A DNA stretch of 64,000 nucleotides, taken from the NCBI GenBank assembly GCA_000091205.1, contig AP006489.2, one strand, 5' to 3'. Made by a program: the position numbers and the translations under genes. Every line of letters begins with the position of its first letter. Within the stretch, counting starts at the first letter, position 1. Origin of the DNA: Cyanidioschyzon merolae (Eukaryota). Of the stretch, positions 1-64,000 are shown in pieces. The notes beneath the pieces were generated by a model. That model made no database searches. It was given only the letters and a program-made list of their open reading frames with translations, and was not told where the DNA came from.

Positions 1-2
1 TC

Positions 3-404
3 TCTGCGTTGAAACGCGGGTTTGTCGACGATCCCTTCCTGCAGGCGAGAATCGTCGAAGCTGCCCTGATGTATATGGACCGCTTCATAGATAAGATGGC
101 GCCGGAGAAGGTGGCTGTAATCCATTATAACAGGTACAGAGAGCGTCCTTTAGAGTACCTGGAAACACTGTCGCGCGTCGCAGGGTACTGCAACAAGGAG
201 GACTTGCGCGACTTTATCGTTGAAGCAGAACTAATCATAGATAGATTCAGAAAACAGCGTTTGGAGGGCAACGAGCCCAAGCAGTGCCCAAGAAGCAATC
301 GAAGACGTCCCGAAGACTGCGATGACTTTGAAAAACGAATTCGCGCCTGGTTCGCAGCACGCTCCAAGTATTGGCCACGGTTGGCAGAAGAGCGCCTCTG
401 GTAG
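3..404 (+). CDS. Partial CDS, C-terminal fragment of an unidentified protein; the reading frame is open to the window start.
   Basis: ORF 9..404 continues in frame to position 3 with no upstream stop. It ends convergent with the BET3 gene. No family was recognised. Confidence 0.3.
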   Translation, partial: SALKRGFVDDPFLQARIVEAALMYMDRFIDKMAPEKVAVIHYNRYRERPLEYLETLSRVAGYCNKEDLRDFIVEAELIIDRFRKQRLEGNEPKQCPRSNRRRPEDCDDFEKRIRAWFAARSKYWPRLAEERLW

Positions 405-935
405 AGTCGACGGGTGTACAGCAAGAGCAGCAACAGCACTGGCAACTGCAGCGCTGTTCGCCTGGTATGTACCAGCGTTCACTTTTCCCTAAAGTGGCAT
501 ATCTTGCCCGAAAAGGGCCCGTCTATGAACCAGCAGGAGCGCAACGCATGCCCGCAGCGCTCGACCTGATGACGTCGTGATTAGACTTGCATTCTGCAGT
601 CGCAACAGCAAAAGCAACAGCAAATATCGATCATATGGATATGCTTCGTCAAGAAGCATGTTCCAATATCGTGTCCCGCGACACTGCAATGCACAGCTTC
701 CAGTACTTATCCAGTAGGCTGATCCGAATGAACGAGTCTCGAGATTCCATTCGAAAGCCCGGTGCCTTTTGCTCTCGTCGAGCGATCATTTCTAAAGCGT
801 CAGTGCGCTGCAAGAGATCCAGGAAATCTTTCTGGCATCCACGGACCCATGGAGGTCCCCCAGCTCCAAAGCGCCTCTCGATACCTTGCGCATGAAGGCC
901 GCTGCGATTGCAGCAGATCCTGCCGGTATTCGCGG

Positions 936-1601
936 CTAGGTTTCCTTATCTAAGGGTACTGTTTCTTCCAATTCACGCAGAAGACAAACACGAATTTCGT
1001 TGCATTCATCACCACGCAACATATCACGCGTGAAGCTCGCCCTCACAGAAAACTGCACCATTTCGAGCGCTCCCCGGATCACGCCGCAGAAGATATTGCT
1101 GTACCAAAGCGTGTTCGCTACTGCATCAGGTACCTCCACGAATTCAGCGAGTGGATTTGTGTCGAATAGTATGGAGTATGCTGTGTTGTCCGCGGCGAAG
1201 TTTGCAGGTCTCGCGCTCACTCCGAGGTACATTCGGAAAGCGACCCGTGCAACTATCTCAGCAGTTGCTTGAAAGGAACGACAGGGTGGTGCTGCAGACC
1301 GTGCTAAGAAATCATCGACTAAACGAAGTCCGATATTGTAGCCTATTCTTTCGAGCTCCTCGTTGACATCCTCAGGGGCCTGGTAGTCCAAAAAGAGCTG
1401 GCGCACGAGCGCTCCGTACGTCAGCGCAACCAGTTCAGCGCTAACTAGCTCTCCTCTTTGAAAAGCTTGCTCTCCGATCTTAGCAAGAGCAGCAACGTTG
1501 AACCCCGCAGACGGGAGCGTATCCTGCGTTTTTACACTGGTAGCGCTCGAGCTCCGCCCCGACTGGCTGGTGCTGGCGCGCTCCCCGGAGGGCTCAAACA
1601 T
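936..1601 (-). CDS. BET3: TRAPP complex subunit BET3 (TRAPPC3)
   Basis: The 221-aa ORF matches the Bet3 family along its length. Examples are 'LTYGALVRQL', 'GYNIGLRLVDDFLARS', 'VAFRMYLGV', 'NPLAEFVEVPD' and 'NIFCGVIRGALEMVQ', compared with the remembered human TRAPPC3 sequence. Confidence 0.85.
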   Translation of the reverse strand: MFEPSGERASTSQSGRSSSATSVKTQDTLPSAGFNVAALAKIGEQAFQRGELVSAELVALTYGALVRQLFLDYQAPEDVNEELERIGYNIGLRLVDDFLARSAAPPCRSFQATAEIVARVAFRMYLGVSARPANFAADNTAYSILFDTNPLAEFVEVPDAVANTLWYSNIFCGVIRGALEMVQFSVRASFTRDMLRGDECNEIRVCLLRELEETVPLDKET

Positions 1602-3284
1602 GCCTTTGTTGAGCTGGAAGCCTCACCAGGAATAGGGCCTCTTGCCCAGGCCGTGCGCGAAAACCTTTGCAGGGCGCAACTCGGTCTGAATATGCCAAGA
1701 CTACGCTTCGGTCGCTGCGGTCGTTGAAACTGCGCAACGTTAAAGCTCCAGACGATTGTAGTCGCGGACATGCGGAGTGTTCCTGGGACATTTTTTCGAG
1801 TACGCATGCATCGGCGAAACACCCAGAAACTCTTATGGATGACCGCGGATACGTGTTGCTGCAGGAATGCTAATCGGGACAAGCGCTTGTTAGCCTATTG
1901 CCGATGCGATGACATCGGTCAGGAGGTCAGGTGCGAGGGACTGGGTGCTTCAAGCACCCGGCATACCGCTTCGGGAAGGTTGGCGAATATTTCCATGCGC
2001 TATTGTTAGTCAATGTTTGTAGCCACGGGGGATATGCTTTTCGTTCTTGTTTCGGGATGAAACACGAACGATTACGAGCGCAGGAGCTTCTAGGCTGGTC
2101 AAGGAAGCATGCAGTGCAAGAACGTTTCGATCGAACTTGTCCTTGGTGTGAATAAGTCGCACGGACGGAGACCCAGAGGGCAGCATGTTCCAGGGTTCCC
2201 GTTTCGGTATGCTCCGACGCCGCAGCTCCTTGTCCAAGTTCAGTGTGAACGGGTTATATATATATGTCTATATCAACATGCGTCACGCCTCTGCCTCGCA
2301 ATACGACGTCACAGAACGCCTGCCGGCGCGTACCCTGGTACTCGATAGACCGTACTCGAAAGAGCGTCACTGACGCGGCCCTATAATACAAAGCAATCAT
2401 ATCACGAATATTCGTATCGTCGTCATATTTTTTCGATCGGACACATCACCCAGAATAGCATACGCATGTCCACGGCCTCGCGGGCCGGGCCGAGCGCCCA
2501 CCGAGCCAGCTCGTAACCGTGGAACAAAGCTCTGGTGCAGCAGTCAGGGTGTAGTCCCATGTTTCCAGTGCTCGCTTGAATGTCCAGACCTGGATATTAA
2601 GGTCGTGCCCGGGCTCATCGCCGTCCTGGGATGTGAGATGGGCTCACCAGTCAGAAACAGGTGCAGGACTAACCAATGAGCGCACGTTCGAGTTCAGCTT
2701 CGGATGGAAACGAATGACAGGCGGGAGACGGCTGGCATATTATGCCCAGCTGCTTGAACATCACGCTACCCACATAGACAGCATCTTTTAGTGTCATGAA
2801 CACAAGCAAATACGCTTCTCCACGCAGCGCGGTCACGATGGGATGCGCAGCCTGTGTCCTTCGGGATCCTGCAACGTACGTACAGCGTATCCAGAAGGGG
2901 CGAATTTCGCGCTGTGAAGACGCAGTGCCGCGGGAGGGGCGTCGCAAGCCCCGGAATCGAATATACCAATTGCCATAATGATCACTAGAACCTGAAAAAC
3001 GCAGGTTGCAGCAACTTCACAGACGACAAGTACGGCATGGCGAGTCTGTTACGCAGAAAGTTTACCGGGTGCCAAAAACGTTCTGATGTGGGCATCAAGC
3101 GCTGGTCCGCAGCGTTCTCCCTGAAGCCGTTGTGGGTTGCAAGACACCCCATGCGCTAATTGGTTCGATTCGAGCTCCCAACTGTCCCTAATTTAGAAAT
3201 CTCACTTCATGAGCACGAGCGCTCGACTTGAGTTCAGGTGCGGCGCTAGCAATCCAGGGAATTTCCTCCAATGTGCGGACCCTA

Positions 3285-4709
3285 TTAGGGTTTGTAATAG
3301 TTCGTCTTAACGAATGGCATTTTGACTACTTCACCTGGCACAAGTTTTCCCCGAATTTTCACTGAAATACGCGTACCGACAGCGTCCATAGGCTTCGAGA
3401 TGTAACCCATACCAATAGCGCAGTTCCGTGTGGGGGAGAATCCTCCCGAAGTCACAGTACCGATCACGGCGTTATCGGCAGCTTTCGGTGAATTTTCGTG
3501 AATCGTTTCGTGTCCACGAGCTGGTGGTCCCCCGTGAAGGACAAAGCCTACTCTTTTCTTCTGCACGATACTTGGATTGGCAATCTCCTTGAGTATCACG
3601 TCTGCACCGAGGAACGAGGGCCGGCCATCACCGGAGTCTGGGTTGCGGCGAGACTTGGCAATCGTCCACGTTAAACCAGCGCTCACGGGCGTCGTGTTCT
3701 CATCAATATCGTTACCGTAGAGACAAAGGCCAGCTTCCATGCGCAGCGAGTCCCGTGCACCGAGACCACACGGAAGCACCGCTTCATTGGACACGAGCAT
3801 TTCGAAGAGCTTCGGCGCATCCTGATTGTGCACACTGATCTCAAAGCCGTCCTCTCCTGTATACCCGCAACGAGATACGAGCAAGTAATCAGAGAAAGCA
3901 GGTGCCTTGACCATCCGAGCATTCATGAACGCCATCTGCTCTAGGTTCAGTGTGCTTCGGTCGACAATATGCTGCAGTACCTGCATCGCTTTCGGGCCTT
4001 GAAGTGCCAGCAGCGAGCGATCCGCTAAAAACTCCAAGCGAACATCCATGCCGTCGACCTCGCGGGCGCGTCTCTCATGTGCTCGCAGGTGCGCCATGTC
4101 CTTATCGACACAGGCGCCATTGATCACCATATTCAGGGCTTCCGCCCCAGTATTGTCCTTTCCTAGGTTCGTAATGATCGTATCGTCAATGATACCTCCG
4201 TGCTCGTTCGTGAGTAGCGACAAAACCGCTGTACCCGCCGGGAGTGCCTGTAGATCCGCGACGATGAGTCTCTCGAGGAAGCGGACGCGGTCGGTGCCGT
4301 ACACGCGCACCTGCCCCATGTGCGAGACATCAAACACACCAGCCGACTGACGAACCTGCAAGTGCTCGTTTTTTATCCCGCCTTTCTCGCCAGAGTACAT
4401 CACTGGGAGCGCATAGCCTGCAAAGGGAACCATTTTGCCCCCGTACTTCAGGTGCGTCTCATACAGCGCGGTATGTTTGAGTTTCTCCTCAGGGCTCGGC
4501 TGCGTGGCGGACGTTGTGCTTGCCTGGCGGTAGCGCAAATGACCGTTTGCAATCCAATTCAACGGTGACAGACGCTTGTGCGTTTCGCCCCGCAACAGCG
4601 CTACCGGAGCACTTAGGCGGTGCCCAGGGTGCTTCCCCGCTACAAAACGCACTTCCGACGCACATACTGCGCTCAATTCAAGCCACCTGTTCAGAATCCG
4701 AGCTGCCAT
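3285..4709 (-). CDS. AMT: Aminomethyltransferase, the glycine cleavage system T protein, with a mitochondrial-type presequence.
   Basis: The 474-aa ORF carries GcvT hallmarks: 'TALYETHLKYGGKMVPFAGYALPVMY', 'GVFDVSHMGQ' and a conserved C-terminal barrel. The N-terminal ~80 aa are rich in R, S and A. Confidence 0.9.
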   Translation of the reverse strand: MAARILNRWLELSAVCASEVRFVAGKHPGHRLSAPVALLRGETHKRLSPLNWIANGHLRYRQASTTSATQPSPEEKLKHTALYETHLKYGGKMVPFAGYALPVMYSGEKGGIKNEHLQVRQSAGVFDVSHMGQVRVYGTDRVRFLERLIVADLQALPAGTAVLSLLTNEHGGIIDDTIITNLGKDNTGAEALNMVINGACVDKDMAHLRAHERRAREVDGMDVRLEFLADRSLLALQGPKAMQVLQHIVDRSTLNLEQMAFMNARMVKAPAFSDYLLVSRCGYTGEDGFEISVHNQDAPKLFEMLVSNEAVLPCGLGARDSLRMEAGLCLYGNDIDENTTPVSAGLTWTIAKSRRNPDSGDGRPSFLGADVILKEIANPSIVQKKRVGFVLHGGPPARGHETIHENSPKAADNAVIGTVTSGGFSPTRNCAIGMGYISKPMDAVGTRISVKIRGKLVPGEVVKMPFVKTNYYKP

Positions 4710-5247
4710 AGCGTATCAGATGACGAGAGGCTCCCCTAAGAAACCGAGCTCCCAGATAAAGCCCTTCTTTCCCAAGGTCCAGGGATGAGCAACGTTTCGT
4801 TGCACTAGAAACTTGCTGCAATGCGATGCAGCAGCAGCAGCGCCGTCTATGATCATTCTTAAGCCGCATCGCCGCTACCGTCTGGGGACGTGTTCGCACA
4901 ATCCCAGTGCAGAAGCCTGCCACGACGCACAGCAGAGTCTTTGGAGATAGCCAGATTCCTTCGGAAGGGCGCAGTGAACAGTTTTAGCTGGGCCTCCGTG
5001 TGTGGTCGGTGATACGCTGGTGACGCTACTCTAGCGTTTGCAGCGATACTAGTAGTGTCGGTGTTCGTGCCCGCGCCCCGTGCTGGAAACGGTGCAGGTC
5101 AACGGCCTCGAACGCGGTAGCGCGCAAAGGCTGGTGCTATTGCGCGAACGCATTCGAGGCAGACCCGTTGCTGTCTAAAACAGATCCTCAGGACGTCTCG
5201 TGCGCTTGGTAAATTCTGTGCTGCACGCATAGCGATGGCGTGGAGTC

Positions 5248-7305
5248 ATGGCCAGTGGCAGTGGAAGCGATGAGCGCGTGCCACTCTTGGGCGAACGTGG
5301 ACGGCCGACAGGCGCTGTGGCGGCTACAGCTGCCGAAACCGCTCATAGTCGTGATCCGGTTGGACGAGCTCAGAGCGATCGTGAGCGTGTTTGCCTTGCA
5401 AGTCGGGGTCGACGCGCTCACAGGCTCGACGAGTTGTGTTTCTGGCTGATATATGCCGTACTCCTGGTGGCTTCCATAGTCTGGGCGCTGATCAGCGCCA
5501 AGATGCGTGGACACCAACGACTGCAGGGAGAGCCTGTCGTGCCCGAGCCTGCGGTGGCGAATACTGAATCAGCATCGTTTTGCCAGGTCGGCAGTACTGG
5601 ATGGAATAAGCACCGCACACGTCTCGGTTGGTCATGTACCAGTGAGCTCCGGTCTCGCGTAACGCTTGGGCGCGCTGTCAGCCAGTCTGCGCCCCTATCC
5701 ATCCTTGAGAAGGTGAAATCAACCTGTCCAAACTGGCGACGGTTGCTCCAGTATCCGGCGCTATGTCGCCGCCAGGAGCGCTCTGTCTCAGGATGCGGCT
5801 CCTTCCTCTGGATAAGCGATTTGCATGTGGATTACTGGTTCGATCCTCGCGTGCCTCCGACGTTGTGTGGTGAACGCAAAGTCTGTCGCCCGGCGGAGCT
5901 CGTCTACAATGTGTCATCCCAGGTGCGCGATGCGAGCATTCCCAATAACCCTGCCGTGCCTGTGCGGGATGTAGCCACGACATATACCTACGGACGGCCC
6001 GGATGTGATCCTCCGCTGCCTCTCTTGGAGTCTTTGACGGAAGCGATGAAAAAGGTCGATAGTGATCCTGACTTTATTCTCATCACAGGTGATCTGGCTC
6101 CGCATGACCTGCCTTCTCGCGCATATGTGCTCAGGAGCCTCAATGCATCTGCGCAGCACCTTTCTGCAACTGTTTGCGGCGCGCTGGGCAACAGCGGTGA
6201 GTCTCAGCGACGGTCGCCAAGATGCATCGTAGTTGTCGGCAACGTCGATCTGTTTCCGACGTTGCACATACCTATAGAGGCGAAACCTGTGAGCTCCGCA
6301 GAACGCTATGATGCAGAGAACAATAATCAACCGGTGCGCTTTCGGGACCTGTACGAACTCTACGTTACCGCAGGCATTCTGGATCCAGAGAATGAGGCGC
6401 TGCGCAGATCGTTCACTGTGGGCGGATATTACAGAGCGTATGATGATGGCAAGCTGCGAGTTCTGGTATACAACTCTCTCCATTACATCGCTGGGAGGCT
6501 CTTCAGTTCAGCGAGTGCACTGAACAGAACGAATGCATCGCCCGCTTTGCCCTTCTACGCCCTGCCTTGTGAACAATGGAAGCAGGTGCTTCCAGATGCG
6601 GATGATCCTGCGGGCCAGTTTGCCTGGCTCGAGGAGGAATTGCAGGATGCTGAACAGAACGGACGATCCGTTTTCCTTGCTTCTCACATCGGACCGGGCA
6701 GTAAAACTGGTTCCCGGGCCTGGTGTGCACCCTATGTTACCCGCTTTGCGGACTTGTTGACCAAGTATGCAGACACAGTGACCATGCAGTTTTACGGTGA
6801 TTTATCTCGTGAAGAATTGCGCTTGATTGAGCCTTATGGTTCGCCGAATGGAACCAGCGAAATGCGAGGACTAGCTCTTCTCATCAATCCCGGACTTACA
6901 CCGAGACGGATGCCTGGTGGTGCGCCGACATTTCGCCACTGCTTCTTCGACCGCGGCATACACCGAGCGAAGCAGGTAGCTCAGCGAAGACGCGGTGACC
7001 ATGTGTTCGCACCGGTGACCTTGCTTGACTATCACGCGTATGCGTTTCCGCTTCAGCACACCGTGATAGAGCGAATGACTCGGGGCGCGAGCGCGCCTCA
7101 TCCCGAATGGCGCTGGCGGTACAGCTTTGCGGAACAGTTTTGTGTTCCGCACCTGTCGGCGTCGACGCTGCGTCAGGTCATTCAGAACATTGCATCGGAG
7201 CCCGAGTTCATGGAGGCCTACACCTTGCGCACGGAGGATGGCCTCGAGAGCGATCTCGACTTGAGCGCAGCAGTCGGAAGCCTTCGAGTCCAACCTGCTG
7301 CCTAA
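5248..7305 (+). CDS. Acid-sphingomyelinase-like phosphodiesterase, a calcineurin-like metallophosphoesterase, built as a type II membrane protein.
   Basis: The 685-aa ORF has an N-terminal TM anchor ('FWLIYAVLLVASIVWALI'). Metallophosphoesterase motifs are present: 'SDLHVDYW', 'ITGDLAPHD' and 'VVVGNVD'. The length and C-terminal region are ASM-like. Confidence 0.7.
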   Translation: MASGSGSDERVPLLGERGRPTGAVAATAAETAHSRDPVGRAQSDRERVCLASRGRRAHRLDELCFWLIYAVLLVASIVWALISAKMRGHQRLQGEPVVPEPAVANTESASFCQVGSTGWNKHRTRLGWSCTSELRSRVTLGRAVSQSAPLSILEKVKSTCPNWRRLLQYPALCRRQERSVSGCGSFLWISDLHVDYWFDPRVPPTLCGERKVCRPAELVYNVSSQVRDASIPNNPAVPVRDVATTYTYGRPGCDPPLPLLESLTEAMKKVDSDPDFILITGDLAPHDLPSRAYVLRSLNASAQHLSATVCGALGNSGESQRRSPRCIVVVGNVDLFPTLHIPIEAKPVSSAERYDAENNNQPVRFRDLYELYVTAGILDPENEALRRSFTVGGYYRAYDDGKLRVLVYNSLHYIAGRLFSSASALNRTNASPALPFYALPCEQWKQVLPDADDPAGQFAWLEEELQDAEQNGRSVFLASHIGPGSKTGSRAWCAPYVTRFADLLTKYADTVTMQFYGDLSREELRLIEPYGSPNGTSEMRGLALLINPGLTPRRMPGGAPTFRHCFFDRGIHRAKQVAQRRRGDHVFAPVTLLDYHAYAFPLQHTVIERMTRGASAPHPEWRWRYSFAEQFCVPHLSASTLRQVIQNIASEPEFMEAYTLRTEDGLESDLDLSAAVGSLRVQPAA

Positions 7306-8120
7306 GCGCAGCACTGGTATTCTCGCAGCATTCAACTAAGAGTTGCTGATGGTGTTGAAGGGCGGGTCTTTTTAGATGCCTTTACTGAGAGCAAGGCACC
7401 TTTTTCTCCAGATGCGCGGGTGCCAAGGGCCAGATGCCTGCCAGTTGAGCGGACCAGACTCGCTGCCACTTACCATAATCGAGCATTGAGGGGGGGTCGA
7501 GATGTCCGGACCGCCTTCACGGACGTATGGCTCGCTGCACCAGTGTCTACGCCTTGCTTTGGGAAGGTGCAATCCGTTCGCGGAGCGCTGCGCCACAGCG
7601 CTGGAAGTTGTGAAACACAACCAGGCTATATTGCTGGACGCCTTTGGCCATTTTTGGCTGCGTTGCCCTTTCTAAACTCATATCCGTCTTTGGAAAGAAC
7701 GTTCACATACCGCAACGGCCTCGACAAGGTCTTTCCGCACAATGCGATACATTGGAATGCATGCCGCCTCTTTCCTGTAGAGTGCACAAGTCCCAGAGAC
7801 TGTATATGAACGGAGGGAGTACCTACCAGGGAGCCATGTTCGCAGCGACGTCTCCTACGCGTACCATCTAGCGACAGCGCCTCAACAACGCACGTACCAT
7901 TCAGGTGTTGTCCCAACGCGGACGCCGATGACAGTGACTCGGTAATACTAGCATCGCCAGCGCTGCCACAACCAGCTCCACCACCAACACCACATGCATC
8001 GCAATGCCACGAACGCTGTGTAGATAAGGTGGCGCTCTATGCTAGTCGCAGCCGATGCTGCTTCTAGTTTCCGTGAGCGCAAGGCGCGCCCCCGTATACA
8101 CCGCTGCCGCTGGAACTGCA

Positions 8121-8330
8121 CAAAAATTGCCGTCGATGCATCGACATGTACCTTATTGATCGACATAAATAGAATTATGTGGAAATCATGGTCCATGCGC
8201 GCGCTGACTCGCCCCTAATCACTGCAAATTCCATGCTCGTCGATGCATCGACATGCAATCTTATCCGATTTATATACATAAATATACCTATATGTAAATC
8301 ATGGTCAACGCGCGTGCCGACATCAGGCAA
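8121..8330. repeat. AT-rich tandemly duplicated ~107-bp element, each copy containing the perfect 14-bp palindrome GTCGATGCATCGAC. It lies in the 5' flank of the 8336 gene.
   Basis: Direct reading: copy 1 spans about 8121-8215 and copy 2 about 8225-8330. The palindromes sit at 8132-8145 and 8239-8252. Local composition is AT-rich against a GC-rich background. Confidence 0.5.
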
Positions 8331-8335
8331 CGTCT

Positions 8336-9436
8336 TTGACGCTGCTCGAAACGCTCAGCATGAAGGCATATGATCTGTGGCCGTTCGAGACGACAGAGCT
8401 GTTTGCCCCGCTCGGTTCGTTGTGGACCTGCCTTATCATGGACTCTGGAGCGCACCGGTCGTTCTGGCGAGAGCGTGTTTGCAAGACGGCACCCATACCG
8501 CGGTGGCTCGCGCACGGCATCGATGCGTTGCTCATAGCGTTGGTAGTGATCGCTTTCGGGGCGATGCTCTCGGAAACAGCGCGCTCGGTGGCAGACCCAG
8601 CCTCAAGAGCCGTGCTCGCGCACACGGTGCGGCCAGCTATGGAGCATACGCTTTCTTCAGAGAGCATCTCGGGACGCTTGGAATCGTTCCGAAGCCTGTT
8701 CGCCGGAGTCTCTAATCGGTGCTGTCGCGCGGCGCTCGCACCAGGTCTGGCGAACGGTGTGTTGGGGCGCGTCCTGCCCAGGCAAAATGAGGGCGCGGTT
8801 GCTTTTCCTGGTAAGCAAACTGACGGATCGCGGCTCTCGAGTGCGGCGTCCGTTGTAACATGGCCACAAACGAGTTTTGTGCGGGCACTTTTAGAAAGCG
8901 TGGCTCGCCCTAACGAAGGTGCGGGATCTGCCGGGGACGATCGCCTTATAATAGCGTTTGTTCTATTCACCGTTTTCGTCTTACTGGCCCTGTACATTCT
9001 TGGCGTCTGTGGATCCCTCAGAAAATGCGGGTATGCCGCTTGGTTTGGTCTGATGCCATTTACGGGTCAGGTCGCTCTATGTGAAGCGGGCGGCAACGTG
9101 TGGCTCTGGGTCCTTCCCAGACTCTTCACCAATCCGCCGTTTTCAACAACAGCGAATGCAATCATATGCTATGGATTTGCAGTGTCTTTCTTGGGCAAGC
9201 GCGAACAAGATGAAGCAGGAGGTTTGGGCGCGCGGCCTGCGACGACATCGATTTGGGATGATTTTACGTGGAAAGCCTTCTGGCTCACAGTCGGTCTAGT
9301 GTTCTTTCCGTTCGTCTCTTTCCCTTTGGTTGCTTTGAGTGATTCACTCCAGTACGATGCATGCTATCGAGCACGCCTGGCGGAGAGGGTCAGGGCCGCG
9401 GCGCCCTCGGCGGGCGAATACATTGCCCTACCCTAG
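8336..9436 (+). CDS. Hypothetical multi-pass membrane protein
   Basis: The 366-aa ORF has several hydrophobic helices, for example 'LLIALVVIAFGAML', 'LIIAFVLFTVFVLLALYILGV' and 'FWLTVGLVFFPFVSFPLVAL'. The overlapping antisense ORF 8323..8997 has S/R/A-rich junk composition. No family was recognised. Confidence 0.35.
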   Translation: MTLLETLSMKAYDLWPFETTELFAPLGSLWTCLIMDSGAHRSFWRERVCKTAPIPRWLAHGIDALLIALVVIAFGAMLSETARSVADPASRAVLAHTVRPAMEHTLSSESISGRLESFRSLFAGVSNRCCRAALAPGLANGVLGRVLPRQNEGAVAFPGKQTDGSRLSSAASVVTWPQTSFVRALLESVARPNEGAGSAGDDRLIIAFVLFTVFVLLALYILGVCGSLRKCGYAAWFGLMPFTGQVALCEAGGNVWLWVLPRLFTNPPFSTTANAIICYGFAVSFLGKREQDEAGGLGARPATTSIWDDFTWKAFWLTVGLVFFPFVSFPLVALSDSLQYDACYRARLAERVRAAAPSAGEYIALP

Positions 9437-9855
9437 GCGGGTGCGCAGTCGTTACCGGCGTTCTGTTTCGGGCTCTCAAGCTGATGCCCACAATGCCATT
9501 CTGAAAAGATGCAGTCTGTGTAGGTCCACGACAGAGGCGAAGAGGCAAGCAGTTTCACTGCTAGCGTCTGAGGTAGACTCAATGGCCCAGGGTTCTCTGT
9601 GTCTTGAACTGGTTGCCGGTCTGGCGCTGGCTCTATGCATCGAGGCTACTCCGGCTCAAGAGACAGGATTGCCAGACGCAGGATCAGTGGCTGCCCACTC
9701 CAAGACGCCCCAGCTGGGGCTCCGCTCGAAGCGACGCATGCGCCTCTTTCGGGTACCAGCTGCACGACCATGGCGACGAAACGATCTTCGGCTAAGTACG
9801 ATGACGATTGTGACTCGCCGTGAATGTTTCGCTTAGCAACGAATCTATTCGGAAT

Positions 9856-12492
9856 CTAGAAACGTTCCTGGATAAAGAGGATCGGTTTCTTCGTACCGAG
9901 GCGCTCGGGTTGCCTCTGGACTTTGTGCATGGCCCGTCGAACACTCGCACCAAGGGCTGGATTCCCACAGAAAAAGATGCCTCTTTGTACGTCGTTGGAG
10001 AAGCCAGACACGCGATTGAACTGTTTCACCTGGATAATGTTCCCAAAAAGTCTTTCAAACTCGTACGGATCGCGCAGGTCCAACAAATCCTCGATGAACG
10101 TTTCAAAGCGGGGCCGTCCCTGGTGAAACTGCAGTATCGACTTGGTTGATTGGCCGGCTTCCAGGATGCTCGCAGGAATCTCGCCTCTCGTCAGAAATAT
10201 GTGTACCCGAACGCGCGGAATCAGGTCAGGAGTCCAGGTTTGCGCCAAGTCGAACAGGCCTTGAATACCCCACAGGTCCGCGTATTCGCGCACCACCCAG
10301 ACAAAAGTTAGACTGAACACGTTCGCATACAGACGCTGCTCCTGCTGCTCCTGCTGCTCCTGCTGCTCCTGCTGCTCCTGCTGCTCCTGCTGCTCCTGCT
10401 GCTCCTGCTGCTCCTGCTGCTCCTGCTGCTCCTGCTGCTCCTGCTGCTCCTGCTGCTCCTGCTGCTCCTGCTGCTCTACATGGGAGACCTTATCGTCGGA
10501 TTGGACGCACCGCTGCTGCGCCACAGCTGTCCCAAGACCGTTCCCCCTCCGCGAGAGCAAGGCGCTCGCTTTCCGTCCCAGATGACGCACGCGCCTCAGC
10601 TGGATACGCCACGGCCGCGGCAGATAGAAAATTCTGAGGGTCAGCGCAAACATGATACTTTTGATACAGAAGAGGACGAGGGCGATGATGCGCATCGCAT
10701 TCCCTGCGCCGTCCATATAATGCGACGAGTGTTGTTCGATGCCGAAGAGCGTTGCACCCACGACCAGGTCTGCAACGAGGAGTCCGCAAACACTCAGTGA
10801 TACAAAGCCGCGCGGGGTGCCGACGTAACGCCAGCGAGGCGGATCCAATGTCACCAGCATATCCGACGCAATCGTGAACGAGAAGAGAAAAAGAAGCACT
10901 GCCGAGCTGGTGAAATCCGCAACTAAGGCTACATTGGCATCGAATGCATTTGCGATGACATAAATCGTCAAGCTAATGTACAGCATCCAGAGCAGACTGA
11001 ACAGCCAGAGGCTACTCAATACAAAAGCCCGTAGTCGATCAATTCGCGTTTCCGTTTGGAATATTCCAACGCGCTCTTTCATGTACATCGAAAGGATGCC
11101 AGATTTCCGTATTCGATCCAGCAACTGTGCCGATGTTTCCTGTTTGCTCAGTGTATCGAGAGTCCCGTGCTGCGTTCCGGCCCTGATTCCTCGAATATCA
11201 TCATCGGACGCATCCGCGATGCCGGCCAATTTGGCGGGAGCACGAGCGCTACATATTTCCCGGAGTATGGAGACCATCGGGGTTGCACCAACGCCGCTTC
11301 CGATCAGCAACTGGTAGGGAAAGTGCAGATGGGACTGCGCCGGTGCTCCATACGGGCCTGCCAAGAGCACCCGGTACGCCTCGATTGTCGTCATACATAT
11401 CCGTTCAGGGGCCAAATCGAGGCCGTCCGCCGTTGTTGTCGCTGCTTCTGCCACTGCTGCTTCTGCAAGGCTGTGCAGCCTGCGAGTCCATTTGCCCACT
11501 GCCGCAATGTAGAACGTGATGCGATCCGAGTCGCATGACGGTGCGCTTGCGGCTGTGAACGGATGCCAAGCATCAGCGGGCATACCACACCCTTTGCGCG
11601 TGTCGATGATCATGATCTTGAAATACTGGCCCGGTAGGTAGACCGCGTTCCGTCGTTCAACGGAGAGCTTCACGATATTGGAGTTTGCCTGAGCCAGACT
11701 GAGCACCAGGATGCGCCGAGGAGTTACGGTCGCCCGGGAGAGCTGATACAAGCGGTCGATGATATAGAGGAATACCGGGCCTGCGAAGAAGTACACCGTC
11801 CAGGGCCGGCCGCCTCGCAAGCCGTGAAATACCAGACAGATGTATACCAGGACCGCAATCGGACGGTGCGTCCACCAGAACAGGCGGAACCATTTCCGGC
11901 GTACAGTTTCAACTCCAAAACCGAGCAAAGGAACCAGCAAAACCATGAGCACCACACCTGTGACAAAAAGCATGGTCGCTGGCAGTGCCGCTGGTCCCGT
12001 GAACAAACCGCCACGAAATACGAACACGCTCGCAGCGTAGTTGACGATCTGGGCGATGCCGTGAATCCAGCCGGTTGCGGCAAGTGACGTCCCTACGATG
12101 GTGTGCATGTCGGGTATCCATCGCTCCACACATAGCAGGTCGTAGAGAGGTGTGCGGTACAGAACCGTCGCTAGAGTGCGGTTTATCGTGAGCGGGAGGA
12201 CAAGCGAACAGAATGTGCACGCAAATCCCATGCCCCGTGCGATGGATCCCGCATACCGCAGGATACCACTGGGGCGCAAGTCGACGATAACGTAGCGTAC
12301 CCCGTAAGCAAAGAACCACGACATGGCACAGAAGAACAGGAGAACAATCGAGTACCAAAGCCCGTTTTCAACGAGGTGGATATTCCATATTTGCGTACGT
12401 TCCGTCAGGCTGGGATCGAGATTCGACTCGTTCTGTTTTGCTTTGTTCATCAGTATCGTACGAAAAACGCAGATGGAATAACCACAAGTCAA
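9856..12492 (-). CDS. NADPH oxidase / ferric-reductase family protein (NOX/Rboh-like). A ~330-aa insertion with four predicted TM helices plus a (QEQ)n tract lies inside the NADPH-binding domain.
   Basis: The 878-aa ORF has the ferric-reductase TM domain with His-containing helices. It has the FAD-binding 'HPFTAAS' and the NAD motif 'LLIGSGVGATP'. After the insertion the C-terminal NOX tail is 'FFCGNPALGASVRRA'. The insertion contains 4 hydrophobic helices and the QEQ tract. The reading frame stays open for ~1 kb, so coding is favoured over an intron. Confidence 0.85.
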   Translation of the reverse strand: MTCGYSICVFRTILMNKAKQNESNLDPSLTERTQIWNIHLVENGLWYSIVLLFFCAMSWFFAYGVRYVIVDLRPSGILRYAGSIARGMGFACTFCSLVLPLTINRTLATVLYRTPLYDLLCVERWIPDMHTIVGTSLAATGWIHGIAQIVNYAASVFVFRGGLFTGPAALPATMLFVTGVVLMVLLVPLLGFGVETVRRKWFRLFWWTHRPIAVLVYICLVFHGLRGGRPWTVYFFAGPVFLYIIDRLYQLSRATVTPRRILVLSLAQANSNIVKLSVERRNAVYLPGQYFKIMIIDTRKGCGMPADAWHPFTAASAPSCDSDRITFYIAAVGKWTRRLHSLAEAAVAEAATTTADGLDLAPERICMTTIEAYRVLLAGPYGAPAQSHLHFPYQLLIGSGVGATPMVSILREICSARAPAKLAGIADASDDDIRGIRAGTQHGTLDTLSKQETSAQLLDRIRKSGILSMYMKERVGIFQTETRIDRLRAFVLSSLWLFSLLWMLYISLTIYVIANAFDANVALVADFTSSAVLLFLFSFTIASDMLVTLDPPRWRYVGTPRGFVSLSVCGLLVADLVVGATLFGIEQHSSHYMDGAGNAMRIIALVLFCIKSIMFALTLRIFYLPRPWRIQLRRVRHLGRKASALLSRRGNGLGTAVAQQRCVQSDDKVSHVEQQEQQEQQEQQEQQEQQEQQEQQEQQEQQEQQEQQEQQEQQEQQEQRLYANVFSLTFVWVVREYADLWGIQGLFDLAQTWTPDLIPRVRVHIFLTRGEIPASILEAGQSTKSILQFHQGRPRFETFIEDLLDLRDPYEFERLFGNIIQVKQFNRVSGFSNDVQRGIFFCGNPALGASVRRAMHKVQRQPERLGTKKPILFIQERF
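10335..10476. repeat. In-frame 9-nt microsatellite (CTGCTCCTG)~15.8, encoding (QEQ)n inside the NOX CDS.
   Basis: A perfect 9-bp periodicity is visible over ~142 bp. On the minus strand it translates to QEQQEQQEQ. Confidence 0.9.
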
Positions 12493-13515
12493 GTCTCTTC
12501 GGCAGGTGAGCGAATCACGGACAAGTGCAGCGCCAGCGCACGTTGGGAACCAGGCTTATTCGCTGGTAGGCTCGCTCGTTGTCGCCTCGGAACAGATGCT
12601 GCAGCTCCGTCTCACCGGTTGACTACAGTCCTCCGGGCACCGTGCAACCTTCCTTTCCAAACAGTGCGTTGCCCGAACCACTTTTACTTGCTAGGCAGTG
12701 CGCTAAAGGCTTCTGCAGAGCTGGCTACCAACGGATGCTATAGACCGACGGCGCCAACTCAGCACCAGGCATCGCTGACGCATCATGCACTCCATCTAGA
12801 CAAACCTGCCACTGCAGCCTGTTGATTGCATGCCGCGGCGTATACACGCACGAGACATATACGCAAGCACCAGCTCATCTGTAGTACTGATGCGTCCATT
12901 GGAAACCTGGTAAGAGTCAACGATTCTGCATCACGAGAAGCTCGTCGTGTGGTATTGTCGGGAAGCGATCCGCTCAGATATGCCTATCGTAGGTAGCATG
13001 GTTTAGCGGCGATACCGCACCGTGGCGCTGCGCGGTGCGTGCAGCAACAGCGCCGCGGCACAAACGCATACGAACGCACTGCGGATCGCGTTTATCATTA
13101 CGTGCATGATGCGCAGCGCCAAACAAGTCTTTCCAAGTTTTCGTTACATGATTACGTCAAAGAGCGTGAGCCGAAGCTTTCGTGGAGTGTGCATATGCAC
13201 CAAGTGTATGCTCGCTGGGTTTTTCTTGAGCGGTCACGTCGCTGGTCAGCGTGCCGAGTCTGGGTGACGACTTTCACGATCTCGCACGTTGCACAGCAGC
13301 GTGTTCAAGTTGGAGAGACTTGCTGGTACTTTCCGTGTGTTTCGGTTGCCGGGCCGGAAAAGAAGCAAGCAGATTGCTCGCGGGCGCCTCGGTATACGCA
13401 ATAGGATCGCGCGCTCAAGTGGCAGCCTCCTCACAGTTAGTCTTCAACCGCGTGCCCTGAAAATTAGAACCCTTTGAGTAGGCGGTATGGAAACGCACAA
13501 AGTTCGATGATGCTC

Positions 13516-14727
13516 CTAGAATGCGTCTGTCGCCCAGAAAACATGTCGGTCCATTTCAGGCAGCGCCTGTTGTCCCGCATCCTGCTCAAGGAGTGCCCGA
13601 TACATATATCCGTGGTCTTCCGTCGTTTCGAGAACTGCCGATGATCCACCGATGAGTGGAAGCAGCGGCGCCGCTAGAACAGCGCAAACTTGACGAACGT
13701 CGGGCGAAACTGCCCTCGCGAGGAATGCATCAAGATAGAGGCCTGCTCGTTTGAGTCCACAAAGTCGAACAACGAACTCTCGCACATGAATGGCGTCTTC
13801 TCGTTTTTGGAGAATCGCGTAGGCTTCTTTCGTACGTGTCTGCAATCGAAAGGGCGTTAGATTCGCGTCATTCCATTCGGTGTCACCGCTTTCCGCCCGC
13901 ACCCATCTCTGCCAGTACGCCGGGTCATCGCGAACGATGCAGCCGTCAAACCTGGATGCGAACTCTGCGTACGCTTCCGAGCAGCGCTGAATTTCCACCT
14001 CGCTCCCCAAGGCCAATGTTTCAATATGATCGCGATGGGAATGTGCAACTTCTCGAACGACACGGACGAATTTTTGTGGGACTGAAATCCATCCAAGAGA
14101 GCGATACAGCGACTCGGAGCTGCTCGTATGCAAAAACGACAGCGCAAAACCAGCAGCTCGCATTCGGGTACTCGCCTCTTCGAGCAGTCGGGACGCAATG
14201 CCCTGTCTCCGGTACGCTGAAGCGACACTTACCTCGCCAATACCAGCCGCAGACACCGCTGATCCCTTGAGATAGACACGTCGTCGGAAGATTCGCAGCG
14301 AGCCAATAAACTTGTCCTGCTCTCCGACAGCGACGAGGATGTCTTCCGACAAACGTTCCACAGCGCCGGGATCGTTTTCGACATGTCTCAGAAAATATGA
14401 ACGAGGAGGCGCGGCAGTTCCCTTCGCGTCTTTGAAAACGCCGTAGACAAATTCCAACCAAGCTTCGAGTTCCTCGGAGCGGAGTCCACGGACTTGGTAG
14501 CTGGCCATGTTTAGTTGTAGCCTAGTCCAGGAACGCGAATAGACTTTCCACGGAGAGACGCGCTTTCGCCGGCACGTGTGTGTTGCCACAACCGGAGCCT
14601 CGCTGGAGGCGTTCACTGAGTGAGCCGCGCGGTAGCCCAGCGTCGTACAGCAGAACGCTGTTCGTGGGCCTCTCGTCTCCCTCATTCCGGTCGCGTCGCC
14701 ACTGGTCAATGTTCTAACCAGTGGCAA
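13516..14727 (-). CDS. GNAT-family N-acetyltransferase. The likely true start is the internal Met 'MASYQVRGL', giving ~330 aa.
   Basis: The acetyl-CoA binding motif 'YRRQGIASRLLEEA' (Q/RxxGxG/A) is present with the surrounding GNAT fold pattern. The N-terminal 70 aa of the ORF are low-complexity. Confidence 0.6.
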   Translation of the reverse strand: MPLVRTLTSGDATGMRETRGPRTAFCCTTLGYRAAHSVNASSEAPVVATHTCRRKRVSPWKVYSRSWTRLQLNMASYQVRGLRSEELEAWLEFVYGVFKDAKGTAAPPRSYFLRHVENDPGAVERLSEDILVAVGEQDKFIGSLRIFRRRVYLKGSAVSAAGIGEVSVASAYRRQGIASRLLEEASTRMRAAGFALSFLHTSSSESLYRSLGWISVPQKFVRVVREVAHSHRDHIETLALGSEVEIQRCSEAYAEFASRFDGCIVRDDPAYWQRWVRAESGDTEWNDANLTPFRLQTRTKEAYAILQKREDAIHVREFVVRLCGLKRAGLYLDAFLARAVSPDVRQVCAVLAAPLLPLIGGSSAVLETTEDHGYMYRALLEQDAGQQALPEMDRHVFWATDAF

Positions 14728-15079
14728 GAGTCTTCTACGGCTTTCTAGACCTCATTTCGTGTAGCAGGTTCCACGGCATTGCCTACCTCTGGATTTCGGA
14801 AATCATTGTACAAAAAGACACTTTACCCCCATGTCAGAATATCGTAGAAAGGGTCAACAGCGCTAAGTCGGCGAGCAATGCATAGTTTCGGTTTCTTCTC
14901 TCTATCATCAATACTAGCCATTGCGGGGTTTCTCAGCGACAGCTTCCTTTTTTTCCCTCTTGTCTCTGGCTTTAACCAGGTAAGGCTTTCCTTTTCCGTC
15001 AGCTCTATTCTGAGCAGTTGAACGACATGGATGGCATCGTTCAAGTTCAGGTTTCGCGACTTCCAACCGCTGTCGACAC

Positions 15080-15645
15080 GTTTCATGCACAGGCGAAAGT
15101 TGTGATCTACGCTTCGCTTGTCGGTGCCATATTCCTTGGACGCAACTTCGTTGCGCCTCCGTCGGTGATGACATTTGACGTTGGTGAGGTGTTCCTAGAT
15201 GTGCACCACACCTTCTCCTTCGAGGGCAACCCTGTGGTGCATGGACGTTTGCTTCATCACTCGGCACATGCCCTTGACGAGTACAGGAGGCGCCCCGAGT
15301 TCCGTGCTCCTTTTCCGCTCACGGTGCAGAACAATAAGATTTTGGGCTTCTTCTGAGCAATCACCTCAGCGAGTTCGTCGGATGCAGCAAGCGTACGCAT
15401 ACGCCGTTTCATTTGATACAGGATTTGTGGAATGCCATGCTGTCCATGATGAAACAACTACATATAGGATCATCCAGACTAGAGAACAATTCGAGAACAT
15501 TCGATCCGTCTGTTCTCCACTCGTACCGAGCGGTGAAGCACGCTTCATCAAGAGGAATCGCTCGGAAGCGTCAAGTACGAGTCCAAGACCCTTTTCCACG
15601 CAAACAGAAGCGAAGGAAGCCTCTGGGGGCATATACTCGAGTGAG
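15080..15645 (+). repeat. Interspersed repeat family B, copy 1 (~570 bp)
   Basis: This stretch is 75-80% identical at nucleotide level to 21040-21615, 41805-42365 and 53800-54380. Shared blocks include 'tttcatgcacaggc...', 'gcacatgcccttgac', 'caggatttgtggaatgc.atgctgt.catgatgaaacaa' and 'cctctggg.gcata'. ORFs within copies fall in inconsistent frames. Confidence 0.6.
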
Positions 15646-16646
15646 AACATGCTGCACTGGAATGCCGTTTCATTGATGGGCATATAGAGAGGAGTACTCG
15701 TCGTTCGAACGGAATCGATTATATGACGTGACGAGTTCAATGAACTCTCGGCATGAATTTGTGAACAATTCGCCTGATGACGACGTCGAGTTTTTCCCTT
15801 GCTAACCCGGCGATGATGTTGCCCGCACCTACGTGTTGCCGCGAAGCAGAAACATAGAGAACCTAAAGAATGCGGGAACTGGCATGCCAGCCTGTAGCAA
15901 GAAAGAGACGTCGCGACCTCTACATGTGAATAAGCTACTGGTATCGATCAATTTATGAAACCATGTTTGATAGCGGTGCGAATTATCATGATTCTGATGA
16001 TGGAACGAATGCCAGCGGAAAATTGCCGAGGGAGCCTCTCAGGGAAGGCGATTGGAAACCCAGAAGCTACATAGAAACCGCAAGCCCTCATCGATGCACT
16101 TTGATTGCACGGGCTGTTCATATTCAAACAGCTGCTGAAAATTTGGAAAGAAAGGAGCACGGCGAGCAGCTCACTTGTCCATTTTCATATGACATAGGTG
16201 TATGATCAAAACCCACCACTGAAAGACGAGTGATTCCGTTTCAGGAACCTCGCTCATGCGACCGACGCCAGCAAGCTCGCTCGCCCGAAGGCCAGTCTCG
16301 ATCCGGATGACAGGCGTCTCGAGGCGAACCCAAATTTGGCGACGCCCGCTCGATCCACCAGGGCCGACGTGCACGCATGCTCGCCGCTGCTGTACACGTG
16401 TCCCGCACGAGGTGACGCGAGCCAGGGATCCAATCGCCACGCGCATGCCGCGTAGCACCCGTGGATGCGAGGCCCTGCGCTGCTCCGGTCCCGAGCGGGC
16501 AAAAGATCATGGTATGGCTGCTGCTTGGATACGCGTTGAGCTGTAGCAATATCGTTCCGCTTCTTTCGCTCAAATTTTTCAGGTCTCAACGAAAAAGTCT
16601 TCAGTAGAGCTCCGAAGATAAAACGCCAAATTGCGGAAGCAGTCGT

Positions 16647-17258
16647 ATGTATGCAGGAATGCGTCTTAGAGTTGTCGCATTGCTCTTGATGCTCGTCACA
16701 TATCTGTGCGTTCCGAGTGCTGCGCTCGGTGTTGCCGCTGAGGATACGATTCAGGGCTCGCGTACCGTTCTCCGTGCTGCACCGGGCACAGAGTTTCGGA
16801 TTGGTGGCCCTGTCACGATCCAAAACATGACGATCGCTGCAAACTATCTCGTTGGAATCGAGGTGGCGCCAATGCCCCCGGGCATGCCAGATCCAGCGGC
16901 ACAAAATGTTGTGCATTTGGAGGCTGATGTGCACGCCACATCCACGAATCCCTGGGGATTCCCCAATGGATCCTGGATCCCGTACCTGAGCATTGTCTAC
17001 ACGATCAGCAAAGAGGGATCATCCTGGAGCGCCCGGGGTGTTCTCAGCCCTATGACTGCAGATGATGGCCCGCACTACGCCGACAGTCTGACACTTGCGG
17101 GTCCGGGTCGCTATGCGCTCATATACAAGCTCATTCCACCGCAAGTGAATGGTTTTCTAAGACACGTTGATCACGCGACTGGTGTGCCCGACTGGTGGAC
17201 GCCCTTCGAGGTGCCGTTCAACTTCACGTATCCGGTTGAAACAGCGTCAGCATCTTAA
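16647..17258 (+). CDS. Secreted P19/Ftp-family Fe2+ transport (Fe/Cu-binding) protein homolog, the periplasmic partner of FTR1 permeases in bacteria.
   Basis: The 203-aa ORF starts with a signal peptide, 'MRLRVVALLLMLVTYLCVPSAALG'. The motif 'HLEAD' (H-x-E-x-D) is followed by a Met exactly 46 residues after the His ('SPMTADDGPHY'). A His lies 7 residues after that Met, and a distal 'RHVDH' follows. This reproduces the remembered Cu/Fe ligand spacing of Campylobacter P19 (H42, E44, D46, M88, H95, H132). Confidence 0.75.
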   Translation: MYAGMRLRVVALLLMLVTYLCVPSAALGVAAEDTIQGSRTVLRAAPGTEFRIGGPVTIQNMTIAANYLVGIEVAPMPPGMPDPAAQNVVHLEADVHATSTNPWGFPNGSWIPYLSIVYTISKEGSSWSARGVLSPMTADDGPHYADSLTLAGPGRYALIYKLIPPQVNGFLRHVDHATGVPDWWTPFEVPFNFTYPVETASAS

Positions 17259-18124
17259 AACAATGGATTTCGAATGGAAGGATATCAACCTTAGTTCAAA
17301 GGGATAAGCATGCGATGCAGCGTTATCCGGCGCGTAAATCCTGAACGCGTTTCGTCCACAGTGCCAATGACTTCCGAAAGGATTCCCCGTGGTGGCCTGT
17401 TCGATGTGTAACATAAATGAACTGTGGAAGATGCCCCGGCACCGAGGCGCGCCAAATCACCAAACACCAACAAAACCGTCAACACCATGCCGTTCCTTGC
17501 GGGCAGCGGTCAACGAGGCACCACAACTATGGTGTCATAGCGGGAGCTACGTCGCGTTCAACGGTGCACGCACGAAAAAATATTCGGGCAAAAATGGATA
17601 GAGCTGTGGTGGAATGCCTGTTCAGGTACCGGCTCCATCTCGCACGGAAGGTACAACCAGAAAAGAAACTCTGGCAAGGCTCCCATGACATAAAGACGTA
17701 CAGGGGAATTGCTACTGCGCCCATGGTATCACTTGTAGCGCCGCCAGATTCCAGAGCGCGAGGCACGAGGGTTACCAGCATAGCCTGACTGTAGTCTCCG
17801 TGGCATCTATCGTGAGCGCGCCACAGCTCGTAAACCTTTAAACCCTGATACGATGCATGGGACCAAACACAAGTGCGCTACGGCGTCATTGTATCAAAGA
17901 GTTCAGACACTCATCAAAGTTCGCCTGTGCAAATGCAGATCACATGCTCGGATGTCGAACCGCGTGCTCGACCGTCTGAAGAGCACTGCTTTCTTCCACG
18001 AAATGCGCTGAAGCATTTAAACCTTTGCGAGTAGCTTCCGCGGCCCGATGCGCCCCAGGATCAAGACGATGACGCACTACGCTCCGGGCCGCTGCAACCT
18101 ACGTATATAACTAGGGCAGGCGAT

Positions 18125-18330
18125 GCGGCACACGGCAATGTCAACATCCCTTGAGCCGACGCCCTCTGTGGTACGGCAACGCCGTTGTGTCTCCGTGCAG
18201 CGACCGCACCGGTGCTATAGGCGCTATTGCTGTCGCTTTCGGCAGGCTCGGCACTCGATAGGACGTATGTAGCGACCAGAATATCCGAGACGAGGTATAG
18301 GTAATGTATCTTGGAGGTAGGGCGTTTGAT
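18125..18330 (-). repeat. Interspersed repeat family A, copy in reverse orientation
   Basis: The reverse complement aligns over ~140 bp with 35335-35480. The conserved core is 'aacggcgttgccgt.cca.agag.gcgtcggctc.a', and '...tgccgtgt' also matches. Confidence 0.55.
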
Positions 18331-19219
18331 GGATACCTCACCTCGCACTGAAAAAGACACAAAAAAGTAAGAAAAGAAAAATGCGCATAATCGGAGAACG
18401 CTGGCCTAAGTAACCGTTTTGTCAATGAAAACGTCAACATCCGCCTCCCTGCCGGCATCTATCGATCATGTCTGGTACAGCATCGTTGGCACCAGTTCTC
18501 CATGGAAATAAATCAAAGAATGATGATCCGGGAGCAAAGGCATCTGGGTCTTTCCTCAACGGATGCCGGGGCGGTAACGTCACCAAGCTCCAGCGGCAGA
18601 TACCGCGAGTGCATGCCGCAGCCGCATTAGAATGCTGTGCGAGCTGCGCAAAGTCACGAGGAGCCCTGGCAATCGACGCGCATGCTACCAACGCCGCACC
18701 TAGAGTTGCGGTGCAGTCAAGGCTCGGGAAACTTTGATTCGGCACTCTTGTTGCGCGGTATGACATTGGTGCTGTCGTGCCGGATGCATCACGACATCGA
18801 TGCGGGAATGCGTCATGCATCTGCAAGTTCGACGCTCGCGTCAAGCACAGCGCCAGGCTTTTGATAGTGAGTCGAGGCGCTTCTGGAGCGAACAATGGTT
18901 TTTTTTCTGTGAATAAATGAGCTGCTAGTTGCGTATATCGATGTGAATCGGAGCGCGCCATTCGCGGAACGCATGGTCAGCGTCTATGCTCCCAGTTCAC
19001 GCAGATGCTGATCCATAGTTATACATATATCTACATATATGAATCGTTTCGTGGATGAATACGGTTTGAGGCGGCATGCGCTGCAGCATCGCGTCGCACG
19101 CCTCTGTCCTGGCACCAACACTGGCGCAACTCTGTTCGCCATACCGTTGTGCTGTACTGACAGCTCCGCCGCGGGCGTCTACGAGCGTGACTGAGTCGCA
19201 CCGCTGCCGTGTATAACGC

Positions 19220-20578
19220 TTGCATCGAGACATGGTCAACACGGCGACCACAGAGTCGGCTCGACCCGAGTCGAGAGCGATTACTGCGGCGGAGCTCCCC
19301 GCGAAGCTTGAACAACTGCGCGCTGAAGCAGAGACCGGTGGCGACACGAAGCCCGTCATAGAGGCCCTGTACGCGTTGGAAAAGAAGTTCCGTTTGGCCG
19401 ATGATGCGAACGCTACAGCGCTGGTAGCTACTGAGATCGTTCGTCTTGCCTGGCAGCAAGGCCGAGTGCCCGCACTCGTAGAGCACCTGCGACTGCTCAG
19501 CCGTCGTCGGGCGCAGCTCAAGCAGGTTGTTGCGACGATCGTGCGCGAGGGAATGCAGTACCTCGATCGAATAAAAGATGTTGCGGAGAAACGTGAGCTG
19601 TTGGAAGTGCTGCGCGATATATCCATGGGGAAACTGTTCCTGGAACTGGAGCGTGCGCGTCTCACCAGAATGCTAGCCGAGCTCATGGAGCAAGCCGGAG
19701 ATATTAGTGGTGCCGGGCGTGTGCTGAACGAACTCCAGATTGAAACATTCGGAAGCATGGAGCGTCAGGAAAAATGGACTTTTATGCTGGAGCAGATCAG
19801 GCTCTGCCTTGATCTCGAGGACACTGTTCGCGCGCAGATTATTGCGAACAAGTTCACAGCCCGAACACTGGTCGACGAGGAGTTCAGGAAGAGCCCCATC
19901 AAGACTAGGTATTATATGCTGATGATTCGACTGTATACAATGCAGCAGCGTTTGAAGCTCGCGGACGACACCCGTTTCATTGATATTGCCAGGGCATACC
20001 TTGCGCTTGGGGAGGAATTCCTGGGCAACGCGGCGCTGTATACGATCCTTGCTCCCCGGAACCATGAGCAACACGATCTGCTGCATCGATTGTCCCAACG
20101 TCAGCCATTGCTCGAGAACAAATCACCGCTCCGTATATATGGCGAACTCCTGTCACTGTTCCGGATCGAAGAGCTTATCCGCTGGCCAATCTTCGTTCAA
20201 TCATACCGCAGTGCGCTGGAGGAGAAGCACCCGGACTTGAACTGGTTGTACTTGCAACGCCGTGTTCACGAGCACAATCTGCGAGTGATCGCCAAATATT
20301 ACCGACGGATTCATTTGTCTCGTTTGGCTGCGCTTATGGAAGTCGATGAGGATACCGTGGAAGATCTGCTCTGCGATGAGATAACGAGTGGACGGATATG
20401 GGGCCGCATCGATCGTATCGATGGTATCGTGAGTTTTCAAAGGGAACGAAAACCAGAGGAGATTGTCTCTGAATGGGCGCAAAACGTCGACGAGGTGCTC
20501 GCTTCTGTGGACCGTCTCGATGAGTTGGTGAACAAGGAACGTCAGCAACGGGCGGTGCCTACGAGCGGTACGAGCTGA
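19220..20578 (+). CDS. RPN5: 26S proteasome regulatory subunit Rpn5 (PSMD12), PCI domain
   Basis: The 452-aa ORF follows the Rpn5 pattern along its length: N-terminal TPR-like helices, then the PCI domain ('RVIAKYYRRIHLSRLAALMEVDEDTVEDLLCDEITSGRIWGRIDRIDGIVSF'). The length matches PSMD12. Confidence 0.9.
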   Translation: MHRDMVNTATTESARPESRAITAAELPAKLEQLRAEAETGGDTKPVIEALYALEKKFRLADDANATALVATEIVRLAWQQGRVPALVEHLRLLSRRRAQLKQVVATIVREGMQYLDRIKDVAEKRELLEVLRDISMGKLFLELERARLTRMLAELMEQAGDISGAGRVLNELQIETFGSMERQEKWTFMLEQIRLCLDLEDTVRAQIIANKFTARTLVDEEFRKSPIKTRYYMLMIRLYTMQQRLKLADDTRFIDIARAYLALGEEFLGNAALYTILAPRNHEQHDLLHRLSQRQPLLENKSPLRIYGELLSLFRIEELIRWPIFVQSYRSALEEKHPDLNWLYLQRRVHEHNLRVIAKYYRRIHLSRLAALMEVDEDTVEDLLCDEITSGRIWGRIDRIDGIVSFQRERKPEEIVSEWAQNVDEVLASVDRLDELVNKERQQRAVPTSGTS

Positions 20579-21039
20579 AACGCACTGCATCGTTTCATGC
20601 GTGTTGAAAACGCTCTGAGGAGCATTGGCATCAGGCATCTGGCTTACGTATCCCAGAATACATGCATCGTCTACGAAATCGACCTGGCGTCATGGAGTGT
20701 CCATCGAACTCGCGGCAGTCCAGTGTGCTGGATCCAGGAAGAAATGCATAGCACCAGGTCGAGAAGCTGTTGTTGTTGTTGTTGACATCAATCTGAGTCC
20801 ATGTCAGAGTGAAATGTACGAGGTCCTCTATTTCGGTCGTACGCAATAATGTTGGGGTCTATTCACGCTGTCATGAACACCAGACACTGTAGTATTTTTC
20901 TGCGGCTGCTTCGCGTATCTCGCTCCTTTATTCGGCTTTAAAAACGCTGGTCTCGCCTGTCCTTTCAGCTTCGTTCTGAACAGTCGAAGGATGTCAATGG
21001 CAGGATTACAATCCGGATTTTACAGTTTGCGGCTGCTGT

Positions 21040-21615
21040 TGACGCATTTCATTAACAGACAAAAATTGCTATTGACGCTTCGCTTGTTATTGTCATCCTC
21101 TTCGTATCCACCCTCGGTACGCCCTTCGATGCATTGACACACGACTATGATGCGTTTTTTTCGTATGTGTGTACGGAACCTCTCCTCCTCGAACGCTACG
21201 CTGTGAAACGTGGACGCTTCGTGTATCGCTCGAAACATGCGCTTGGCGGATACAGAAGGCCCTCATCGATACCATCCGTCGTTTTTGCACCTGGTGCTGT
21301 GTCCTACGATCATAGGCTTCTTCTGAGAAATGCCCTCGGCGAGTACGCTGTCCGCCGCTCACGCAAGCACGCGCTGTTCCATTCGACAGAGGATCTGTGG
21401 AACGCGAGATTGTCCATGAAAGGAAAATTACCCTATGGAAAATCCACACTGGAGATCAAACCGAGAAATATCGATTCGTCTACGCGACCCACTTGCAAAA
21501 AAAGTACCGCGTTATCCACTGGTAGCGATTACTGCGATGGCTCAAGTCCGAGTCCATGGCCCTTTACGATGCGGACGGGCGACAAAGAGCCCTCTGGGAG
21601 CATATCCCATCATAT
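21040..21615 (+). repeat. Interspersed repeat family B, copy 2
   Basis: Nucleotide similarity to 15080-15645 and 41805-42365. Matching blocks include 'gacgcttcgcttg', 'tgatcataggcttcttctgagaaatgccctcggcgagtacgc' and 'gaggatctgtggaacgcgagattgtccatgaaagg'. The same orientation holds for all copies. Confidence 0.6.
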
Positions 21616-23274
21616 GGATCATGCTCACGTCGAATGCATTCTCGATGATACTCCCATAGAGGCGAGGATTTGGCATTCGAACGGAATCCATTCTTTAAAG
21701 TTGCGTATTCAGCAATCGCTCGGCATGGGCTCGTAAAGAAGTCGTCGAGGGGCGACGTCGAGATTCTTTCCTCGTCAATCCACTGGCGCGAATTGCAACG
21801 TGTATGATTAGTTAATGAAAAGAAAAATCGAGTTATTGAAGTATGCGTGATTTGAGCATGTTCGCTGTCAGGAACTGGGAGGCGTGCAGGTTAGCGCATA
21901 TAAACTGGATAGTCGTATCTGCCGCTTTACGAACCATTGTTCGAGGGCTTCGCGAATGTTCTTCACTCCGGTGAGATAACGCATTCCATTGGTGACATGT
22001 TTTAGGCACTTCTACGGAGCGAAGACCAAGAATCCTCAACAGTACTTACGGACCCGTAAACCCATATTGGAGTACTTCGATTGTCGAGGCTGTATATCTT
22101 GAGGAAAAATCACCCGGAAAAATAATCGAGATACAAGAAGCGAGCGATCAGTCTAGTGTTCCATTTTACTCTGACACGGGTGTCGTACCCTGCGACTTTT
22201 CTGATGACTGAGATTTCGGTGACTGCTCGCGAAAACGCGTCCGATTTCAGGGCAACTAGACATATCTTCGGAGTAAATCGAAGCCGCAGGCTATGGTCGA
22301 CTAGCGAGAACAGTCTCGTGCGTCACGCACGTGATAGACACCGGGGAATGACCGAAAACCAGAGGCGCTTCCGTGCCCGCTGCTCCCTCGCTGGATGAAG
22401 TCCATGCAAAATCCTGCTTCCAAAGCAAAACCTTTGACAACAGATATGCATCTCAACCTCTTTCTTCTGAGTTTCCGGATTTCACACTGCTTATTGCTGG
22501 GTCACAAAGCGCTCTGCCAACTTCTTTCCCTCAAACGCCATCGTCCGCACCAAGGCCACACAAGTTCGCTCGTACCGATTCCGGCCTGTTCTCGACATGC
22601 CTCGTTCTTCCTCATCGGTACCGAGCTTAAAATTCGTTGCCTGTAGCACCGTCTTCATGTCTGCGGAAACAGTTCCTCGGGTTGCGAGGCAGTGTGAGCG
22701 CCCATGGCCTGCATTCAAGTCAAACCGAATGCATTATCCAAGTACGATGTACGCATGCGTTTCATGCTCATGTGCGCTATGCTTGACCGATCCCCGGGAC
22801 GCTTTAGTTTTTGAACCATCCTGGAGACGCTATGACGCCAGGCGATTCCCGCTGCAACCCTGGGACGACGGTTACCAAGTCCCGTCTCGTGGCCACTACA
22901 GAGGCTGCGGGCTCTACGAAGCCAATTCTCACTGCTGTGCGGTGTGTGAAACAATCTTTGCTTCGGTCCAGTGTCGCTCGAGTAGTTCTCTGCCGCCATT
23001 GGACCTATTTATGCGATCGAAAGTCCGTACCGAACCGGATTTGTTTTGCACGGAAAGCGCCGGTCTTGAGGTAAGTTTACCGTCCTGATGCTGTCCTCAT
23101 TTCCTGGGTCGCAGCTGCAGAACAACCCCGAAAAGCACATGTCTCTCTCTTTAGCGAGCCGTGAACGCTCTAAACTTGTCCATTAAAGCAAGAGTAGCTC
23201 GAACCGGTCAAACGTACATCCCAACAGTGCAAGCGCGACGCAATGCATAGGCGAGCCGCTGGCTGCTAGGTAGC

Positions 23275-23946
23275 GTGCGCAGTAAACAGCAGCGACTGGC
23301 AATAAAGGCCGCAGCGTTTCCCACGTCGCACTTTTTGGACACGGGAGCGCACCAGCGACCAAGGCACTCAGCTGCAGGAACGAAGCGGATGCTTCGAGTG
23401 CTTCGCAGGTCTTCGAGTTTCAACCTGGTCGGGCCTTTCCCGGCTGCGATCCGGCCGAGGCTGGGTGTTCGGGAACAGAGCGGCGCGGCCAGTTATGTGG
23501 AAAGCCTCACGCAGCTGGGTCGCAAAGTGACACTGCCCAAGTCACCGTCGGAAGCTGTTCTTGAGAAAGTTGCAAACATGCACGAGAATTACCCTTACGT
23601 GACGCGCTTCACCTGCCCCGAGTTCACGTCGCTCTGTCCTCTTACAGGGCAACCGGACTTTTGTCATATGGTAATAGACTATGTGCCAGACAAGTGGCTC
23701 GTGGAGAGCAAATCGCTAAAGTTGTATTTACATTCGTTTCGTAATCACGGAGACTTCCACGAGGCATGCACTATTGGTATTGCCCGTAGGCTCACGACGG
23801 AACTAGAACCCAAGTGGCTGCGCATCGCGGGCTACTGGTATCCGCGTGGTGGCATTCCAATCGATGTCTTCTACCAGACGGGGGAGCCACCAAAAGGTCT
23901 CTGGATACCCGATACAGGTGTTCAGCCGTATCGCGGTAGAGGCTGA
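23275..23946 (+). CDS. queF: NADPH-dependent 7-cyano-7-deazaguanine (preQ0) reductase, QueF type I, with an ~80-aa N-terminal extension.
   Basis: The match to bacterial QueF is near-verbatim: '[55 protein letters not shown]' then '[12 protein letters not shown]'. The catalytic Cys in CPxTGQPD and the ESKSLKLYL motif are both present. The extension '[26 protein letters not shown]' resembles an organellar targeting peptide. Confidence 0.85.
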
Positions 23947-24689
23947 ACTGCAGCGGCATTTGTCTCGTGTCGGATGCAAGTCCGTGATGGATGCGTTTCA
24001 GGCGATGCAGAAGAGAGCAGACAGCCCAGAAACGAAACTCGAGAGAAGCCCAGCGACCAGCGGAATCATCTCATTCACGCACATATTTCTTAGTGTGCAG
24101 GTTGGGTTAGGTTTCAGCAAAAATCATTCAAGTATCTACGTATCTAGCGAGAAACATAGAGTCGCATGAAGCGCACACTGCGTGCTCGCGCTGCTCAACG
24201 AGCTTGAGCAAGATATCTCCATGTGGAAGCGCATTCACTTTGCCGCAGCGAGCAGTAAACGTGCAGACAGAAACTTGCCGGTGCGTCGCCCGCAACGACT
24301 TCGCTCCGCCGAACAACCCGAGTGCATCGCTCACAGCGCCAGATGCCGCTCAAGCGTTCGAACTGGAACGGCGCCTGCGCTCTCCAGGTGCAAAATGCTA
24401 GACCCGGGATCGTTTTCTTGGTCCAGTCGCATAGAGACGGGAACTCGTGTCTCAGCTTATATTAATGATACCGTATTCAATCGCCGCATGCTTCTACGGG
24501 AAGCGTTCTTTTATCAGAGCTTGAAAAGACGCACCCATCATAGACTCGCCTGCACTCCATGATGAAGTACCGCTTCTGGCGAGGAGGGATGCAGGCTCGC
24601 GCGTTCCGCGAAATAATTCCAGTACTTCAGTTCTGGCGAGTATACTTCCAATAAACAACTTCGCGTAAGTATCGCACATACGCATCAGG

Positions 24690-24850
24690 AGCGTCATCAT
24701 CATCATCAGCGTTACTATCACCACCTTGGACATGTTGCCAATGTATTCATTCTCGTGTGTGTAGCGAATGCGCATTACGGTCACCATCGCCATCACCACC
24801 ACCATCATCAGCAGCAGCAGCAGGAGCAGCAGCAGCAATGATGTGAAAAA
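24690..24850. repeat. Imperfect trinucleotide repeat tract, (ATC/ACC/AGC)n mixture
   Basis: Runs of catcatcatcagc, caccaccaccatcatcagcagcagcagcaggagcagcagcagc are visible. The tract lies in the 3' flank shared by the convergent queF and queD genes. Confidence 0.5.
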
Positions 24851-24900
24851 TACCGCCAGTAACGGTACCAGCATCGAATACCGCACGCCGTATTTGCAGT

Positions 24901-25443
24901 TTAGCTGACAGGCCCGTAGGCGTGATCGAACGATGTCTCGTGATCGTGCTCTATTCGGTGCAGTGAGTCGAGAGGTTTCGGTCGATAGATTGCACGGGCA
25001 GTCGCTGTTTCCTCCACTGTTACAGCAGATAAACAAGGAATAGAAGGTTTCAGCTTCCGATACGCCCAGTACGCAATATACTCAGCAGTTGGCGCGTCTG
25101 TCTCTAAGGTCTCGTTCAAGTGCTGGTGATCAAGAAACTTTTCCACAAGAGGGCGAACGACGGCTGCGATCTCGTCAAAGTCCATGACCATGCCTTTCTT
25201 GGGACCAGAGGTCACCAGCGCCTCCGTCGATACTTCCACAACCAGCACGTACGAGTGACCGTGTAATCGACTGCACTTCGAGTCGTGGTGTTGTAGACAA
25301 TGGGATGCCTCGAAGGGGAACCGCTTCTCCAGAATAAACATGGCTGATGTTGCGTTCACCGCTGACCCAGCAGGCCTCAGAACACTTTCTCGCACCAGCG
25401 GCTGAAGCGCGTTCCCGGTTGACAGGGAAGCAGCGCACGCCAT
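24901..25443 (-). CDS. queD: 6-pyruvoyl-tetrahydropterin synthase / QueD family (COG0720) T-fold enzyme. The functional start is probably the internal Met at ~25341.
   Basis: 'MFILEKRFPFEASHCLQHH...CSRLHGHSYVLVVEV' matches the PTPS/QueD N-terminus (FxFxAAHRL-type) and the C-x3-HGH zinc motif. The convergent queF neighbour argues for a role in 7-deazaguanine synthesis. Confidence 0.8.
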   Translation of the reverse strand: MACAASLSTGNALQPLVRESVLRPAGSAVNATSAMFILEKRFPFEASHCLQHHDSKCSRLHGHSYVLVVEVSTEALVTSGPKKGMVMDFDEIAAVVRPLVEKFLDHQHLNETLETDAPTAEYIAYWAYRKLKPSIPCLSAVTVEETATARAIYRPKPLDSLHRIEHDHETSFDHAYGPVS

Positions 25444-26290
25444 GAGTCGAGGCTGGCGAAGGCGACCCGACGCCGGGCCGCTACGCAGCTCGGGGGGAGT
25501 AAAGCGACGCCCCGTCGTTGTCGGTATCTTTATGGACGAAGCGTCAGACCCCGAGGCAAGACTCTACACATGGGTCTATGAAAAGGCTCCGAAACTTCTA
25601 TTGCCCACAAATGTGACGGTAAACCGTCTCGAGGAGACGAGCGCCGTAGCCTCGTCAACAGCGCTGAATGCCTTCGTAGCCGGGGCGCTTGGCTCCGACG
25701 AGCCTGTCTCCAGTCGCCTCGCAGACCGCGTTTTGCTTCTGGGCAATCCCTCTAAGCATACGCGCAGGCGGGAGAGTGTTCTTGGTGGACAGAAAAGGCG
25801 TCGGTTGAAACCGAGTCGGCAGAGGCGGCAGGTGCAGCCGCTTACCGCTCGAGAGCGACGCAGACTCGGGTTGTATAAGCTGGACAAGCGCATTCCTTAC
25901 GCAGAGGTGCAACCACTGGCGCAGCTCTGGCTGGAGTACGCACAGTCCATGATCCCCGTGCAACAGCTCGACCGACTGCGGCAGCAGGAGCGAGAAGCAG
26001 TGCTCGACCGCCTTCTTCGGCTGGACTGGCACGGGGCCAGCATCACAGTGCACCAGAGCGCTGCCCCGGAGCGCGTCGGTGTTCACGGCATTGTTATTCA
26101 GGAGACTGAACAGACATTTAAAATCGTGTCGCCTGACTCTCGATTGCGTGTTCTGCCCAAGCTATCGACGGTGTTCACGGTGGACCTCAGCGACGACTGG
26201 GTGCTGGTTCTCTGCGGTGATGCCTTGCGAGTGCGGAGCGCGGAACGGTCCGTACGGAAACCGAAACGAAAAGCGCTGCTTCTTGTTTGA
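25442..26290 (+). CDS. POP4: Ribonuclease P/MRP protein subunit Rpp29 (POP4)
   Basis: The C-terminal Rpp29 Sm-like domain reads 'LDWHGASITVHQSAAPERVGVHGIVIQETEQTFKIVSPDSRLRVLPKLSTVFTV'. The N-terminal part is basic and low-complexity. The annotated ATG overlaps the queD ATG (CATG at 25441-25444), so the true start may be the downstream Met. Confidence 0.7.
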   Translation: MSRGWRRRPDAGPLRSSGGVKRRPVVVGIFMDEASDPEARLYTWVYEKAPKLLLPTNVTVNRLEETSAVASSTALNAFVAGALGSDEPVSSRLADRVLLLGNPSKHTRRRESVLGGQKRRRLKPSRQRRQVQPLTARERRRLGLYKLDKRIPYAEVQPLAQLWLEYAQSMIPVQQLDRLRQQEREAVLDRLLRLDWHGASITVHQSAAPERVGVHGIVIQETEQTFKIVSPDSRLRVLPKLSTVFTVDLSDDWVLVLCGDALRVRSAERSVRKPKRKALLLV

Positions 26291-26349
26291 TGAGAGTTTT
26301 CCGCGAAACGGGCAAACAGCGCGCTATTTCGAAAAGGACACTCGTTCTG

Positions 26350-27411
26350 TCAAGTTTGGGATCGGTCCTCGGTTGACATCGGCGGCGACTCGAGGCGCCC
26401 TGCTCCAGTTGCGCGCCTCTGCGACCCAACGTAGACAGCTTTGCCCGAACTTGTCATCATGTAGTTGGGATCAAAGATCAGACCTTTGGGAAGAATGAGT
26501 TCCCGGTAGGCACTAGAGCACTGGTACCCGACACGATGCGGGATGTGGCTTGCAAACAGACCCCATTTGTCACCGCAGCCGTACTGGCGCGCTACGGCCA
26601 TGAACCTGTCGAGCTCCTCGGGACTCCAGTCACCGAACCACTGCTCTTCTCCGGGCTCGTTGTGGCGATAAAAATAGGCATTAGGGTTCTTCTGAAGACT
26701 TCGTCGGGCGATCTCTTTCGCACTGAGTGTCACCCGTGTCGAGCTCGTACCCTTCGTCGTTCCGAGCGGGTTGCGCACCGAAAACCGCCCGCCCCCGTTT
26801 GAGTTCCAGGCCTCTGCCGCATTCGAGGCAATGGACCAGCGTGCGGCTACCTCGGGGTTCACCCAGCCTCGGTAGTGGCCATCCACACGCAGGGGCTCAG
26901 GCGCATCTGCGGGCAAGGGTGCAACCTCTGTGAAATAGCGCTGGATCTCATATAGCTCATCGAAGACACCGCTCAAGATCTCATTTCGGGACGTCGAATC
27001 GGAGTTTCCGCTGTTTGTTCCGTCTTCCGTGGAACGAATGAGTTCAACTGGCCCATTCGACACGGGGCAGTCTTCTTCCCGAAAGCGTTTGCGTTCCGAC
27101 CGACGCAGTGGTTTCTGCGGAGTTGAGGTGCATTTTGGATCCCTTTCCGGCACTCGCTTTCTCACCCTTGATAATGTCGAGTTTTTCTTCTGATCAACGG
27201 ACGCGCTGAGCTCGACTGGGCCCAGCGCTTGCCGTGCTTCTGCGTTTTGTTGCTTTAGTGGATCCGTGCCGCTCTCGAACGTCTTTGACCAAATTTGTTG
27301 CAAAAATATACGGTTCCTTTCGAGCCGTTTTAGCCTCTCGAGTTCGTAAGTTGAAGCATAGCGCTCTGTTTCAGAGGAGTTTATGTCGACGTCATCGTTT
27401 AAAGCCAGCAT
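26350..27411 (-). CDS. Myb/SANT-like domain protein
   Basis: A Myb/SANT-type helix pattern is present: 'WSPEELDRFMAVARQYGCGDKWGLFASHIPHRVGYQCSSAYRELI'. The rest is low-complexity and acidic/basic. The specific family was not resolved. Confidence 0.5.
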   Translation of the reverse strand: MLALNDDVDINSSETERYASTYELERLKRLERNRIFLQQIWSKTFESGTDPLKQQNAEARQALGPVELSASVDQKKNSTLSRVRKRVPERDPKCTSTPQKPLRRSERKRFREEDCPVSNGPVELIRSTEDGTNSGNSDSTSRNEILSGVFDELYEIQRYFTEVAPLPADAPEPLRVDGHYRGWVNPEVAARWSIASNAAEAWNSNGGGRFSVRNPLGTTKGTSSTRVTLSAKEIARRSLQKNPNAYFYRHNEPGEEQWFGDWSPEELDRFMAVARQYGCGDKWGLFASHIPHRVGYQCSSAYRELILPKGLIFDPNYMMTSSGKAVYVGSQRRATGAGRLESPPMSTEDRSQT

Positions 27412-27712
27412 TGCGGTGTCACGTGTACACCGTTACCAGCGGCGAGCTCGTACCGGACGCCTCAGTCTTTTGCGAGCGGTGCCCTGACGAGCGCGCAGCG
27501 CATCTCCCGCCAAGCAGCGGCGGTAACGGCTGGATCGGGGCTTGACGCTGTTCTTATCACAATGATGTACTTATCTGTACTTTTCCTTCCTATACGGACA
27601 CGCGCTGCTTCGCACGGCACACTCAGAGACGATGCGCGACGCGCCAGTCGACATTGCCGGCGTTTTCGCTCCGAGGAGGTCTGTTCCTCTACGAGCCTGT
27701 CGCTAAACAACG

Positions 27713-28402
27713 ATGCGGTCCGCCTATGCAGCAAATCTACTTTTACTCATTTTCTCATTTTGGTTCATGCTAGGCGTTTGCGGGGTTCACGCCTGGAACT
27801 TCCGCATGGATCCAGAGGTAGACCCCGAGCGCGTCTGCTTTTTGGCGTCCGTGAAAGGTGGACGGGAGGTCCAGGGTTTCTTCGAGGTCCTGCTTTCGCC
27901 GGACTCGGACGCCCCTGCAGCCGTGGGGTTTACCATCACAGGGCCAGTGGTAGACTCGAAGCAACCAGAGAAAGCTAGAGGTCCCGAGCTCGTCCGTCTG
28001 GTGGAGGTTTCGGCACCTTTCGTGTTCGCTGCACCGAGCGACGGCGAGTATGAGCTCTGCTTCCACTACGGGGAAGAGAAGAAAGCACGAGATATTGCGT
28101 TTTTCTACGACCTTGGTGACGCAGAGGATGAGGTGTCGGAACTTCTGCGTGACGCAGTGAAACAAGATAAGCATCTGGAGCCCCTGCAGCATAGGGCAGT
28201 TTCGATCATGCACGAGCTGCGTAACGTACGGATAGCGCAGATGCGAATGCGAGAACGCATTCGCCAAAATCTTCGTATGCTGCAAGAGCGTAAGCGATCC
28301 GTCATGTGGATGACGTTGTTGGAGCTTTTGACTGTGGTTGCAGCGTGCACCTTGGAGGTAGTTTTCGTGAAGCAGAAGCTCGATACTCGGCGCATATTTT
28401 GA
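27713..28402 (+). CDS. p24 / emp24 (GOLD-domain) cargo receptor
   Basis: The 229-aa ORF has a signal peptide ('LLLLIFSFWFMLGVCGVHA'), a GOLD-like lumenal domain, a coiled-coil and a C-terminal TM with a short basic tail ('WMTLLELLTVVAACTLEVVFVKQKLDTRRIF'). This is the typical p24 architecture. Confidence 0.7.
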   Translation: MRSAYAANLLLLIFSFWFMLGVCGVHAWNFRMDPEVDPERVCFLASVKGGREVQGFFEVLLSPDSDAPAAVGFTITGPVVDSKQPEKARGPELVRLVEVSAPFVFAAPSDGEYELCFHYGEEKKARDIAFFYDLGDAEDEVSELLRDAVKQDKHLEPLQHRAVSIMHELRNVRIAQMRMRERIRQNLRMLQERKRSVMWMTLLELLTVVAACTLEVVFVKQKLDTRRIF

Positions 28403-29287
28403 GCGAATGCATCGTCTCCGGTATGGAACGGCGCTGGTTCTGTGAATAACGCGTCAGACAGCGTCTGCAGCGGGGCTCACTGCCGACACCCTCCAGCATG
28501 CCGTACTGTTACGCGGTCGCTAGCGCAACGCCAGCAGCTGTGCGCCTGTGTCACCGAGACTTTTAGGTTCCATAAACAATCCACGCGCACTGGACACGGG
28601 ATTGCGCGAGAAAGACTTGAACTGAGTAACCATCTGTTTGAGCCTCGGTTCGGAAGGAGACGATCCACGCGCCGCTCGACTCTGATAGGCAATATGACCG
28701 TAATAGGCATCTCCATTAGGCTTTACGTCCAGATGAAACGAGGGCACGAACCGAGGTACGCCTGCCGGACTCGCTATTGTTCTTCTATACGACACACAAG
28801 CCTGCTTGTCATTCCTCGTCGAGGCATACCGCTTCGGGAGCACACACATAGAGTGACACACAGATGCCTGAGATGGATCCATGTCTGGGGGTTTGGCGGC
28901 TCGCGGTATCATTGGTGAAGCAACGACGGATCGACGACATCGCCTGCCACCGCGACTGCCGTGACCCAGGCGCGAGCCGGTGACCCAGGAGAGCGCCTGC
29001 TCGACACATGGCCCGGCTTCGGGTGCGAGCGGGAGCTCGATTGGAGGCTTCTGTCACTGGTACGCATCATTGCTTTGCTTGTTAGCCGCTTTTCCTGGGG
29101 TGTACGATGAATGCGTCTGATCGGGTTCCCCAGGATGTTTTTGTTTTTGCGCGCCGACGATTACCCGGAAATGTACCGCCGATAAAGCGACACACAACGC
29201 CTCCAGCGCTGAAAACGCACCCTTTGGCATCATACTGCACCCCAAGAGCTGATGCATGCGCTCTCTGGAAAACGCATGCCTAAAGTG

Positions 29288-29425
29288 CTGCACGATATTC
29301 ATGGTATCGAGATGTATGAACGCTCGATCATCGTTCTGCATGATATTCATGGTGTCGAGATTTATGAACGCTTGATCATCGTTCTGCACGATATCCATGG
29401 CGTCGAGTAGCACGAGCGCTTGCGT
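29288..29425. repeat. 48-bp minisatellite, ~2.8 copies
   Basis: 'ctgcacgatattcatggtatcgagatgtatgaacgctcgatcatcgtt' is repeated with a few substitutions (copy starts about 29288, 29336, 29384). Confidence 0.6.
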
Positions 29426-30111
29426 GCCGCATGCTGCTACCGCACTGGGGGCTATGGATGTGCGTAGACGCCAGGTGGAGTTTCAGCGAATGCCTCCATG
29501 CCCATTGTAGGGAGTATCGGGCGAGGACTCTGGCCAGCCCGGCTCGTTCAGGTCGCTGGACAGTCCCGGTGCGCTGCCAATGTGCTCAAGTGGCTCGCTA
29601 CGCGCCTTCCCATAAGATGTCGTCCGGCCGTGTACCGCCTCAACGCACAGCGACTTGATCACTGAGCACAGAACGTTTCATGGCTGGGTGTCGGCGTTGC
29701 GTCCGCGTCGTCTACGGACGCCAGATCGTTTCTGACTCGTGATCGCGGACGAGTATGCAGTGCCCACTACAAAATCGTTTATCAGAATGTCTCTCTCTAT
29801 ATATTTCCAGAATTACGGTTGCCAAGGGTCGCCAGCTCGACGGTAAAGATACTGTCTGAGCCGACCCCTTCGCAGTAGTTTTATTCACACGTCGGTTATA
29901 AACATAAAAGCGTCATCACGTGAGCTGCCTTGAGCTGAATCCAAGTAGCATCGCACAGCAAGCGCTTTGCTTGGATAATTTCGAATGCACCGCTGGGGGG
30001 AGTAGTGCTCGTTGCGCGCTCCGCGTAGGTTCACGCAACAACGCATGCGCGACAAGCGCTTTCCGCAGCCGGACTCTGCAAACGTGCAGAAACGGTGCCG
30101 AAGAGGCGCAC

Positions 30112-31626
30112 TTACCGTGCTGGTGCGTCACCACCGCCATGATTCACGCAACGCTTCGCATCTGGTCGTGTTCGTTTCGTTGGTGTCAGCGTTGGACCCA
30201 GCTTTTGTTGATCTCTATAATTTCCGCCTTTGTGCAGCGTCAAGAGAAAATCACGAATGGCAGCCGCTTCGTCCACCTCCAGATGGGTGAAATGGGATTG
30301 AACTTCGTGCACCAGCTGGGCACGGCTCACATCCGAGCGCAGTGGAAGCCCAAATCGTTTTGAATATCGACGCAATGCCTTCGCATTGAGCCGACTGATC
30401 GTCACCCCAAGGGACCCGCCCGCATTGGGGTGAAACTCAAGTGAATCTGCCCCAGGCGACTCGGGGCATCGCATCAACGTGGCCGCTTCCGCTGGGGGCC
30501 AGTCCTGGCGAGATACAGCGGCCCCAGGACCCAGCACCTCCGGACGCTGGACTTGTTGCGATGGCTCCGTACCGTATCGCCAGTGCTCGCCATGTTGCGC
30601 AGACGGCATAGGAGGTGCACAACTGGTCAGATCTTCGGGACTCGTCCAGGAAAGCTTCGCTCGATTCAGCACCGGTGACCCAAGCAAAGGTTTCGTCATC
30701 GGCGAGCAGTGGAGTCCGTGGTTCGGCGTCACCGCGCTAAACGTCGGCGAAGAAGGATTCGTATCCAAAGGGTCTCGGCCCGTTCTAGGGCGCGAGCGCT
30801 CGCGCTTAAGCTTCAAACCCGGGGCTGTCTCTACGAAAACGGCCCCTGTAGGGATATCGATAGCCTGGATAGCGTTCCGCTGAACACGAATCCGTCGACC
30901 ATCGTCGAGACAGATCACGTGCCAGCCTCCGATGGGTGCTCCGCTTTCAATGGAACCCTCTAGACCGATCCACTTTGGTTTGGTCCGATTGTTGCCGATG
31001 ATGCGCACACGCGTGCCCTGTGGCAGAAGGGCGTCGTCCGGGTCCGGCTTCTCGCTCGGAAGCGCGTACGTTTTTTCGGGCGACTTGGGGCAGTCAATAC
31101 CCTCCAGCCCAGAGTCATGAGTCTGGGTGTCTGTTTCATTTCGCTGCAGTAGCCGAGCACTGGCCCCAGCGAGGCACCGTGAATGCGCCTCTGCGTCGAG
31201 TCGCGCCTCTGCGGCTACGCTCGGCGTCGTCTGCTCCTGTTTCTCTACATCTTGCAGCGCTTTGGGGGCTGCTGTCCCAAAATCAGTCACGAAGGTATCT
31301 TCGGCGTGCTTCATGGTTTCTTCTGACGTCACTGGACGCGTACTAGTCATCGTTTCACGCAGCACCGGAGCCGCACCGGCGCGTTCACGCCGGCGCGCCG
31401 ACGCACAGTTTGTGTTAGGCGACTTTCTCTCCTCCAAAGTACCGCCGGAACTCATTATCTCCATTCTTCCGTTGCATTCTGGGTGCAAAGTGAAATAACT
31501 TGGGGGACCTCTTTGCGGTCTGTACACTACAGCGGTGTCGTCCAGCACAGACATGCCAGGAATGATCGCATGAAACGCGAATCTCGACCGAAGCCGTTCG
31601 AGATTGGATGCGCGCGCGCGCAGCAC
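30112..31626 (-). CDS. SAP30-like protein, with a Sin3-binding domain of the histone deacetylase complex subunit SAP30.
   Basis: 'LNAKALRRYSKRFGLPLRSDVSRAQLVHEVQSHFTHLEVDEAAAIRDFLLTL' closely follows the SAP30 Sin3-binding consensus (L..LR.Y.K.F.L.......QL...V..HF). The rest is low-complexity. Confidence 0.55.
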   Translation of the reverse strand: MLRARASNLERLRSRFAFHAIIPGMSVLDDTAVVYRPQRGPPSYFTLHPECNGRMEIMSSGGTLEERKSPNTNCASARRRERAGAAPVLRETMTSTRPVTSEETMKHAEDTFVTDFGTAAPKALQDVEKQEQTTPSVAAEARLDAEAHSRCLAGASARLLQRNETDTQTHDSGLEGIDCPKSPEKTYALPSEKPDPDDALLPQGTRVRIIGNNRTKPKWIGLEGSIESGAPIGGWHVICLDDGRRIRVQRNAIQAIDIPTGAVFVETAPGLKLKRERSRPRTGRDPLDTNPSSPTFSAVTPNHGLHCSPMTKPLLGSPVLNRAKLSWTSPEDLTSCAPPMPSAQHGEHWRYGTEPSQQVQRPEVLGPGAAVSRQDWPPAEAATLMRCPESPGADSLEFHPNAGGSLGVTISRLNAKALRRYSKRFGLPLRSDVSRAQLVHEVQSHFTHLEVDEAAAIRDFLLTLHKGGNYRDQQKLGPTLTPTKRTRPDAKRCVNHGGGDAPAR

Positions 31627-31698
31627 GTCACGGCTTCTGTCGTTGTTTCCTCTCCAAATTTAAATTCTTACTGGCGCTTCGCTTGCTAGAGGCAAGCC

Positions 31699-33318
31699 AT
31701 GTACCTTGCGAACGCTTTTCGTCGCTCTGCCAGTAAAAATAGCGAGGCCTTTACAGGGTCTGCTTTGGTAGGAACTGGAAAATTGAAGCAGGGTTGGGAG
31801 GGTTCCTATCCTGGGACGCCACTGGGGCCGAAAACTCCACACACGCCGATGCTGCTTGATCACACCGGCTGCCTGACGCTGAGCCAGACCCACGAGTACT
31901 CTGAGAAAAGAGAAGCTTCCGAGCGGCTTGGTAGTGAACAGGGTTTCGGGGCGGATACTTCGGCTTTGAATTCGGGGAAAGAGACTCTTCCCCAGGAGGC
32001 CGCCGCGACACCCGCTGGCGACCACGGAAGGAACCCCTTTGACGACGACGATGTTGAGCGCGTCACTTTGGACATTGATGAGTCCGAAATCGAAGCACAT
32101 AAGAAAGTGTGGGACTCTCGGCGAGCTGCACTGGCGAACTCTGGTGGGCGCGACCCGCTGGACGCATCGGCACGTAGCGCGCTGGCGGCTAGCGCGGGAA
32201 CGCCGCAGCGGTCTCTGCGCCACACACTGGCCCCTGACGTGCAAGACAGCATCCTGTTCATGGAACCAAGTCCTGAATCTGTCCCGGGGAATCACGGGAA
32301 CGGTTCTGAAGTGGACTTTTCTCGAGCAGAGGGCTCGACAGATTTCCGGAAATCGGCGGCGAAGCCTGCTGTCGTGACGAATCTATCCTCCACATTTGAG
32401 GAGGAAGCGCATCACCCGCGGGAACTGTCAGTTACCCCGTCGCTTCGTTCTGAAGACGTGCATCAGAAATTGAACCAATCCAGTGTGCATCACTTCGAGG
32501 GGTCGGCCTTGCGACCCGCCCTCTCATGGGATCATATCCCCAGTAGCATTATTCGAGAAACGATCGTATCGCTCGAGACACAGATGGCTCAATATCAGAG
32601 GGAGCTTGCTGCGGCTCAGGACGTTATCGGCTCGTTGAGAAAGGCTCTCTGCATTGAGCAAACCAATCGACAGAGCCAAGCTGCGAAAATCGCTGAGATG
32701 GAGCTACAGATTCGCGCTTTAGAAGAGGAAACAGACCGAAAAAGCCTTCGAATTGCTTGTTTGGAAAAAGATCGCGAGGAACAGGAGGGTGTTCTCGAGC
32801 GCCTCCGCGAGGAACTCGTCCAGACGCAGCGCCGGAACAACGCCGCACACGAGACGGAGGCGTATGCGGACATCTTGTCAAAGCTGCGGGCAGTGCAAGA
32901 ACAGCTGGATCTCGTGCAACTCGAACGTGATTTGCTGGAGAAACGATTGAACGGACACTCGTTTGAATCCACTGCGAGAAAACAGAACGACAGCGACGTC
33001 TCAACCGGAAAGGAGAATATCGGGAATACGTCGTCGCGTGCGGTGCCTGCCGAAGCGCCCAGTGCGACGCCCGACGTGCCCAGTGCGCAACGCACGAAGC
33101 CAACACCGCTCCGGTTGACCCAGAAGAGTCCCCATGAAGACGCAGCGGCCGCGTCCGCAAGCCTGGAGCGGTCGGTGGCGAAGCAGCACATCCAAAAGTT
33201 TGAACGGATCCAGACGAGCTCGCTCCTGAGCGCCGAGCAAAGAAACGAGAAGCGGGTCATGCGTTTCACTGACTGGATCGGTAGCGTGCAAGAGCCGAGC
33301 AACTACATGAACACATGA
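31699..33318 (+). CDS. Hypothetical coiled-coil protein
   Basis: The 539-aa ORF has a long heptad-like region ('QMAQYQRELAAAQDVIGSLRKAL...LEKDREEQEGVLERLREELVQTQRR...'). It sits 73 bp head-to-head with the SAP30-like gene. No family was recognised. Confidence 0.4.
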   Translation: MYLANAFRRSASKNSEAFTGSALVGTGKLKQGWEGSYPGTPLGPKTPHTPMLLDHTGCLTLSQTHEYSEKREASERLGSEQGFGADTSALNSGKETLPQEAAATPAGDHGRNPFDDDDVERVTLDIDESEIEAHKKVWDSRRAALANSGGRDPLDASARSALAASAGTPQRSLRHTLAPDVQDSILFMEPSPESVPGNHGNGSEVDFSRAEGSTDFRKSAAKPAVVTNLSSTFEEEAHHPRELSVTPSLRSEDVHQKLNQSSVHHFEGSALRPALSWDHIPSSIIRETIVSLETQMAQYQRELAAAQDVIGSLRKALCIEQTNRQSQAAKIAEMELQIRALEEETDRKSLRIACLEKDREEQEGVLERLREELVQTQRRNNAAHETEAYADILSKLRAVQEQLDLVQLERDLLEKRLNGHSFESTARKQNDSDVSTGKENIGNTSSRAVPAEAPSATPDVPSAQRTKPTPLRLTQKSPHEDAAAASASLERSVAKQHIQKFERIQTSSLLSAEQRNEKRVMRFTDWIGSVQEPSNYMNT

Positions 33319-35334
33319 ACAGCCAAGGAGAGACAGAGAGAGGGTTTCGTGATCTGTGCTCGGTTCGTACGCCGAGCGTATTCAGGTTTTGCACGTGCAC
33401 TGGTGCGCATGGCTAGCCGCATACGCGAACAGCCTAGGGTGCAGGTGGCGAGTGCGCACTGCCCCGAAAGCAGATATGCATAAACCCAGCGCCCGTGCGC
33501 TGGTGTCGTTCCTGGTGATACCTTGAATCGGGTTGTGGTCTGGTTCGCACGAGCGTCCTGTTACAAAAGCCGATCAGCGTGATTCGAGGCCAAAGATGGA
33601 CCCACCGGAAATCTTCCAGATATACGAAGGCAGCTTTGCGGCACCGTGCCTTGGGTTATACGGGGGTTTACCACCAAGCATGTTCGTACTTTGCGCGGTC
33701 TGCTTCCGAGACCTGTCTCCGATGAGCAGCACAGCACGCCATCAGCAAGCTGTGCTCCAAGCGATGCTCTCGCTCATTTGCTCGCTTCGTTAAGCGCCGA
33801 GTGAGCGCGCTGTCATCCGGCAACATGAGACGGTGGATCCAAGACGGTGCACGCTTGGCGCTCTCTCACAGAATCCACACGACAACTGCAGAGATTCTCA
33901 AGTCGTCTGGCTGAATCCGATGCTTCGCACACGCCCATCCAACCGCATATTGCCGATGTTGACGCGCTCCTCGCTATAACCCGTCTGAAACGAATACGAG
34001 AGGCACCTCAAACGTCAGATGGGCGGCAGCAGTGTACGTTCCAAACTGTGATGCGTATCGTTCATCACTTTCCCTAAAAATACATCCTGCAACTTTTTGG
34101 ACACCTCATACGACCGAGCAGCGAATCTCTCTCCGCATCTCGTGCCAACGTGCACCGTCATTCATACCGCTGCGAGACGGCAGCGTGACTGACTTCCTGA
34201 CACCGCCGGCTCCGATCCAAGGCCTCTGTCACGCGGCTGGGACACGACCAGTGGAACGACCGCCCCTTCGCCCATGGCGCTGCTGGGGCCGCAGCCTTCC
34301 ACTTTTCCCGCCAGACGCACGAAAACGTCCCGCGCACTGAAAACGAGCGCGCCATCGGCCATGCGACGCCGAAGATCGGATATGCGCAGCTCCAGCTGCA
34401 GCTGCGTCCTTGCGACTCCATCGCTTGGATCGGGGCGAGAGGCGCAGCGCTCGGAAACCTCGCGAACAAGTCGGCTCTCGGGGGCTTGCAAGCTCAAGAC
34501 CAAACGATACGCTAGATGCGAGTCTGGAAGAAACGCGAGGCCGCACGATACCAGCTCGCCCAGTACGAAGAGCATGTCGAAGCTTTCCAAAGCCGTGCTG
34601 AGGAACTTTTGACCAAGATCGACAGCAGGTTAGAGAGACTGTGTGAGCGCCTGGAGAAAGTAGAAGAAAAGTGTTGCCAACTCGTCGGAATCAATCCCCA
34701 GCAGAGGGCAGGAGAAAAGTAGGCTGCGTCAACGCCGCACGAGAGCACCGGGCTGGCGTTACCGTTAACGAGAGGCAGGCACGACACGCGAAGCGCTGCG
34801 ACAGCGCGGTGCGTGCCTCGGCCTCATGACGAGCTCAAAGACTGAATCCAGTCCTGAACAGGGTCTCCCGTCGACGCGGCTCGGTCTTCGGACCTGGACA
34901 GCTGTTCCCGTAAAGCCTGCAGCTCAGCTGCCTGACGCTGAAGCTCCGCCTCGAGCTTCCTCCGCGCGTTGCGCTCCCGCTGCGCGTTCATAGAACTACC
35001 AGCCAAATAGCCGATAAAAACTGCACCCACTCGCGCAAAGTTCAAAAGACTCGTATACGACGCCGTGGCACCAGCTGAACCAACAGTTCCGGAAACCATT
35101 CCTGTCTTCTCAGTGCAGTATACCCGTTCCGGGTAGACAGAACGACGCGGATTCGCTGACGGCGAGCAGTGCGCGACTCTACCGATCCACTTTTTTCTTA
35201 ATTTGATCAAATGTTCATAGAGGCCAGCGTTCCCCAGCTGTGCGCTTTGTATCCGCGCGCGGTCATTCATCCATCGATCCACGTCCTACTTCCAAGTTCC
35301 ATACCTCATTCTTCTTCTCGGATATACTCGTCGT

Positions 35335-35480
35335 TTGATCTGCTCTATCGAGCGCCGAGCACCTGCCCTGATCGTCTGCGACAGCGCCTGTACCGTTGGT
35401 ACGGATGCAGCTCGGCAACAGAACGGCGTTGCCGTGCCAGAGAGAGCGTCGGCTCGACAGGTTAAACGAATGCCGTGTCA
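35335..35480 (+). repeat. Interspersed repeat family A, copy with conserved ~140-bp core
   Basis: It shares 'cctgatcgtc.gc.a...gcctgtaccgttggtacggat.cagc.cgg' with 53545-53700 and 'aacggcgttgccgtgccagagagagcgtcggctcgacagg...tgccgtgtcacgg' with 18125-18330. Confidence 0.55.
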
Positions 35481-36844
35481 CGGAGGCCTCCCATTCTTGT
35501 TGGACCGGCCACCCTTCCAATGGTTTCAGCTTCTCCTTGTGCATAACGGCTCTGAGAGGCTGCCCCACAAAGTTCGCTCGTGTCTGCTCCGCGGATCACG
35601 TCTTCAGTACCACACATCGTCCGATATGGATGGCGGCATTGAAGTCTCGGTTCACGGATTCTATGCGTTTATTGCCTCTGATTGAACAGATCCTTTCAAG
35701 GCGTCGTTGAACGCTCGCCCCCTGTTCGATTTGGTGCTCTATCAGCTATTCAAACTTTCCGATCGCCGAGGCGCTTCGCAGCCTTCCCACCGTCTCGATC
35801 TTCAGTATTGTACGCCTCTGCTGAATCTTTCGATTTTTTACTTTTGAAAATGGATGCACTACTTTGTACCCTTTTAAGTGAGGGCCTTCTCGGGGCGAGA
35901 AGGACTTGCGGAAGAAAGACGAGATGTGCTGCCTTGTGTTACGCTGTGTTGAAAACTTCATCAATTCGCCCAGAGCAGCGATCGCTACGTTTCACGATAG
36001 AGAGCACTCTTTCGATGCGGCTCAACAATGGACAGTACGGAGGAATGAAGAGCAGCTCTACCCGATAGACCCGGCAAAAGCTCGAACGCAAGCGGAAATA
36101 TCAAATGCAACGTTGTCCAAAGGAAGGACGTGGCAAGACCTTGAGAAGAAAATTTTCAAGGATTCAGTGGAGTAGATCGTGGCGTTGTATGAGCTTGCTG
36201 TACGGGCGAAACTGAGACCGTCGAAAGAATCCACTGCATCTATACTAGATAATGATGTCGTCGTTCTCTTCGAGTTCGATCTTAGATACAACGGGTTCCC
36301 TGTACGCGAATACCCAGATACGCTCCGATTGTTTCATCAGAAGCAAGTCTCACCGACTGGAAAAACAAACCGGCGTCCCTGTGCTTCATACGGATCGGAA
36401 CGTTCCAGGAACGCTGTCGCTGCGATTCCGATGGAAGATAGCCTTGCACGAACCAGGGCATTTTGGGAATGTATCACGGTGTTTTTGCGATCATATGAAC
36501 GAGCTGGCGAGAAAAATACATACAGGTAATGGCTATTGTCATCGCTCTCGCCTTCCGAAAAAAAGGGGTTCAAAGGGTCATTCTCTACCATTGACCTCAG
36601 GAAGTATCTGAAAATATCGGTTTCTTTTGGCGCGAAGCGCAGAATACTTGTTTCTTTCTGTGTTCTTCAACGATCTGAGCTCTGTGGACTGGCCGACTGA
36701 CCTGCATGAGGAAACCAGCCCTCCATACACTATTTAGAAAAGAACATATATCCTACAGGCAGTTCGTCGACGATCTATAGGGTACGCTGCATCGTGATAC
36801 CGATCTCCTGCAACATACCGCAACAGGGGTGAAACACAACTGGA

Positions 36845-38314
36845 TTGAAAAGCCAGAAAGTCCTGCTGCCGACCTGGCCTGGGCTGGGCATCTGCCCGTC
36901 GGCGATTATCCGGACAGCACCGAAAGCGCTCCGCCTGGTTACGCTAACCGAGGTGTTTTTGGGCTTTTCGGTTGCCGCTGAGCGAGGTTCGCCCATAACC
37001 AACCTGCACTGCTGCACCAGTGGCATGCGTCGTCTGGAGCAGAGCGAAGTGCAGGCTAGCACAGGAAGCGATCACGTTTCGCTGGTCTCTTTTCTGGCAC
37101 TGCAAGCACTCCTATACGCTACCGCCCTCAGCGGTGTTCTGGTGCCTTGCTTGGGCAACGACAGCGACACTGAGGTTGGGCAAGTGTCCAGCGCCGCCTG
37201 CGAGGAATTCGGCCCGCAAGCCGACCCCAGACTGAGACTCGCAGTAGCGCGGAGGACGCAGCGGCCCCAAGCGGCTCGGCGTTCGTGGAAACACGTTTTC
37301 GAGGACTGGGGTCGCGGCGTTGCCGCTGGGGTGCTCCTATCCGCAGCGCTGGTGCATATCCTCCCGTCCAGTGCTGTGCAGCTCGAAGATAACCTAGCCA
37401 CTGCGTACGGAATGGAACGCAGCACTGCTGTTTCTCTGTTGGGAACCTGTTTCCTCGTAGGCGTGCTGGGTGTCTACTGCATCGACTTGAGAGCGCGACG
37501 CGCTGCCGACGCACCCAGATTGCCAAGTCCGTTATGCGTAGACGCTCGAGCGCCACATCCTTGGGGCGATTGTTCGCAGCGACCGGCACCATCCGAGCGA
37601 GTGGATTCTGGACATCCGCTTTCCCAGCTCGAAGCACACCCTGCATCGACAAGCGCTGCATTGCAACGTTCACAGCCTGCAACTGCCGAGCACCATCTGC
37701 GGCCAATCTGGAAAATCCTGCTCTGCTCGCTGTCCTTTCACGCCCTATCAGAGGGTATGGCGCTTGGCTTGTCCGTGTATCGCACGTTCGTCGCGATGTA
37801 CCTTGCGATTATTTTGCATAAATTTTTCGCGGGGCTCGCGCTTGGCGTATCGCTTGCCAGCGCAAGAGAGCCAATGGCGCGTTGTCTCAGGGCTGGAGCG
37901 CTTTTCGCAGCGGCAACGCCATGTGCCGCTACCCTAGCGAGGCTGTCAGCGCACTGGAGTCAGTTGGACAGCGCCCGCTCGGGAGGAGCAGTCCGAATCG
38001 TAGGCGGCCTCCTGAATGGAATTGCTGCCGGGAGTTTCCTAGCGATCAGTTTACTCGAAATCATACCTTGTCCGAGGAATTCTGCTGAAGCTAGCCAAGT
38101 GGCGCCATGGATTGGAAAATCGCACGAAAATGCCATGGATTGGTACCGGGGAACGCCCGGCTATGAGACGCTAACGACAGCGGATTCATGTGCAACCCTG
38201 AATGCTGGCGTAGATACGGCTGCAGATCCAATGGCAGCGATGTCGAGTCGACAAACGCTCGTTCCGTTGCTTTTTAGTGCGGCTACATTCTCGCTGCTTG
38301 CGCTGTGGATTTGA
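36845..38314 (+). CDS. ZIP-family zinc/iron transporter. The true start may be a downstream Met.
   Basis: ZIP signature helices are present: 'AGVLLSAALVHILPS' and 'HALSEGMALGLS...ILHKFFAGLALGVSLA' (HxxxE / H-K/R-xxxG-LALG). There are multiple TM segments and a His-containing variable loop. Confidence 0.75.
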   Translation: MKSQKVLLPTWPGLGICPSAIIRTAPKALRLVTLTEVFLGFSVAAERGSPITNLHCCTSGMRRLEQSEVQASTGSDHVSLVSFLALQALLYATALSGVLVPCLGNDSDTEVGQVSSAACEEFGPQADPRLRLAVARRTQRPQAARRSWKHVFEDWGRGVAAGVLLSAALVHILPSSAVQLEDNLATAYGMERSTAVSLLGTCFLVGVLGVYCIDLRARRAADAPRLPSPLCVDARAPHPWGDCSQRPAPSERVDSGHPLSQLEAHPASTSAALQRSQPATAEHHLRPIWKILLCSLSFHALSEGMALGLSVYRTFVAMYLAIILHKFFAGLALGVSLASAREPMARCLRAGALFAAATPCAATLARLSAHWSQLDSARSGGAVRIVGGLLNGIAAGSFLAISLLEIIPCPRNSAEASQVAPWIGKSHENAMDWYRGTPGYETLTTADSCATLNAGVDTAADPMAAMSSRQTLVPLLFSAATFSLLALWI

Positions 38315-38565
38315 GGTATCACACCGATCTACTTTTCCTGCGTTGCATACGGGAACGACACGCCGTCGCCGCCACCGCCTGCACAAGGCCTTGTATCGAT
38401 ACGCTCTATATATCTTGGGATCATTGAATCTAACCACGGATCCTGGCCTATAACAGGCGTTGCGTCGATACGAGCCCCGAAACGGCTTCAAGGAGCGACG
38501 CGCACATGCACACAGGCATCCGCGTCGATGCATTGATCCTGCAGTATCTAACGAGGCATGGTCAC

Positions 38566-40554
38566 CTAGGCGATTCCGGATGCAGTACCGCGCACCATCT
38601 CGGCGATGGTCGTTGTCGTGGCGCTCAAAGTCGCTACAGCGCCGAATGCTAGCATGAAAATGTCGAGTGCTCGCTCCCATGTGGAGAGTCGCTGCCAAAA
38701 CACACGCAGATGAAAGAGCGCCGGCAGCGTGTACGCGAGTGTCGCTGCACCGAGCGCACCCACAAGTGATTGGAAAAGTCCGAAATCTTTGCCGGCGATG
38801 ACTGCTGCGACAACGGTGCCAATGACAAGCGAAACACGCACGAGAACGGCAGCGGGCTCGTCAGTGAAATAGGTGCAATAGAGGGTTGCGACTCTCCTCG
38901 CCAGCGGTGCCCGGTCTGCGGCGATGGGCGGGGCCGGTTCCGGCGGTGCCTCAGCTGGTGCGCTGGCCTGCGGAGATGGCGGCGAGGCTCCACCAGGCGC
39001 ACCGAATGCATCGATATGATCTGGTACAGGGACCGGAGATGTCGAAATCGCCGCTTTGGAACCGCCAGATTCTTCGAACAGTAGCGCGCTGCCCGGACCC
39101 GAATCGCGCTGCTCTGAAGCAACTCGCACGTCGACAATATCGATGGAATCGAGTCGCTCGTCAAGAGGCTCTGGCGTTTGCTCCCCGTCGATTGCACGAG
39201 ACGCTTTACGCTCGGGCGTAATGCGAGTTTCGACGACCTGAATAGCGTCTATAGATACAGTCTCATCGAAAGGTTCCGGATGCCGGCTTGGCAGTGGCTC
39301 GCCTGAATGCGCCGATCCAGTACCCAGTTGACGCGTTCGAAGCCACGTCGTGGTTGCCAGCCAGGCCTCGAGCGCTTGAACAATGGGTACCAGCTGCAGT
39401 GGATATGTAAAAAGAATACCGATACAGGCAACGCTCTTCACAATACGCACGGCCGCGCTGTGACCCATATTCAGGAGAATGATCGAGCGAGTCTGCTTGC
39501 CAAAGGTCATGAAACCCAGCAATCCGATGAGCAGAAGAATCGCCCCCATGAGCACCATCGTTGCGCTCAGGATAACGTTGAAGCGACGGGGATTCTTCAT
39601 GCTCCCTTCGACTGGCAAGACCACACCGATGCCTTCCAGTGCAGCGCTCATCTGTCCAAAGAACACGGGCCACTTCCAGAACAAAGGCGAATACGGTCGA
39701 TATTGAAAGTTTGCCATGAGGAATACAAGCACCGCACTGAACCCGACGAAAATACCGATATTGGCTAGATAACTGAATGGTGTCAACTTCCGCACCGACC
39801 GCAGAAGCGCCAACGTGAGCACGATGGGCAGCGGGATGAGGAGGAACCAGGCTGGCGCACAGTCGCAGCGCGTCAGGTCATGTATGGTCTGGGCGAGGAA
39901 AATCAGATACCCCGTGCAGTACCCGAACTGGGTCAGCAGGAGCGCCAGATTCACGACCAGCTCTCCGGCACGACCAAAGGCATAGGCACCAACGTCGCCG
40001 TAAAGCACTTGTCGAGCGGGCACACACGACGCTGCCCCCGGAGAGTCCGAACTGACCTCTGCGAACGGTGCACGTTCTGAGCCAGGTTCTGTGCCGCCGC
40101 GTTGTCTCTGCCACCATTCTGCTGGGATATGGCGCTTCACGCGCACGAGTAAGACACAGCCATAGAAGGTCAACAGACTGACTAGGACCAAACCCAGAAT
40201 GCCTCGCGTCACGCCAGCGTAGGAAAACGCATAGGAAACGTAGAGAAAGTTCAAACCGAGGAATCCTTTCAGCAAGTTGGCAAACTCACCCAGCACGCTT
40301 TTCAAACTCGAGCCCGACGTGCGAAGCGTGTCGCTTTCGGGTTTCGTACCGGTTGCGTCCGCGTTTTCCGCAGAGTGCTCGGTAGCCACAACCAGGTCCG
40401 GGACACTGTCTGCAGCGGCCTGCGACGAGGCACCTCCCGGCGAGCTCGCCGCGTCTGGTGTAAAACGCCCGACCATGAAGGAAGCTTGCTTCGCATTCGC
40501 GTACGTCTGAGACAGCGTCAATGACGAAGAGTTCACGCTGTGAGGAAACCGCAC
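38566..40554 (-). CDS. Amino acid transporter, Aa_trans/AVT family
   Basis: 'SLKSVLGEFANLLKGFLGLNFLYVSYAFSYAGVTRGILGLVLVSLLTFYGCVLLV' matches the conserved N-terminal region of Aa_trans transporters. About 10-11 TM helices follow. The N- and C-terminal extensions are hydrophilic. Confidence 0.75.
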   Translation of the reverse strand: MRFPHSVNSSSLTLSQTYANAKQASFMVGRFTPDAASSPGGASSQAAADSVPDLVVATEHSAENADATGTKPESDTLRTSGSSLKSVLGEFANLLKGFLGLNFLYVSYAFSYAGVTRGILGLVLVSLLTFYGCVLLVRVKRHIPAEWWQRQRGGTEPGSERAPFAEVSSDSPGAASCVPARQVLYGDVGAYAFGRAGELVVNLALLLTQFGYCTGYLIFLAQTIHDLTRCDCAPAWFLLIPLPIVLTLALLRSVRKLTPFSYLANIGIFVGFSAVLVFLMANFQYRPYSPLFWKWPVFFGQMSAALEGIGVVLPVEGSMKNPRRFNVILSATMVLMGAILLLIGLLGFMTFGKQTRSIILLNMGHSAAVRIVKSVACIGILFTYPLQLVPIVQALEAWLATTTWLRTRQLGTGSAHSGEPLPSRHPEPFDETVSIDAIQVVETRITPERKASRAIDGEQTPEPLDERLDSIDIVDVRVASEQRDSGPGSALLFEESGGSKAAISTSPVPVPDHIDAFGAPGGASPPSPQASAPAEAPPEPAPPIAADRAPLARRVATLYCTYFTDEPAAVLVRVSLVIGTVVAAVIAGKDFGLFQSLVGALGAATLAYTLPALFHLRVFWQRLSTWERALDIFMLAFGAVATLSATTTTIAEMVRGTASGIA

Positions 40555-41804
40555 CTAGTCAGGCGGGTAGGCAGTCTGCCTGAATACGTTCGTACGTATG
40601 GGTGTCGCGCGCGACTCGAGAAAGTAACGACAGCAGGTAGAGGCGCGCGTGGATACTCCGCCAAGCTCCGACGTGAGACACGGGGGCTGGTTGCTCTCAT
40701 ATGCACGTTGAGGGTGCCTATGCTTTGAATGCACGTAGTTGTAGGTGTGTCTGCTTTCCAGGGAAAAACTGTGCAGGAATATGGGCGAACGGATGCAGTG
40801 TCTGCATAGAAAAACGAAAGCGTTGAGCAGTACGCGTTTGTTTTTCATAGTAGCTATCGGAAAATCGACGCTTCGTTGCTTGATCCCTGAACAAATCAGC
40901 AGAAAGGTTGCAATGAGAAGTCTATCTTGCCGGCAGCAAGTCTCGAGCAGGCATCCTGGCAAGCTGGCTGGTTCCCGATCTAGCGAAATCAATACCACGA
41001 AAACGAGCTGCTTCCGGTGTCGGTGCACTGTGCTCGCGGTGCCTCTACTACGTCGTGTCGCGACTTGTGCCGCTGGAGCGTGAACTCTGCCGCAGAACGA
41101 TACGCAGCGCGAACAACAAAGCACGCTGTTGCTGTGGAGCTGTCGCAGCTCCTGCTGACAGCATCAGGCTGCGTAACCTGGTAGAGTCTCGTTCGGTGCA
41201 TCGATCTCGTTTGGCGTACCCGACGGACTACACGAATCAGGGAATCGCTGAACCATACGCAATGGTTATTGGCATCTGGGAGAGCGTCCATTATGCTGCA
41301 GGAGACTTGCAAGCTCCACTGGGTACCAGCCATAATTCCATGCGGATATCATGGTCGATTCAAATGGTCTAATAGGTGCTGAGCTCACCGTACGCGCTCA
41401 CTACCAAGTCTGTGGATGCATGGATCCTGTGCAGTTGATAAAGCATCCACGTTCGAAACCGATACTTGGTACGATGGTAGACAGTTCTTTCATGCCAGCT
41501 GGGCGTGCTGCAGGACGGTGCATGTGCTCGCTGCTCATCCTCCAATGCTCGACATGCACTCTTGTGAGAATTAAAAATGAAACAAGTCCATGAGCACGGG
41601 GCGTGCAAGTCTAACCTGGGATCTATCTCTGCTATCAGCAATACCAGCGTTTGCGGGCTTTTTCGAAGACGACTTTGTCTCTCTGATCTCCGGATTTGAA
41701 CACGTTGGTGTGCCTGCTTTTCGCCCAGCTCCGCTGCGGGCAGTCGAATGAAGTTGACAGCAGCTTTCAAGTCCCGAAATCAAAGCGCCAAGCTGTGATT
41801 CAAG

Positions 41805-42365
41805 CATTTCATGCACAGGCAAGCGTTCCGATTTGCGCTCGGCATGCCAGATTCATACTTTTTTTGTGTATGGCCTCGATGCGCACTTCGTAGCGGTGAC
41901 GCTCGGCACGGGTATGGTAAGGGGTTTCCATGTAAGAAATGTGCTTTCACCTGCGGGCGGTGCACGACGGTGCATGAACGCCTGCCTCATGGCTCGGTAC
42001 ATGCCCTTGACAGGCGTACAAGGCTTTCCTCGATACTCGGCTCGGTTTCCGCCCCGGTGCACCGCACCCTATGATCACAGGCTTTTTCTGGGCGATCCCC
42101 TTGTCAAGGACGCGGTCCGCCGCACGCGCAAGCTGTTCTGTTCGATACAGGATTTGCGGAATGCGATGCTGTTCATAATGAAACAAGTACCGGAACGAAA
42201 CTCCATCTTGGAGAACAAGTCGCGCAGCATCGATTCGTTTGCGTTGCTTTCGTACAAAGCGGTGGTGTACGCTCTACTGGAAGTGATCGCTGCGATGACA
42301 GGTGCCCGAGTCGAACACCCTTCCCGACGCAAAAGATAGAGATGCAGACGCTATGGAGCATGCTC
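41805..42365 (+). repeat. Interspersed repeat family B, copy 3
   Basis: It aligns with 15080-15645 across ~560 bp. Matching blocks are 'catttcatgcacaggcaagcgtt', 'ggtacatgcccttgacagg', 'tgatcacaggctttttctgggcgat' and 'caggatttgcggaatgcgatgctgttcataatgaaacaag'. Confidence 0.6.
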
Positions 42366-43093
42366 CGCGATAGGTAGCATACTGCCGTAAAGTACCGAAT
42401 CATCAACGGCTGCAGAGAGAGACAGCATGATTTGTCTATCGAATAAAGTCGGTTATTTAACGGAACAAGTTCAGTAACGTTTTTGCATGAGCCTGCGACA
42501 AAGGATTCTGGGAGATTCTTTGGGGGGTTTCGTTCCCCCAGCAACCCAGCGGCATGCTCAGTTGCGCCGCCGAGTTGCCTCAAAAGATAGTCGTATAGAA
42601 AACCTGAAGCAGTTGTGATATGGGCATGGTACACGTAAGGAAAGGAGCAGCGTGGACTATCTTACACACGAATTGGATAAAGATATCGCGTACCTTACGA
42701 AGCTTTGCTCAAGATCGTCTCAAACCATCTTGACTCCTGGAATGTCATGAATTCCAGTGGTAAAGCATCGAAGGAGCAACGCTGAAAACGCGATCAAGAA
42801 CCCTAACGCTGCGTGTGAGTCCGTGAACCCCCATTGCTGCCATTCGAATGCCACGGCTATCTATCTACACAAATTTTCGGAAAATAATCGAAAGCCTGGA
42901 AGAGAGCACCCAGTACCGTATTCCGAAATGTTCTGACATGGGCGTGCGACACAGCTTCCGCCAATTTTGAGAAGCGCGCTCCGTGAGCCGCGCCAGGTAT
43001 TCGAATACTTTAGACGTAGACAGCGTCTTGGTACCAGCATCCATAAGAGATGCTGTTTGGCAGCTACTGGAGCCCAGTGTGTGGCTGGTTTGA

Positions 43094-43128
43094 CACCACC
43101 ACCACCACCACCACCACCACCACCACCC
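43094..43128. repeat. (CCA)~11 microsatellite
   Basis: A perfect caccaccacc... run sits in an intergenic region. Spurious ORFs on both strands encode poly-P, poly-G, poly-W and poly-T. Confidence 0.8.
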
Positions 43129-43734
43129 TGGATATGCACGCTGCCTGCAGAGGTTCCCTAGCGAGTCCGCAGGCCGCGTACCTGGCTGGCCAGATACCAC
43201 CTCGGTGTTGTACGTGGTGCACCGGTGTTTCGTGTCGTTTCACGTGCCAAGTACCATTCCACCAGATGTCTCTACTGGATTCCGGGTTTAGCGAATGGTC
43301 CCGCTTCCTCCACACCTAACCACGATTCCGTCACAAAGAAGCTGCACGGCGTGCCGCGTTCTCTCTTCCCTTGAAGACGCTTCCATTCCCAGTGCGGTAT
43401 GCGAACGGACGCTTCGCCGCCTCCGTTTTGCGTCAGGCAGCGCTGGTTAGACTCAAACTCATGGAGAGACGCATCTGCAAAGGCAGAGCAGCCAGTTCCA
43501 CGCTGAGTGCCGCTCGTCGTCGTCATCATCACCATCGACGAAAAGTTCTGCGCTGAGGCGCCTCGCCTCTCCTGTCAATATCGTGGAGCGTGGCGCGCCA
43601 CTATCGACGCTAGCGTGGCCAACTTCCAGACGCGAAACATCAAGCATTGGGTACTTGTTCGAAAATCATGCCTCTCCAAGTGCCAATGTATCCCATGCGA
43701 GCGCTCCAAGTGCCGGTCTGGTTTACAATGACGT

Positions 43735-46647
43735 TCAGACGCTATCGCGCAAATACTGACAGAGAAAGAGTACCTTCGAGAGCGTGTCCTCGCACCGAAG
43801 CCAAGAGCTGTCGAGTGCCCTCAGGCATTTCGATGCCCCGTGCTGCAGTGCCGGTTCCTTCATGATCAGCTCCGCGTGCTCGTTCAGAAACACCCGTAGC
43901 TGCGCCTGAGCAAGTTCAAAGTCACGCTCTGACTGCAGACGCCACGTGAAGAACGACAGCGCATCGGCAAGTGCCTCGGGCGGCAGCAGCCGTATTTCTA
44001 CGTCTGCCGCCGCTGGTGTCAGCGCATCCAGGCGCTTTGCGGCGGTGGCAAAGTCTGCTCGCTGCAATGCATCCACAAAACTCGAGGCTATCGAATCGGG
44101 AAGCGGTCTGCGGTCCTCGATGCCGGGCGAAACAGACGCGTCCGCAGCTTCGCGGTAGCCGTCGTGCAGCTCAGCGACTAGCGGTGGTGGCGGTTTCTGA
44201 GTCCCGGTCACGGAATCGCTCTCCCTCGTTGCCTTGTTCTGCTCCTTGATTTCGTCAAGGTACGGCAGCAGAAGCCAGTAGCTTTCAGGCTGACTCGAAA
44301 ACACGACGCCGCAGTGTGCATCGTCGATAGGTTCAACGGTTAGCGAAACACATCGCGGGTTATTTTCAGGGGATGCTGTAGCGTCTGCAACTGCGGAGAC
44401 AACGGGATCCCACGACATTGCCAGGTCCGGCAGCTGCACCGCATGACGCCGCCAGAGCGCTTCCACATCGAGACCATTTCCCGCTCGCGAAGAAAGCGCC
44501 ACCATATTGCCCTGCTCGCTGGGCCCCCGATAATACGCTTTGCAGTGCCACATGCAGATTCCGATATGCCCCACATGCGTTGTGACAATAAAATCGCCCC
44601 GTGGTGACATGGCGCATGACGTCGGTGCAGCAGCCATACGAAGCACATCCACACAGCGGCCTGCGACAAGATCCCACGTTCGGAGCGTTCCGTCCAGTGA
44701 AGTGCTCAGAATTTGTCGCCCATCTGCTTGGCAGCTGAAGCAGATATCCGTAATGCGAGCAGTGTGGCCCCTGAGCCAGCGCACACAGCGGCCGCTCGCT
44801 GCCTCAAAGACTTTGATGGAAAAGTCGTCAGCACAGCTCACAGCGAGAAGATCTGAAACCGGACTCCAGATGAGCTGTAGACCTGGACTGTGGACGACAA
44901 TATCGGCGACTTTCTCACGCGACTGATGTCGATAGATGCCGAGGCGTCCGTCGTGGCTACCCAGTGACGCAAGCAACCCGCCGCTCCCGTCGAAAGCGAC
45001 ACCCGCTACACCTCCCGGATGGTGCGCGTCTCGTATCCGCCACCGATGCAACCCACTCTGGAGGTTGAAGAGATCAACGTGACCCACAGAGAGACCTACT
45101 GCAGCGAAATGGCCGCAAGTGGAAATTGAAACACAAGTCGCAGTGCCTTGATCGAGATCCGTTGAAGCGTCACCCCGGAAACGGAGCACATGGCGATAGC
45201 GATGGTTCTCAGCGTAGCGCCAGGTGTAGGCCTCGGAGCGCCCGAGGTGACACGTTACCAGATTGGCAAGATCCGGGTCGTTTTGTCGAGCCTCACTCAC
45301 AGCAAACTCCGTTACCGGTGGAAGAAGCGATGCGGTGTCGGGATCGTCCTCGTCGAGTGCGAACTCATCCGATGCTTCAATGGCGCGCTCGTGTTGCATT
45401 TGACGGGCCCGCTTGCGTGCTCTCCGTAGCCGCGTTGTGACCTGGGACAACTCACGGTGATGATGGGATACGACTGTGCTGGTAACGCGCAGCTGCTGAT
45501 CACTGCAGCCCGCAGAGATCAGCTGGCGATAATCTTCACCGATGAAACGAATGCGCGTCGGCGGTGCCCGGTGCCCGGCTCGGTACTTGAGCAGACGCGG
45601 TGCACCGCTCGGTGAATCGCAAATAAACATGTTCATGCGATTATCCTCATCGCCAATGGTCAACAGGATCGGCTCGCGGGGATAGAAGAACGCCATCCGA
45701 CATGGACCCCGATGCAGACGCGGTATCGTGTCCAGAACTCGCCGTGCTTCGAGGTCGTAGATGCAGAGAGAGCCATCGGAGTGGAACGAGAACAGATGCG
45801 GAAACGCATTCGCATCGTCGTTCCGGAAACACAACGCATTGACAGTGAGCGAGGTACCCAGTGGCAGGTGCATCCGCAGGTTGTACTGATCCAGGATCGA
45901 GCCACGACCAATGTCGTAGATGATCACAGAGCCGTCGTGGAAACCCATGCCGATGATATCCAGCGCCGGAGACTCTGACAGCGCCGTCACTGCACCGTGC
46001 TTGGAAAAGTCGAGTGTCTGGAGGATGCGACTGTGGCAAATATCCACGAGTGCAATGCGCCCCTGGTCGCTTCCGATGCAGACGACGTCGAGCATCGTCG
46101 GTGGATGCACAATGAGGCCATTCGGGGTGATATCTTCTCCGAAGAATACTTCCGAGACGAGCTCATTGTCGCGGTTGTAGGTGCGCGCGCAGCGTTCTCC
46201 AGCGTCCACTGCAACGAATACTCCATTCCCAAAAGCGTATAGCCCAACGATGCAGCCACCTGGGGCAGTTTCGATCGACACACGGGATCGCAATTGTTCT
46301 GTTATATGAAGGCTGTGCTGTGTGGCAACAACCAGTCGCTCTCGACCGAGATGCGCTACGGCAGTGATGCGCGAAGGCAAAGCATTCGATAGGCTCAGTA
46401 AACGAAGCGTCCTTCCATCGTAGAGCTGCAGGCAGCGTCCAAGCGGTACGACAACGAACGGTGCAATGCCGAGTTCATAGAAGCATGGCTTGGGGGACGA
46501 GGTACCGCCAAGCATGCGCCCGCTTCCCTCACAGGTGACCAGGCCGAGAACTCGAAATGGAGCGTAAAGTGACGTGCGTTGCCCCAGCGCGACGAGTTCT
46601 CCCTCTTCGAGGCCACCTTCGAGCAGCTTTCCCTCCGCCTGCACCAT
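43735..46647 (-). CDS. UTP21: U3 snoRNP / SSU processome WD40 protein UTP21 (WDR36)
   Basis: The 970-aa ORF has tandem WD40 repeats across the N-terminal ~650 aa and a C-terminal non-WD domain. The length and architecture match Utp21/WDR36. The assignment to Utp21 rather than another large WD40 protein is partly inferential. Confidence 0.7.
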   Translation of the reverse strand: MVQAEGKLLEGGLEEGELVALGQRTSLYAPFRVLGLVTCEGSGRMLGGTSSPKPCFYELGIAPFVVVPLGRCLQLYDGRTLRLLSLSNALPSRITAVAHLGRERLVVATQHSLHITEQLRSRVSIETAPGGCIVGLYAFGNGVFVAVDAGERCARTYNRDNELVSEVFFGEDITPNGLIVHPPTMLDVVCIGSDQGRIALVDICHSRILQTLDFSKHGAVTALSESPALDIIGMGFHDGSVIIYDIGRGSILDQYNLRMHLPLGTSLTVNALCFRNDDANAFPHLFSFHSDGSLCIYDLEARRVLDTIPRLHRGPCRMAFFYPREPILLTIGDEDNRMNMFICDSPSGAPRLLKYRAGHRAPPTRIRFIGEDYRQLISAGCSDQQLRVTSTVVSHHHRELSQVTTRLRRARKRARQMQHERAIEASDEFALDEDDPDTASLLPPVTEFAVSEARQNDPDLANLVTCHLGRSEAYTWRYAENHRYRHVLRFRGDASTDLDQGTATCVSISTCGHFAAVGLSVGHVDLFNLQSGLHRWRIRDAHHPGGVAGVAFDGSGGLLASLGSHDGRLGIYRHQSREKVADIVVHSPGLQLIWSPVSDLLAVSCADDFSIKVFEAASGRCVRWLRGHTARITDICFSCQADGRQILSTSLDGTLRTWDLVAGRCVDVLRMAAAPTSCAMSPRGDFIVTTHVGHIGICMWHCKAYYRGPSEQGNMVALSSRAGNGLDVEALWRRHAVQLPDLAMSWDPVVSAVADATASPENNPRCVSLTVEPIDDAHCGVVFSSQPESYWLLLPYLDEIKEQNKATRESDSVTGTQKPPPPLVAELHDGYREAADASVSPGIEDRRPLPDSIASSFVDALQRADFATAAKRLDALTPAAADVEIRLLPPEALADALSFFTWRLQSERDFELAQAQLRVFLNEHAELIMKEPALQHGASKCLRALDSSWLRCEDTLSKVLFLCQYLRDSV

Positions 46648-47628
46648 TGCGCTACACGTTCACACACAGGCACCGTTTCGAGAGGTACGTCGTAGCTGGA
46701 GCGCCCGTCCAGTCTGCGAATCTTTTATGGAGGCGTTTGCTGCGACCTTTATGCGAAAGCGGGTTCAAGTGTGAACTCGCGTGAGACTGCTGTTTGCAGG
46801 TTCGCAACTGATGCGCAGCACAGTGCGGATTCCAGCACGAAAACAACGCGGCCGCGCCAGAGGATCAACACGCTCGGGAACTCAGCGGTATATGTGGTCT
46901 GCGAGATGACGGCCCTGTTCAAGCGTGCCCGACGAGGCTCCGTTCCCAGCCGAGTTTCGAGCGTTCCCGCTTCAGGAGCGGTTTTGGGGTACAGTTCCTA
47001 CCTCTCGGTGCCAGGTACCCAGGCAGTTGACTGAAAAATTAGTCGCCTCTATTCAAGCCCCTCAGAAAAATAGAAACCTCAGTCAACCCCAAGAGTCTCG
47101 CGCAGAAGCAGTAGACTGCACTGCCTCAGAAACTGCGGATCAGCAGCGTAAGCGCTCGACGTCCACCGCTGGGCGACCAGTGCTAGCGTCCGCTCGCTCC
47201 GACAGACAAAGCGACACTGATCACTGGCTTGAACCGCTCGTTTAATGCCTCTACTGCGAAACAGGCGATCCCAGCCTGTTGCAAGAGAAAGCGTTCCACT
47301 GAAGCGCAACACCTGTCGAACACCAGCCGAGGCGGAAGCGACGGCCCCGAGTCGTGCGCACTGCCCAGGCGGCTTCCTGGATAGCGAAGAACAAAGGGGC
47401 GTTCAGGTTGCTTCTCGCTGGAGCACGTGGCATGGTATACACCTGTTGAAGCGTATTTGTTTCATTTGGTGGATAGATTTATAACGAGCGACACCTGAGT
47501 GTATTTTTGCAGCACTGGCATTCAACTAGATCCAGCGCTTCCGAGCAAACAACGAGTAACTGCTGGCTTCGGGGAAGACTGGCGTTTGCGCGGGAACTGC
47601 AGACGCGCTAGACGGGTGACACACACCC

Positions 47629-48771
47629 ATGGGTATTCGACAGCTGGCGAAGCTTATTGTGGACCATGCGCCACGAGCATATAAAGAACAAGATATTCGG
47701 GCGCTCTTTGGGCGGGTCATCGCCATCGACGCGTCTATGTGCATCTACCAGTTCCTTGTGGCGGTGCGTACGGCGGACGCTGCCAACCTCACCAACGAGT
47801 CTGGTGAGATCACCTCGCACCTCTCGGGAGTATTTTACCGCACCATCAAACTTCTGGAGCTGGGTATCAAGCCCATATACGTCTTTGATGGCAAAGCACC
47901 GGATCTCAAAGCAAATGAGCTCGCAAAAAGGAGATCCCGGCGAGAGGAAGATGAGCAGGCCGCAGCCAAGGCTCGCGAGGAGGGCGACCTCGAGCTCTAT
48001 GCAAAGTACGCTCGACGGGTGAATAAAGTCTCCGCGGAGACCATCGACAATGTGAAGCGTTTGTTGCGCCTCATGGGGATACCTGTTGTCGAGGCGCCCA
48101 GCGAGGCTGAGGCCCAGTGCGCTGTCCTCACCCGAGCAGGTCTTGCCTATGCGACAGCCAGTGAGGATATGGATGCGCTCACGTTTGGTACACCGCTTTT
48201 GATAAGGAATTTGTTTGCAGCGCTGGCATCTGGAGCCGAACGCAAAGATCGCAAACCGAGCGAGTTCTCGTTAGCGATAACGCTAGAGGATCTGGGCATC
48301 TCTATGGATCAATTTATCGATATATGTATTCTGTGTGGTTGCGACTATACCTGTACGATACCGAAAATCGGGCCCTATCGGGCTTTGATGCTGGTCAAAC
48401 AGCATGGCTGCATCGAGGAGGTGCTTGCATCGCTGCGGGAATCCAACCACCCGATACCCGATGATTTTGATTACCTCGGAGCACGAGGACTCTTTAAAGA
48501 GCCGCACGTCAAGGATGCTGCAGATATTGAACCGCTTTTGGAATGGCATGCTCCTAACGAAGAAGGACTCGTGCAGTTCCTGGTCCAGGAGAACAGCTTC
48601 AATGAACAGCTGGTGCGCAAAGCCGTGGAACGCATGACGAAAGCCCTGCGATCGGGGGTTGCAAATCAGTCGCGGCTGGACAATTTTTTCAAGCCGAAAA
48701 CCTTGCCCAAGAAGCATGAGCCAGAGCGGCCATCATCGAAGAGGAGCACGAAACGAGCACGCAAAACCTAA
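47629..48771 (+). CDS. FEN1: Flap endonuclease 1
   Basis: 'MGIRQLAKLIVDHAP...GRVIAIDASMCIYQFL' (XPG-N), 'IKPIYVFDGKAPDLK', the XPG-I motif 'GIPVVEAPSEAEAQCA', the H3TH motif and the C-terminal PIP-like 'QSRLDNFFK' with a basic tail are all present. This is full-length FEN1. Confidence 0.95.
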   Translation: MGIRQLAKLIVDHAPRAYKEQDIRALFGRVIAIDASMCIYQFLVAVRTADAANLTNESGEITSHLSGVFYRTIKLLELGIKPIYVFDGKAPDLKANELAKRRSRREEDEQAAAKAREEGDLELYAKYARRVNKVSAETIDNVKRLLRLMGIPVVEAPSEAEAQCAVLTRAGLAYATASEDMDALTFGTPLLIRNLFAALASGAERKDRKPSEFSLAITLEDLGISMDQFIDICILCGCDYTCTIPKIGPYRALMLVKQHGCIEEVLASLRESNHPIPDDFDYLGARGLFKEPHVKDAADIEPLLEWHAPNEEGLVQFLVQENSFNEQLVRKAVERMTKALRSGVANQSRLDNFFKPKTLPKKHEPERPSSKRSTKRARKT

Positions 48772-49425
48772 GTGGATCCCGAGCCGCACCCGGAGGTTAC
48801 GCTCAGCAGGGTCAACGAACGACGAGACGCGCTGGTTAGCGCTGCTGACTTGTTCCCGGATGCATCACAGGGCCGTGGCCTGGTATGCACCAAAACTTAC
48901 GGTATGCGCGTTGCTCGATCATGACGGCAAGCTATGCGCATCTCGGTTGTGCTTGGTCTGGCACAAAACGCGAAAGCAAGCTGCCAGTGATCTTGATTGT
49001 CGCTTTCAAGTGAAGCGGCGGGTAAAGCACGCACCGACGGGCGCTATGTCGACCGCTGCTGCGGAACGACCAGACGGCAGGCGTCGCTGCGACCTTGTGA
49101 TGATGCCACAGAGAAGCACATAAATGAGCGTTTATCGTTACCAGCTTCGACGGAGCATGTGATTGTTCCCGCTGGAGAATGCACATTAGTGTGGTGCGTT
49201 CCCGTCAGGTCAAGTAACGACCGGGGATTCCGTCCGCACCGCCTCCGTTAGACATCATGTGCTGAAGGTGTCCGAGGCTCGTGCGCAGATCACTCGCTTG
49301 GGCCGTACTCGTCTATGTGTCGAAAGGAAACACCGTCGACGAGCCGAGTGCTTCGCTTCGATCGCTCATTCGTCATAGCATTGTAGATGAGCGACGAAAG
49401 CGCGTTCATGACGCCTCGCTCCGCG

Positions 49426-50029
49426 CCTCGCGAATGGAGTCTAGAGTGGGTATCGTCGAAAAATACAAGTCTATGATCGTTGACGAATTGCCCACGACAA
49501 TCGTTACCAGTAGAAAGAGGTAGAGAGAGAGCTATGCGGCGCGTCAGGCTTGCTCAGTCGCTGAACCCCTCCATACCAGTCCTTTGATCAACGCGAGCAT
49601 CCAGAGCGGTATCTCCTGGTCACCGAGTTTTTGCATCGGAATGCAGCTGCGTTTCAGTACAATGGCCGCACAGAGTGCGAAACGAGTCTCGTTCAAGTTC
49701 GCTCGACACGAAACCGCTGGACGCGACTGAAGCGCAGGACATTTCCGGGTATCGATCGCTGCATGCAAGTAGCGGTTCGGAAAGTGCATGCCCTGCTGGG
49801 TACTGGTGGCATCGCAACACAGCAAGTGTCACCACCAGGTCGATAGTCGCGCCATCTGATGTTGCATCAGTTACCCGATGTACGATCTTGTGAGTCTGGC
49901 TCTGTTTCACGCGCCTCTACGCTGCCGGATTCAACAGGCACCTGTGCTCGCGATACACGTACTTTGTCCTTATTCATTCGCGAAACTCGCATAGATCCGA
50001 TTGCTGGACTCGGTGTATGCTCCTGTCGA
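49426..50029 (+). repeat. ~600-bp dispersed direct repeat, copy 1. It is >98% identical to 57071-57672.
   Basis: The identical ORF translations listed at 49544..49825/57188..57469 and 49620..49910/57264..57554 reflect near-identical DNA. Boundaries were read from where flanks diverge (start 'cgcgaatggagtctagag', end 'ctcctgtcgat'). Confidence 0.8.
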
Positions 50030-50533
50030 TAAAGTCGATGTACTCCGTGTGCGGCGCCCGAAAAGCACACCGAGCCTTGGGCGCAATGCCTTGCTGCTTA
50101 GCCCTCTTGCTTCTGCTTGTAAGGCTGCTATGAAACTTGGAACTCTGTGTCCAACCCGCAACGAAGACCCGTGCTACTATGCCACGCACCTAGAACCAAG
50201 ACTGTTCCAGTGCAGCCTGGGGGTATCTTCGTGCTACTGAGACGCTACCGACAGTGCGTGCGTTCACTTCGCGGCCTCTGCTGGACGCTAGTGCCAGACA
50301 GTCGAGGCTGACTGCGACTCAAGTGCAGTTATGCAGTTCGCTTATCGGGCTCTATGCTCTACACGAGACGCAGCGTCTACAGCACGTTGCAGTCGCGACA
50401 CGCACGCGTGCTTGAAAAGCACCGGTGGCTTCTTCTCTGGTCGCCCTTGTCACGCGCGCTTGCGGAAGCTTGATTTAAGGACACATCGCGCACAGCATAC
50501 AAGAGCACGCTGTACGTCCTCGCACGAAAACCG

Positions 50534-51874
50534 GTGTCTATGCGCAAAAGTTACGATACGCAGGTCGCAACGAACGCCCCGAACAATGACGCGTCAGCGC
50601 GAGCGGTTACGCTACCCAGCTTGCTGCTGTTCGGGACGCGAGGAGCGGCAATAATAGCGTCTGCGGTACTGAACTGTGTTGAGCGTTTACGACAGGCTCG
50701 GGAGGACGTATCGTCCCAACGTTGTTGTTTCCAGTACGCGGGAAGCGAGCATAGCTTCTGTCGTACTGAACTGCGTCGAGCTTTTCAAAGCAGGCTCGCG
50801 GGGACGACCGCTCAGCCCGAGTTGGCTCCGGTCGGGAGCTCGCCTCCACTTCCGAACGGTGGTCTGTTTCGAGCGGAGAGGCTCGTTTTGGGCGGTGTCG
50901 AACCGGACACCTCACCAGGAGGCCCTGCGGTGCAGCACCACCTGATGCAGCAGTCCCAGCAGCACGCGGACGACTCTTGTACAACCGCAGCGCAGCCGAG
51001 CTTGGACTGGAGTGAGCTTGAGGTGTTCGAAAAAATAGCCTCGGGCACAGACACGGACATCTTCCGAGCTTCTCTCCACGGCGATGCGGTCGCTGTGAAG
51101 GTACTCTCCAAGTACGCTTCTACCGACGCTGAAGACGCTTTTAATCGCGAGTGGAGGACCTTCGTGGAGCACGACCTCAGGCACCAGAACATCATCCGCT
51201 TCTACGGCTGGGGCTATCGACCAAACGGGGAGCGCTTTCTTGTCGTAGAGCACGCCAAAGGCGGTAGCTTGCGGCAAGCACTGACTCGGCGACTCTGGAA
51301 GGACATCGGACGAGTGGTTCGCCTCGCCCGCGACATTACCGCTGCACTCGAGTACCTACACAGCCGAAACATTATCTACAGAGACCTCAAGTCCAGCAAC
51401 GTACTCCTGGATGCGTCCTGGAATCGAGCGCTGCTGTGTGATTTCGGAATCGCCAGAGCGATGATAGGCGATGGTGCAGGCCAAATGACCCGCGAATGCG
51501 GTACCTATCAGTACATGTCACCTGAGGTGATTCTCGGGAAAGCAGACTACGGCGAGAAAGCAGATATCTACAGTTTTGGCATCCTTTTGAATGAGATGTG
51601 CACGGGGGAGATTCCCTTCAGTCGTCAGCGACTCCTTCCTGTGCAGGCTGCGGCAGCGGTGGTGAACAAGGGTCTGCGACCCGGTATGCGCGGCTCCGTA
51701 GAGCGCAAGTATCCAGAGTTGCACGCGCTCATTCGCAAGTGCTGGGCGCAACGGGACGATGCTCGACCCACAGCTGCGGAAGCACGCGCTGAACTGGATG
51801 CCATTCTGGTTAAATATTTTTCTGCGGATCAGACGCCGACCGCAGATGCGCAGCTATCCACGGCCACAACTTGA
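50534..51874 (+). CDS. Serine/threonine protein kinase, TKL-like. The functional start may be the internal Met at ~50944.
   Basis: A complete kinase catalytic domain is present: Gly-loop region 'EKIASGTDTDIF', 'AVKVL', 'HQNIIRFYG', the catalytic loop 'IIYRDLKSSNVLLD', 'CDFGIAR', and the activation/P+1 segment 'GTYQYMSPE'. The N-terminal 140 aa contain the frame-shifting tandem duplication. Confidence 0.8.
   Translation: MSMRKSYDTQVATNAPNNDASARAVTLPSLLLFGTRGAAIIASAVLNCVERLRQAREDVSSQRCCFQYAGSEHSFCRTELRRAFQSRLAGTTAQPELAPVGSSPPLPNGGLFRAERLVLGGVEPDTSPGGPAVQHHLMQQSQQHADDSCTTAAQPSLDWSELEVFEKIASGTDTDIFRASLHGDAVAVKVLSKYASTDAEDAFNREWRTFVEHDLRHQNIIRFYGWGYRPNGERFLVVEHAKGGSLRQALTRRLWKDIGRVVRLARDITAALEYLHSRNIIYRDLKSSNVLLDASWNRALLCDFGIARAMIGDGAGQMTRECGTYQYMSPEVILGKADYGEKADIYSFGILLNEMCTGEIPFSRQRLLPVQAAAAVVNKGLRPGMRGSVERKYPELHALIRKCWAQRDDARPTAAEARAELDAILVKYFSADQTPTADAQLSTATT
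50645..50856. repeat. Partial tandem duplication (~106-bp period) within the annotated 5' end of the kinase ORF
   Basis: 'atagcgtctgcggtactgaactgtgttgagcgtttacgacaggctcggg' and 'atagcttctgtcgtactgaactgcgtcgagcttttcaaagcaggctcgcgg' lie 106 bp apart. That is not a multiple of 3, so the two copies are read in different frames. Confidence 0.5.
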
Positions 51875-52757
51875 GACACAGATGATCGTTTCGGCATCTG
51901 TGAGTCAGCGTGTGCGGCAACGAACTGCATTGGATGCGCTGGTATCTGGTCTCGGGCGAGCAGAAGAGAGCGAGACGCGGACGTGGATGCGACGTCACGC
52001 GTGAACGACTGCCCAGAGGCCGTGAAGCCGACTCGAGCGGCGTCTGGGATGAGCGCTTGCTCTCGTGCAGCGCACGAGAGACCGCGTGTAAATTACTCAT
52101 CAGCGAATAGTTATAAGTGGACGCAGGACCCGGGCATGTATTCGGCTGGTGCACAGGGGTCTGGGGTATAGCACCGGTTTGACAGACGCTCCCTGTGGTA
52201 GACGCATGCCTCGCGTCTTGTGAACAGAGCATGTATGCCCAGCGCGAAACTGGATTCGATGTGCCGGACGCTCCAAGTGTAAAGCATGCGATGCCGCATC
52301 TGGTGTTTTCTAGAGTACGCAGGCGTTTTTACGTTCAAGAATAAAGCGAGGCTGGGGCGTGCGAGTGCGACCCCGGCCCATGCCTAGCGCTGCGTGTACA
52401 CTCCGTCTCGATGGGCAACGGCTCGGTCGCAGCAAGCAGCAATGACAATAGCAACACGTTTTGCATTCGGATTCGACTTGAACTGGCATCGAGTCGATGT
52501 ACTCTGCGAAACGGTATCCGACAGCCGTCACAGTCCCTGAGCTTGCAAGGAACCGCGTTGCGACTGTGGCACTGTCGTACGCCCGTACGACACGCAAATA
52601 GCCAGATTCACGCGCGAGCGTCACTGCTCCCAGGAACAAGTGATAGAGTTGCCGCGCTGGGGCGCCTCACAGAAACAGAACGTGTTGTCCAAGTACGCGG
52701 GTGCGAGTTGGCGCGACCGCAGGTTACGCTCGGGCGACGCGGAACCAGAGCCTCACC

Positions 52758-53204
52758 TTACTTAAGCGGGATGAAACGTGACGACGATGAGGCACCAATA
52801 CCTGGCCTCCCGTGCTTAACTGGCTTGTACGTCAAACTGAACTCGCCAAGGTAGTGGCCAACCATATCCCCGCGGATTTCAACCTCGTTGAAGGTGCGCC
52901 CGTTGTGAACTCCGAGGCGTGCACCGATCATCTCCGGAACTATGATCATGTTCCTGCAGTGCGTTTTCACAATCTCCGGCTTGCTGAACTCATCAGGGAC
53001 TTCGGCCTTCGCTTTTCGAATTTTCTTTATGAGCGAGGTCTGCCGACGGTCCAGGCCACGCGCGAGCTTCCGCCGAGCGCGTGCTGGTAAGAGCTCCACC
53101 ATTTCATTGTGCGGCAGCGCAAGAAGTGCCTCCAGGTCTACACCTCTATAGGAAAACTTGCGAAAAGTTCGCTTCTTAGGCGCTGATGAGCTTTCCTCGT
53201 CCAT
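52758..53204 (-). CDS. RPS15: 40S ribosomal protein S15 (uS19)
   Basis: '[18 protein letters not shown]...[56 protein letters not shown]' matches eukaryotic RPS15 along its length. Confidence 0.95.
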
Positions 53205-53544
53205 GGGTTACGCACGCGAGCTTTCCACGTTCAAGGGGTAAACCGTGTACGCCAAGCAGCGCAGAGGGCGGCATCTAAGCGAGTCGCGGCGAGGCCGCGA
53301 GCGGCGACCGCATCTTCCTCATGCTGTACCTTACGCACTTTTAGGGATATATCTGGACTTCATTGGCCTGTCCGATGCGTGCGCGCCTATTTTTGTCCAT
53401 TTTGATGCAATGCTGACCAAGCCAGCGTTCTCTGACCCGGTGCTCGGTATTCGCACGCGGTGGAGCATTCGTGATTCCAGGGCCCGCTTCCAAGTCCCAG
53501 AACCCATCCTTCATCCCGTATACACAGGTTGCTTCATTCGTTCG

Positions 53545-53700
53545 ATCGCTTGCCCAGCGTCTCCCCTGATCGTCCGCAATACTGCCTGTACCGTTGGTAC
53601 GGATACAGCACGGATGCAGTACGGCGTTGCTGTGGTAAACGAGGGCTTCGGGCTCGAGGTTTGCCTCAGACGACACTGAATCAGGGCTCGTCGCCAGTTT
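53545..53700 (+). repeat. Interspersed repeat family A, copy 3. It lies directly upstream of a family B copy, forming a composite.
   Basis: It shares 'cccctgatcgtccgcaatactgcctgtaccgttggtacggatacagcacgg...cggcgttgc' with 35335-35480. Confidence 0.5.
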
Positions 53701-53799
53701 GTGCTCAGCCAGTCTGCGGTTGCAAACTTGCCTTCGCTGCACGACACGTTGGAGCAACTTGGCTGTTAGGATGAATCCTGGGAGGCGCCTCTCTCCTTT

Positions 53800-54380
53800 G
53801 TGATCGTTCATGGAATGCACGATCGTTTAGCGACGCGGGCTATTGCTAGGCACCCACCAGTGGGTAGGCGCAGAAAGCGCACTGGGCCCGTGTGCGCATC
53901 CGATTCGCTGGACCTTTTGCCCAGAGGGTGGCTTGGGCGCGAATGTCCGCCAGGCCGCCGCCTGTCTGTGGCGCACGAACGCTTGCTTCATCGGTCGGTG
54001 CATGCGACGGGCGTATGCAAAGGGTTACACCCTGGATGCTCCTCTCGGTTTGCGCATCCGGTGCTGTACTCTGCGATCATGGGCCTCTTCTGGGCGATTG
54101 CCTCGGCGAGTGCTCTGTCTGCTGTAAACACAAGCGCAAGCGGTTTTACTAGATAGCGGTTATGTTGCATGGGATTTCATATTCTTGATGAAACAGGTAC
54201 CGGGAGGAAAATCCAGGCTGGAGCAGAAGTCGAGAAATGTCGATCTGCCAATGCTCCTTTCGTCCAAATAAGCGACGCCCTGGACATGGAAGCGATCGCC
54301 ACGATGGCTGAATTCCGAGTCCGAGGCCTTTTTCCAGGCACACAGAAGAGACGGAACCCCCTGGGGGCATAGTCCATAAG
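53800..54380 (+). repeat. Interspersed repeat family B, copy 4 (the most diverged)
   Basis: It carries blocks from the other copies: 'gcttcatcggtcggtgcatgc', 'gatcatgggcctcttctgggcgattgcctcggcgagtgc', 'gatgaaacagg' and the terminal 'ccctgggggcatagtcc'. Confidence 0.5.
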
Positions 54381-54995
54381 ATGCAATGCCGCTGCCTGGT
54401 GCCGTTCCCGTGAAGGCCACAAAGAGAGGAGTCTATGTCTGTCATTCGGAATCAATTATGATTTGATTTGACAAGTTCTCGGAAAGTTCGGCTGGAGCTT
54501 GTGTCCAAACAGCGTCAGGCCGACGTCGAGTGTGTTTTTCCTCGTCAGGCCAGCGGCACGAGTTGCTGCATCCATGCATTGCCATGAGATCGAAGTATAG
54601 AAAATTTGGAGAATGCATGGTTTCGGCATGCGGGACGTTTGCAACATTAGAAAATTGGAGGTGTGTACATACGCACTGGATAACGATATTCGTTATTCTA
54701 CGAGCACGCGTTCACTAGCGACGCCAATCATGACGAATTCGTTGACAGCACGCATTCTGGCGGCAGCGTCCCAAAAGATCGATTCCGATGAACGCGACCG
54801 TGAAACCCAAAACAACGAATGATTCGATGAGCCCTGATTCATGACCTTCGAAAGCCGAACCTGTACAGCTTCAAAAAAACTTTCGGAAAAATATTCCAAT
54901 GGTACGAACAGAGCAACCAGTTTAGCGTTCGGTTTTCCGCTTTACGGATTCAAAGCACCGCACCTGGTGCAAGCCGCAACTGCAGCGCGGCGCCA

Positions 54996-55590
54996 GCGCG
55001 GACGCCCACCCCCTGCCAGCGTGGGGCCCATGGAGGTATCGTCTGCTTAGTCTCTAAAGTGGTAATCTATGGTAGTTTTATGCAGAATGACTTGGCAGGC
55101 GCTATGGACCGCGAGGGCGCTGCGCTCGCGTAGCAGATCGTGCAGTTTTATGCGTTGGTAATATAGTGACGCGCATGCGCTTGCGCGGACGCCCACTCCC
55201 TGCCAGCGTGGGGCCCATGGAGGTATCGTCTGCTTAGTCTCTAAAGTGGTAATCTATGGTAGTTTTATGCAGAATGACTTGGCAGGCGCTATGGACCGCG
55301 AGGGCGCTGCGCTCGCGTAGCAGATCGTGCAGTTTTATGCGTTGGTAATATAGTGACGCGCATGCGCTTGCGCGGACGCCCACTCCCTGCCAGCGTGGGG
55401 CCCATGGAGGTATCGTCTGCTTAGTCTCTAAAGTGGTAATCTATGGTAGTTTTATGCAGAATGACTTGGCAGGCGCTATGGACCGCGAGGGCGCTGCGCT
55501 CGCGTAGCATATCGTGCAGTTTTATGCGTTGGAGATATAGTGACGCGCATGCGCTTGCGCGGACGGCTATTACTTGCCAAAGCTGACCAT
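54996..55590. repeat. Tandem array of ~3.1 copies of a ~187-bp unit, immediately upstream of and running into the annotated start of the bilin reductase ORF.
   Basis: Unit starts ('gcgcggacgcccac.ccctgccagcgtggggcccatggaggtatcg...') fall at 54996, 55184, 55370 and a partial one at 55558. Copies differ by only a few substitutions. Periods are 186-188 bp. Confidence 0.85.
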
Positions 55591-56526
55591 CCTGCCGCTT
55601 CACTTGAGCTGTGTGTACGCATGGCTTTTCTTGCAAGCAGTTGCGTAACAACTGCGCATCCGCTAACCCGTCGTTCAGCGAAGCAGCGCTGTGCGGCAGG
55701 GGTCCACGTGCGTCGCGCGTTGCTGGCCTCAGGTGCTGCTGGCGAGCGAAGGTTGCGGCGCGTGCAGCACCCACTGATTCAAAGACTCGCTGAGGGCATA
55801 GAGCGCACTTGGCAGACAGAGCTGCATGACCTTGCGCCGTTTCACCTACCAGAGGACCTAGGCTACATCGAAGGGAAACTCGAAGGCGAGAGAGTCGTTA
55901 TCGAGAATGTCTGTCATCAGAGTCCGGCCTTTCGAAAAATGCATCTGGAGCTAGCACGTGTCGGGACCTCCCAGACCGCGTCCTTGGATATTCTGCACTG
56001 TGTTATGTTCCCGTGCGCTGGGCGCGTCGGAACCAATGTACCCATGTTCGGCTGTGATATTGTAGCGGGACGGGGAGCGGTATCCGCAGCGATCGTCGAC
56101 CTGTCGCCAGTCAGCGCCTCGCGAGAACTGCCGCCGAGCTACCGAGACGCACTGCAGTCGCCGGAAATGGCTGCGCTTCGACGTTTTCGCCAGGTACGCG
56201 AGTTGCCGGCTTGGGGTCGCGAGATCTTCTCCGAATTCTGCGTTTTCATACGCCCGGTGCAGACACCCGAATGCAATGAAGAGGATCGCTTCGTGGATTT
56301 AGTATTGCGGATGCTCCGGATTCACTGCCATCTAGCACAGAAGAGCACGAGCACACCACATCTGGACCAGGTAAGAGAGGCCCTGGAGGGCCAGATTCAC
56401 TACTGTCGAAAACAGCAGGAGAATGACAAAACGCGCCGTGTCCTGGAGAGTGCTTTCGGTAAACCCTGGACGGAGCGCTACATTAGCACGGTGTTGTTTG
56501 ATTCGCCGGTGCTGGCAGCGAACTAG
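55540..56526 (+). CDS. pcyA: Ferredoxin-dependent bilin reductase, PcyA-like (phycocyanobilin:ferredoxin oxidoreductase family), with a transit-peptide-like N-terminus.
   Basis: '[12 protein letters not shown]...DILHCVMFP...[23 protein letters not shown]' closely matches remembered PcyA/FDBR core motifs ([26 protein letters not shown]...VSAAIADLSP). The N-terminal ~90 aa are R/A/S-rich. The first annotated Met lies inside the last tandem repeat unit, so the real start is probably M27 ('MAFLASS'). Confidence 0.75.
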
Positions 56527-57070
56527 ATTACCTTTTGGTAATGCTGTCAAGTGAGTACATGTACAACACGCAAGATGCATTTAGCATTGTAGTCGAGTGG
56601 AGTTCTAGGAGCCGCTCGGTACAAGCTCTTTTCCTGTTGCAGTGCCACGGCGGCGCGGTGTCGTCAGCTGGCGAAGAGGCCTCCACCAGAACCTGAACGT
56701 AAGCGACGCCGCGCTGTACGCTGCCTATTCACCGAGGACGCATCCATGAAACCAACGTGAAACGCATGGCAATGCCGCATGGGTCGTAACGCGAATGCGA
56801 ATGCCGCACAGCGCCTTTTGCATGACGATGATGGATGCAAACCTCCCGATATTTGTGTCGAGTGCCGGATGATGACTGGATGCACGTGCACGTGAAGTCG
56901 AATGGACAGGATGCTGCGGCTGGTACAGCGGCATCGGTCGCTGCCTGCACGGTACAAGCTGTCATGGAATGCGCGCCACTCGAGGGCATTCCATAATAGG
57001 ATATGTGCTCGCTTTGCGCTGGGGTCATGTTGGGAGTACCTGCAACGCGCATCATGCGTTGGACCAGACC

Positions 57071-57672
57071 GGCGCGAATGGAGTCTAGAGTGGGTATCGT
57101 CGAAAAATACAAGTCTATGATCGTTGACGAATTGCCCACGACAATCGTTACCAGTAGAAAGAGATAGAGAGAGAGCTATGCGGCGCGTCAGGCTTGCTTA
57201 GTCGCTGAACCCCTCCATACCAGTCCCTTGATCAACGCGAGCATCCAGAGCGGTATCTCCTGGTCACCGAGTTTTTGCATCGGAATGCAGCTGCGTTTCA
57301 GTACAATGGCCGCACAGAGTGCGAAACGAGTCTCGTTCAAGTTCGCTCGACACGAAACCGCTGGACGCGACTGAAGCGCAGGACATTTCCGGGTATCGAT
57401 CGCTGCATGCAAGTAGCGGTTCGGAAAGTGCATGCCCTGCTGGGTACTGGTGGCATCGCAACACAGCAAGTGTCACCACCAGGTCGATAGTCGCGCCATC
57501 TGATGTTGCATCAGTTACCCGATGTACGATCTTGTGAGTCTGGCTATGTTTCACGCGCCTCTACGCTGCCGGATTCAACAGGCACCTGTGCTCGCGATAC
57601 ACGTACTTTGTCCTTATTCATTCGCGAAACTCGCATAGATCCGATTGCTGGACTCGGTGTATGCTCCTGTCG
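57071..57672 (+). repeat. ~600-bp dispersed direct repeat, copy 2 (pairs with 49426-50029)
   Basis: Only isolated substitutions separate the two copies across ~600 bp, e.g. 'gaggtagag' vs 'gagatagag', 'ctcagtcg' vs 'cttagtcg', 'gtcctttgatc' vs 'gtcccttgatc'. The flanking sequences are unrelated. Confidence 0.8.
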
Positions 57673-59866
57673 ATGGAGCTGGGGTGTGGATTTTGCGGGC
57701 GGCAGCGCATCCAGCACCATAGGCTATTACCGAACGATGAGACTGGCATGTCATTTTTTCTGGTGCACTGAATAAATTGGCGAATGCACGCGTCTTGGCT
57801 CCGAACAATCAAACCCATTCGCGACGTGAGCCCGGTCTTTTGAACTCCTGCAAATGATCGTTTGCGCATAAGATGTAAAGACGTTCATGTACACGCTGAA
57901 TAAAACCTCCAATGTATCTCGCTCCGCTCCATGCAGTACGGGGTGCATCGACATGCGTTCTGACGTGGTCATGTCGCTCGTTGGTATGCCTCGTGACGCC
58001 CATTTAACTCGAATTTCGATCAAAACAAACGCTGGAGTGATAGAGTATCTGCATTCGGCTCGGGTCTTTGGCTTCATCCCCTTGATTTAGCGGCCTTGGC
58101 GACGACCGCGACACCGTGAACTACGGGTTCCAGGCTCACCACGAGGCTTTTCTCGTTGTCAATTGTGAACGGTTGGCAGTGAAGCTCGTTGCTCGACTCT
58201 GGTCCAGATGCTGCGAACTGCATGCAGATTGATGTTCCGTGGGTCTCCCGTATCCCTGAAAACTTCTATCTATTTGTTTCCTGTAAAACGAGAAACAATG
58301 TACGCGCTACGCCAATCCTTTTCGCAAAGCTGTTTGAGTCGTTCGTAGTTGCTCGCAGTAACTAGCTCCTTCTTCGCCTTGTCTTTTACTTGGCGGGTTG
58401 GTATACATAGGGTCACTGTACGCGATATACGGTTATTTTACTCGGAATGCAGACGAACGGAATGGGCAGCGGTACCAAATTTCGCCTTTTATAATCGTAT
58501 ACCCTCTATTGTACAAGTGGCGTTTCTTATCTTCTCCGCCGAATGCACGTCCATGGACCGAAGCGTGTCCCTCTGCTCCCGAGCGTATTCGAGCAGGAAA
58601 GCAACCCCGCAATTCATGGCTGGCGAAAGTGGACACGGACTTGTCTACTGGTACATTAGTAATAAATAGTGTTTTGTCAACAGAGAAGACGCTTTCAATT
58701 TGAATGAACCGGAATGAATAGGCTGGTTCGAAGAGCACCTCAACGACGCACTGCGCTCCATGGTCGTTGTTGATTGACGGAAAACGACCTTGTCGAAAAG
58801 CAGGACAAAAGCATGCCGGTCGGAGATCCCACGAAACGTGCTTCGACGACAGATGAGGTTTCCCATGACCCTTCCTGTATGGCAACTTGTCAGCGATTCC
58901 ATGACAGCGTCGCCACACGGGCTGATCTCGTCTCCATGTTCGCTTGATTCTCCTTTCCGAAAAGCGGCTCTCCCATTTTTGAGAACGCAATATCCATCGC
59001 CTCTATTTTCCCACGAATAACGTCCGATCGAATGAGGCGTTCATCCGTTCCTACTGAAACAAGCGTTTCCATTGCAGCACCAAGTCGATTACGCGACACA
59101 GAACGCACGAGCGAGTCTCGCCGCTGAAGCGCGCTTCTCCCTGGCTCCACCCGAGTATCTCTATCAGCCTCGGTATGAAGCATCCTGGAACTGCATATAT
59201 GCTGTGCCTCTCATGCTGGTGTTTCCTGGAGCATGCACGTCGTGGAATGATCTGAGCAGCACGCTCAAGTGTAGAGAACATGTATGGTGCATTCTGCTTT
59301 TTTTTGAGCGCACGACGTCCATGATCTCGACAACGACCGGGACGATTCATGCGTTCTCTCTGACCCTCGTATGACGAACTTGTAAGCGTCGGGTCTGTCG
59401 TTGACCAGCCAGCAGTGACGCCATCGAGTCTCATCGCGAGCTTTCGCCGACCAACAGGAATCGTTCTTGTTGTTGAATACCACCGAGAGGACCGAATAAA
59501 ACCAGAAACGGCATGCTGGTACGGGCATTCCGGATAAGCACAAGCACGTCAGTGGTCGATACCTTTACGTCACGCGCATCCTCAGCACCGATTCCTACGT
59601 ACCCTAGTCTCTATAGTTGCTCATAACTGAGACGAATATGACGGAACATGTCGCTCGCCTCCTTCGATTCGCATGCCGCTCACGACCGTCTCCGCGAGAC
59701 GTGCACACTTCACGCTGCGAAAGAGGAGAGCGCTCTCACCTGAGCGCTTTCCAGTTGACCGTATGTAGAAGAGAAACTGCTTTTCGTGGAGATATCTCCC
59801 GTGAAGCCCACGCAGCGCCAACCCTGTGCCACAAAGACCGCACGATTCTAATACCATCACTGCTAT

Positions 59867-62800
59867 TTACGAACCTTGGAGTAATCGGGAAACTTCCTCT
59901 TGCAGAGCTGCAAGTGCGGCATCCAGCGAGGTAGCATCACGGCCGCCTGCCTGGGCTTGGGTAGGTTTTCCACCACCGCCACCGCGGCACCGCTTTGCTG
60001 CCGCCTGTAGTAACCGACCCATATGCACGGGCGTCTCGCTAGCCACGAGCGGTGTACAGCGGCCGACCATGATCACTTGTTGCGCACTGGGTGCTGCTGC
60101 TGCTGCTAGCACTACGATACCTCGATCACCAAGTTGCGAGAGGATGGCGTCGGCAGCGGCACCGAGGATATCGTTGTCCCAGGAGCCGAGCGCCGTTCCC
60201 ACTGCGTCTACTTGATCCAGACGCTTGATGAGCAACGCCACCGGCTTGCCAGTCTCTTGTCTGAGCTGCTGCGTTGGCAAGCAGCGCATTGCGAGCGCTT
60301 TGGCAAGCTCTGTGCGCGCACTCGCCGCCTGTCGCTCTAGCAGCTTGTTTTCGTTCAGTAATGCCTCAGCTCGTGCCACGAGCTCGGCGCTTTGGGTCAC
60401 CCGCAAAGTCTGCTGCAGGGTACGCACCAAGAGATCCCGCTGGTTCAGGAAATCGCGAGCGGCCTGCCCGCATATCGCCTCAATCCGCCGAACACCCGAG
60501 GATATGCTACTCTCGCTTAGGACATGAAAGAGGCCAACTTCTGCTGTGTTGCGGACATGGGTGCCTCCACAAAGCTCCATAGAGACCCCTGGCACATTGA
60601 CGACCCGCACCACATCACCGTACTTTTCGCCGAACATCGCGATTGCACCGCGCTGAACCGCTTCCGGATACGGCAGATGCTCTACGATCAACGGATGTGC
60701 TTCGTCAATCCACTGATTGACGAGCTCACTCACCAGCTCCAGTTCACGGTCGGTGAGCGCTCTCGGAGCCGTAAAATCAAAGCGTAGACGCTCTGAGTCG
60801 ACAAGCGACCCCGCCTGGGCGACCTGATCAGCACCAAGGACTTGGCGGAGTGCAGCCTGCAGAAGATGCGTACCTGTGTGGTGTGCCCGAATCCGACGAC
60901 GACGGGCTGCGTCAATACGAGCGGTTACGACGTCACCCACGTGTAGGTCAGCAGAGGTGCCATCCAGGGAGGCTGTATGGATCCAGGCATTGCCCAGCTG
61001 TTGCACGTCGGCAACTCGTAGCGCTATTCGCGGTTCCCGCTGCACCAGCTGCAATTCACCGGTGTCGGCAACCTGTCCTCCGCCTTCAGCATAGAAGGGG
61101 GTGCGGTCCAAAATGACTTGCACTTTGTTCAGCGACCCTTCGGGTACGCTGGCGAGGCTCTGCACTGCCTTGCCATCCACGATAAGGGCCACAATGCGCG
61201 CAGTGGCGACTTGCTCCTGCTCGTAACCAACAAACTCGGTACGGTCTATAGCGGTGCCGTTGCCGCCCAGCTGTGCGACAAGTTCGCTCTCGGCGGGCAG
61301 ATCGATGCTACCCGGTCGACCGCGCTCACGTGCTCGTGCTCGTTGTGCCTCCATACAGCGCTGGAAGGCGTCCATATCGATCTGGAGACCCTGCTCAGCA
61401 GCGATTTCCTGTGTCATCTCAACGGGAAAGCCGTACGTGTCGTAGAGCTCGAAAGCGTCCTCCCCTGAGATATGCCCCCGATTTTCGCGCAAAAGTTCAG
61501 CGAGTAGGGCTTCACCACGTTCCAGCGTTTGCCGAAAACGCACTTCCTCCATCTGCAACTCTCGTGTGATACGAGCGCGATGCTCAGCAACGTGCAAGTA
61601 GCCGGCGTCTGCGGCTAGCGCTACGGCAGTGCCCGCGACCACTTCAGTGAACGCCTGCTCAATACCCAGTTGACGCCCGTGACGAACCATACGGCGAATG
61701 AGGCGCCGCAGCACATACCCACGCCCCAGGTTTGAGGGCTGCACGCCGTCTGCTAACAGGTGGACGACGGCTCGAGCGTGGTCTGCAACGATCTTCGCAG
61801 AAACTCGTTCGCGTTCAGATAGGGAAGCGTACGCCCGGCCGGCAAGCTCCGCCGTCTTGTCAAGCAACGGCCGCATCAGGTCCGTCTCGTAGTTATTCGG
61901 TACACCCTGGAGCACCTGCGCGATTCGCTCCAGTCCCATACCGGTGTCAATGTTTCTGGCTTGCAGGGGCATAAGGCGTCCTTCGGTATCTCGATTAAAC
62001 TCCATGAAAACCAAATTGTACAGTTCAATAAAACGCTCATCGTCATTGAGGTCCAGAATACCCGTTCCGGCGGTGGCCGGCGGCACGCTCGTCTCGTGTC
62101 CGCCGGATGCGACATTCGTGCCCAGCTCCGGCTTAAAGTCGTAGTAGACTTCTGAGCAAGGCCCACAGGGACCGGTCGGTCCACTCGACCAGAAGTTATC
62201 GGTTTCGCTCATGCGAACGATGCGGTGTTCGGGGAGTCCCACCACGTCACGCCAGATCTCGTAGGCCTCCTGATCAGCGTGCAGAACGGATACACAGAGT
62301 CGTTCGCGCGGAATGCCGTACACCTCGGTAATGAGCTCCCAAGCCCACCGGATCGATTGCTCTTTGAAATAATCACCGAAGGAAAAATTTCCCAGCATTT
62401 CAAAAAAGGTGTGGTGTCGTTTGGTGCGTCCAACGTTCTCGATATCATTCGTGCGCAAGCACCGCTGCGCTGAGACTGCTCTTGGGGGATCCGGAGGCTG
62501 CCGCTGCCCCAGAAAGATCGGCTTGAAGGGCACCATGCCCGCTATCGTGAGCAGAATCGTGGGGTCGTCCGGAACCAGAGACGCGGACGGCACAACCCGG
62601 TGTCCTCTTTGCTGATAAAACTCCAGAAACGCAGCCCTAATTTCGTTTGATGATAAGCGTTTTCCGACAGCTACGCGTTCCGCTGCTTTCTTGCGGGCAG
62701 TCGCCTCAGGCGATAAGGTTGCTATCAGCGCCGGGCGAGCACTCCGTTGTGGTCGAGAGAGCGCTCGTTCTCTCTTCGCATACCGATTGATACGTGGACA

Positions 62801-63010
62801 CCACTTCCAACGCGGTAGTGTCCCAGTAGCGTAGTCTCGTAGTGACCATGGTGTCGACCAGGACACCAGGTTGCGCGGCACAAGTTGGCGCAGGCTCGTC
62901 GTTGCCCACTGCATACCTTGTGGTGAATTGGCGAAGCCAAAGGTGTGTTCTTTCAGGTCCATGAGGAACAGCACTCCAGCGCCTTGCTCCGTATGTCTGA
63001 AGTTCCGCAC
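59867..63010 (-). CDS. AARS: Alanyl-tRNA synthetase of bacterial/organellar type, with a ~120-aa N-terminal presequence.
   Basis: The class II AlaRS catalytic core reads 'FLEFYQQRGHRVVPSASLV...FTIAGMVPFKPIF'. An editing domain with the HxxxH...CGGTHV motif ('CGGTHVRNTAEVG') is present. The C-terminal DHHA1-like 'GGGGGKPTQAQAGG' is typical of bacterial AlaRS. The N-terminal extension precedes the conserved 'IRAAFLEFYQQRGH'. Confidence 0.95.
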   Translation of the reverse strand: MRNFRHTEQGAGVLFLMDLKEHTFGFANSPQGMQWATTSLRQLVPRNLVSWSTPWSLRDYATGTLPRWKWCPRINRYAKRERALSRPQRSARPALIATLSPEATARKKAAERVAVGKRLSSNEIRAAFLEFYQQRGHRVVPSASLVPDDPTILLTIAGMVPFKPIFLGQRQPPDPPRAVSAQRCLRTNDIENVGRTKRHHTFFEMLGNFSFGDYFKEQSIRWAWELITEVYGIPRERLCVSVLHADQEAYEIWRDVVGLPEHRIVRMSETDNFWSSGPTGPCGPCSEVYYDFKPELGTNVASGGHETSVPPATAGTGILDLNDDERFIELYNLVFMEFNRDTEGRLMPLQARNIDTGMGLERIAQVLQGVPNNYETDLMRPLLDKTAELAGRAYASLSERERVSAKIVADHARAVVHLLADGVQPSNLGRGYVLRRLIRRMVRHGRQLGIEQAFTEVVAGTAVALAADAGYLHVAEHRARITRELQMEEVRFRQTLERGEALLAELLRENRGHISGEDAFELYDTYGFPVEMTQEIAAEQGLQIDMDAFQRCMEAQRARARERGRPGSIDLPAESELVAQLGGNGTAIDRTEFVGYEQEQVATARIVALIVDGKAVQSLASVPEGSLNKVQVILDRTPFYAEGGGQVADTGELQLVQREPRIALRVADVQQLGNAWIHTASLDGTSADLHVGDVVTARIDAARRRRIRAHHTGTHLLQAALRQVLGADQVAQAGSLVDSERLRFDFTAPRALTDRELELVSELVNQWIDEAHPLIVEHLPYPEAVQRGAIAMFGEKYGDVVRVVNVPGVSMELCGGTHVRNTAEVGLFHVLSESSISSGVRRIEAICGQAARDFLNQRDLLVRTLQQTLRVTQSAELVARAEALLNENKLLERQAASARTELAKALAMRCLPTQQLRQETGKPVALLIKRLDQVDAVGTALGSWDNDILGAAADAILSQLGDRGIVVLAAAAAPSAQQVIMVGRCTPLVASETPVHMGRLLQAAAKRCRGGGGGKPTQAQAGGRDATSLDAALAALQEEVSRLLQGS

Positions 63011-63233
63011 AGTCAGTAAAACCGGTCTTTGACACCTTCACGATGAGAAAGACGACGTCTCGAAAATGCAGAGGCGTATCGTGCTCACACCTCGCTCGCC
63101 GGTGGACTAGCACGGCTGATGGTACGGGAGCCGGGGCGAACGTCGCATCTCCGGCCGGCGGTCGGTGGCTTGATCATCACCTGGCTCAGCGAGGTACAGC
63201 ATTGAGCATCTGAGCGGTTGTATGGTACTCTGG

Positions 63234-63545
63234 ACGGAGCTGGTGAAGGAAACGCAGCTATGATAGATCTCTCGTTGTTGTATAGGCTGTATAGAGCAAT
63301 ATAGGCGAAAGAGAACGCAACCGATTCCTGTTTATCAATGAATGAACACTCTCTGGTCAAGCAGGTGTCTCTGGATAACGTTCTTTTTTGGAGATTTCGA
63401 CGGAGCTGGTGAAGGAAACGCAGCTATGATAGATCTCTCGTTGTTACATAGGCTGTATAGAGCAATATAGGCGAAAGAGAACGCAACCGATTCCTGTTTA
63501 TCAATGAATGAACACTCTCTGGTGAAGCAGGTGTCTCTCGATAGA
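63234..63545. repeat. Tandem duplication (~165-bp period, ~1.9 copies) in the 5' flank of the AlaRS gene
   Basis: 'acggagctggtgaaggaaacgcagctatgatagatctctcgttgtt..ataggctgtatagagcaatataggcgaaagagaacgcaaccgattcctgtttatcaatgaatgaacactctctggt.aagcaggtgtctct' occurs twice, with starts at about 63234 and 63399. Confidence 0.75.
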
Positions 63546-64000
63546 GAATTAGCAGCCTGATGTCGCGGGTCTGTCGAGAGCAGACTCCTTCAGGCGACAC
63601 ACAGCTTGCTGAGCTGCTGTGCCCAAACGGCATTTCTGTAGGGCATTGCGAGCTTAGTGCCTCCCAGTGCTGGGCTTGGGTCGGAACAACGCCGGTTCTT
63701 GCCTCGAACAGCGTCGCTTTCGGGGTACACTGCACCAGAGTTTCCCAGCGAACGCGCGGCAGAGTCCCAGCTGCTTCTGGCGCGTGTGCTCGTACAGCGC
63801 AGCGTCATCGCACTTGGTCCAACTCGCAAAGCAATCCGTCCTAGCGGACTGCTATGCAGCCACTGCGGTGTTTCCAGCTGCGTTTGGTGTGCGAAACAGA
63901 CGGCAATAGGTCCAGCATGCACTGCACTGCCATGATGCCAACGAAACAGCTCCCTGAAGTAGACAGGGAGACTCGCGATCTAGTTCCGGTGCCGTGAACG

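Follow-up and report, generated by a model that had tools for sequence, protein, structure and literature searches.

A NoxD-type NADPH oxidase/ferric reductase gene of Cyanidioschyzon merolae with a predicted four-helix insert in its NADPH-binding domain and a length-variable coding repeat

Background

Algal NoxD proteins were described in Chondrus crispus and Porphyra yezoensis (Hervé et al. 2006, Curr Genet 49:190), owe their name to Kawahara et al. 2007 (PMC1940245) and fall within what Zhang et al. 2013 (PMC3591440) call 'preNOX'. They carry four extra transmembrane segments (TMs) 'between the 1st and 2nd NADPH-binding sub-regions' (PMC1940245; PMC5016757, Figure 2 legend), and the organisms that have them are without homologues of the regulatory subunits (PMC1940245). 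Plant and protist members of the FRE type also have extra transmembrane helices inside the NADPH-binding domain (PMC3591440). Since a four-helix insert is found in stramenopiles and some Viridiplantae as well (PMC3591440), the architecture alone is not taxon-diagnostic. The preliminary description of the locus studied here had treated the four helices as a red-algal peculiarity and had drawn a taxonomic inference from them; they are indeed a published red-algal trait, but neither the exclusivity nor the inference from architecture alone holds.

The main feature of the locus is already known, the architecture having been published since 2006 and the gene, CMG089C, being included in a 2013 dataset. 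As both are in the literature, our analysis mainly confirms that a real, published peculiarity had been recognized from the sequence. The new point is an in-frame 9-base repeat, which appears in about 16 copies here as against 3 to 5 in wild relatives.

Gene identity and reading frame

The window is a stretch of 64,000 nucleotides from contig AP006489.2 of Cyanidioschyzon merolae, a hot-spring red alga. On its minus strand, which bears all the features described below, an ORF runs without interruption over 9856..12492 and would encode 878 aa if the bacterial code applied and a TTG served as start. Translation most likely begins instead at the first ATG, position 12450, so that the predicted coding sequence (9856..12450) has 864 aa and its stop codon at 9856..9858. 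This start is preferred because the host is a eukaryote and the published CMG089C sequence begins at the same ATG. Gene callers applied to near-identical metagenome contigs placed the start either at the ATG of 12450 or at one two codons upstream, which is absent from the window. All residue numbers are counted from the ATG at 12450.

Residues 1-399 are identical to the portion of the CMG089C sequence obtained from the supplement of Zhang et al. (PMC3591440), where the CMG089C entry is marked "4 TMs". An alignment with Cyanidioschyzon NOX had been proposed beforehand as a check; over those 399 residues the match is exact, in agreement with the red-algal origin that had been suggested. The ORF is very probably CMG089C, one of two NOX/Rboh-like genes in C. 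merolae, belonging to the 'NoxD/preNOX' class and carrying a translated insert of about 312 aa. One Rboh of C. merolae is listed in a published table with 805 aa, at odds with the 864-aa ORF, which is longer by 59 aa. A 177-nt intron was considered as the source of this gap (864 versus 805 aa) and rejected, as it would have no consensus donor and could be drawn only from arbitrary GT..AG pairs.

Flavocytochrome core

Pfam profiles PF01794, PF08022 and PF08030 all matched the predicted protein above their cut-offs. The ferric-reductase transmembrane domain, with six predicted helices (approximately aa 26-242; 11725..12375), was delimited using PF01794, alignment to NOX5 and the helices of an AF2 model. 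It is followed by the FAD-binding domain (PF08022, E 1e-11; approximately aa 245-367; 11350..11718), which contains HPFT at aa 296-299 (11554..11565). The first NADPH-binding sub-region (11248..11319) consists of a strand, the motif GSGVGATP (aa 384-391; 11278..11301) and a helix that extends up to REICS; in the AF2 model the strand covers residues 379-385 and the helix 386-403. Here PF08030 covers only positions 5-28 of its 156-position profile. The rest of the NADPH-binding domain (aa 714-864; 9859..10311) was located by alignment of homologues and begins with the strand LTFVWVV, contains FFCGNP (aa 826-831; 9958..9975) and terminates in ERF.

The protein has the marks of the NOX/FRE superfamily: two pairs of histidines in TM3 and TM5, HPF[ST], GxGxxP and a C-terminal CG motif, the last aligning weakly to NOX5 and NOX2. 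The presumed haem ligands, H116/H130 and H195/H209, align with the haem histidines of NOX5 and are nearly invariant among the 25 homologue sequences retrieved. Neither EF-hand nor NADPH_Ox domains were found in the Pfam search of the protein. The closest solved relatives by sequence are NOX5, NOX2 and DUOX1 (E 2e-18 to 1e-16). Both searches for homologues considered at most 8000 candidates sharing words with the query, a set that low-complexity words may have filled, and yielded few sequences. The full-length AF2 model, computed from the resulting shallow alignment of 25 rows, has a pLDDT of 74 and a pTM of 0.70; its first long helix starts at residue 13, after some 12 poorly modelled residues. 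This model superposes on NOX2 with a TM score of 0.68 of the target, and its dehydrogenase domain superposes on that of csNOX5, across the insert, with a TM score of 0.75. Pfam, the PDB sequence matches and the fold superposition thus bear out the NOX identity, the transmembrane domain, HPFT and GSGVGATP read earlier from the letters, and FFCGNP is where the canonical C-terminal NOX segment had been recognized, after the insert.

Oxidase or ferric reductase

The indicators of a class that generates reactive oxygen species (ROS) are mixed in the predicted protein. At the position of NOX2 His119, the proposed O2-site residue, the Cyanidiales orthologues have Gln (Q134 here) and the paralogues Leu, whereas the florideophyte NoxD proteins keep the His, which is also found in NOX5; no mention of the Gln or Leu in Cyanidiales proteins was found in the literature searched. 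The TM5 histidines are spaced H-x13-H in all red-algal members, against H-x12-H in NOX5 and Rboh; yeast FRE and plant FRO share the x13 spacing. With the His119 equivalent replaced and the TM5 spacing altered, production of superoxide is not assured. On the other hand, the TM4 Thr-Gly pair is present (T164-G165), VTGVV aligning with ITGVV of NOX2, and R72 (R86 in the numbering of the longer ORF) is invariant in six Cyanidiales sequences; we take it to be the equivalent of NOX2 Arg54, an assignment supported by the alignment to NOX5.

The protein could then be a ferric-chelate (metal) reductase of the same architecture, with an external acceptor other than that of a superoxide-generating oxidase. 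Besides Gln134 and the TM5 spacing, this reading is favored by the argument that algal proteins without an NADPH_Ox domain belong with FROs (PMC4824067) and by a gene of the P19-type Fe2+ transport family 4.2 kb away. We nevertheless regard it as the less likely assignment, though one to be taken seriously, because sequence and fold are both matched best by NOX rather than FRE, the Arg54 equivalent is present and invariant, and the TM4 Thr-Gly is a ROS-generating mark according to Zhang et al. (PMC3591440), who class the rhodophyte preNOX as likely ROS producers. The preNOX signature given there, with His119 absent (Q134 here) and Thr178-Gly179 present (NOX2 numbering), is the combination seen in this protein. 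The iron-transport neighbor is not syntenic in the related species, and a link to iron through this gene was rejected for that reason.

Four-helix insert in the NADPH-binding domain

Between the GSGVGATP motif and the next strand, LTFVWVV, lies an insert of about 312 aa (aa 402-713; 10312..11247) composed of a polar linker, four predicted transmembrane helices, a basic segment and a Glu-Gln-Gln tract, exactly at the position published for NoxD. The preliminary description had the NADPH domain split by about 330 aa that included four hydrophobic helices; the helices were recovered both by hydropathy and in the AF2 model, and the length is revised to about 312 aa. GxGxGxTP and xFCG are 434 aa apart, compared with 142-146 aa in moss Rboh and an insert-free MMETSP homologue.

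Hydropathy analysis of the insert gave four Kyte-Doolittle peaks of 2.0-2.2 (aa 481-499, 517-535, 550-568 and 585-603), which coincide with four confident AF2 helices in a block with pLDDT mostly 82-96. Helix i1 (aa 480-503; 10942..11013; hydropathy 2.03) contains LWLF..LW, invariant in six Cyanidiales sequences, and is followed closely by helix i2 (aa 505-534; 10849..10938; hydropathy 2.07). Just before helix i3 (aa 546-572; 10735..10815) is the invariant, presumably cytosolic loop PP.WRY....RG, and helix i4 (aa 585-609; 10624..10698) is followed by the invariant motif LPR.W and a strongly basic segment. Lys and Arg are absent from both loops predicted to lie outside; on the predicted inner side, the i2-i3 loop has two, with a third, an Arg, at the start of helix i3, and the segment after i4 has 11. 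By the positive-inside rule, this distribution fits a cytosolic location of both ends of the insert.

In every red-algal homologue examined, four hydrophobic peaks were found in the same gap, except in Porphyra, which has three; moss Rboh and the insert-free homologue have none. The four predicted TMs between the NADPH sub-regions, together with an N-terminus free of EF-hand and NADPH_Ox domains, place the protein in the NoxD/preNOX class.

Coding repeat and its length variation

The part of the gene for the predicted cytosolic linker that leads from helix i4 back to strand 2 contains a perfect tandem repeat (10335..10476). TRF reports a period of 9, 15.8 copies and 100% matches. The coding-strand unit, GAGCAGCAG, is in frame and is read as (EQQ)15 followed by EQ, residues 659-705, which agrees with the pure, in-frame repeat of about 16 units noted earlier. 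The two-unit 18-mer occurs 14 times in the repeat and once elsewhere with one mismatch, with 0 occurrences expected from 100 shuffles.

Seven environmental contigs have only 2.7, 3.7 or 4.7 units, compared with 15.7 in the window, in tracts of 24, 33 and 42 nt. Their compared flanks are about 99% identical to the window (98.9-99.4% for L001 and L006). For example, an 18-kb ENA metagenome contig matches the window at 99.2-99.3% identity, and its copy of the gene differs in length only by an exact deletion of 108 nt, or 12 units, in the repeat. As assembled, then, the repeat is length-polymorphic, with four alleles of 2.67, 3.67, 4.67 and 15.67 units; the 16-unit allele was seen in this window only. 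Perfect in-frame units whose copy number differs between near-identical genomes are what defines a coding VNTR, and the earlier suggestion of one is upheld by the four alleles. No mention of this length variation was found in the literature searched.

Misassembly, whether short-read metagenomes had collapsed the repeat or the window had extended it too far, might produce such a difference: every short allele comes from a metagenome assembly, L008, one of the contigs, seems to be a chimera joined right at the repeat, and the long allele has no second witness. We consider this improbable, given three distinct short alleles on two flank haplotypes (HV and QA) and differences that are all exact multiples of 9 nt between identical flanks. 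The short tracts are, in addition, below the read length and below the assembler's final k-mer (L001 is a k141 contig), so that single k-mers would span a tract and both its flanks.

In the reading we favor, the tract is a slippage-prone spacer whose length changes from strain to strain by multiples of 9 nt, and it is probably tolerated rather than functional. It could serve as a simple strain marker and, because the observed tracts range from 8 to 47 residues, as a natural experiment on the linker length that a split NADPH domain tolerates.

Origin and coding status of the insert

When 1.84 billion representative proteins were searched with nothing but the insert, only two Cyanidiales clusters matched, and profiles built from the Cyanidiales inserts and from those of the other red algae had no matches among PDB sequences or Pfam. 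The two groups of inserts occupy the same loop and have the same number of helices; comparison of the Cyanidiales with the florideophyte/bangiophyte profiles by hhalign was not significant (probability 1.1%, E 0.047).

The helices might be a working module, either a built-in counterpart of p22phox, which would stabilize the haem domain, or a charge-compensating, voltage-sensor-like unit, in effect a proton conductor fused to an electrogenic oxidase. We think this very improbable. Basic residues at every third position of helix four and similarity to Ion_trans/VSD profiles, as in voltage sensors or Hv1, were not found in the insert. As hints in the direction of a module, the middle of i3 has a conserved Asp in orthologues (Asn in paralogues) and that of i4 has Lys597, conserved in orthologues (His in paralogues). 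In the other red-algal inserts, Arg, Asp, Glu and Asp are invariant within the helices, the fourth of which has an Arg-rich end. Among the weak fold matches, channels that contain voltage sensors turn up repeatedly; none of these hints is significant.

The insert reads as coding and not as an intron, because the frame is open and conserved in relatives at 36-58% identity and because the AF2 model reunites the split NADPH domain. The ORF is open and alignable across the insert in Cyanidiococcus (58% identity), in the homologue P0003 (54%) and in the paralogue group (36-37%); the helix-bearing segment, aa 466-628, alone has 30 invariant residues. That the 1-kb segment, or the repeat alone, is instead an unspliced intron or non-coding DNA open by chance, a concern raised at the outset and for which the 59-aa shortfall of the published 805 aa could be cited, deserves almost no credence, in view of in-frame, protein-level conservation across six Cyanidiales sequences with identities as low as 30%, the invariant motifs LWLF..LW, PP.WRY and LPR.W, four helices of transmembrane grade consistent with the positive-inside rule, repeat alleles that differ by multiples of 9 nt, a coding sequence with no GTRAGT donor-like site anywhere and only non-consensus examples among its seven 177-nt GT..AG pairs, and a host that is nearly intron-free.

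Proposed mechanism

By analogy with the family, cytosolic NADPH would reduce FAD, and electrons would then cross the membrane via two haems (H116/H130 and H195/H209) to an external acceptor, presumably O2, giving superoxide, or possibly Fe(III). The insert of about 312 aa, which we take to be translated, occupies the loop that links the first beta-alpha unit of the NADPH-binding fold to strand 2. Its helices are predicted to cross the membrane out, in, out and in; four such crossings would leave both ends cytosolic, so that the NADPH halves could fold together as usual. The inserted helices would probably tether the dehydrogenase lobe to the membrane domain or dock it there, in an enzyme without EF-hands. 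Cyanidioschyzon merolae is genetically tractable, which makes CMG089C convenient for testing the role of the helices and superoxide production.

Comparison with known systems

The predicted protein shares with NoxD the six-helix bis-haem domain, the FAD and NADPH domains, the lack of EF-hands and the four extra predicted helices. However, the GxGxGxTP-to-xFCG gap is about 400-434 aa in Cyanidiales and 558-634 aa in those homologues from Gracilaria, Agarophyton and Porphyra for which the motif search worked, and the Cyanidiales insert has no detectable sequence similarity to those of florideophyte and bangiophyte NoxD. The position of NOX2 His119, a His in florideophyte NoxD, has Gln in this protein, and the (EQQ)n tract is absent from every other homologue compared.

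The transmembrane and dehydrogenase folds are like those of NOX5, NOX2 and DUOX1 (8u85, 8wej, 7d3f; csNOX5 5o0t, 5o0x), as are the haem histidines, HPFT, GxGxxP, the C-terminal CG motif and the terminal Phe. In contrast to these enzymes, the protein lacks EF-hands and a peroxidase domain and has no known partner, and about 290 extra residues occupy a loop for which NOX2 has few residues and NOX5 a moderate number; TM5 has H-x13-H, where NOX5 has H-x12-H. Superfamily and domain order are common to plant FRO and yeast FRE, but the best sequence and structure matches are to NOX, and the TM4 Thr-Gly of the NOX group is present. With p22phox, the four-helix partner of NOX1-4, the resemblance would be a functional analogy, in that both supply four membrane helices to a NOX core.

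Gene identity and cofactor motifs

The ORF at 9856..12492 on the minus strand is open throughout and encodes 878 aa from a TTG under the bacterial code, or 864 aa from its first ATG, at 12450. The published sequence of CMG089C begins at this ATG, from which residues are numbered throughout; gene callers chose the same ATG, or a start two codons upstream, in near-identical metagenome contigs. In an AlphaFold2 model built on a 25-sequence alignment (pLDDT 74.4, pTM 0.70), the first long helix begins at residue 13. Among proteins of solved structure, the closest in sequence are NOX5, NOX2 and DUOX1 (E 2e-18 to 1e-16). All the NOX motifs named in the preliminary description were located: HPFT at residues 296-299, GSGVGATP at 384-391 and FFCGNP at 826-831. 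The haem histidines are H116, H130, H195 and H209, and no EF-hand was found in the ORF protein.

In the portion of supplementary file 1 of Zhang et al. 2013 (PMC3591440) that covers it, the CMG089C sequence is taken from the Cyanidioschyzon merolae Genome Project and flagged "4 TMs". The window protein is CMG089C, with no mismatch over the 399 N-terminal residues compared; environmental relatives show 1-3 differences over the same residues. This identity indicates that the gene in the window is from C. merolae, presumably from strain 10D as the source of the Genome Project sequence. A second C. merolae gene, CMR353C, appears to fall in a group of Cyanidiales paralogues (P0004, P0005 and P0034). 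Supplementary file 3 of PMC9322803 lists two C. merolae Rboh proteins, of 805 and 925 aa, against 864 aa here; the 59-aa gap between 805 and 864 cannot be made up of whole units of the repeat described below, and neither an internal Met nor a consensus intron accounts for it.

A coding insert with four predicted membrane helices

The NAD-binding domain had been described as interrupted by ~330 aa. The interruption is present, with a size of ~312 aa (residues 402-713, between the helix after GSGVGATP and the strand LTFVWVV). The GxGxGxTP-to-xFCG spacing is 434 aa; a moss Rboh and a transcriptome (MMETSP) homologue that lacks the insert have 142-146 aa between these motifs. Judged by sequence comparison, the insert is coding and not an intron: it is open and alignable throughout in an ORF of Cyanidiococcus yangmingshanensis (58% identity), in P0003 from a related Cyanidiales species (54%) and in the paralogue group (36-37%). 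The helix-bearing segment alone (aa 466-628) has 30 invariant columns, and invariant motifs include LWLF..LW in the first inserted helix (i1), PP.WRY....RG in the i2-i3 loop and LPR.W after i4. No GTRAGT donor-like site occurs anywhere in the CDS.

A Kyte-Doolittle scan (window 19) gave four peaks of 2.0-2.2, at 481-499, 517-535, 550-568 and 585-603. These agree with helices in the AlphaFold2 model at 480-503, 505-534, 546-572 and 585-609 (block confidences mostly 82-96), bearing out the four strongly hydrophobic helices originally proposed. Lys and Arg are absent from both loops predicted to lie outside; there are two in the i2-i3 loop, with a third Arg opening helix i3, and 11 in the segment after i4. 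This distribution agrees with what the positive-inside rule predicts if the chain crosses the membrane out-in-out-in and keeps both insert ends in the cytosol. Superposition of the full model gave a TM-score of 0.68 (of target) with NOX2 and of 0.75 with the csNOX5 dehydrogenase domain, in each case with an alignment spanning the insert; thus, in the model, the split NADPH domain forms a single canonical domain.

Towards its C-terminal end the NADPH domain contains a further, smaller insertion specific to Cyanidiales (DPYEFERLFGNIIQVKQFNRVSGFSND; window 9859..10050, aa about 795-822), immediately preceding FFCGNP. It is kept among orthologues and is poorly modelled (pLDDT below 50 at 801-819).

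A length-polymorphic coding repeat

Tandem Repeats Finder reported a repeat at 10335..10476 with period 9, 15.8 copies and 100% identity. The coding strand carries (GAGCAGCAG)15 GAGCAG, translated as (EQQ)15 EQ at residues 659-705, in the cytosolic return linker. The AlphaFold2 model draws it within one long helix (665-707) of moderate confidence, and the tract was seen in no other homologue aligned.

An 18-kb ENA metagenome contig (k141 assembly) matches window 4328..22458 at 99.2-99.3% identity. The gene has the same length in both apart from a 108-nt deletion in the contig's repeat, which removes exactly 12 units and leaves the flanks identical; if the repeat and a start called two codons further upstream are set aside, 9 codons differ. 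Seven environmental contigs, in two flank haplotypes, have tracts of 24, 33 or 42 nt (2.67, 3.67 or 4.67 units). Together with the window tract, these establish a length-polymorphic coding repeat, as the preliminary description had thought likely, with four or more alleles that differ by multiples of 9 nt, the long allele having the window as its one witness. Long alleles would probably break short-read assemblies. The polymorphism was not found among published details in the papers searched.

One metagenome contig (L008; JGI 3300050748, Ga0506615_00745, locus 5869 onward) is 99.2% identical to the window up to the EQQ repeat. Past the repeat it carries unrelated genes absent from the window (Cob_adeno_trans, Peptidase_M17), and its product is truncated at 681 aa; it is probably a chimeric assembly joined exactly at the repeat. 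Other repeats in the window are (CAG)9.7 at 24809..24837, which holds the one near-match to the EQQ repeat unit outside that repeat; (CAC)11.3 at 43094..43127 (100% identity); a 48-bp unit x 2.5 at 29288..29407; 187 bp x 3.0 at 54996..55565 (98% identity), just upstream of a 328-aa ORF (55540..56526) and overlapping its start; and 166 bp x 1.9 at 63233..63543 (97% identity).

Proposed working and electron acceptor

Direct support exists for the set of domains and cofactor motifs, for four membrane-grade helices, for a topology compatible with an unbroken NADPH domain and for the variation in repeat length. By analogy with the family, electrons would pass from NADPH to FAD, through two haems and on to an external acceptor. 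As the enzyme has neither EF-hands nor phox-type partners, the inserted helices may serve as a tether or dock for its dehydrogenase lobe, and the EQQ tract could be a tolerated spacer made by replication slippage.

The position equivalent to His119 is His in florideophyte NoxD, Gln in Cyanidiales orthologues and Leu in the paralogues, and all red-algal members have H-x13-H in TM5, compared with x12 in NOX5 and Rboh. Neither detail was found in the papers searched. Both would suit metal reductases, an identity that we consider possible for the Cyanidiales enzymes, if rather doubtful.

The NOX start and a gene for a P19-type Fe2+ transport protein (PF10634, E 3e-49; window 16647..17258, plus strand) are 4.2 kb apart, and between the two is a GNAT acetyltransferase gene (13516..14727, minus strand). 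In the species carrying P0003 a kinesin gene fills this interval; thus the NOX neighbourhood is not conserved.

Origin of the module and comparison with known systems

A search of 1.84 billion representative proteins with the insert alone matched Cyanidiales relatives only. Profiles of the Cyanidiales and the other red-algal insert types found no match among Pfam and PDB sequences, and kinship between the two types was below detection. An insert-only model (pLDDT 71) resembles only generic four-helix bundles. Because of this generic resemblance and the lack of a sequence match, the idea that the insert acts as an integral counterpart of p22phox, or as a charge-compensating module resembling a voltage sensor, remains unsupported speculation. 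The sole hints for either role are conserved polar and charged residues within the insert helices. Florideophyte and bangiophyte NoxD inserts (P0006, P0008-P0011, P0016, P0032, P0033, P0035, P0037 and P0038) have invariant intrahelical Arg, Asp, Glu and Asp, and their fourth helix ends Arg-rich (WRIGRTIGSRV / VRLFRVIGERV). These intrahelical charges and the Arg-rich end constitute the likeness to a voltage sensor, for which Pfam and PDB sequences give no support.

The legend to Fig. 2 of PMC5016757, citing Hervé et al. 2006, describes four additional TM helices in NOX of Chondrus, Porphyra, C. merolae and a diatom. Kawahara et al. 2007 (PMC1940245) gave the class the name NoxD and described the helices as lying "between the 1st and 2nd NADPH-binding sub-regions" and as being of unknown function. 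In our searches, all retrieved red-algal homologues had four hydrophobic peaks in the same gap except that of Porphyra, which had three at the threshold used. The feature recognized at the outset as peculiar to red-algal NOX is correctly observed and its interpretation supported; it is also already published for CMG089C itself, and what we add is minor: the length variation of the repeat and the difference at His119. Zhang et al. 2013 (PMC3591440) placed such proteins in a "preNOX" group that lacks His119 and keeps Thr178-Gly179. In the window protein, Q134 aligns with the NOX5 His equivalent to His119 and T164-G165 with T178-G179 of NOX2, and the protein matches the published NoxD/preNOX description on each of these points.

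Follow-up and report, generated by a model that had tools for sequence, protein, structure and literature searches.

Fanzor1 genes are known inside mariner elements with terminal inverted repeats (TIRs) of 24-33 bp and TA duplications, namely PUl-1, PUl-2 and PUl-4 of Pythium ultimum and PGv-1 of Phaeocystis globosa virus (Bao & Jurka 2013, PMC3627910). The same study gives the Fanzor motif as D-X(125,275)-[TS][TS]-X-X-C4-X(5,50)-RD, describes CMe-1A, an old Fanzor1 family of the red alga Cyanidioschyzon merolae (3169 bp, about 150 copies, no TIRs), together with TE-N2_CMe (635 bp), and also lists Fanzor1 in WSSV. Nozaki et al. 2007 reported from C. merolae a 3.2-kb interspersed repeat of 253 copies, with a truncated ORF weakly similar to WSV486 of WSSV, and only 26 retrotransposons and eight 'transposase-related' elements. 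Taking the two descriptions together, CMe-1A is probably the WSV486-like repeat of Nozaki et al.

We analysed a 64,000-nucleotide stretch of chromosome 7 of the C. merolae 10D nuclear genome (contig AP006489.2; hereafter the window), which holds four copies of an interspersed repeat, family B. A first-pass annotation had described these as four diverged copies of ~570 bp in the same orientation, and their number, places and common orientation were borne out by self-BLAST (E 1e-15 to 1e-33) and by an nhmmer profile of the family, which found exactly these four in the window, all on the plus strand of the model, and nothing else. The proposed size was too small, as flank-extended alignments carry the homology to about 1.33-1.39 kb in copies 1-3 and ~1.0 kb in copy 4. 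The proposed identity of 75-80% was likewise too high: pairwise values are about 54-60% across the unit, and 64-69% is reached only within the BLAST cores. Our analysis indicates that family B is very probably a decayed, internally deleted, non-autonomous mariner-type class II (cut-and-paste) transposon that once carried Fanzor1.

Three of the copies are full length: copy 1 at 14826-16200 (1375 bp, nhmmer profile positions 2-1331), copy 2 at 20796-22182 (1387 bp) and copy 3 at 41557-42944 (1388 bp), each delimited by nhmmer and TIR anchors and showing 76%, 74% and 74% identity, respectively, to a ten-copy consensus. Copy 4, at about 53936-54959, matches profile positions 331-1322 only. It is truncated by ~340 bp at its low-coordinate end, which is the 3' end of the element in ORF orientation, and has thereby lost the zinc ribbon, RuvC-III and one TIR; its high-coordinate end is a degenerate TIR. 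On its left it adjoins a CMe-1A/TE-N2_CMe fragment (CMe-1A positions 90-286 at window 53489-53689). The probability that four copies share an orientation by chance is 1/8, and a metagenome contig that carries two further copies has them in opposite orientations.

Natural translations of the single window copies gave no Pfam match. In a majority consensus of the four copies long frames re-open and codon-usage periodicity appears; this consensus found nothing in Pfam, in the PDB (phmmer) or in a search of 5.8 billion proteins. Within one block the copies vary mainly at the third codon positions of the minus-strand sequence E-[VGA]-I-[AS]-Q-K-[KR]-P, and a pattern built from this seed block, deliberately excluding the four window copies, was used to scan metagenome DNA. 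The scan returned 38 loci, two of which (L026 and L038) are real and represent new copies; the other 36 were chance matches in unrelated samples. With the resulting six-copy consensus, pseudo-ORFs of further copies were recognised in the protein database, and their contigs gave four more copies. The final alignment comprises ten copies, four from the window and six from C. merolae-like metagenome contigs, and its majority consensus, on which all domain assignments below rest, regains an open frame of 357 codons.

A later profile search brought the total to 15 protein clusters, so that the copies clearly number more than ten, and one copy adjoins CYME_CMR222C of C. merolae 10D, whose CMR tag points to chromosome 18. 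The family thus has at least six copies beyond the window, and its termini are defined: the full-length copies have both boundaries in common. Truncation is seen in two copies, copy 4 and the metagenomic copy c6. A common structure uniting these two with their neighbouring CMe-1A fragments was considered and dropped, as the arrangements differ.

The 5' part of the consensus, read on the minus strand as …FGVAPSTLCRW…SRQLVGAAIRAAGLTRKK…VAIDETAFDSSMIPLMGYAPRGFRLF…VIAAIASSGACVTALHEGSVDGSKFLDLFSSLDFPSGTCFIMDNIAFHKS, matches the DDE_3 catalytic domain of IS630/Tc1-mariner transposases (PF13358, E=1.7e-8, 34.9 bits against a cut-off of 28.6). The match covers positions 3-101 of the 146 profile positions, and the consensus lacks the part that would hold the third catalytic residue. 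By consensus mapping this remnant occupies 15397-15683 in copy 1, with the first-Asp motif at 15660-15680 and the second-Asp motif at 15427-15450, and its equivalents lie at 21367-21655, 42132-42413 and 54134-54420 in copies 2, 3 and 4, all on the minus strand. Upstream of DDE_3, the consensus resembles a winged helix-turn-helix (PF13592 HTH_33, E=8.6e-4) with a score of 19.3 bits, which is under the cut-off of 25; the corresponding minus-strand segments are 15756-15897 (copy 1), 21728-21871 (copy 2), 42490-42639 (copy 3) and 54496-54641 (copy 4). The mariner transposase of PUl-1 is collinear with the remnant and scores 28.5 bits, against a maximum of 22.3 in shuffles.

The DDE_3 homology lies in frame 2, which has two internal stops, while the fully open frame of the 5' half is frame 1; we take this mismatch to be incidental. 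A frame-2 'YSP…P' stretch was considered as a third DDE motif and rejected, the same bases in frame 1 being 41% identical to the metagenomic protein P0052 described below.

Two sequence blocks singled out in the first-pass annotation find their explanation in this remnant. The conserved block caggatttgtggaatgc…atgaaacaag encodes the minus-strand second-Asp motif C-F-I-M-D-x-x-A-F-H-K-S. The block cctctggg.gcata, thought to be terminal, is internal and is the reverse complement of the Y-A-P-R-G codons of the transposase. The B-box-like ttcgatcc is also located inside the transposase remnant and lends no support to a pol III reading.

The 3' part of the consensus reads, in one frame that differs from that of the 5' part, …QRALARAADSVLAEGIAQKKPMIVGYGTGRGNGGGHRGEPSAPVKGMYRAMKQ…LT(T/I)VK(C/Y)HRCEG…FRLCMKCVD…RNRDLNAAINILRLL… on the minus strand. 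Its sole Pfam match is the TNB zinc ribbon of TnpB/Cas12f (PF07282), with E=5.1e-5 and 2.3e-3 in two independent consensus builds; the scores of 18.5-23.8 bits are under the curated cut-off of 26.3. A natural pseudo-ORF of another copy (P0055) matches the same family at E=4e-4. The zinc finger followed by RD that Bao & Jurka included in their motif is present, as T(T/I)xK(C/Y)HRC…CMKC…RNRDLNAAINI. An intact metagenomic protein, P0052, has 41% identity to the consensus 3' part (116 bits) and carries the motifs GLDPG…TTLKCHRC…CEHC…RNRDFNAAINI; it satisfies the full Fanzor motif and aligns with the Fanzor1 protein of CMe-1 across 321 residues. P0052 comes from a 'BRINE' contig of JGI sample 3300000575 (L053:376-1632); it has 418 aa and is apparently intact, with a possibly incomplete N-terminus, and P0051 and P0057 are close relatives of it.

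The C-terminal ends of the Fanzor1 proteins CRe-4, CMe-1 and CRe-1 are collinear with the consensus as well, scoring 29-37 bits where 300 shuffled queries reached 27.3 at most. PDB searches with later consensus builds, a 16-row profile and P0052 returned no TnpB or Fanzor chain, and an AlphaFold2 model of P0052 from a 14-row alignment (pLDDT 55, pTM 0.33) was too poor for fold comparison. In copy 1 the Fanzor1/TnpB-like C-terminal remnant lies at 14931-15424, as placed by consensus mapping, PF07282 and the similarity to P0052, and includes the zinc-ribbon/TNB part at 15024-15248 and a decayed RD.NAA.N motif at 15024-15056. Consensus mapping places the equivalents at 20897-21394 in copy 2, 41661-42153 in copy 3 and, in part, 53936-54161 in copy 4, again all on the minus strand. 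At about 15192-15194, within copy 1, some natural strains have a Trp codon in place of the stop in the Fanzor frame (HIWEHL in pseudo-ORF P0046, HI*EHL in copy 1), a polymorphism within a dead element.

Homology to P0052 begins at consensus residue 178, and the DNA upstream of that point is the DDE_3 remnant in the other frame; transposase homology ends just past the second-Asp motif and Fanzor homology starts within about 30 bases. RuvC-I, an Asp expected 125-275 residues upstream of the zinc finger, is absent, and the Fanzor part is accordingly a C-terminal fragment only. From this junction it follows that the family unit is a fusion from which the final third of the DDE domain and most of Fanzor1, on its N-terminal side, are missing.

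Both ends of the family carry the same sequence in inverted orientation, ~20 bp of the form CNCC-CRTGTCAGAGTRAAA…, as seen in the six full-length copies that have flanks, and this terminal motif is common to all 12 of their ends. In copy 1 the TIRs, located by terminal alignment and end complementarity, are at 14826-14848 (CCCC CATGTCAGAATATCG…) and 16178-16200 (…TTTTCATATGACATAGGTG), and in copy 2 both ends match CRTGTCAGARTRAAA with no mismatch. The ends of a single copy are complementary at 16/30 positions in copy 1, 18/30 in copy 2 and 13/30 in copy 3, against 7.6±2.4 for random 30-mers (P(>=17)=3e-4). TA borders copy 1 at either end (14824-14825 and 16201-16202; ...ttTA| and |TAtg), TG borders copy 3 at either end, and copy 2 lies between TG and TC. 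An exact TA is found at 4 of the 12 ends and most others are one substitution away, a call that is blurred by site decay of ~25%. Judged from sequence, these flanks would be compatible with the TA target duplication of Tc1/mariner elements, and are not proof of it.

The earlier suggestion of a non-autonomous transposon holds in the broad sense, and its SINE-like form does not: ARAGORN found no tRNA, Rfam gave no match, and the unit of 1.37 kb has TIRs and no tail. Family B is not autonomous, as the transposase is truncated even in the consensus and every copy contains frameshifts and stops in all six frames. The parent would have been a mariner-type element with a Fanzor1 gene downstream of the transposase, from which an internal deletion presumably took out the final part of the transposase and the bulk of Fanzor1. 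The minus-strand fusion so formed would have joined the N-terminal two thirds of the transposase (HTH plus first and second Asp motifs) to the C-terminal third of Fanzor1. This non-autonomous derivative may then have spread in one burst, moved in trans by way of its TIRs and with TA target duplication at insertion, after which the copies would have decayed neutrally to ~74% identity with the consensus. No full-length parent element was seen, and the deletion-derivative history is to that extent inferred.

The pattern of divergence fits such a course. Pairwise identity is uniform at 56-62% among the ten copies, each of which is 73-76% identical to the consensus, and this star-like pattern argues for a single burst followed by neutral decay, which also explains the missing codon periodicity between copies. 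For each pair of copies and each sub-window, mismatches fall equally on the three codon phases, 75-85% of the indels between copies are not multiples of three, and codon-usage scores are negative in all frames of the copies, whereas the genes of the window score positive. A live ORF was sought in the copies by six-frame tblastn between copies, mismatch phase, indel spectrum, stop counts and codon-usage scores, and none was found; the sole coding hint in single copies is that copy 1 has one frame depleted in stops (P≈0.0015). Transitions and transversions stand at ~1:1, an unremarkable ratio with respect to a RIP-like mutation bias. The earlier verdict that the element is probably non-coding is therefore right for the present copies, in view of their stops in all six frames, and wrong for their origin, as the consensus encodes two protein fragments.

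We saw no sign of present coding capacity and no evident function in the copies. The alternative that fares best is that they have been exapted, as a long non-coding or guide-like RNA family (ωRNA-like, from the Fanzor 3' end) or as a module with a chromatin or regulatory role that is retained for its length, and we consider this quite unlikely. The full-length copies are of near-equal length, copies 1 and 2 differing by 16 gap columns per 1286 aligned bases; so few indels against ~40% mismatch are a possible hint of length constraint, at a divergence where aligners under-call indels. C. merolae repeats have moreover been reported as transcribed and H3K27me3-marked. Polymorphism was assessed in seven metagenome contigs ~99% identical to the window. 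Copies 1 and 2 have 14.6 segregating sites per kb, genes have 6.6 and the remaining intergenic DNA has 19.4; the copies hold 39 SNPs where about 52 would be expected from other intergenic DNA. This slightly reduced density, together with the scarce indels, leaves exaptation a small probability. However, the density is still more than twice that of genes, and 14.6 against 19.4 SNPs per kb means that the copies evolve nearly at the rate of other intergenic DNA. Two copies are truncated, the divergence is uniform and star-like, and conserved islands are limited to the former protein motifs. The proposal of a diverged ncRNA gene family finds no backing in Rfam either, the scan being null at gathering thresholds for the window and at E<=1 for copy 1.

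We also considered whether the copies are fragments of the known 253-copy 'WSV486-like' repeat of Nozaki et al. 2007, taken as CMe-1A/TE-N2_CMe, and used for this comparison the CMe-1A consensus and CMe-1 protein from the supplement of Bao & Jurka 2013 (PMC3627910). The two families share a genome and a protein superfamily, both being Fanzor1-derived; both are old and comparably decayed, CMe-1A copies being ~80% identical to their own consensus, and CMe-1A fragments adjoin copy 4 and the metagenomic copy c6. At the DNA level, however, there is no similarity: BLASTN of the 3169-bp CMe-1A consensus against the family B consensus gave a best match of 36 nt at E=0.04. CMe-1A encodes a 734-aa Fanzor1, and the encoded Fanzor parts are only ~25% identical in their common region. 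Furthermore, CMe-1A was reported to have neither TIRs nor a transposase, whereas family B has both, and within the window CMe-1A matches another repeat, 'family A', instead. We regard a derivation from CMe-1A as very improbable, and judged by its sequence family B is distinct from it. Fragments of the CMe-1A 5' region (~84-286; 69-79% identity), presumably 'family A', occur at 18145-18321 (minus strand), 35285-35457 (plus) and 53489-53689 (plus), and a CMe-1A 3' fragment (positions 2816-3081) at 35483-35746 (minus) adjoins one 'family A' copy. The eight elements that Nozaki et al. 2007 called 'bacterial-transposase-like' may be better-preserved relatives of family B.

Equally improbable, in our estimation, is an origin by segmental duplication instead of transposition, with the copies as pseudogenes of some host gene family. 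Four copies in one orientation inside 40 kb would suit such an origin, but similarity between copies stops sharply at common boundaries, beyond which their flanks are unrelated, TIRs and a transposase domain are present, and copies occur on other chromosomes and in both orientations. That the copies are live, spliced or unusual protein-coding genes is scarcely credible: each has open stretches of 100-226 codons, but these fall in different frames from copy to copy, as first noticed, codon scores are negative everywhere, substitutions are without periodicity, and a spliced gene model cannot explain the repeats because C. merolae is almost intron-free, only about 0.5% of its genes being interrupted by introns.

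Four window proteins are matched exactly by the C. merolae 10D proteins BAM79610, BAM79614, BAM79621 and BAM79622, and the window proteins span BAM79610-79622; long ORFs encode common eukaryotic and plastid-related proteins, among them proteasome RPN5, Utp21, ferredoxin-dependent bilin reductase, Fe2+ transport protein p19, ZIP, a ferric reductase and others. By protein accession order, no annotated protein gene lies in the gap around copy 2 or in that around copy 3. Copy 1 is positioned in a divergent gap with a GNAT acetyltransferase gene on one side and the p19 gene on the other, and a long coding-like ORF was looked for in that gap and none was found. The gaps are probably unannotated because the copies are too decayed for domain searches.

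Several other features of the window were recorded. A metal-uptake trio lies within 30 kb: ferric reductase (9856-12492), Fe2+ transport protein p19 (16647-17258) and a ZIP transporter (36845-38314). The minus-strand ferric-reductase-like ORF of 878 codons contains a perfect 9-bp repeat, (GCTGCTCCT)n, at 10335-10476, and the alignments of metagenome contigs break exactly there, which suggests length polymorphism. A direct duplication of 602 bp (49429-50030 and 57073-57674; 99.3% identity, 7.6 kb apart) is far younger than every other repeat of the window. Directly after copy 4, three 187-bp tandem units that are 95-99% identical (54990-55579) reach into the start of the ferredoxin-dependent bilin reductase ORF (55540-56526). 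Shorter tandem repeats occur at 63218-63543 (166 bp, two units at 93%) and 29285-29428 (48 bp, three units at 69-90%).

The four copies of family B account for 5.2 kb of the 64-kb window, about 8%, yet they are invisible to single-copy domain searches. The genome of C. merolae is regarded as among the simplest of any eukaryote. Its content is stated as 0.7% transposons plus the one 'WSV486-like' repeat, and our finding suggests that old transposon fossils are under-counted in it. Relics of this kind may account for some of its 'unannotated' intergenic DNA or chromatin peaks. Family B adds a red-algal example to the association of mariner elements with Fanzor1, which bears on the spread of RNA-guided nuclease genes in eukaryotes; otherwise nothing sets it apart from other dead transposons, and no function is indicated. 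More speculatively, and with a low probability in our view, family B could represent a second, previously unlisted C. merolae Fanzor1 lineage captured by a mariner/IS630 element, whose amplified deletion derivative kept the Fanzor 3' end beside one TIR. If this were true, it would fit a cis-requirement for the Fanzor 3'/guide-RNA region in mobilisation, or a later exaptation, for example as H3K27me3-bound or transcribed modules in a very compact genome.

As a decayed mariner-type transposon with a Fanzor1 remnant, family B is best compared with PUl-1, PUl-2, PUl-4 and PGv-1, and by this comparison its architecture would be one already described, in Pythium and in an algal virus. In all of these a DDE transposase stands upstream of Fanzor1 on the same strand, between short TIRs (24-33 bp in PUl/PGv-1, ~20 bp in family B); the TIRs of family B have no sequence similarity to those of the PUl/PGv-1 elements. 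The TA target duplication of the PUl/PGv-1 elements is, among the window copies of family B, intact at copy 1 only. Family B further differs from them in its red-algal host, in that all its copies are dead and in that only a deletion derivative of 1.37 kb is seen. With MITE-like derivatives of IS630/Tc1-mariner elements it shares retained TIRs, truncated coding sequence and an apparent single trans-mobilised burst, but it exceeds typical MITEs in length and has parts of two different genes fused in its interior. Finally, like bacterial TnpB of IS200/IS605 and IS607 and like OMEGA/Cas12f, it has a C-terminal zinc ribbon followed by the RuvC-III motif 'RD.NAA.NI' (PF07282); in contrast to TnpB/Cas12f, RuvC-I is not kept, and, unlike IS200/IS605, the element combines its nuclease remnant with TIRs and a DDE transposase.

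Follow-up and report, generated by a model that had tools for sequence, protein, structure and literature searches.

The Cyanidioschyzon merolae gene CMG092C encodes a member of the bacterial P19/FtrA family, and the reading of it that we consider probable is that of an exported protein which holds copper, captures Fe(II) and serves FTR permeases encoded at unlinked loci. The gene lies on chromosome 7 of C. merolae 10D, within the 64,000-nucleotide stretch of DNA analyzed here (the window), as a complete, intron-less CDS at 16647..17258 (+) that starts with ATG and encodes 203 aa plus a stop, with an in-frame TAG 14 codons 5′ of the ATG. By exact-sequence look-up its product is identical to BAM79610.1 (XP_005535896.1, UniProt M1V4R2), which carries the public name 'similar to periplasmic protein p19', and a 2025 transcriptome paper treats it as a Tp34-type protein acting with FTR1 and reports that its transcript is detected and goes up under nickel stress (1–3 mM Ni; PMC12112623). 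The family identity is already public, being both annotated and discussed in print, so that by itself this identification adds little; what is added here is evidence that the gene was transferred once, its operon context in bacteria, the loss of this linkage in all three algal lineages, a sequon and charge signature and an estimate of selection.

Two minor features of the locus concern its reading frames. At 16623..16625 C. merolae 10D has ACG where two metagenome variants (L001 and L002) have ATG, which gives the variants a possible start 8 codons earlier and a product of 211 aa (MPNCGSSRMYAG...); the same variants also differ from C. merolae 10D by R8G in the leader. An antisense ORF (16254..16934, –; 226 aa) runs across the upstream region and the 5′ half of P19; nothing supports it, and in sequence this rich in GC it has probably arisen by chance.

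Profile, sequence and structure searches place the protein in the same family. The Pfam profile PF10634 (Iron_transport) matches with 167.3 bits against a cut-off of 21 (E = 3.4e-49), covering residues 48–195 and profile positions 3–148 of 150 (146/150), and a sequence search of the PDB returns E. coli FetP (4.9e-37), C. jejuni P19 (1.9e-33), FtrA (about 1e-32) and Tp34 (about 1e-17). From the Pfam match, the PDB alignments to FetP and P19 (residues 47–196) and Foldseek, the P19/Iron_transport beta-sandwich domain spans residues 47–197 (16785..17237, +). The AlphaFold2 model, built on a 30-sequence alignment, has a mean pLDDT of 77; the 10-residue block means of the beta-sandwich are mostly 79–98, with two lower loop blocks, the core reaches 85–98 and the leader is lower. 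When this model was searched against the PDB with Foldseek, 38 chains were matched at E < 1e-3 and all 38 are P19, FetP, FtrA, Tp34 or HftA structures, with target-normalized TM scores of 0.72–0.84 over the whole set and 0.76 or higher for P19, FetP and FtrA. The ORF, its motifs and its membership of the P19/Ftp family had been put forward in the initial annotation from the letters of the DNA, together with a HMMER search of PF10634 and a structural model as ways of checking them, and all of this has held up: the motifs are present at exact coordinates, the profile match is significant, and the model resembles P19-type structures only. A scan against NCBIfam gave no match; that library is meant for naming prokaryotic proteins and is hence uninformative here.

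The metal site of the bacterial protein can be followed residue by residue into the alga. In the alignment to C. jejuni P19 (3lzl) eight metal-site residues map one-to-one, reproducing the P19 geometry that the initial annotation had recognized from the motif spacing, that is, H90-L-E92-A-D94, M136 at 46 residues after H90, H143 at 7 residues after M136 (MTADDGPHY) and RHVDH at residues 172–176. H90, M136, H143 and H173 align exactly to His42, Met88, His95 and His132, which we take to be the copper ligands on the basis of the published C. jejuni P19 structure and of the titles of PDB variant entries, and these four are invariant across the 30-sequence alignment. The acidic iron/manganese-site set, E49, E92, D94 and D140, aligns to Glu3, Glu44, Asp46 and Asp92 (C. 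jejuni numbering), with the first three invariant and D140 kept in at least 90% of the 30 sequences. At the DNA level the E49 codon is 16791..16793, H90-L-E92-A-D94 is encoded by 16914..16928, M136-T-A-D-D140-G-P-H143 by 17052..17075 and H173, within R172-H173-V-D175-H176, by 17163..17165 (all +). Among the fold matches are the site variants E44Q, M88I and D92H of P19 and E46Q and M90I of FetP, and since these entries are variants at aligned positions, the aligned positions are the metal-site residues that have been studied. The Cyanidium caldarium ortholog (contig L003, 10001..10549) has Gly at the position of D140/Asp92, with ADGGPHY in place of ADDGPHY.

At its N-terminus the protein carries a predicted signal peptide at residues 1–28 (16647..16730, +), with the n-region MYAGMRLR, the core VVALLLMLVTYLCV and the c-region PSAALG. 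This leader contains two Arg, a hydrophobic core at about residues 9–24 and an A-L-G motif before residue 29, from which the cleavage site is predicted by the –3/–1 rule. Hydropathy peaks at 2.8 at residues 7–17 (Kyte–Doolittle, 11-residue), no other hydrophobic segment is present in CMG092C, the AlphaFold2 model places a helix at residues 3–21, and the leader has evolved fast, with a dN of 0.50 against the sister-lineage ortholog versus 0.13 for the mature part. The N-terminal segment is strongly hydrophobic in each of the three algal lineages. Judged by its sequence, then, an export-type hydrophobic leader appears to be present, in line with the eukaryotic-style signal peptide that had been proposed. 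Between the leader and the P19 domain lies a linker of ~18 residues (29–46; 16731..16784, +), delimited by alignment and modeled with a pLDDT of 52–59, which is present in Cyanidioschyzon and the sister lineage and absent from bacteria and from Cyanidium, whose ortholog also lacks two of the sequons described below.

The mature domain has also acquired features that its bacterial relatives largely lack. N-glycosylation sequons (N-X-S/T) number 2–4 per mature domain in the algae (three in C. merolae: N60, N107 and N192) compared to a bacterial mean of 0.29 and a maximum of 2 (n = 117). N60-M-T (16824..16832, +) is alga-specific, being at the same position in Cyanidioschyzon and the sister lineage and in 0/117 bacterial homologs; N107-G-S (16965..16973, +) is likewise alga-specific in the sequon analysis; and N192-F-T (17220..17228, +) is common to all three algal lineages, a sequon being found at this position in 5 of the 117 bacterial homologs. 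Charged residues make up 11% of the Cyanidioschyzon-lineage proteins (versus 18.7 ± 1.4%), the lowest value among 123 sequences. Leader, sequons and low charge agree with a route through the ER and Golgi and with acidic surroundings, an agreement that does not amount to proof.

The setting of the gene is that of an ordinary algal locus. The window has ~55% GC and is intron-poor, and the Pfam scan finds in it eukaryotic genes for TRAPP, glycine-cleavage T protein, Rpn5/PCI, Utp21, FEN1/XPG, emp24, SAP30 and a protein kinase, as well as a ferredoxin-dependent bilin reductase, expected for a phycobilin-making alga. Five more window proteins have identical counterparts in C. merolae 10D (BAM79606, 79607-related, 79609, 79619 and 79620). 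These neighbors, the bilin reductase and the identities confirm the algal host that had been assumed. With a GC of 0.56 and a GC3 of 0.57 CMG092C does not stand out from 17 host genes of the window, whose ranges include both values; on the finished chromosome its flanks are housekeeping genes of eukaryotic type, and the same neighbors recur on independent hot-spring metagenome contigs.

The algal homologs found in the database search fall into only three clusters: C. merolae, including near-identical copies on hot-spring metagenome contigs; a close relative, here called the sister lineage, at 71–74% identity; and Cyanidium caldarium (KAK4537870.1) at 57%. The next matches are hundreds of bacterial proteins with 50–63% identity over the mature domain, with named relatives from Acetobacteraceae, Hyphomicrobiales, Rhodopila, Caulobacteraceae and Geminicoccaceae, and no Galdieria homolog is among the matches listed. 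A neighbor-joining tree was built from 123 sequences, namely 117 bacterial homologs, four algal ones and, as the outgroup, C. jejuni P19 and FetP; it recovers the four algal proteins as a single clade (196/200 bootstraps), sister to the 117 bacterial homologs. Both the closest non-algal relatives and the place of the algal clade beside them agree with the bacterial derivation suggested in the initial annotation. For the mature domain dN/dS against the sister-lineage ortholog is ~0.07, an approximate value since dS is near saturation (~1.8), and CMG092C is under purifying selection. Taken together, the single algal clade, the host-like GC3 and the low dN/dS indicate, on sequence grounds, that the gene entered the Cyanidiales ancestor in one ancient transfer and has long been kept as a functional gene. 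The main text of a survey of horizontal gene transfer in Cyanidiales mentions neither iron nor p19 (PMC6629376), and 'p19' does not occur in the text supplements of the 2023 Cyanidiophyceae genome paper. A 314-aa EukProt model from Cyanidium (P0132) was considered as a possible fusion and rejected, as it is a read-through of the same P19 gene.

In the two closest bacterial loci examined the P19 gene belongs to a compact Cupredoxin_1–FTR1–P19 order, and the initial annotation had pointed out that no FTR1 accompanies the algal gene. For the 64-kb window this stands. A Pfam scan of 20 of the 27 window ORFs of at least 200 aa gives no match to PF03239 (FTR1), where the P19 ORF was scanned separately and the six omitted ORFs overlap larger ORFs; six-frame tblastn of the window with two bacterial FTR1 queries gives E > 2 only, compared to 4e-60 for a bacterial P19 control; and tblastn of the window with two FtrB-like cupredoxins and two FTR1 queries gives nothing better than E = 0.49. 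Nor is FTR1 or FtrB found beside P19 in flanks of up to 10 kb at the two other algal lineages. For the genome as a whole, however, the absence does not hold, as 'iron permease' genes are reported from four C. merolae chromosomes, in subtelomeric blocks that have been duplicated (PMC1955436; PMC9812998), 11 TM segments are predicted in CML004C, which is described as iron-permease-like (PMC11808204), and the literature uses a four-member cmFTR nomenclature, including cmFTR2 (CML004C) and cmFTR4 (CMN003C), in which FTR-family status follows the published name. Operon linkage to FTR1 is a bacterial trait and is not expected in a eukaryote.

The genes nearest to CMG092C encode a GNAT acetyltransferase, a NOX/FRE-superfamily flavocytochrome and Rpn5. 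The flavocytochrome (9856..12450, –; Ferric_reduct, FAD_binding_8 and NAD_binding_6), 4 kb upstream of P19, was considered as a ferric-reductase partner, which is unsupported: its best PDB matches are NOX5, NOX2 and DUOX, its architecture is consistent with red-algal NADPH oxidase, and its adjacency to P19 is not conserved. Red-algal NADPH oxidase has extra transmembrane segments inside the NADPH domain (Herve et al.; PMC5016757), and the flavocytochrome is probably this enzyme and not a dedicated ferric reductase. Inside its large NADPH-domain insert there is an in-frame (EQQ)15 microsatellite at 10342..10476, and the protein has 830 aa in a hot-spring metagenome variant versus 864 aa here.

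In the other lineages the surroundings of the gene differ. The neighbors at the Cyanidium P19 locus are unrelated to those in C. merolae, and on the sister-lineage contigs the P19 gene alone matches the window, with no flanking synteny. In four independent sister-lineage assemblies (L006, L007, L008 and L009; 1..340) the contig breaks off ~1 kb upstream of P19, within a gene for a Hint module of the hedgehog type (Pfam E = 1.8e-20). Since Cyanidioschyzon and Cyanidiococcus carry multiple copies of this family at their subtelomeres, the P19 gene of the sister lineage probably has a subtelomeric position as well. Farther downstream in the C. merolae window a QueF-like gene (23275..23946, +; PF14489, E = 6e-31) and a QueD-like/6-pyruvoyl-tetrahydropterin synthase gene (24901..25443, –; PF01242, E = 5e-33) lie less than 1 kb apart. 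The two form a bacterial-style queuosine/pterin tunnel-fold pairing in a eukaryote and may represent another transferred or organelle-derived pair. At 20 kb downstream from P19 there is a ZIP-family metal transporter (37025..38314, +; BAM79619.1, 'similar to zinc transporter'), with no evidence for a functional link.

A mechanism that would account for these features begins with the ancestor of the Cyanidiales (Cyanidioschyzon, the sister lineage and Cyanidium), which would have gained P19 once, from a bacterium with an alphaproteobacterial-type cupredoxin–FTR1–P19 module of which the P19 gene alone is found at the C. merolae locus. Naturalization would then have given the gene a codon composition like that of its host, and the protein a leader of the eukaryotic ER type, new sequons and a surface depleted of charge. 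This protein would be exported through the secretory pathway, presumably to the extracytoplasmic face of the cell and less likely to an endomembrane lumen, where it would bind one copper via His90, Met136, His143 and His173, and Fe(II) at the adjacent acidic site formed by Glu49, Glu92, Asp94 and Asp140. By analogy to what has been proposed for bacterial P19 and FtrA, the iron would be oxidized, probably first, and/or handed to an FTR1-family permease, for which the unlinked subtelomeric cmFTR genes are the candidate partners. The physiological role would be iron uptake, which suits acidic, Fe(II)-rich hot-spring water.

Work on the bacterial systems lends this scheme some of its steps. Cu2+-FtrA of Rubrivivax can oxidize Fe2+ in vitro and oxidation has been proposed for FtrABCD, which uses Fe2+ and matters at acid pH (PMC11966278). 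More generally, the Ftr systems of bacteria are specific for Fe(II) and matter most when the pH is acid (PMC11966278; PMC6083913), properties that suit a habitat of pH 1–3. Bacterial ftrA is induced by iron depletion and also by Cu/Cd excess (PMC7415376), which the nickel induction of CMG092C, by analogy, appears to parallel.

Four considerations run against a role in FTR-dependent iron uptake: the expression datum is nickel induction alone and not iron limitation; at pH 1.5–2.5 metal binding by His and carboxylate ligands is poor, except in a site of unusual acid stability; acid springs are not short of iron, and selection may therefore have acted on something other than high-affinity uptake; and Cyanidium has the Gly described above at the Asp92-equivalent iron-site position. 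C. merolae has no rigid cell wall, and a soluble secreted P19 could consequently remain at the cell only by way of a membrane partner or an anchor that is not cleaved. The last point, that a wall-less cell cannot keep a soluble periplasm-like protein, together with an external pH near 2 that disfavors His/carboxylate metal sites, leads to a different possibility, namely a true P19 that works without FTR, either as a free ferroxidase or Fe(II) chaperone for ZIP/NRAMP, or within an endomembrane compartment (e.g. the vacuole, with its milder pH). FTR1 and FtrB are indeed unlinked to P19 in all three algal lineages, and the ZIP transporter is 20 kb away. Linkage, however, is not to be expected in eukaryotes, P19 depends on an FTR1-type permease in every studied bacterium (PMC6083913; PMC11966278), several FTR genes are kept in the C. 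merolae genome according to the papers cited above, and the charge-depleted surface fits acid exposure, and we consider an FTR-free P19 unlikely, if still worth keeping in view.

We regard it as quite unlikely that CMG092C is a metal-stress protein, i.e. an extracytoplasmic binder of Cu, Ni or other heavy metals whose task in metal-rich acid springs would be to buffer or sequester toxic cations and not to take part in iron uptake. Here both the copper site and the acidic iron site next to it are strictly conserved, and one site per 17-kDa protein makes a poor sink for millimolar metal. The sole expression evidence, the rise under 1–3 mM Ni, was framed by its authors as 'metal sequestration' (PMC12112623), and a metal-rich habitat, the tight binding of Cu by the P19 family and a crystallized FtrA–Ni complex (7r3s) point the same way, but when Cu/Cd induces ftrA in bacteria this reflects an iron demand that arises secondarily, and the tolerance comes from iron import (PMC7415376). 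That the gene is an artefact, either bacterial contamination or a decaying and functionless relic, might be suspected from best non-algal matches that are all bacterial, and is effectively refuted by the finished chromosome with its eukaryotic flanks and host GC3, by the same arrangement on independent metagenome contigs and orthologs in three algal lineages, and by the low dN/dS, the intact ligands and the detected transcript (PMC12112623).

Compared to the best-known bacterial proteins, C. jejuni P19 (with cFtr1; 3lzl) and E. coli FetP (with FetM; 3nrp), CMG092C is ~40% identical over the 150-residue domain and has the same fold, Cu ligands and acidic iron-site residues as well as, by prediction, an N-terminal export signal. 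In contrast to them it is found in a eukaryote and not in a permease operon, and it has a predicted ER-type leader, an 18-residue linker, three sequons and far fewer Lys, Glu and Asp. The closest sequences, at 50–63% mature-domain identity, belong to the alphaproteobacterial-type cupredoxin–FTR1–P19 modules (FtrA of FtrABC(D) in Brucella, Bordetella and Rubrivivax; 8vv5, 7r4u), acid-associated and Fe(II)-specific systems whose Cu-FtrA is able to oxidize Fe2+ (PMC11966278); unlike in FtrABCD, neither an FtrB-like cupredoxin nor FtrC is next to the algal P19 in the 64-kb window. Treponema pallidum Tp34 and T. denticola HftA share the Pfam family and the fold (E about 1e-17 in the sequence search, 28–31% identity in the fold search) but are more distant spirochaete lipoproteins from another physiological setting. 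The Fre–Fet3/FOX1–Ftr1 uptake of yeast and green algae follows the same logic, pairing an extracytoplasmic copper protein with an FTR1-family permease, and as in such reductive uptake C. merolae has FTR genes, as published, and a NOX/FRE-superfamily gene 4 kb from P19. In contrast to Fet3 and FOX1, however, P19 is a small mononuclear-Cu beta-sandwich that is unrelated to the three-domain multicopper oxidases.

From this comparison we tentatively raise the possibility that in the Cyanidiales P19 replaces Fet3/FOX1 as the copper-dependent FTR partner, giving a chimeric bacterial/eukaryotic uptake system in which a glycosylated, charge-depleted and acid-stable P19 would work at an external pH of ~2, and whose permeases might share the transfer and have later been dispersed and amplified at subtelomeres. 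Whatever its partner, CMG092C is a clean case of one component of a bacterial operon that moved into a eukaryote, was long kept and was apparently refitted for acid and for the secretory pathway. The genetics of C. merolae would allow a direct test of the P19–FTR partnership, which, if true, would constitute a second way, other than through a multicopper oxidase, to drive Ftr1-type iron import in a eukaryote.

Follow-up and report, generated by a model that had tools for sequence, protein, structure and literature searches.

The stretch of DNA analysed here, hereafter the window, comprises 64 kb of nuclear DNA of Cyanidioschyzon merolae 10D and contains two genes of bacterial type, which are predicted to encode the preQ0 reductase QueF and the 6-carboxy-tetrahydropterin synthase QueD (Table 1). 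Both show 100% identity to proteins deposited for C. merolae 10D (for QueF, read from the ATG at 23389, these are BAM79612.1 / XP_005535898.1 / UniProt M1VBD8), and both genes reside on a 584-kb contig. They lie tail to tail, as described in the first-pass annotation, which had put them about 950 bp apart; the measured distance between the stop codons is 954 bp, and at orthologous cyanidialean loci the corresponding spacer extends over 121-806 bp (n=3).

Table 1. Positions in the window of QueF, QueD, their motifs and their neighbours
Feature	Position	Strand	Remarks
Rpn5 / PSMD12 (PCI) proteasome lid subunit	19220 (or 19232)..20578	+	PF22241, PF01399; conserved upstream neighbour
QueF CDS	23389..23946	+	185 aa + stop; predicted NADPH-dependent preQ0 reductase, unimodular
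QueF N-terminal extension	23389..23505	+	aa 1-39 [39 protein letters not shown]; putative organellar presequence
CPLTGQPD	23635..23658	+	aa 83-90; catalytic Cys83 (B. subtilis Cys55) and Asp90 (Asp62)
ESKSLKLYL	23704..23730	+	aa 106-114; QueF (NADPH-binding) motif
HGDFHEACT	23746..23772	+	His124/Glu125 (B. subtilis His96/Glu97), Cys127 (Cys99, protective disulfide partner)
Spacer	23947..24900	.	954 bp between stops; presumably both 3' UTRs
Short CAT/CAG repeats	24694-24837		inside the QueF-QueD spacer
QueD CDS	24901..25341	-	146 aa + stop from Met35; predicted 6-carboxy-tetrahydropterin synthase, PTPS-I
KCSRLHGH	25255..25278	-	CxxxHGH PTPS-I signature; Cys57, His61, His63 (180-aa numbering)
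34 extra N-terminal codons of deposited QueD BAM79613.1 (180 aa)	25342..25443	-	unconserved in 3 orthologous loci
Rpp29, RNase P/MRP subunit p29	25442..26290	+	PF01868; conserved neighbour, divergent from QueD

The eukaryotic surroundings claimed earlier, with Rpn5 upstream and Rpp29 downstream, are confirmed by the Pfam matches of both neighbours, and the remaining Pfam-matched ORFs of the window are ordinary eukaryotic genes as well (TRAPP, GcvT, p24, SAP30, Utp21, FEN1 and AlaRS). The order Rpn5-QueF-QueD-Rpp29-Myb is shared by Cyanidiococcus and by two cyanidialean contigs from metagenomes, with Rpn5 and Rpp29 at the same positions in all three orthologous loci. Because this gene order is repeated in three other cyanidialean assemblies, QueF and QueD are not contamination, which the first-pass annotation had already called unlikely. 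Moreover, the GC content at both genes agrees with that of the surrounding DNA. Among cyanidialean orthologues synonymous sites are saturated (pS 0.63-0.87 versus pN 0.10-0.25), and dN/dS amounts to 0.06-0.08 where it was computable; purifying selection has kept both genes. That the sequences might nevertheless be an artefact, namely bacterial contamination, misassembly or decaying relics of horizontal transfer, could be argued from the 50-77% identity of both proteins to bacterial ones, but the identical gene order across four independent assemblies, the matching GC content, the intact and strongly selected reading frames and the eukaryote-type N-terminal extension of QueF leave this reading a next to negligible probability, and it was rejected on the grounds of synteny and selection. 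QueF and QueD are genuine nuclear genes amid eukaryotic genes.

Adjacency of QueF and QueD was observed in four cyanidialean genomes and is absent in Galdieria and Porphyridium. A chance adjacency of two bacterial genes of the same pathway in a eukaryote is unlikely, with a probability of ~1% according to our rough estimate, which allows for every pairing of 8 pathway genes in a set of ~5000 genes. A scan for sigma-70 promoters and terminators as well as ARAGORN and Rfam searches yielded nothing useful. Owing to their convergent orientation the two genes do not have a common promoter, a circumstance that, like the missing adjacency in Galdieria and Porphyridium, was counted against the favoured scheme set out below.

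Identity of the predicted enzymes

The ORF containing QueF (23275-23946, plus strand) matches the Pfam model QueF, PF14489, with an E-value of 6e-31 and 106.9 bits (cut-off 27.3). On the NCBIfam model of preQ1 synthase, TIGR03139, the protein attains 149.6 bits, the cut-off being 86.9, and two cyanidialean orthologues attain 145-148 bits, while the score on the bimodular model TIGR03138 stays far under the cut-off (53 versus 293 bits). The earlier designation as type I QueF, i.e. the unimodular, B. subtilis YkvM-type form, is thus upheld by both the TIGR03139 score and the preserved catalytic residues. In a phmmer comparison with B. subtilis QueF (4F8B) an E-value of 2e-37 was obtained, and the same structure is the best PDB match of the QueF AlphaFold model, with a target-normalised TM-score of 0.74. 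In Foldseek, ranks 1-5 for this model are occupied by 4F8B/4FGC/5UDG (E 5e-14, 51% identity), QueF-like proteins follow with E ~1e-7, bimodular QueF is lower-ranked and GCH1 appears with E ~1e-6. Membership in a GTP cyclohydrolase I-like T-fold family, which had been named as the alternative, was checked in this way; the model matches the unimodular QueF 4F8B ahead of GCH1.

The three motifs originally quoted for the protein (CPLTGQPD, ESKSLKLYL and YPRGGI) could all be located, the last of them at aa 151-156 when counted from the ATG. The QueF motif is defined as E(S/L)K(S/A)hK(L/Y)(Y/F/W), into which ESKSLKLY at aa 106-113 of the C. merolae protein fits. Cys83, Asp90, His124 and Glu125 align to the corresponding residues of 4F8B and are invariant across 30 homologues. 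Hence all catalytic residues of the B. subtilis enzyme are retained, and the algal protein is predicted to be equipped for the NADPH-dependent reduction of preQ0 to preQ1. The title of PDB entry 5UDG refers to a Cys55-Cys99 disulfide.

The second gene had been described as a COG0720 (QueD/PTPS) T-fold enzyme, a description that can be narrowed to the PTPS-I kind by the TIGR03367 score and the CxxxHGH signature. Its 180-aa ORF (24901-25443, minus strand) matches Pfam PTPS, PF01242, with an E-value of 5e-33, and scores 95.3 bits on TIGR03367 (96.7 bits for the 146-aa version), exceeding the cut-off of 89.25 by a narrow margin; red-algal and chlamydial relatives score 90.7-99.9 bits on the same model. 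E. coli QueD (3QN0/4NTM) is matched with an E-value of 3e-24 and 44% identity, and among solved relatives the only eukaryotic PTPS is a C. elegans entry with E 3e-5. Within COG0720, the signatures are CxxxHGH for PTPS-I, CxxxxxHGH for PTPS-II, ExxHGH for PTPS-III and CExxHGH for the I/III hybrid (PMC5041015). A PTPS-II identity was ruled out, three and not five residues separating Cys from HGH, as was a PTPS-III or PTPS-I/III hybrid identity, Cys being followed by Ser and not by Glu. The CxxxHGH signature is kept in all aligned eukaryote-like homologues, and the columns of the further catalytic and zinc residues (His48, Asp105-His106 and Glu145 in 180-aa numbering) are invariant in the alignments. 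QueD is accordingly equipped, as far as its sequence can tell, with the residues to turn dihydroneopterin triphosphate into 6-carboxy-tetrahydropterin.

With respect to the QueD start codon, three orthologues begin with MF(V/T)LEKRF and do not have an in-frame ATG upstream, and the additional 34 codons of the deposited model are probably not translated. The ORF starts of QueD and Rpp29 overlap head to head by 2 nt; if QueD begins at Met35 and Rpp29 at Met31, the divergent spacer measures 190 bp compared with 174-532 bp in the relatives. The true start of Rpp29 is possibly the latter codon, i.e. the ATG at 25532.

Bacterial affinities and predicted localisation

The closest relatives of QueF are alphaproteobacterial (72-77% identity), and the organism-named best matches all belong to Alphaproteobacteria, with no cyanobacterium among them. 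A neighbour-joining tree of the best 120 QueF matches, which was computed without cyanobacterial or chlamydial QueF sequences, is unresolved except for cyanidialean monophyly (80%). QueF therefore appears to be of alphaproteobacterial type and does not look cyanobacterial. The cyanobacterial or bacterial origin suggested by the first-pass annotation stands for this gene in its bacterial part, on account of the alphaproteobacterial best matches, and is not supported in its cyanobacterial part.

Among red algae, QueD homologues are present in Galdieria sulphuraria, G. partita, Porphyridium purpureum and Compsopogon caeruleus, the last of them being expressed, since its sequence was taken from a transcriptome. 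In Galdieria, Porphyridium and one further algal group QueD is found without a neighbouring QueF. Identities reach 49-52% with chlamydial and 45-50% with cyanobacterial QueD. In two neighbour-joining trees (Kimura distances, ~121 columns), for which bacterial sequences were collected by a genome scan with two peptide patterns (600 matches listed), a clade spanning several red-algal classes adjoins Chlamydiae and stands apart from the cyanobacterial clade, the deep nodes being weak: the first tree (54 sequences) gives the cyanidialean/chlamydial grouping 62% support, and the second (178 sequences) supports red-algal monophyly at 9% only. Red algae, Chlamydiae, some other algae and some phage-like clusters form a QueD sub-clade that is recognizable by HGHSY, by four residues inserted ahead of GPK and by ETAT replacing ETCT. 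One close relative (55% identity) is part of a phage-like QueC-QueD-QueE-FolE cluster that neighbours a terminase. On sequence grounds, QueD is old in red algae. Of the origin proposed earlier for QueD, the bacterial type of the enzyme is corroborated and the cyanobacterial source is not, as the protein groups with red algae beside Chlamydiae.

As to the N-terminus of QueF, the start assigned by the ORF tool, at 23275, is a GTG, and ahead of 23389 there is no in-frame ATG. The extension had been given as about 80 aa and rich in Arg and Ser; a basic, unstructured extension does exist, but since QueF starts at the ATG 23389 and not at the GTG 23275, its length is ~31 aa when a bacterial QueF of 154 aa serves as the reference, and 39 aa when everything ahead of the conserved LTQLGR is counted. 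Bacterial QueF homologues (148-154 aa) are devoid of it, whereas all four cyanidialean orthologues have one, albeit of unconserved sequence. In the AlphaFold model its pLDDT is low (block means 48-55). The extension is rich in Arg, its first acidic residue does not occur before aa 29, and there is no Phe near its start. In red algae, plastid transit peptides generally carry Phe or another aromatic residue among the first few positions. The four cyanidialean QueF orthologues begin with MLRVLRR, MASASLQ, MPNLLDQ and MHRPHST, none of them with an early Phe. The targeting call made here relies on composition heuristics and two controls from the window, the plastid bilin reductase, which starts with MAFLASS, and GcvT, whose mitochondrial presequence the QueF N-terminus was found to resemble, unlike the 'MAF' plastid start. 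The extension thus probably represents a mitochondrial presequence and not one of the red-algal plastid kind. In QueD a conserved presequence is missing when three cyanidialean relatives are compared. The plastid targeting suggested earlier is consequently not sustained for either protein.

These data also bear on the reading that a plastid-targeted 7-deazaguanine pathway was inherited from the cyanobacterial endosymbiont. It could draw on the plastid localisation listed by Huang and Gogarten for the bacterial-type TGT of C. merolae (PMC2530860), on the Ser- and Arg-rich extension of QueF and on the fact that the raw identity of cyanobacterial QueD is just slightly lower than that of chlamydial QueD. 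Nevertheless, it is very unlikely in view of the exclusively alphaproteobacterial organism-named QueF matches, the position of QueD outside the cyanobacterial clade, the early Phe found in 0/4 QueF orthologues in contrast to the plastid control, and the absence of a QueD presequence in the three relatives.

A proposed route to preQ1 and queuosine

Reviews and recent papers maintain that eukaryotes are unable to synthesize queuosine and depend on bacteria for queuine (PMC5699537, PMC11695743, PMC12301720). Papers discussing QueF or QueD of C. merolae were not found, both proteins being already in databases. For the later steps, a published gene list assigns a chlamydia-type TGT to the Cyanidioschyzon genome (PMC2530860), algal bacterial-type TGT was predicted to be mitochondrial (PMC2376095), and QueA and QueG have been reported for some red algae (PMC12301720). 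Within the 64-kb window, tblastn with queries from the phage-like cluster detected neither QueC nor QueE nor FolE, and Pfam scans of 43 window ORFs gave no further que genes.

We consider it somewhat more probable than its opposite that QueF and QueD are two functional, vertically inherited cyanidialean nuclear genes, QueF being organellar and QueD cytosolic, and that preQ1 is made by the alga. In this scheme QueD would act in the cytosol on the product of GTP cyclohydrolase I, and genes for QueE and QueC are presumed to lie elsewhere in the genome, in which case the alga would make its own preQ1; it is on this assumption that we infer a whole de novo 7-deazaguanine pathway. QueF would enter an organelle, with the mitochondrion as the most probable one, and its product preQ1 would feed the chlamydia-derived TGT, whereupon QueA and QueG would finish queuosine on organellar tRNAs with GUN anticodons. 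Such a division between cytosol and organelle would require transport of preQ0 or of an earlier intermediate, which counts against the proposal. The pathway would constitute an evolutionary mosaic of an alphaproteobacterial-type QueF with a QueD and a TGT of Chlamydiae-adjacent affinity. The further-reaching view that Cyanidiales, and possibly red algae more widely, synthesize preQ1 and queuosine de novo via this nuclear mosaic, with the last steps in an organelle, is put forward tentatively, its chances falling a little short of even.

Alternatively, the alga might depend on salvage, without QueE and QueC, such that QueF reduces environmental preQ0 for a bacterial-type TGT and QueD serves another pterin role. 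This would be in line with the absence of QueC, QueE and FolE from the window, with the occurrence of QueD without adjacent QueF in Galdieria, Porphyridium and another algal group, which indicates that the genes are not obligately linked, with the marginal TIGR03367 score of QueD, and with the model for Chloropicon, in which the precursor preQ1 is already imported and not synthesized (PMC12301720). Conversely, the CxxxHGH spacing of the protein is the one specific to QueD, neither the PTPS-II nor the PTPS-III motif is present, CPH4 synthases lead among its solved relatives with the C. elegans PTPS far behind, and a BlastP search with Chloropicon YhhQ returned only bacteria among the matches listed. 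To our knowledge, no YhhQ-type transporter has been described for red algae, which likewise counts against salvage, as does the growth of C. merolae in inorganic medium. Taken together, exclusive salvage appears rather unlikely, although it retains an appreciable share of probability. Under the salvage reading, preQ0 could originate, for instance, from archaea and bacteria of acidic springs, and QueD could be PTPS-like through PTPS-I promiscuity; PTPS-I enzymes were reportedly described as promiscuous by Phillips et al. in 2012.

A different end product, for example a deazapurine secondary metabolite or DNA carrying 7-deazaguanine bases, was considered because preQ0 is a precursor common to DNA modification and antibiotics (PMC5699537) and since the 55% identical QueD relative belongs to the phage-like cluster beside a terminase. 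However, DpdA-like or toy-like genes were not seen at the locus, and QueF channels preQ0 into preQ1, on which bacterial TGT acts; a TGT of bacterial type is documented in the alga (PMC2530860). This outcome is exceedingly improbable.

Should the further-reaching view of de novo synthesis in Cyanidiales hold true, these algae would be the first eukaryotes for which independence from bacterial queuine is shown. Conserved and selected enzymes for two dedicated precursor steps challenge the salvage-only rule for eukaryotes, or at minimum they point to a precursor-processing route so far undescribed in eukaryotes. Independence from bacterial queuine would suit acidic hot springs and a purely inorganic medium. 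As the axenic C. merolae thrives on inorganic medium and permits gene targeting by homologous recombination, the question of whether a eukaryote can make queuosine is directly testable in this alga.

Comparison with known systems

The closest counterpart of the algal QueF is B. subtilis QueF (YkvM; 4F8B, 4FGC, 5UDG), the best match among solved proteins in both sequence and structure (~51% core identity), with which it has in common the single T-fold, the catalytic Cys/Asp/His/Glu set, ESKSLKLY and the Cys55/Cys99 pair. Unlike the B. subtilis enzyme, the algal protein is nuclear-encoded, bears the unstructured basic N-terminal extension and ends in a C-terminal tail, [21 protein letters not shown], that is common to alphaproteobacterial QueF. 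Similarly, QueD resembles E. coli QueD (3QN0, 4NTM) in CxxxHGH, three zinc-binding His and the catalytic Cys/Asp-His/Glu set, and differs from it by its membership in the HGHSY/ETAT sub-clade and by an acidic C-terminal tail of ~25 aa. Animal PTPS-II of the tetrahydrobiopterin pathway likewise falls into PF01242, adopts a T-fold and uses the same substrate as QueD, but is distinguished by its CxxxxxHGH spacing and by the far weaker match of the C. elegans protein (E 3e-5 versus 3e-24 for E. coli QueD).

A chlamydia-derived TGT has been described in red algae and other algae (PMC2530860, PMC2376095, PMC2490706). It participates in the same pathway, and its bacterial affinity appears to coincide with that of the red-algal QueD clade, yet it is a different enzyme; in the searchable text of published lists of chlamydia-like genes, neither a pterin synthase nor another que gene is mentioned. 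QueD would hence join the set of chlamydia-like genes in red algae, suggesting that organellar tRNA-modification pathways can be built from several bacterial donors.

[quoted passage not shown] Both cases involve nuclear-encoded bacterial-type queuosine enzymes with predicted organellar presequences in Archaeplastida, and preQ1 provided by QueF would be consumed by the same set of later enzymes. In the Chloropicon model, however, preQ1 is imported, a precursor-making enzyme is not included and QueD and QueF are unmentioned, whereas C. merolae possesses two enzymes that precede TGT.

The QueF-QueD gene pair and its conservation in Cyanidiales

Both reading frames proposed by the first-pass annotation, a QueF gene (preQ0 to preQ1 reductase) and a QueD/PTPS gene arranged tail to tail, were recovered by ORF calling as described. 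Translated from its first ATG, QueF is 100% identical to BAM79612.1 / XP_005535898.1 / UniProt M1VBD8 of Cyanidioschyzon merolae 10D, and the 180-aa QueD ORF is identical to BAM79613.1 / XP_005535899.1 / M1VG59 of the same strain; hence, the window constitutes nuclear DNA of the red alga. Both deposited proteins map to one 584,452-bp record, QueF under the name 'hypothetical protein, conserved' (UniRef: NADPH-dependent nitrile oxidoreductase) and QueD as 'similar to 6-pyruvoyl tetrahydrobiopterin synthase'. The GC content is 50-60% throughout, and the claimed embedding among eukaryotic genes holds, as all ORFs matched in Pfam scans of the window encode ordinary eukaryotic proteins (TRAPP, glycine-cleavage T protein, ferric reductase, Rpn5, Rpp29, a Myb protein, p24, SAP30, ZIP transporter, Utp21, FEN1, a kinase, ferredoxin-dependent bilin reductase and AlaRS).

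Three further loci keep the order Rpn5-QueF(+)-QueD(-)-Rpp29(+): that of Cyanidiococcus yangmingshanensis (L003), one on a hot-spring metagenome contig from JGI (L001) and one on a 64-kb contig of 65% GC (L002; ENA ERZ1300892, NODE_82) deposited with a metagenome study of the acidic river Rio Tinto. At these loci the gene following Rpp29 occupies the place of the window's Myb gene, a Myb Pfam match, and a weak one, being recorded for L001 only. The paper depositing ERZ1300892, on mats below pH 1 (PMC11052175), labels these 'cyanobacteria-related contigs'. Since L002 carries eukaryotic nuclear genes, namely those for kinesin, a BAH-AAA ORC1-like protein, Rpn5, Rpp29 and Ctf4/Mcl1 in C. merolae order, it stems from a cyanidialean red alga and not from a cyanobacterium. 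Comparison of the four orthologue sets shows saturation at synonymous sites (pS 0.63-0.87) against a pN of 0.10-0.25 and, where computable, a dN/dS of 0.06-0.08. QueF and QueD are thus real nuclear genes, intact and under purifying selection, and the recurring gene order together with the low dN/dS excludes contamination, misassembly and pseudogenisation. The QueD genes of Galdieria and Porphyridium have no QueF in their vicinity, so that adjacency is a trait of the Cyanidioschyzon/Cyanidiococcus lineage; by itself, it is not strong functional evidence.

Coordinates of features in the window and at related loci
Feature	Sequence	Position	Strand	Remark
Ferric-reductase gene (NOX/FRE-type)	window	9856-12492		syntenic also in L001 and L003
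Fe2+ transport protein (PF10634) gene	window	16647-17258		~4 kb from the ferric-reductase gene; possibly an iron-uptake pair with it
Rpn5-QueF interval	window	20579-23388		2.8 kb, ~2x the length in relatives; no Pfam-recognisable ORF, tRNA or Rfam match
QueF	window	23389-23946	+	
Leu/Met-rich ORF, 180 aa	window	24494-25036	-	spurious, arising from the repeats below
Short CAT, CACCAT-like and CAG repeats	window	24694-24837		between the two stop codons
QueD	window	24901-25341	-	
Start region of deposited 180-aa QueD and longest Rpp29 ORF	window	25342-25532		head to head, starts 2 nt apart
QueF, extension ~100 aa, alphaproteobacterial type	L004 (JADWZK010277049.1)	1643-2419		
GH38 mannosidase intron	L004	380-283	-	98 nt, GTAAGT...AG
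QueC-QueD-QueE-(71 aa)-FolE cluster	L007	2829-5293		also in L008 and L011
queD between pyrH and rpsA-nusA(-infB)	L009, L014, L089	~6001 / 10001		

Enzyme identity, gene models and putative localisation

The QueF protein matches PF14489 and reaches 149.6 bits with the NCBIfam equivalog for short unimodular preQ1 synthases (curated cut-off 86.9), as opposed to 53 bits with the bimodular model (cut-off 293). Its best solved relative is Bacillus subtilis QueF (E 2e-37), of which we take Cys55, Asp62, the E78 motif, His96, Glu97 and Cys99 to be functionally important. In alignments, these correspond to algal Cys83 (within CPLTGQPD), Asp90, ESKSLKLY, His124, Glu125 and Cys127, and the functional positions are invariant in the 30 homologues aligned. 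The AlphaFold model (mean pLDDT 82, core >90) retrieves the B. subtilis unimodular structures 4F8B, 4FGC and 5UDG first, with an archaeal QueF-like protein, bimodular QueF and GTP cyclohydrolase I all ranking below. The outcome that would have refuted the annotation, placement outside the QueF clade, is therefore not what score, catalytic residues and structural match show, and the assignment stands.

Likewise, the second gene proved to be QueD/PTPS (COG0720): it matches PF01242, narrowly passes the QueD equivalog cut-off (95-97 bits versus 89.25) and finds E. coli CPH4 synthase structures as best solved relatives (E 3e-24), eukaryotic PTPS barely showing. Within COG0720, CxxxHGH marks PTPS-I/QueD, ExxHGH PTPS-III and CxxxxxHGH PTPS-II (PMC5041015). 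The algal KCSRLHGH conforms to the PTPS-I signature only, which rules out PTPS-II and PTPS-III, and the three zinc-binding His, the catalytic Cys, the Asp-His and the Glu are retained in the alignments.

The ~80-aa N-terminal extension attributed to QueF shrinks on inspection, since GTG 23275 is merely the start chosen by the ORF tool: from ATG 23389, QueF exceeds bacterial proteins of 148-154 aa by ~31 residues, or by 39 up to the conserved LTQLGR. All four QueF orthologues carry an extension that is Arg-, Ser- and Leu-rich, predicted to be disordered and not conserved in sequence. None of the four has a Phe within the first residues, unlike the window's plastid bilin reductase (MAFLASS; the mitochondrial control GcvT starts MAARILNRW), so that by this heuristic the suggested plastid targeting finds no support. 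The deposited C. merolae QueD has 34 additional N-terminal residues overlapping the Rpp29 ORF head to head, whereas the orthologues at all three related loci start MF(V/T)LEKRF with no in-frame ATG upstream. Judged from this comparison of sequences, QueD therefore probably begins at Met35 (25341) and Rpp29 probably at ATG 25532, which would put 190 bp between the two divergent genes. QueD seems to reside in the cytosol.

Evolutionary affinities of QueF and QueD

Outside the four cyanidialean sequences, QueF is matched best by ~150-aa proteins of 71-77% identity, and those named by organism are all alphaproteobacterial (two Rhodospirillales, Stellaceae, Emcibacteraceae, Aestuariivirga). These relatives share the C-terminal tail GEPPKGxWIPDxGVxPYRGRG with the algal protein, and a neighbour-joining tree of the best 120 matches resolves only cyanidialean monophyly. 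A further homologue, P0052 (72-74% identity), carries a long N-terminal extension. On its 3-kb contig (L004, assembly GCA_016292395.1) it adjoins a GH38 mannosidase gene split by an intron, removal of which restores the reading frame. Hence, at least one further eukaryote carries a nuclear QueF of alphaproteobacterial type.

For QueD, homologues gathered by an exhaustive HMMER scan and profile search place other eukaryotic proteins closest: the transcriptome-derived sequence of Compsopogon caeruleus (60% identity), those of Galdieria sulphuraria and G. partita (58-60%) and that of Porphyridium purpureum (55%). A large further group comprises 150-280-aa proteins with low-complexity tails from algae with a nuclear sigma-70 factor on their contigs. 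This group (~45 sequences, ~50% GC) forms its own clade; its loci L005 (Logan SRR23272274), L006 (SRR23287140), L091 (ENA ERZ6863655) and L092 (Logan ERR9287618) conserve a Band7-QueD-Pus10-Sigma70 arrangement, LpxC being seen only in L091 and L092.

The named bacterial neighbours among the matches listed are Chlamydiae (Waddliaceae, Chlamydiales, Parachlamydiaceae), and three more sequences share the chlamydial pyrH-queD-rpsA-nusA arrangement. In Parachlamydiaceae and two chlamydia-like contigs, queD flanked by pyrH (amino-acid kinase family) has no other que gene beside it. A first neighbour-joining tree groups cyanidialean and chlamydial sequences with 62% bootstrap; in a larger tree the red algae form one clade, whose monophyly has only 9% support, with the chlamydial clade as its neighbour and the cyanobacterial one further out. 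Shared characters (HGHSY, ETAT replacing ETCT, TAVT..ETATARATYR) agree with this grouping. Red-algal QueD thereby resembles the bacterial-type tRNA-guanine transglycosylase (TGT) of algae including C. merolae, for which a chlamydial origin is published (PMC2530860, PMC2376095, PMC2490706). Of the cyanobacterial or bacterial origin initially suggested, the bacterial affinity is upheld and the cyanobacterial one is not: with an alphaproteobacterial-type QueF and a chlamydia-like QueD and TGT, the queuosine-precursor pathway looks, on sequence grounds, like an evolutionary mosaic rather than cyanobacterial inheritance.

Separately, a Blastocatellia MAG contig (JBIOWC010000865.1) bears a compact QueC-QueD-QueE-FolE cluster, its QueD sharing 55% identity with the algal protein. 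With a ParB-like gene and a GpA-type terminase as neighbours, the cluster resembles a 7-deazaguanine module of a phage or prophage.

A possible route to preQ1 and queuosine

In the pathway considered most likely, GTP would be converted via GTP cyclohydrolase I and cytosolic QueD to CPH4, and QueE and QueC, both assumed to be present, would yield preQ0. QueF would then form preQ1 in an organelle, and TGT, QueA and QueG would take it on to queuosine in organellar tRNAs bearing GUN anticodons. PMC2530860 lists TGT as plastidic, and according to PMC12301720 some red algae have QueA and QueG. The main alternative holds that QueE and QueC are missing, QueF handling salvaged preQ0 and QueD serving another role. 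Provided that QueE and QueC exist, QueF and QueD imply that a eukaryote may make preQ1.

Both proteins are ordinary members of known enzyme families; what is new is their eukaryotic red-algal host, their apparent mosaic origin and the preQ1 synthesis in a eukaryote that they may imply. In the literature we found no mention of QueF, QueD, QueC or QueE in Cyanidioschyzon, Galdieria or any algal nuclear genome. Reviews and a 2025 paper describe eukaryotes as relying on queuine salvage (PMC5699537, PMC11695743, PMC12301720). Closest among published proposals is that of mitochondrial preQ1 salvage in Chloropicon, a route that differs in operating without precursor-making enzymes (PMC12301720).

Follow-up and report, generated by a model that had tools for sequence, protein, structure and literature searches.

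Dispersed repeats on chromosome 7 of Cyanidioschyzon merolae probably represent the 5'-terminal module of the Fanzor1-carrying transposable element CMe-1A

The copies of a dispersed repeat family, here termed family A, in the 64-kb stretch of Cyanidioschyzon merolae DNA under analysis (hereafter, the window) very probably correspond to the 5'-terminal module, ~255 bp in length, of CMe-1A / TE-N2_CMe, an interspersed family of transposable elements (TEs) that carries a Fanzor1 (TnpB-like) gene; on the strength of the sequence matches, the probability of this assignment is put at about 0.85. The family had already been catalogued in 2007 and again in 2013, and is a known transposon rather than a new RNA gene. 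The original prediction, in which a short core of the repeat was thought to mark a functional RNA or protein-binding site rather than a decaying TE, thus rested on a false contrast, as the sequence is itself that of a TE (CMe-1A positions 1-255). The core is nevertheless conserved to a modest extra degree, and its possible role in the movement of the element is considered below.

Copies of the module in the window

According to the locus tag CYME_CMG100C, the window belongs to chromosome 7 (584,452 bp) of C. merolae strain 10D, and its encoded proteins are exact matches to BAM79605-BAM79624. Its G+C content is 55%, both of its strands bear long uninterrupted genes, and near-identical sequence (~99%) occurs on several metagenome contigs from hot springs.

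The three homologous copies were recovered by nhmmer at their predicted places (Table 1), at a significance (E=1e-84 to 1e-91) well outside what chance would produce, and are 67-71% identical to one another in pairwise comparison. The segment that they share is, however, really ~260-290 bp in length, and not ~140 bp as originally proposed. In the 53-kb copy, the part homologous to the other window copies occupies positions 53393-53659, and the remaining stretch, to ~53945, aligns with the CMe-1A consensus. One weak partial copy, which lacks the core, was also detected.

Table 1. Positions of the repeat copies, their cores and associated features in the window. Copies are named after their approximate positions; consensus positions refer to CMe-1A.
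Feature	Position	Strand	Supporting data
35-kb module copy	35195-35457	+	CMe-1A 4-254 = 35204-35457, 71.6% identity, E=1e-34 (blastn); nhmmer E=3e-91
Run of six T at upstream edge of 35-kb copy	35190-35195	+	
Core of 35-kb copy, last ~50 nt of module (consensus ~205-255)	35410-35458	+	contains ACGGC-GTT-GCCGT and GAGAGCGTCGGCTCGA
Degenerate C-terminal fragment, probably Fanzor1 (TnpB-like), fused directly to the core	35459-35825	-	CMe-1A 2740-3081 inverted = 35822-35483, 69% identity, E=1e-46 (blastn)
Non-coding extension U, unrelated to CMe-1A	35826-36744		~69% identity with metagenome locus L012
53-kb module copy, consensus ~1-545	53393-~53945	+	50-533 = 53448-53929, 60% identity, E=3e-25 (blastn)
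Core of 53-kb copy, most divergent version, two indels	53606-53659	+	TACGGCGTTGCTGT...GGGCTCGAG
18-kb module copy, short form, consensus 1-~260	18432-18145	-	70-260 = 18333-18145, 78% identity, E=2e-36 (blastn)
Core of 18-kb copy	18150-18199	-	AACGGCGTTGCCGTACCACAGAGGGCGTCGGCTCAAG
Direct repeat flanking 18-kb copy, 10/10	left 18433-18442, right 18140-18149	-	GGATGTTGAC; null probability 0.0016
Weak partial copy without core, consensus ~45-146	41259-41382	+	nhmmer E=4.5e-5; blastn 41262-41371, E=2e-8

The module shows no period-3 pattern, and every reading frame contains stops in at least one copy, on which grounds a coding exon or small protein was rejected. The 18-kb and 53-kb copies contain no ORF, and Pfam searches with ORFs inside the repeats yielded nothing useful.

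Identity of the repeat family

By blastn, every copy matches positions 1-255 of the 3169-bp CMe-1A consensus (supplementary file 2 of Bao & Jurka 2013), and in the 53-kb copy the match extends over positions 1-~545. CMe-1A was described as a Fanzor1 element of ~3 kb in C. merolae, with ~150 copies that are ~80% identical to the consensus, and its 5' 635 bp were described as a separate element, TE-N2_CMe, with ~70 copies (Bao & Jurka 2013, Mobile DNA 4:12). Both elements, now deposited in Repbase, lack terminal inverted repeats (TIRs) and were left unclassified, with no target-site duplications (TSDs) given. As in CMe-1A, no arms common to both ends were revealed by an inverted-repeat search of five copies.

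The repeats share with CMe-1A the host organism, the lack of TIRs, old and diverged copies, and Fanzor1 coding sequence, the latter in the 35-kb copy and in four of the metagenome loci described below (L050, L107, L012 and L090). They differ in that identity to the consensus is 60-78% for the window copies, versus the ~80% quoted for the family, and in that the copies span ~255, ~260 and ~545 bp, versus the 635 bp of TE-N2_CMe. From these alignments, the window copies appear to be older or sub-family variants of CMe-1A / TE-N2_CMe. All are old, non-coding and non-autonomous, and they take three forms: a short form (18 kb), a form that resembles TE-N2_CMe (53 kb) and a chimera (35 kb), in which, unlike CMe-1A, the module is combined with an inverted Fanzor1 3' end and with unrelated sequence. 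Two of the window copies stop at ~255-260, short of the 635 bp of TE-N2_CMe, a form that is absent from Bao & Jurka (2013).

Two other classes of element were considered and rejected. A MITE or other cut-and-paste transposon would not fit the lack of TIRs and the flanking repeats, which are of 10 and 11 bp in two copies and missing from the others; an LTR or solo-LTR would not fit a module that is present at both ends of no copy.

An interspersed "WSV486-like" element of 3.2 kb, transcribed and present in 253 copies that account for 5% of the genome, was reported by Nozaki et al. (2007). This "novel interspersed repetitive element" or "WSV repeat" occurs on all C. merolae chromosomes and contains a truncated ORF related to WSV486 of white spot syndrome virus, WSSV (Nozaki et al. 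2007; Mikulski et al. 2017), a virus with a single Fanzor1 element (Bao & Jurka 2013). If WSV486 is this Fanzor1 of WSSV, as we presume, CMe-1A is very probably the repeat of Nozaki et al. The two are close in length (~3.2 kb and 3169 bp), although the earlier description concerns an ORF-bearing element and not a short terminal module.

Further copies in metagenomes

Additional copies were obtained in one metagenome scan with a degenerate core pattern, most of the matches being due to chance and some being orthologues of the window copies. Five more independent loci that carry the core were recognized on C. merolae-like metagenome contigs, namely L090, L064 (=L034), L107 (=L085), L050 and L012. 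The core is hence not confined to the three places in the window, with at least five more in C. merolae-like contigs, and the proposed dispersed family is genuine, comprising eight independent copies in unrelated flanks. Ordinary nuclear genes flank the metagenome loci (an MFS transporter, nitrite/sulfite reductase, ORC4, a UBC enzyme, bestrophin and an aldo-keto reductase). These loci are assumed to derive from C. merolae-like genomes; three of the four metagenome samples also hold contigs 99% identical to the window, while the fourth is linked through 99-99.9% identical contigs only.

Near-complete copies of CMe-1A are present in L050 and L107 (2.4-2.5 kb at 83-85% identity by blastn). A pyrimidine-rich insertion of ~25 nt in the 18-kb copy is common to L064 and L107. 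Because the core itself served as bait for the five additional copies, invariance at the baited positions is uninformative; a protein search with the core-spanning ORF, meant to find unbiased copies, yielded nothing useful. A scan of IMG/VR with the core pattern returned 13 matches, all with a 26-nt spacing, which were judged to be unrelated on the spacing alone.

Fanzor1 coding sequence and the chimera at 35 kb

The coding fragment that is fused to the core of the 35-kb copy lies on the opposite strand, and residues 616-716 of the CMe-1 protein match positions 35512-35811 within it (tblastn, E=3.5e-16). The minus-strand translation of the segment reads ...ESVNRDFNAAIHIGRCVVLKT*, with the RuvC-III RD motif included, and the minus strand to the right of the core encodes "...FVNRDFNAAINIRRCAVL...". 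The same segment is common to L012, L090, L050 and L107; ahead of this coding sequence, L050 and L107 encode VDEFRTS and, at a greater distance, VGADPGNTNI. Seen across L050, L107 and the window, VGADPG, VDEFRTS and NRDFNAA correspond to the D / E-[TS][TS] / RD signature of TnpB/Fanzor. In Pfam, the CMe-1 protein gave a sub-threshold match to PF07282 (E=0.51), and a PDB search gave no match; on the basis of the literature and of these motifs, it is most likely a Fanzor1 protein.

The same chimera, in which positions 1-255 are joined to the inverted positions 3084-2737, was observed in three independent loci (the 35-kb copy, L012 and L090). After the inverted segment, the 35-kb copy and L012 continue with ~900 bp of non-coding sequence that is unrelated to CMe-1A; L090 departs from the other two ~290 bp beyond the junction. 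This extension has no period-3 pattern, contains stops in all frames and exhibits indels that are not multiples of three.

Conservation of the core

The core had been described as almost invariant. This applies to the 35-kb and 18-kb copies only, in which AACGGCGTTGCCGT is identical and the rest of the core shows few differences. The 53-kb copy reads TACGGCGTTGCTGTGGTAAACGAGGGCTTCGGGCTCGA at this place, owing to two indels and several substitutions, and the CMe-1A consensus reads ACGGCTTTGCCAT, in which two bases of the 13-mer differ and the core hairpin is weakened.

The claim that the core is better kept than its flanks stands, although the excess is smaller than implied. Over positions 205-255 the three window copies match the CMe-1A consensus at 76.5% identity, versus 65.0% over positions 1-204 (Fisher p=0.007), and all seven full-length copies differ in the same direction (core > rest). 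The retrieved metagenome copies are 86% identical to the consensus in the core and 71% in the rest; at near-core positions outside the bait, the five copies have 85% identity, versus 72% elsewhere (p=4e-4). The best 35-column window in the three-copy alignment reached p~0.05 by column permutation. The extra conservation of the core is therefore real but modest.

Within subfamilies, near-core positions are kept no better than the rest (0.72 versus 0.71), and the excess lies between subfamilies. This pattern suggests that the active source elements were under constraint, rather than each genomic copy, and that inserted copies then decayed neutrally. A cis-acting or protein-binding role of the core for the transposition machinery would be a plausible basis for such constraint. 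Inside the window, the core was found only within the module, and its interpretation as a free-standing motif was rejected.

Alternatively, the extra conservation may have no functional cause, and may reflect chance, local effects of mutation rate or base composition, the structure of the subfamilies or gene conversion between TE copies, with the ends at position 255 produced by recombination at a palindrome. Such an explanation, which we regard as unlikely, draws on the small size of the effect (76% versus 65%, with the permutation value near 0.05 for three copies), on other blocks of the longer repeat that are kept equally well (e.g., 80% at 36310), on the two differing bases in the consensus core and on the lack of a core excess within subfamilies. 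It accounts less well for an excess that is consistent across the seven full-length copies and at positions unused for retrieval, and noise would not predict that the conserved block coincides with the common end point of most copies.

Ends of the module and possible mode of movement

Nearly all pairwise alignments of the copies stop at GGCTCGAG, which is the end of the core, and five of the eight independent copies terminate no more than a few bases from position 255. Upstream of position 1, TTTT occurs at a distance of ≤12 nt in six of seven copies, against a background of 3-4% (binomial p<1e-4). The upstream T-run fits the Helitron2-type mode described for other Fanzor1 elements: CRe-1/2/3 of Chlamydomonas are Helitron2-type Fanzor1 elements that insert downstream of TTTT, with variable target duplications of 7-19 bp in incomplete ("one-ended") copies, and that carry a 3' subterminal hairpin and a short asymmetric inverted repeat, one arm of which is at the 5' end and the other upstream of the hairpin (Bao & Jurka 2013).

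The CMe-1A consensus has comparable features. A 7-bp-stem hairpin at positions 3120-3145 leaves 24 nt to the 3' terminus; L050 retains it, and in L107 it has decayed. Just upstream of this hairpin, at 3098-3107, is an inverted match to positions 5-14; it is only 10 nt long and marginal (p~0.01), and lies 62 nt from the end, rather than 20-30 nt as in the CRe elements. The incomplete CRe copies are 5'-truncated, whereas in those of CMe-1A the 5' end is retained and the 3' side varies. In the core, the hairpin stops 25 nt short of position 255. Direct homology of the core region to the true 3' end of the element, convincing by eye, was rejected, as the similarity is not significant (p=0.2-0.35).

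Direct repeats flank two of the seven copies only: the 18-kb copy (Table 1) and a second short copy with a 10/11 match (null p=0.02). Their reading is ambiguous, as the right-hand member falls at a place where weakly similar sequence follows in other copies. A 7-bp "target duplication" in L050 was discarded, since it is internal to the element according to the consensus alignment. L050 and L107 each contain a 5'-truncated copy arranged head-to-head against position 1 of another copy.

Tentatively, and at somewhat less than even odds, the core may be a cis-acting end or termination signal of active source elements, possibly of a Helitron2-like kind. The GC-rich hairpin and the ~25 nt that follow it would form a site at which copying or transposition could end, in a layout that would mirror the real 3' end, with its hairpin 24 nt before the terminus. 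An end signal within the core could give rise to both the short form and the recurrent junction at position 255. Insertion would occur downstream of TTTT, as in the Helitron2 mode, with variable target duplications in incomplete copies, and the individual genomic copies would then decay neutrally. That CMe-1A, the principal repeat in the C. merolae genome, is a Helitron2 derivative in which the core is a working internal end signal, and in which the short form, the 255 junction and the inverted chimeras all result from premature termination or template switching, is quite unlikely as a whole. A variant bolder still would have the module yield an RNA that is used by the Fanzor1 nuclease.

The main alternative to a Helitron2-like end signal is retroposition on the opposite strand. 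The module would then be a SINE-like element or a copy of a processed transcript, the core its 5' end with an internal promoter or a transcription start, the T-run a decayed poly(A), the direct repeats duplications from target-primed reverse transcription, and the longer forms those that are less 5'-truncated. We consider this rather unlikely. T-runs of 4-8 nt do abut position 1 in six of seven copies, the flanking direct repeats do vary (10 and 11 bp), and the copies have the position-1 end in common and differ at the other (255, ~545, 3169); in addition, C. merolae possesses non-LTR retrotransposons, three of them with intact RT. A T-run and direct repeats would be expected, however, under SINE as well as Helitron2-type insertion, and the related Fanzor1 elements with TTTT and variable duplications are DNA (Helitron2) elements. 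Random 5' truncation leaves one precise "start" in five copies unexplained, copies truncated at position 1 are present in L050 and L107, and the presumed RNA would run antisense to the Fanzor1 gene of the full element. Neither a tRNA nor a 5S or 7SL head is present.

The originally proposed SINE head did not hold, as no tRNA-like head was detected by ARAGORN and no tRNA, 7SL or 5S family by Rfam; a SINE or a retrocopy of a host small RNA was rejected on the same evidence. Inspection of Pol III boxes by eye revealed a 9/11 resemblance to the A box and no B box. The module nonetheless resembles SINEs with a conserved domain (e.g., CORE-SINEs) in being short, interspersed and non-autonomous, with one better-kept block, a homopolymer run at one end and occasional direct repeats. 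It differs from them in that it has no Pol III-type head, is part of a DNA element with a TnpB-like gene, and has its conserved block in a terminal and not a central position.

Gene neighbourhood and lineage specificity

Neither family A nor a second abundant family, B, was found in the syntenic 20 kb of Cyanidiococcus yangmingshanensis, in which the gene order is kept (AlaRS, bilin reductase, S15, kinase, FEN1, Utp21 and amino-acid transporter). The two spacers compared are 3-4-fold shorter in C. yangmingshanensis than in C. merolae. The copies represent insertions made in the Cyanidioschyzon lineage, and not conserved promoters. Compared with Cyanidiococcus, C. merolae has large intergenic spacers, which are filled by this family together with family B. 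One composite element formed by the two families was rejected, since their relative order and orientation vary by locus and family B is distinct from CMe-1A.

The 53-kb copy is located 186 bp upstream of the gene for ribosomal protein S15 (52758-53204, minus strand). A role as the promoter of S15 or of other neighbours was rejected, since no element is present upstream of Cyanidiococcus S15 and the orientation bias is not significant. A broader proposal, by which the copies have been co-opted as host cis-regulatory DNA, e.g., as Myb-type AACGG/CCGTTG promoter sites, with each copy under purifying selection, appears very unlikely. AACGG-type motifs are indeed present in the core, and at 5-6 of the 7 loci the T-rich end points towards a neighbouring gene, the 5' end of which is 100-800 bp away, such neighbours including ribosomal protein S15, RPN5 and the nitrite/sulfite-reductase gene. 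This orientation bias has a p-value of ~0.06-0.2, however, and further copies of CMe-1A account for some of the "neighbour genes", while one is an ORF that is not annotated in strain 10D. The core of the closest copy pair is no better conserved than the sequence elsewhere, and there is no core outside the module in the window. Furthermore, half of the C. merolae repeats carry the repressive mark H3K27me3 and show low expression (Mikulski et al. 2017).

RNA structure and the guide-RNA question

A functional small RNA, as suggested in the original prediction, is not supported. Neither ARAGORN nor Rfam (at the gathering score) yielded a match anywhere in the window, and Rfam revealed nothing relevant around two copies even at E<=10. 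With RNAalifold, the eight copies gave a weak consensus fold of 18 pairs, none of which is backed by a compensatory change on the given strand, and covariation contributes next to nothing on both strands. Compared with dinucleotide shuffles, the MFE z-scores range from -1.8 to +1 on both strands, with no excess of folding stability. The predicted hairpin GTACC-GTT-GGTAC does exist, but in the 35-kb and 53-kb copies only; the others have a different palindrome in another register.

TnpB/Fanzor nucleases normally have their structured guide RNA encoded at the 3' end of the ORF, on the same strand and extending to the transposon end. Three loci show the module after the 3' end of Fanzor1, within ~50-80 nt of the end of the ORF (estimated by eye from the frames), and in the 35-kb type it comes directly after the Fanzor1 C-terminus on the same strand; the repeats have also been reported to be transcribed. 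A structured small RNA, or a guide/omega-RNA-type partner of the Fanzor1 nuclease, encoded by the module is nevertheless highly improbable, given that all three "downstream" cases are truncated pseudogene chimeras, that the canonical element has the module at its opposite end, on the coding strand and ~650 nt ahead of the ORF, that the hairpins are out of register between copies, and that the given strand offers no compensatory pair and neither strand any covariation or excess stability.

Implications

For biology at large, these results change little, and in practical terms the loci should be masked as CMe-1A / TE-N2_CMe, instead of being pursued as a new RNA gene. Possibly new, if minor, are the existence of a short form of ~255 bp, a junction that recurs just after the subterminal block of moderate conservation, and the hints of a Helitron2-like mode. 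Both the discrete short form and this junction are tied to the first ~255 bp of the element and, together with the preference for TTTT, provide a testable clue to the movement of an unclassified Fanzor1 element. As some Fanzor1 genes of C. merolae are reported to be intact, the true ends of the element matter for anyone seeking the guide RNA of Fanzor1 in this alga.

Family B, a second dispersed repeat

A second repeat, family B, is non-coding and very abundant, being represented by four copies in the 64 kb of the window. Its copies are ~1.35 kb long and ~60% identical to each other. Terminal inverted repeats seem to be present, reading ...CCATGTCAGA(A/G)T... on the left and ...TCTGACA(C/T)GGGTGT on the right. 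Family B probably belongs to the MITE-like class II elements. It is distinct from the Fanzor1 element CMe-1A. No copy of family B was found in the syntenic DNA of the sister genus Cyanidiococcus. In metagenome locus L090 (Ga0209012_1005188), a family B copy and one copy of the family A module (the first ~255 bp of CMe-1A) are flanked by genes for an MFS transporter and a nitrite/sulfite reductase, a setting that may be similar to that of the nitrate-assimilation cluster on chromosome 7 of C. merolae.

Coordinates of repeats, genes and gene fragments (window unless a locus is named)
Feature	Position	Strand
Family B	~14810-16201	+
Family B	~20800-22183	+
Family B	~41560-42945	+
Family B	53966-54941	+
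Family B	L090:3880-5191	
Family B	L050:1-1277	
Family B	L034:2058-3446	
Family B	L034:5092-6451	
ORF, 91 aa	34824-35099	-
Ferric-reductase-like gene, long ORF	9856-12492	-
(GCTGCTCCT)n array	10335-10476	
p19-type high-affinity Fe2+ uptake protein	16647-17258	
ZIP metal transporter	36845-38314	
187-bp tandem repeat	54990-55579	
~45-50-bp tandem array	L107:5901-6266 (= L085:4110-4219)	
602-bp duplicate	49429-50030	
602-bp duplicate	57073-57674	
Fanzor-like match	49694-49876	-
Fanzor-like match	57338-57850	-

Genes and tandem arrays

The 91-aa ORF would encode 148 aa if started at an upstream ATG located inside the family A repeat. Its product combines a hydrophobic stretch with a coiled-coil-like tail, and gene calls cover the ORF in several metagenome assemblies; the proteins of C. 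merolae 10D include no counterpart. The ORF may be a small gene missed by annotation, or spurious.

The ferric-reductase-like, p19-type and ZIP genes are no more than 30 kb apart and form a loose metal-uptake grouping. The first contains a perfect array of about 16 units, coding for a low-complexity stretch of the protein.

Two further arrays are tandem repeats. The 187-bp unit (about three copies, 95-99% identity) is situated upstream of the gene for bilin reductase, in the spacer, and its copy number differs among metagenome strains; the other is located some 0.5 kb downstream from the short-form (family A) copy in metagenome locus L107.

A fragment of a second Fanzor-like gene

The 602-bp duplicates, 99.3% identical, lie on either side of a block of kinase, S15 and bilin-reductase genes. 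They include a fragment of a second Fanzor-like gene, far more diverged (31-35% amino-acid identity to the Fanzor1 protein CMe-1; E=7.6e-13 and 1.5e-4). Because the copies are near-identical, a recent duplication or gene conversion is suggested.
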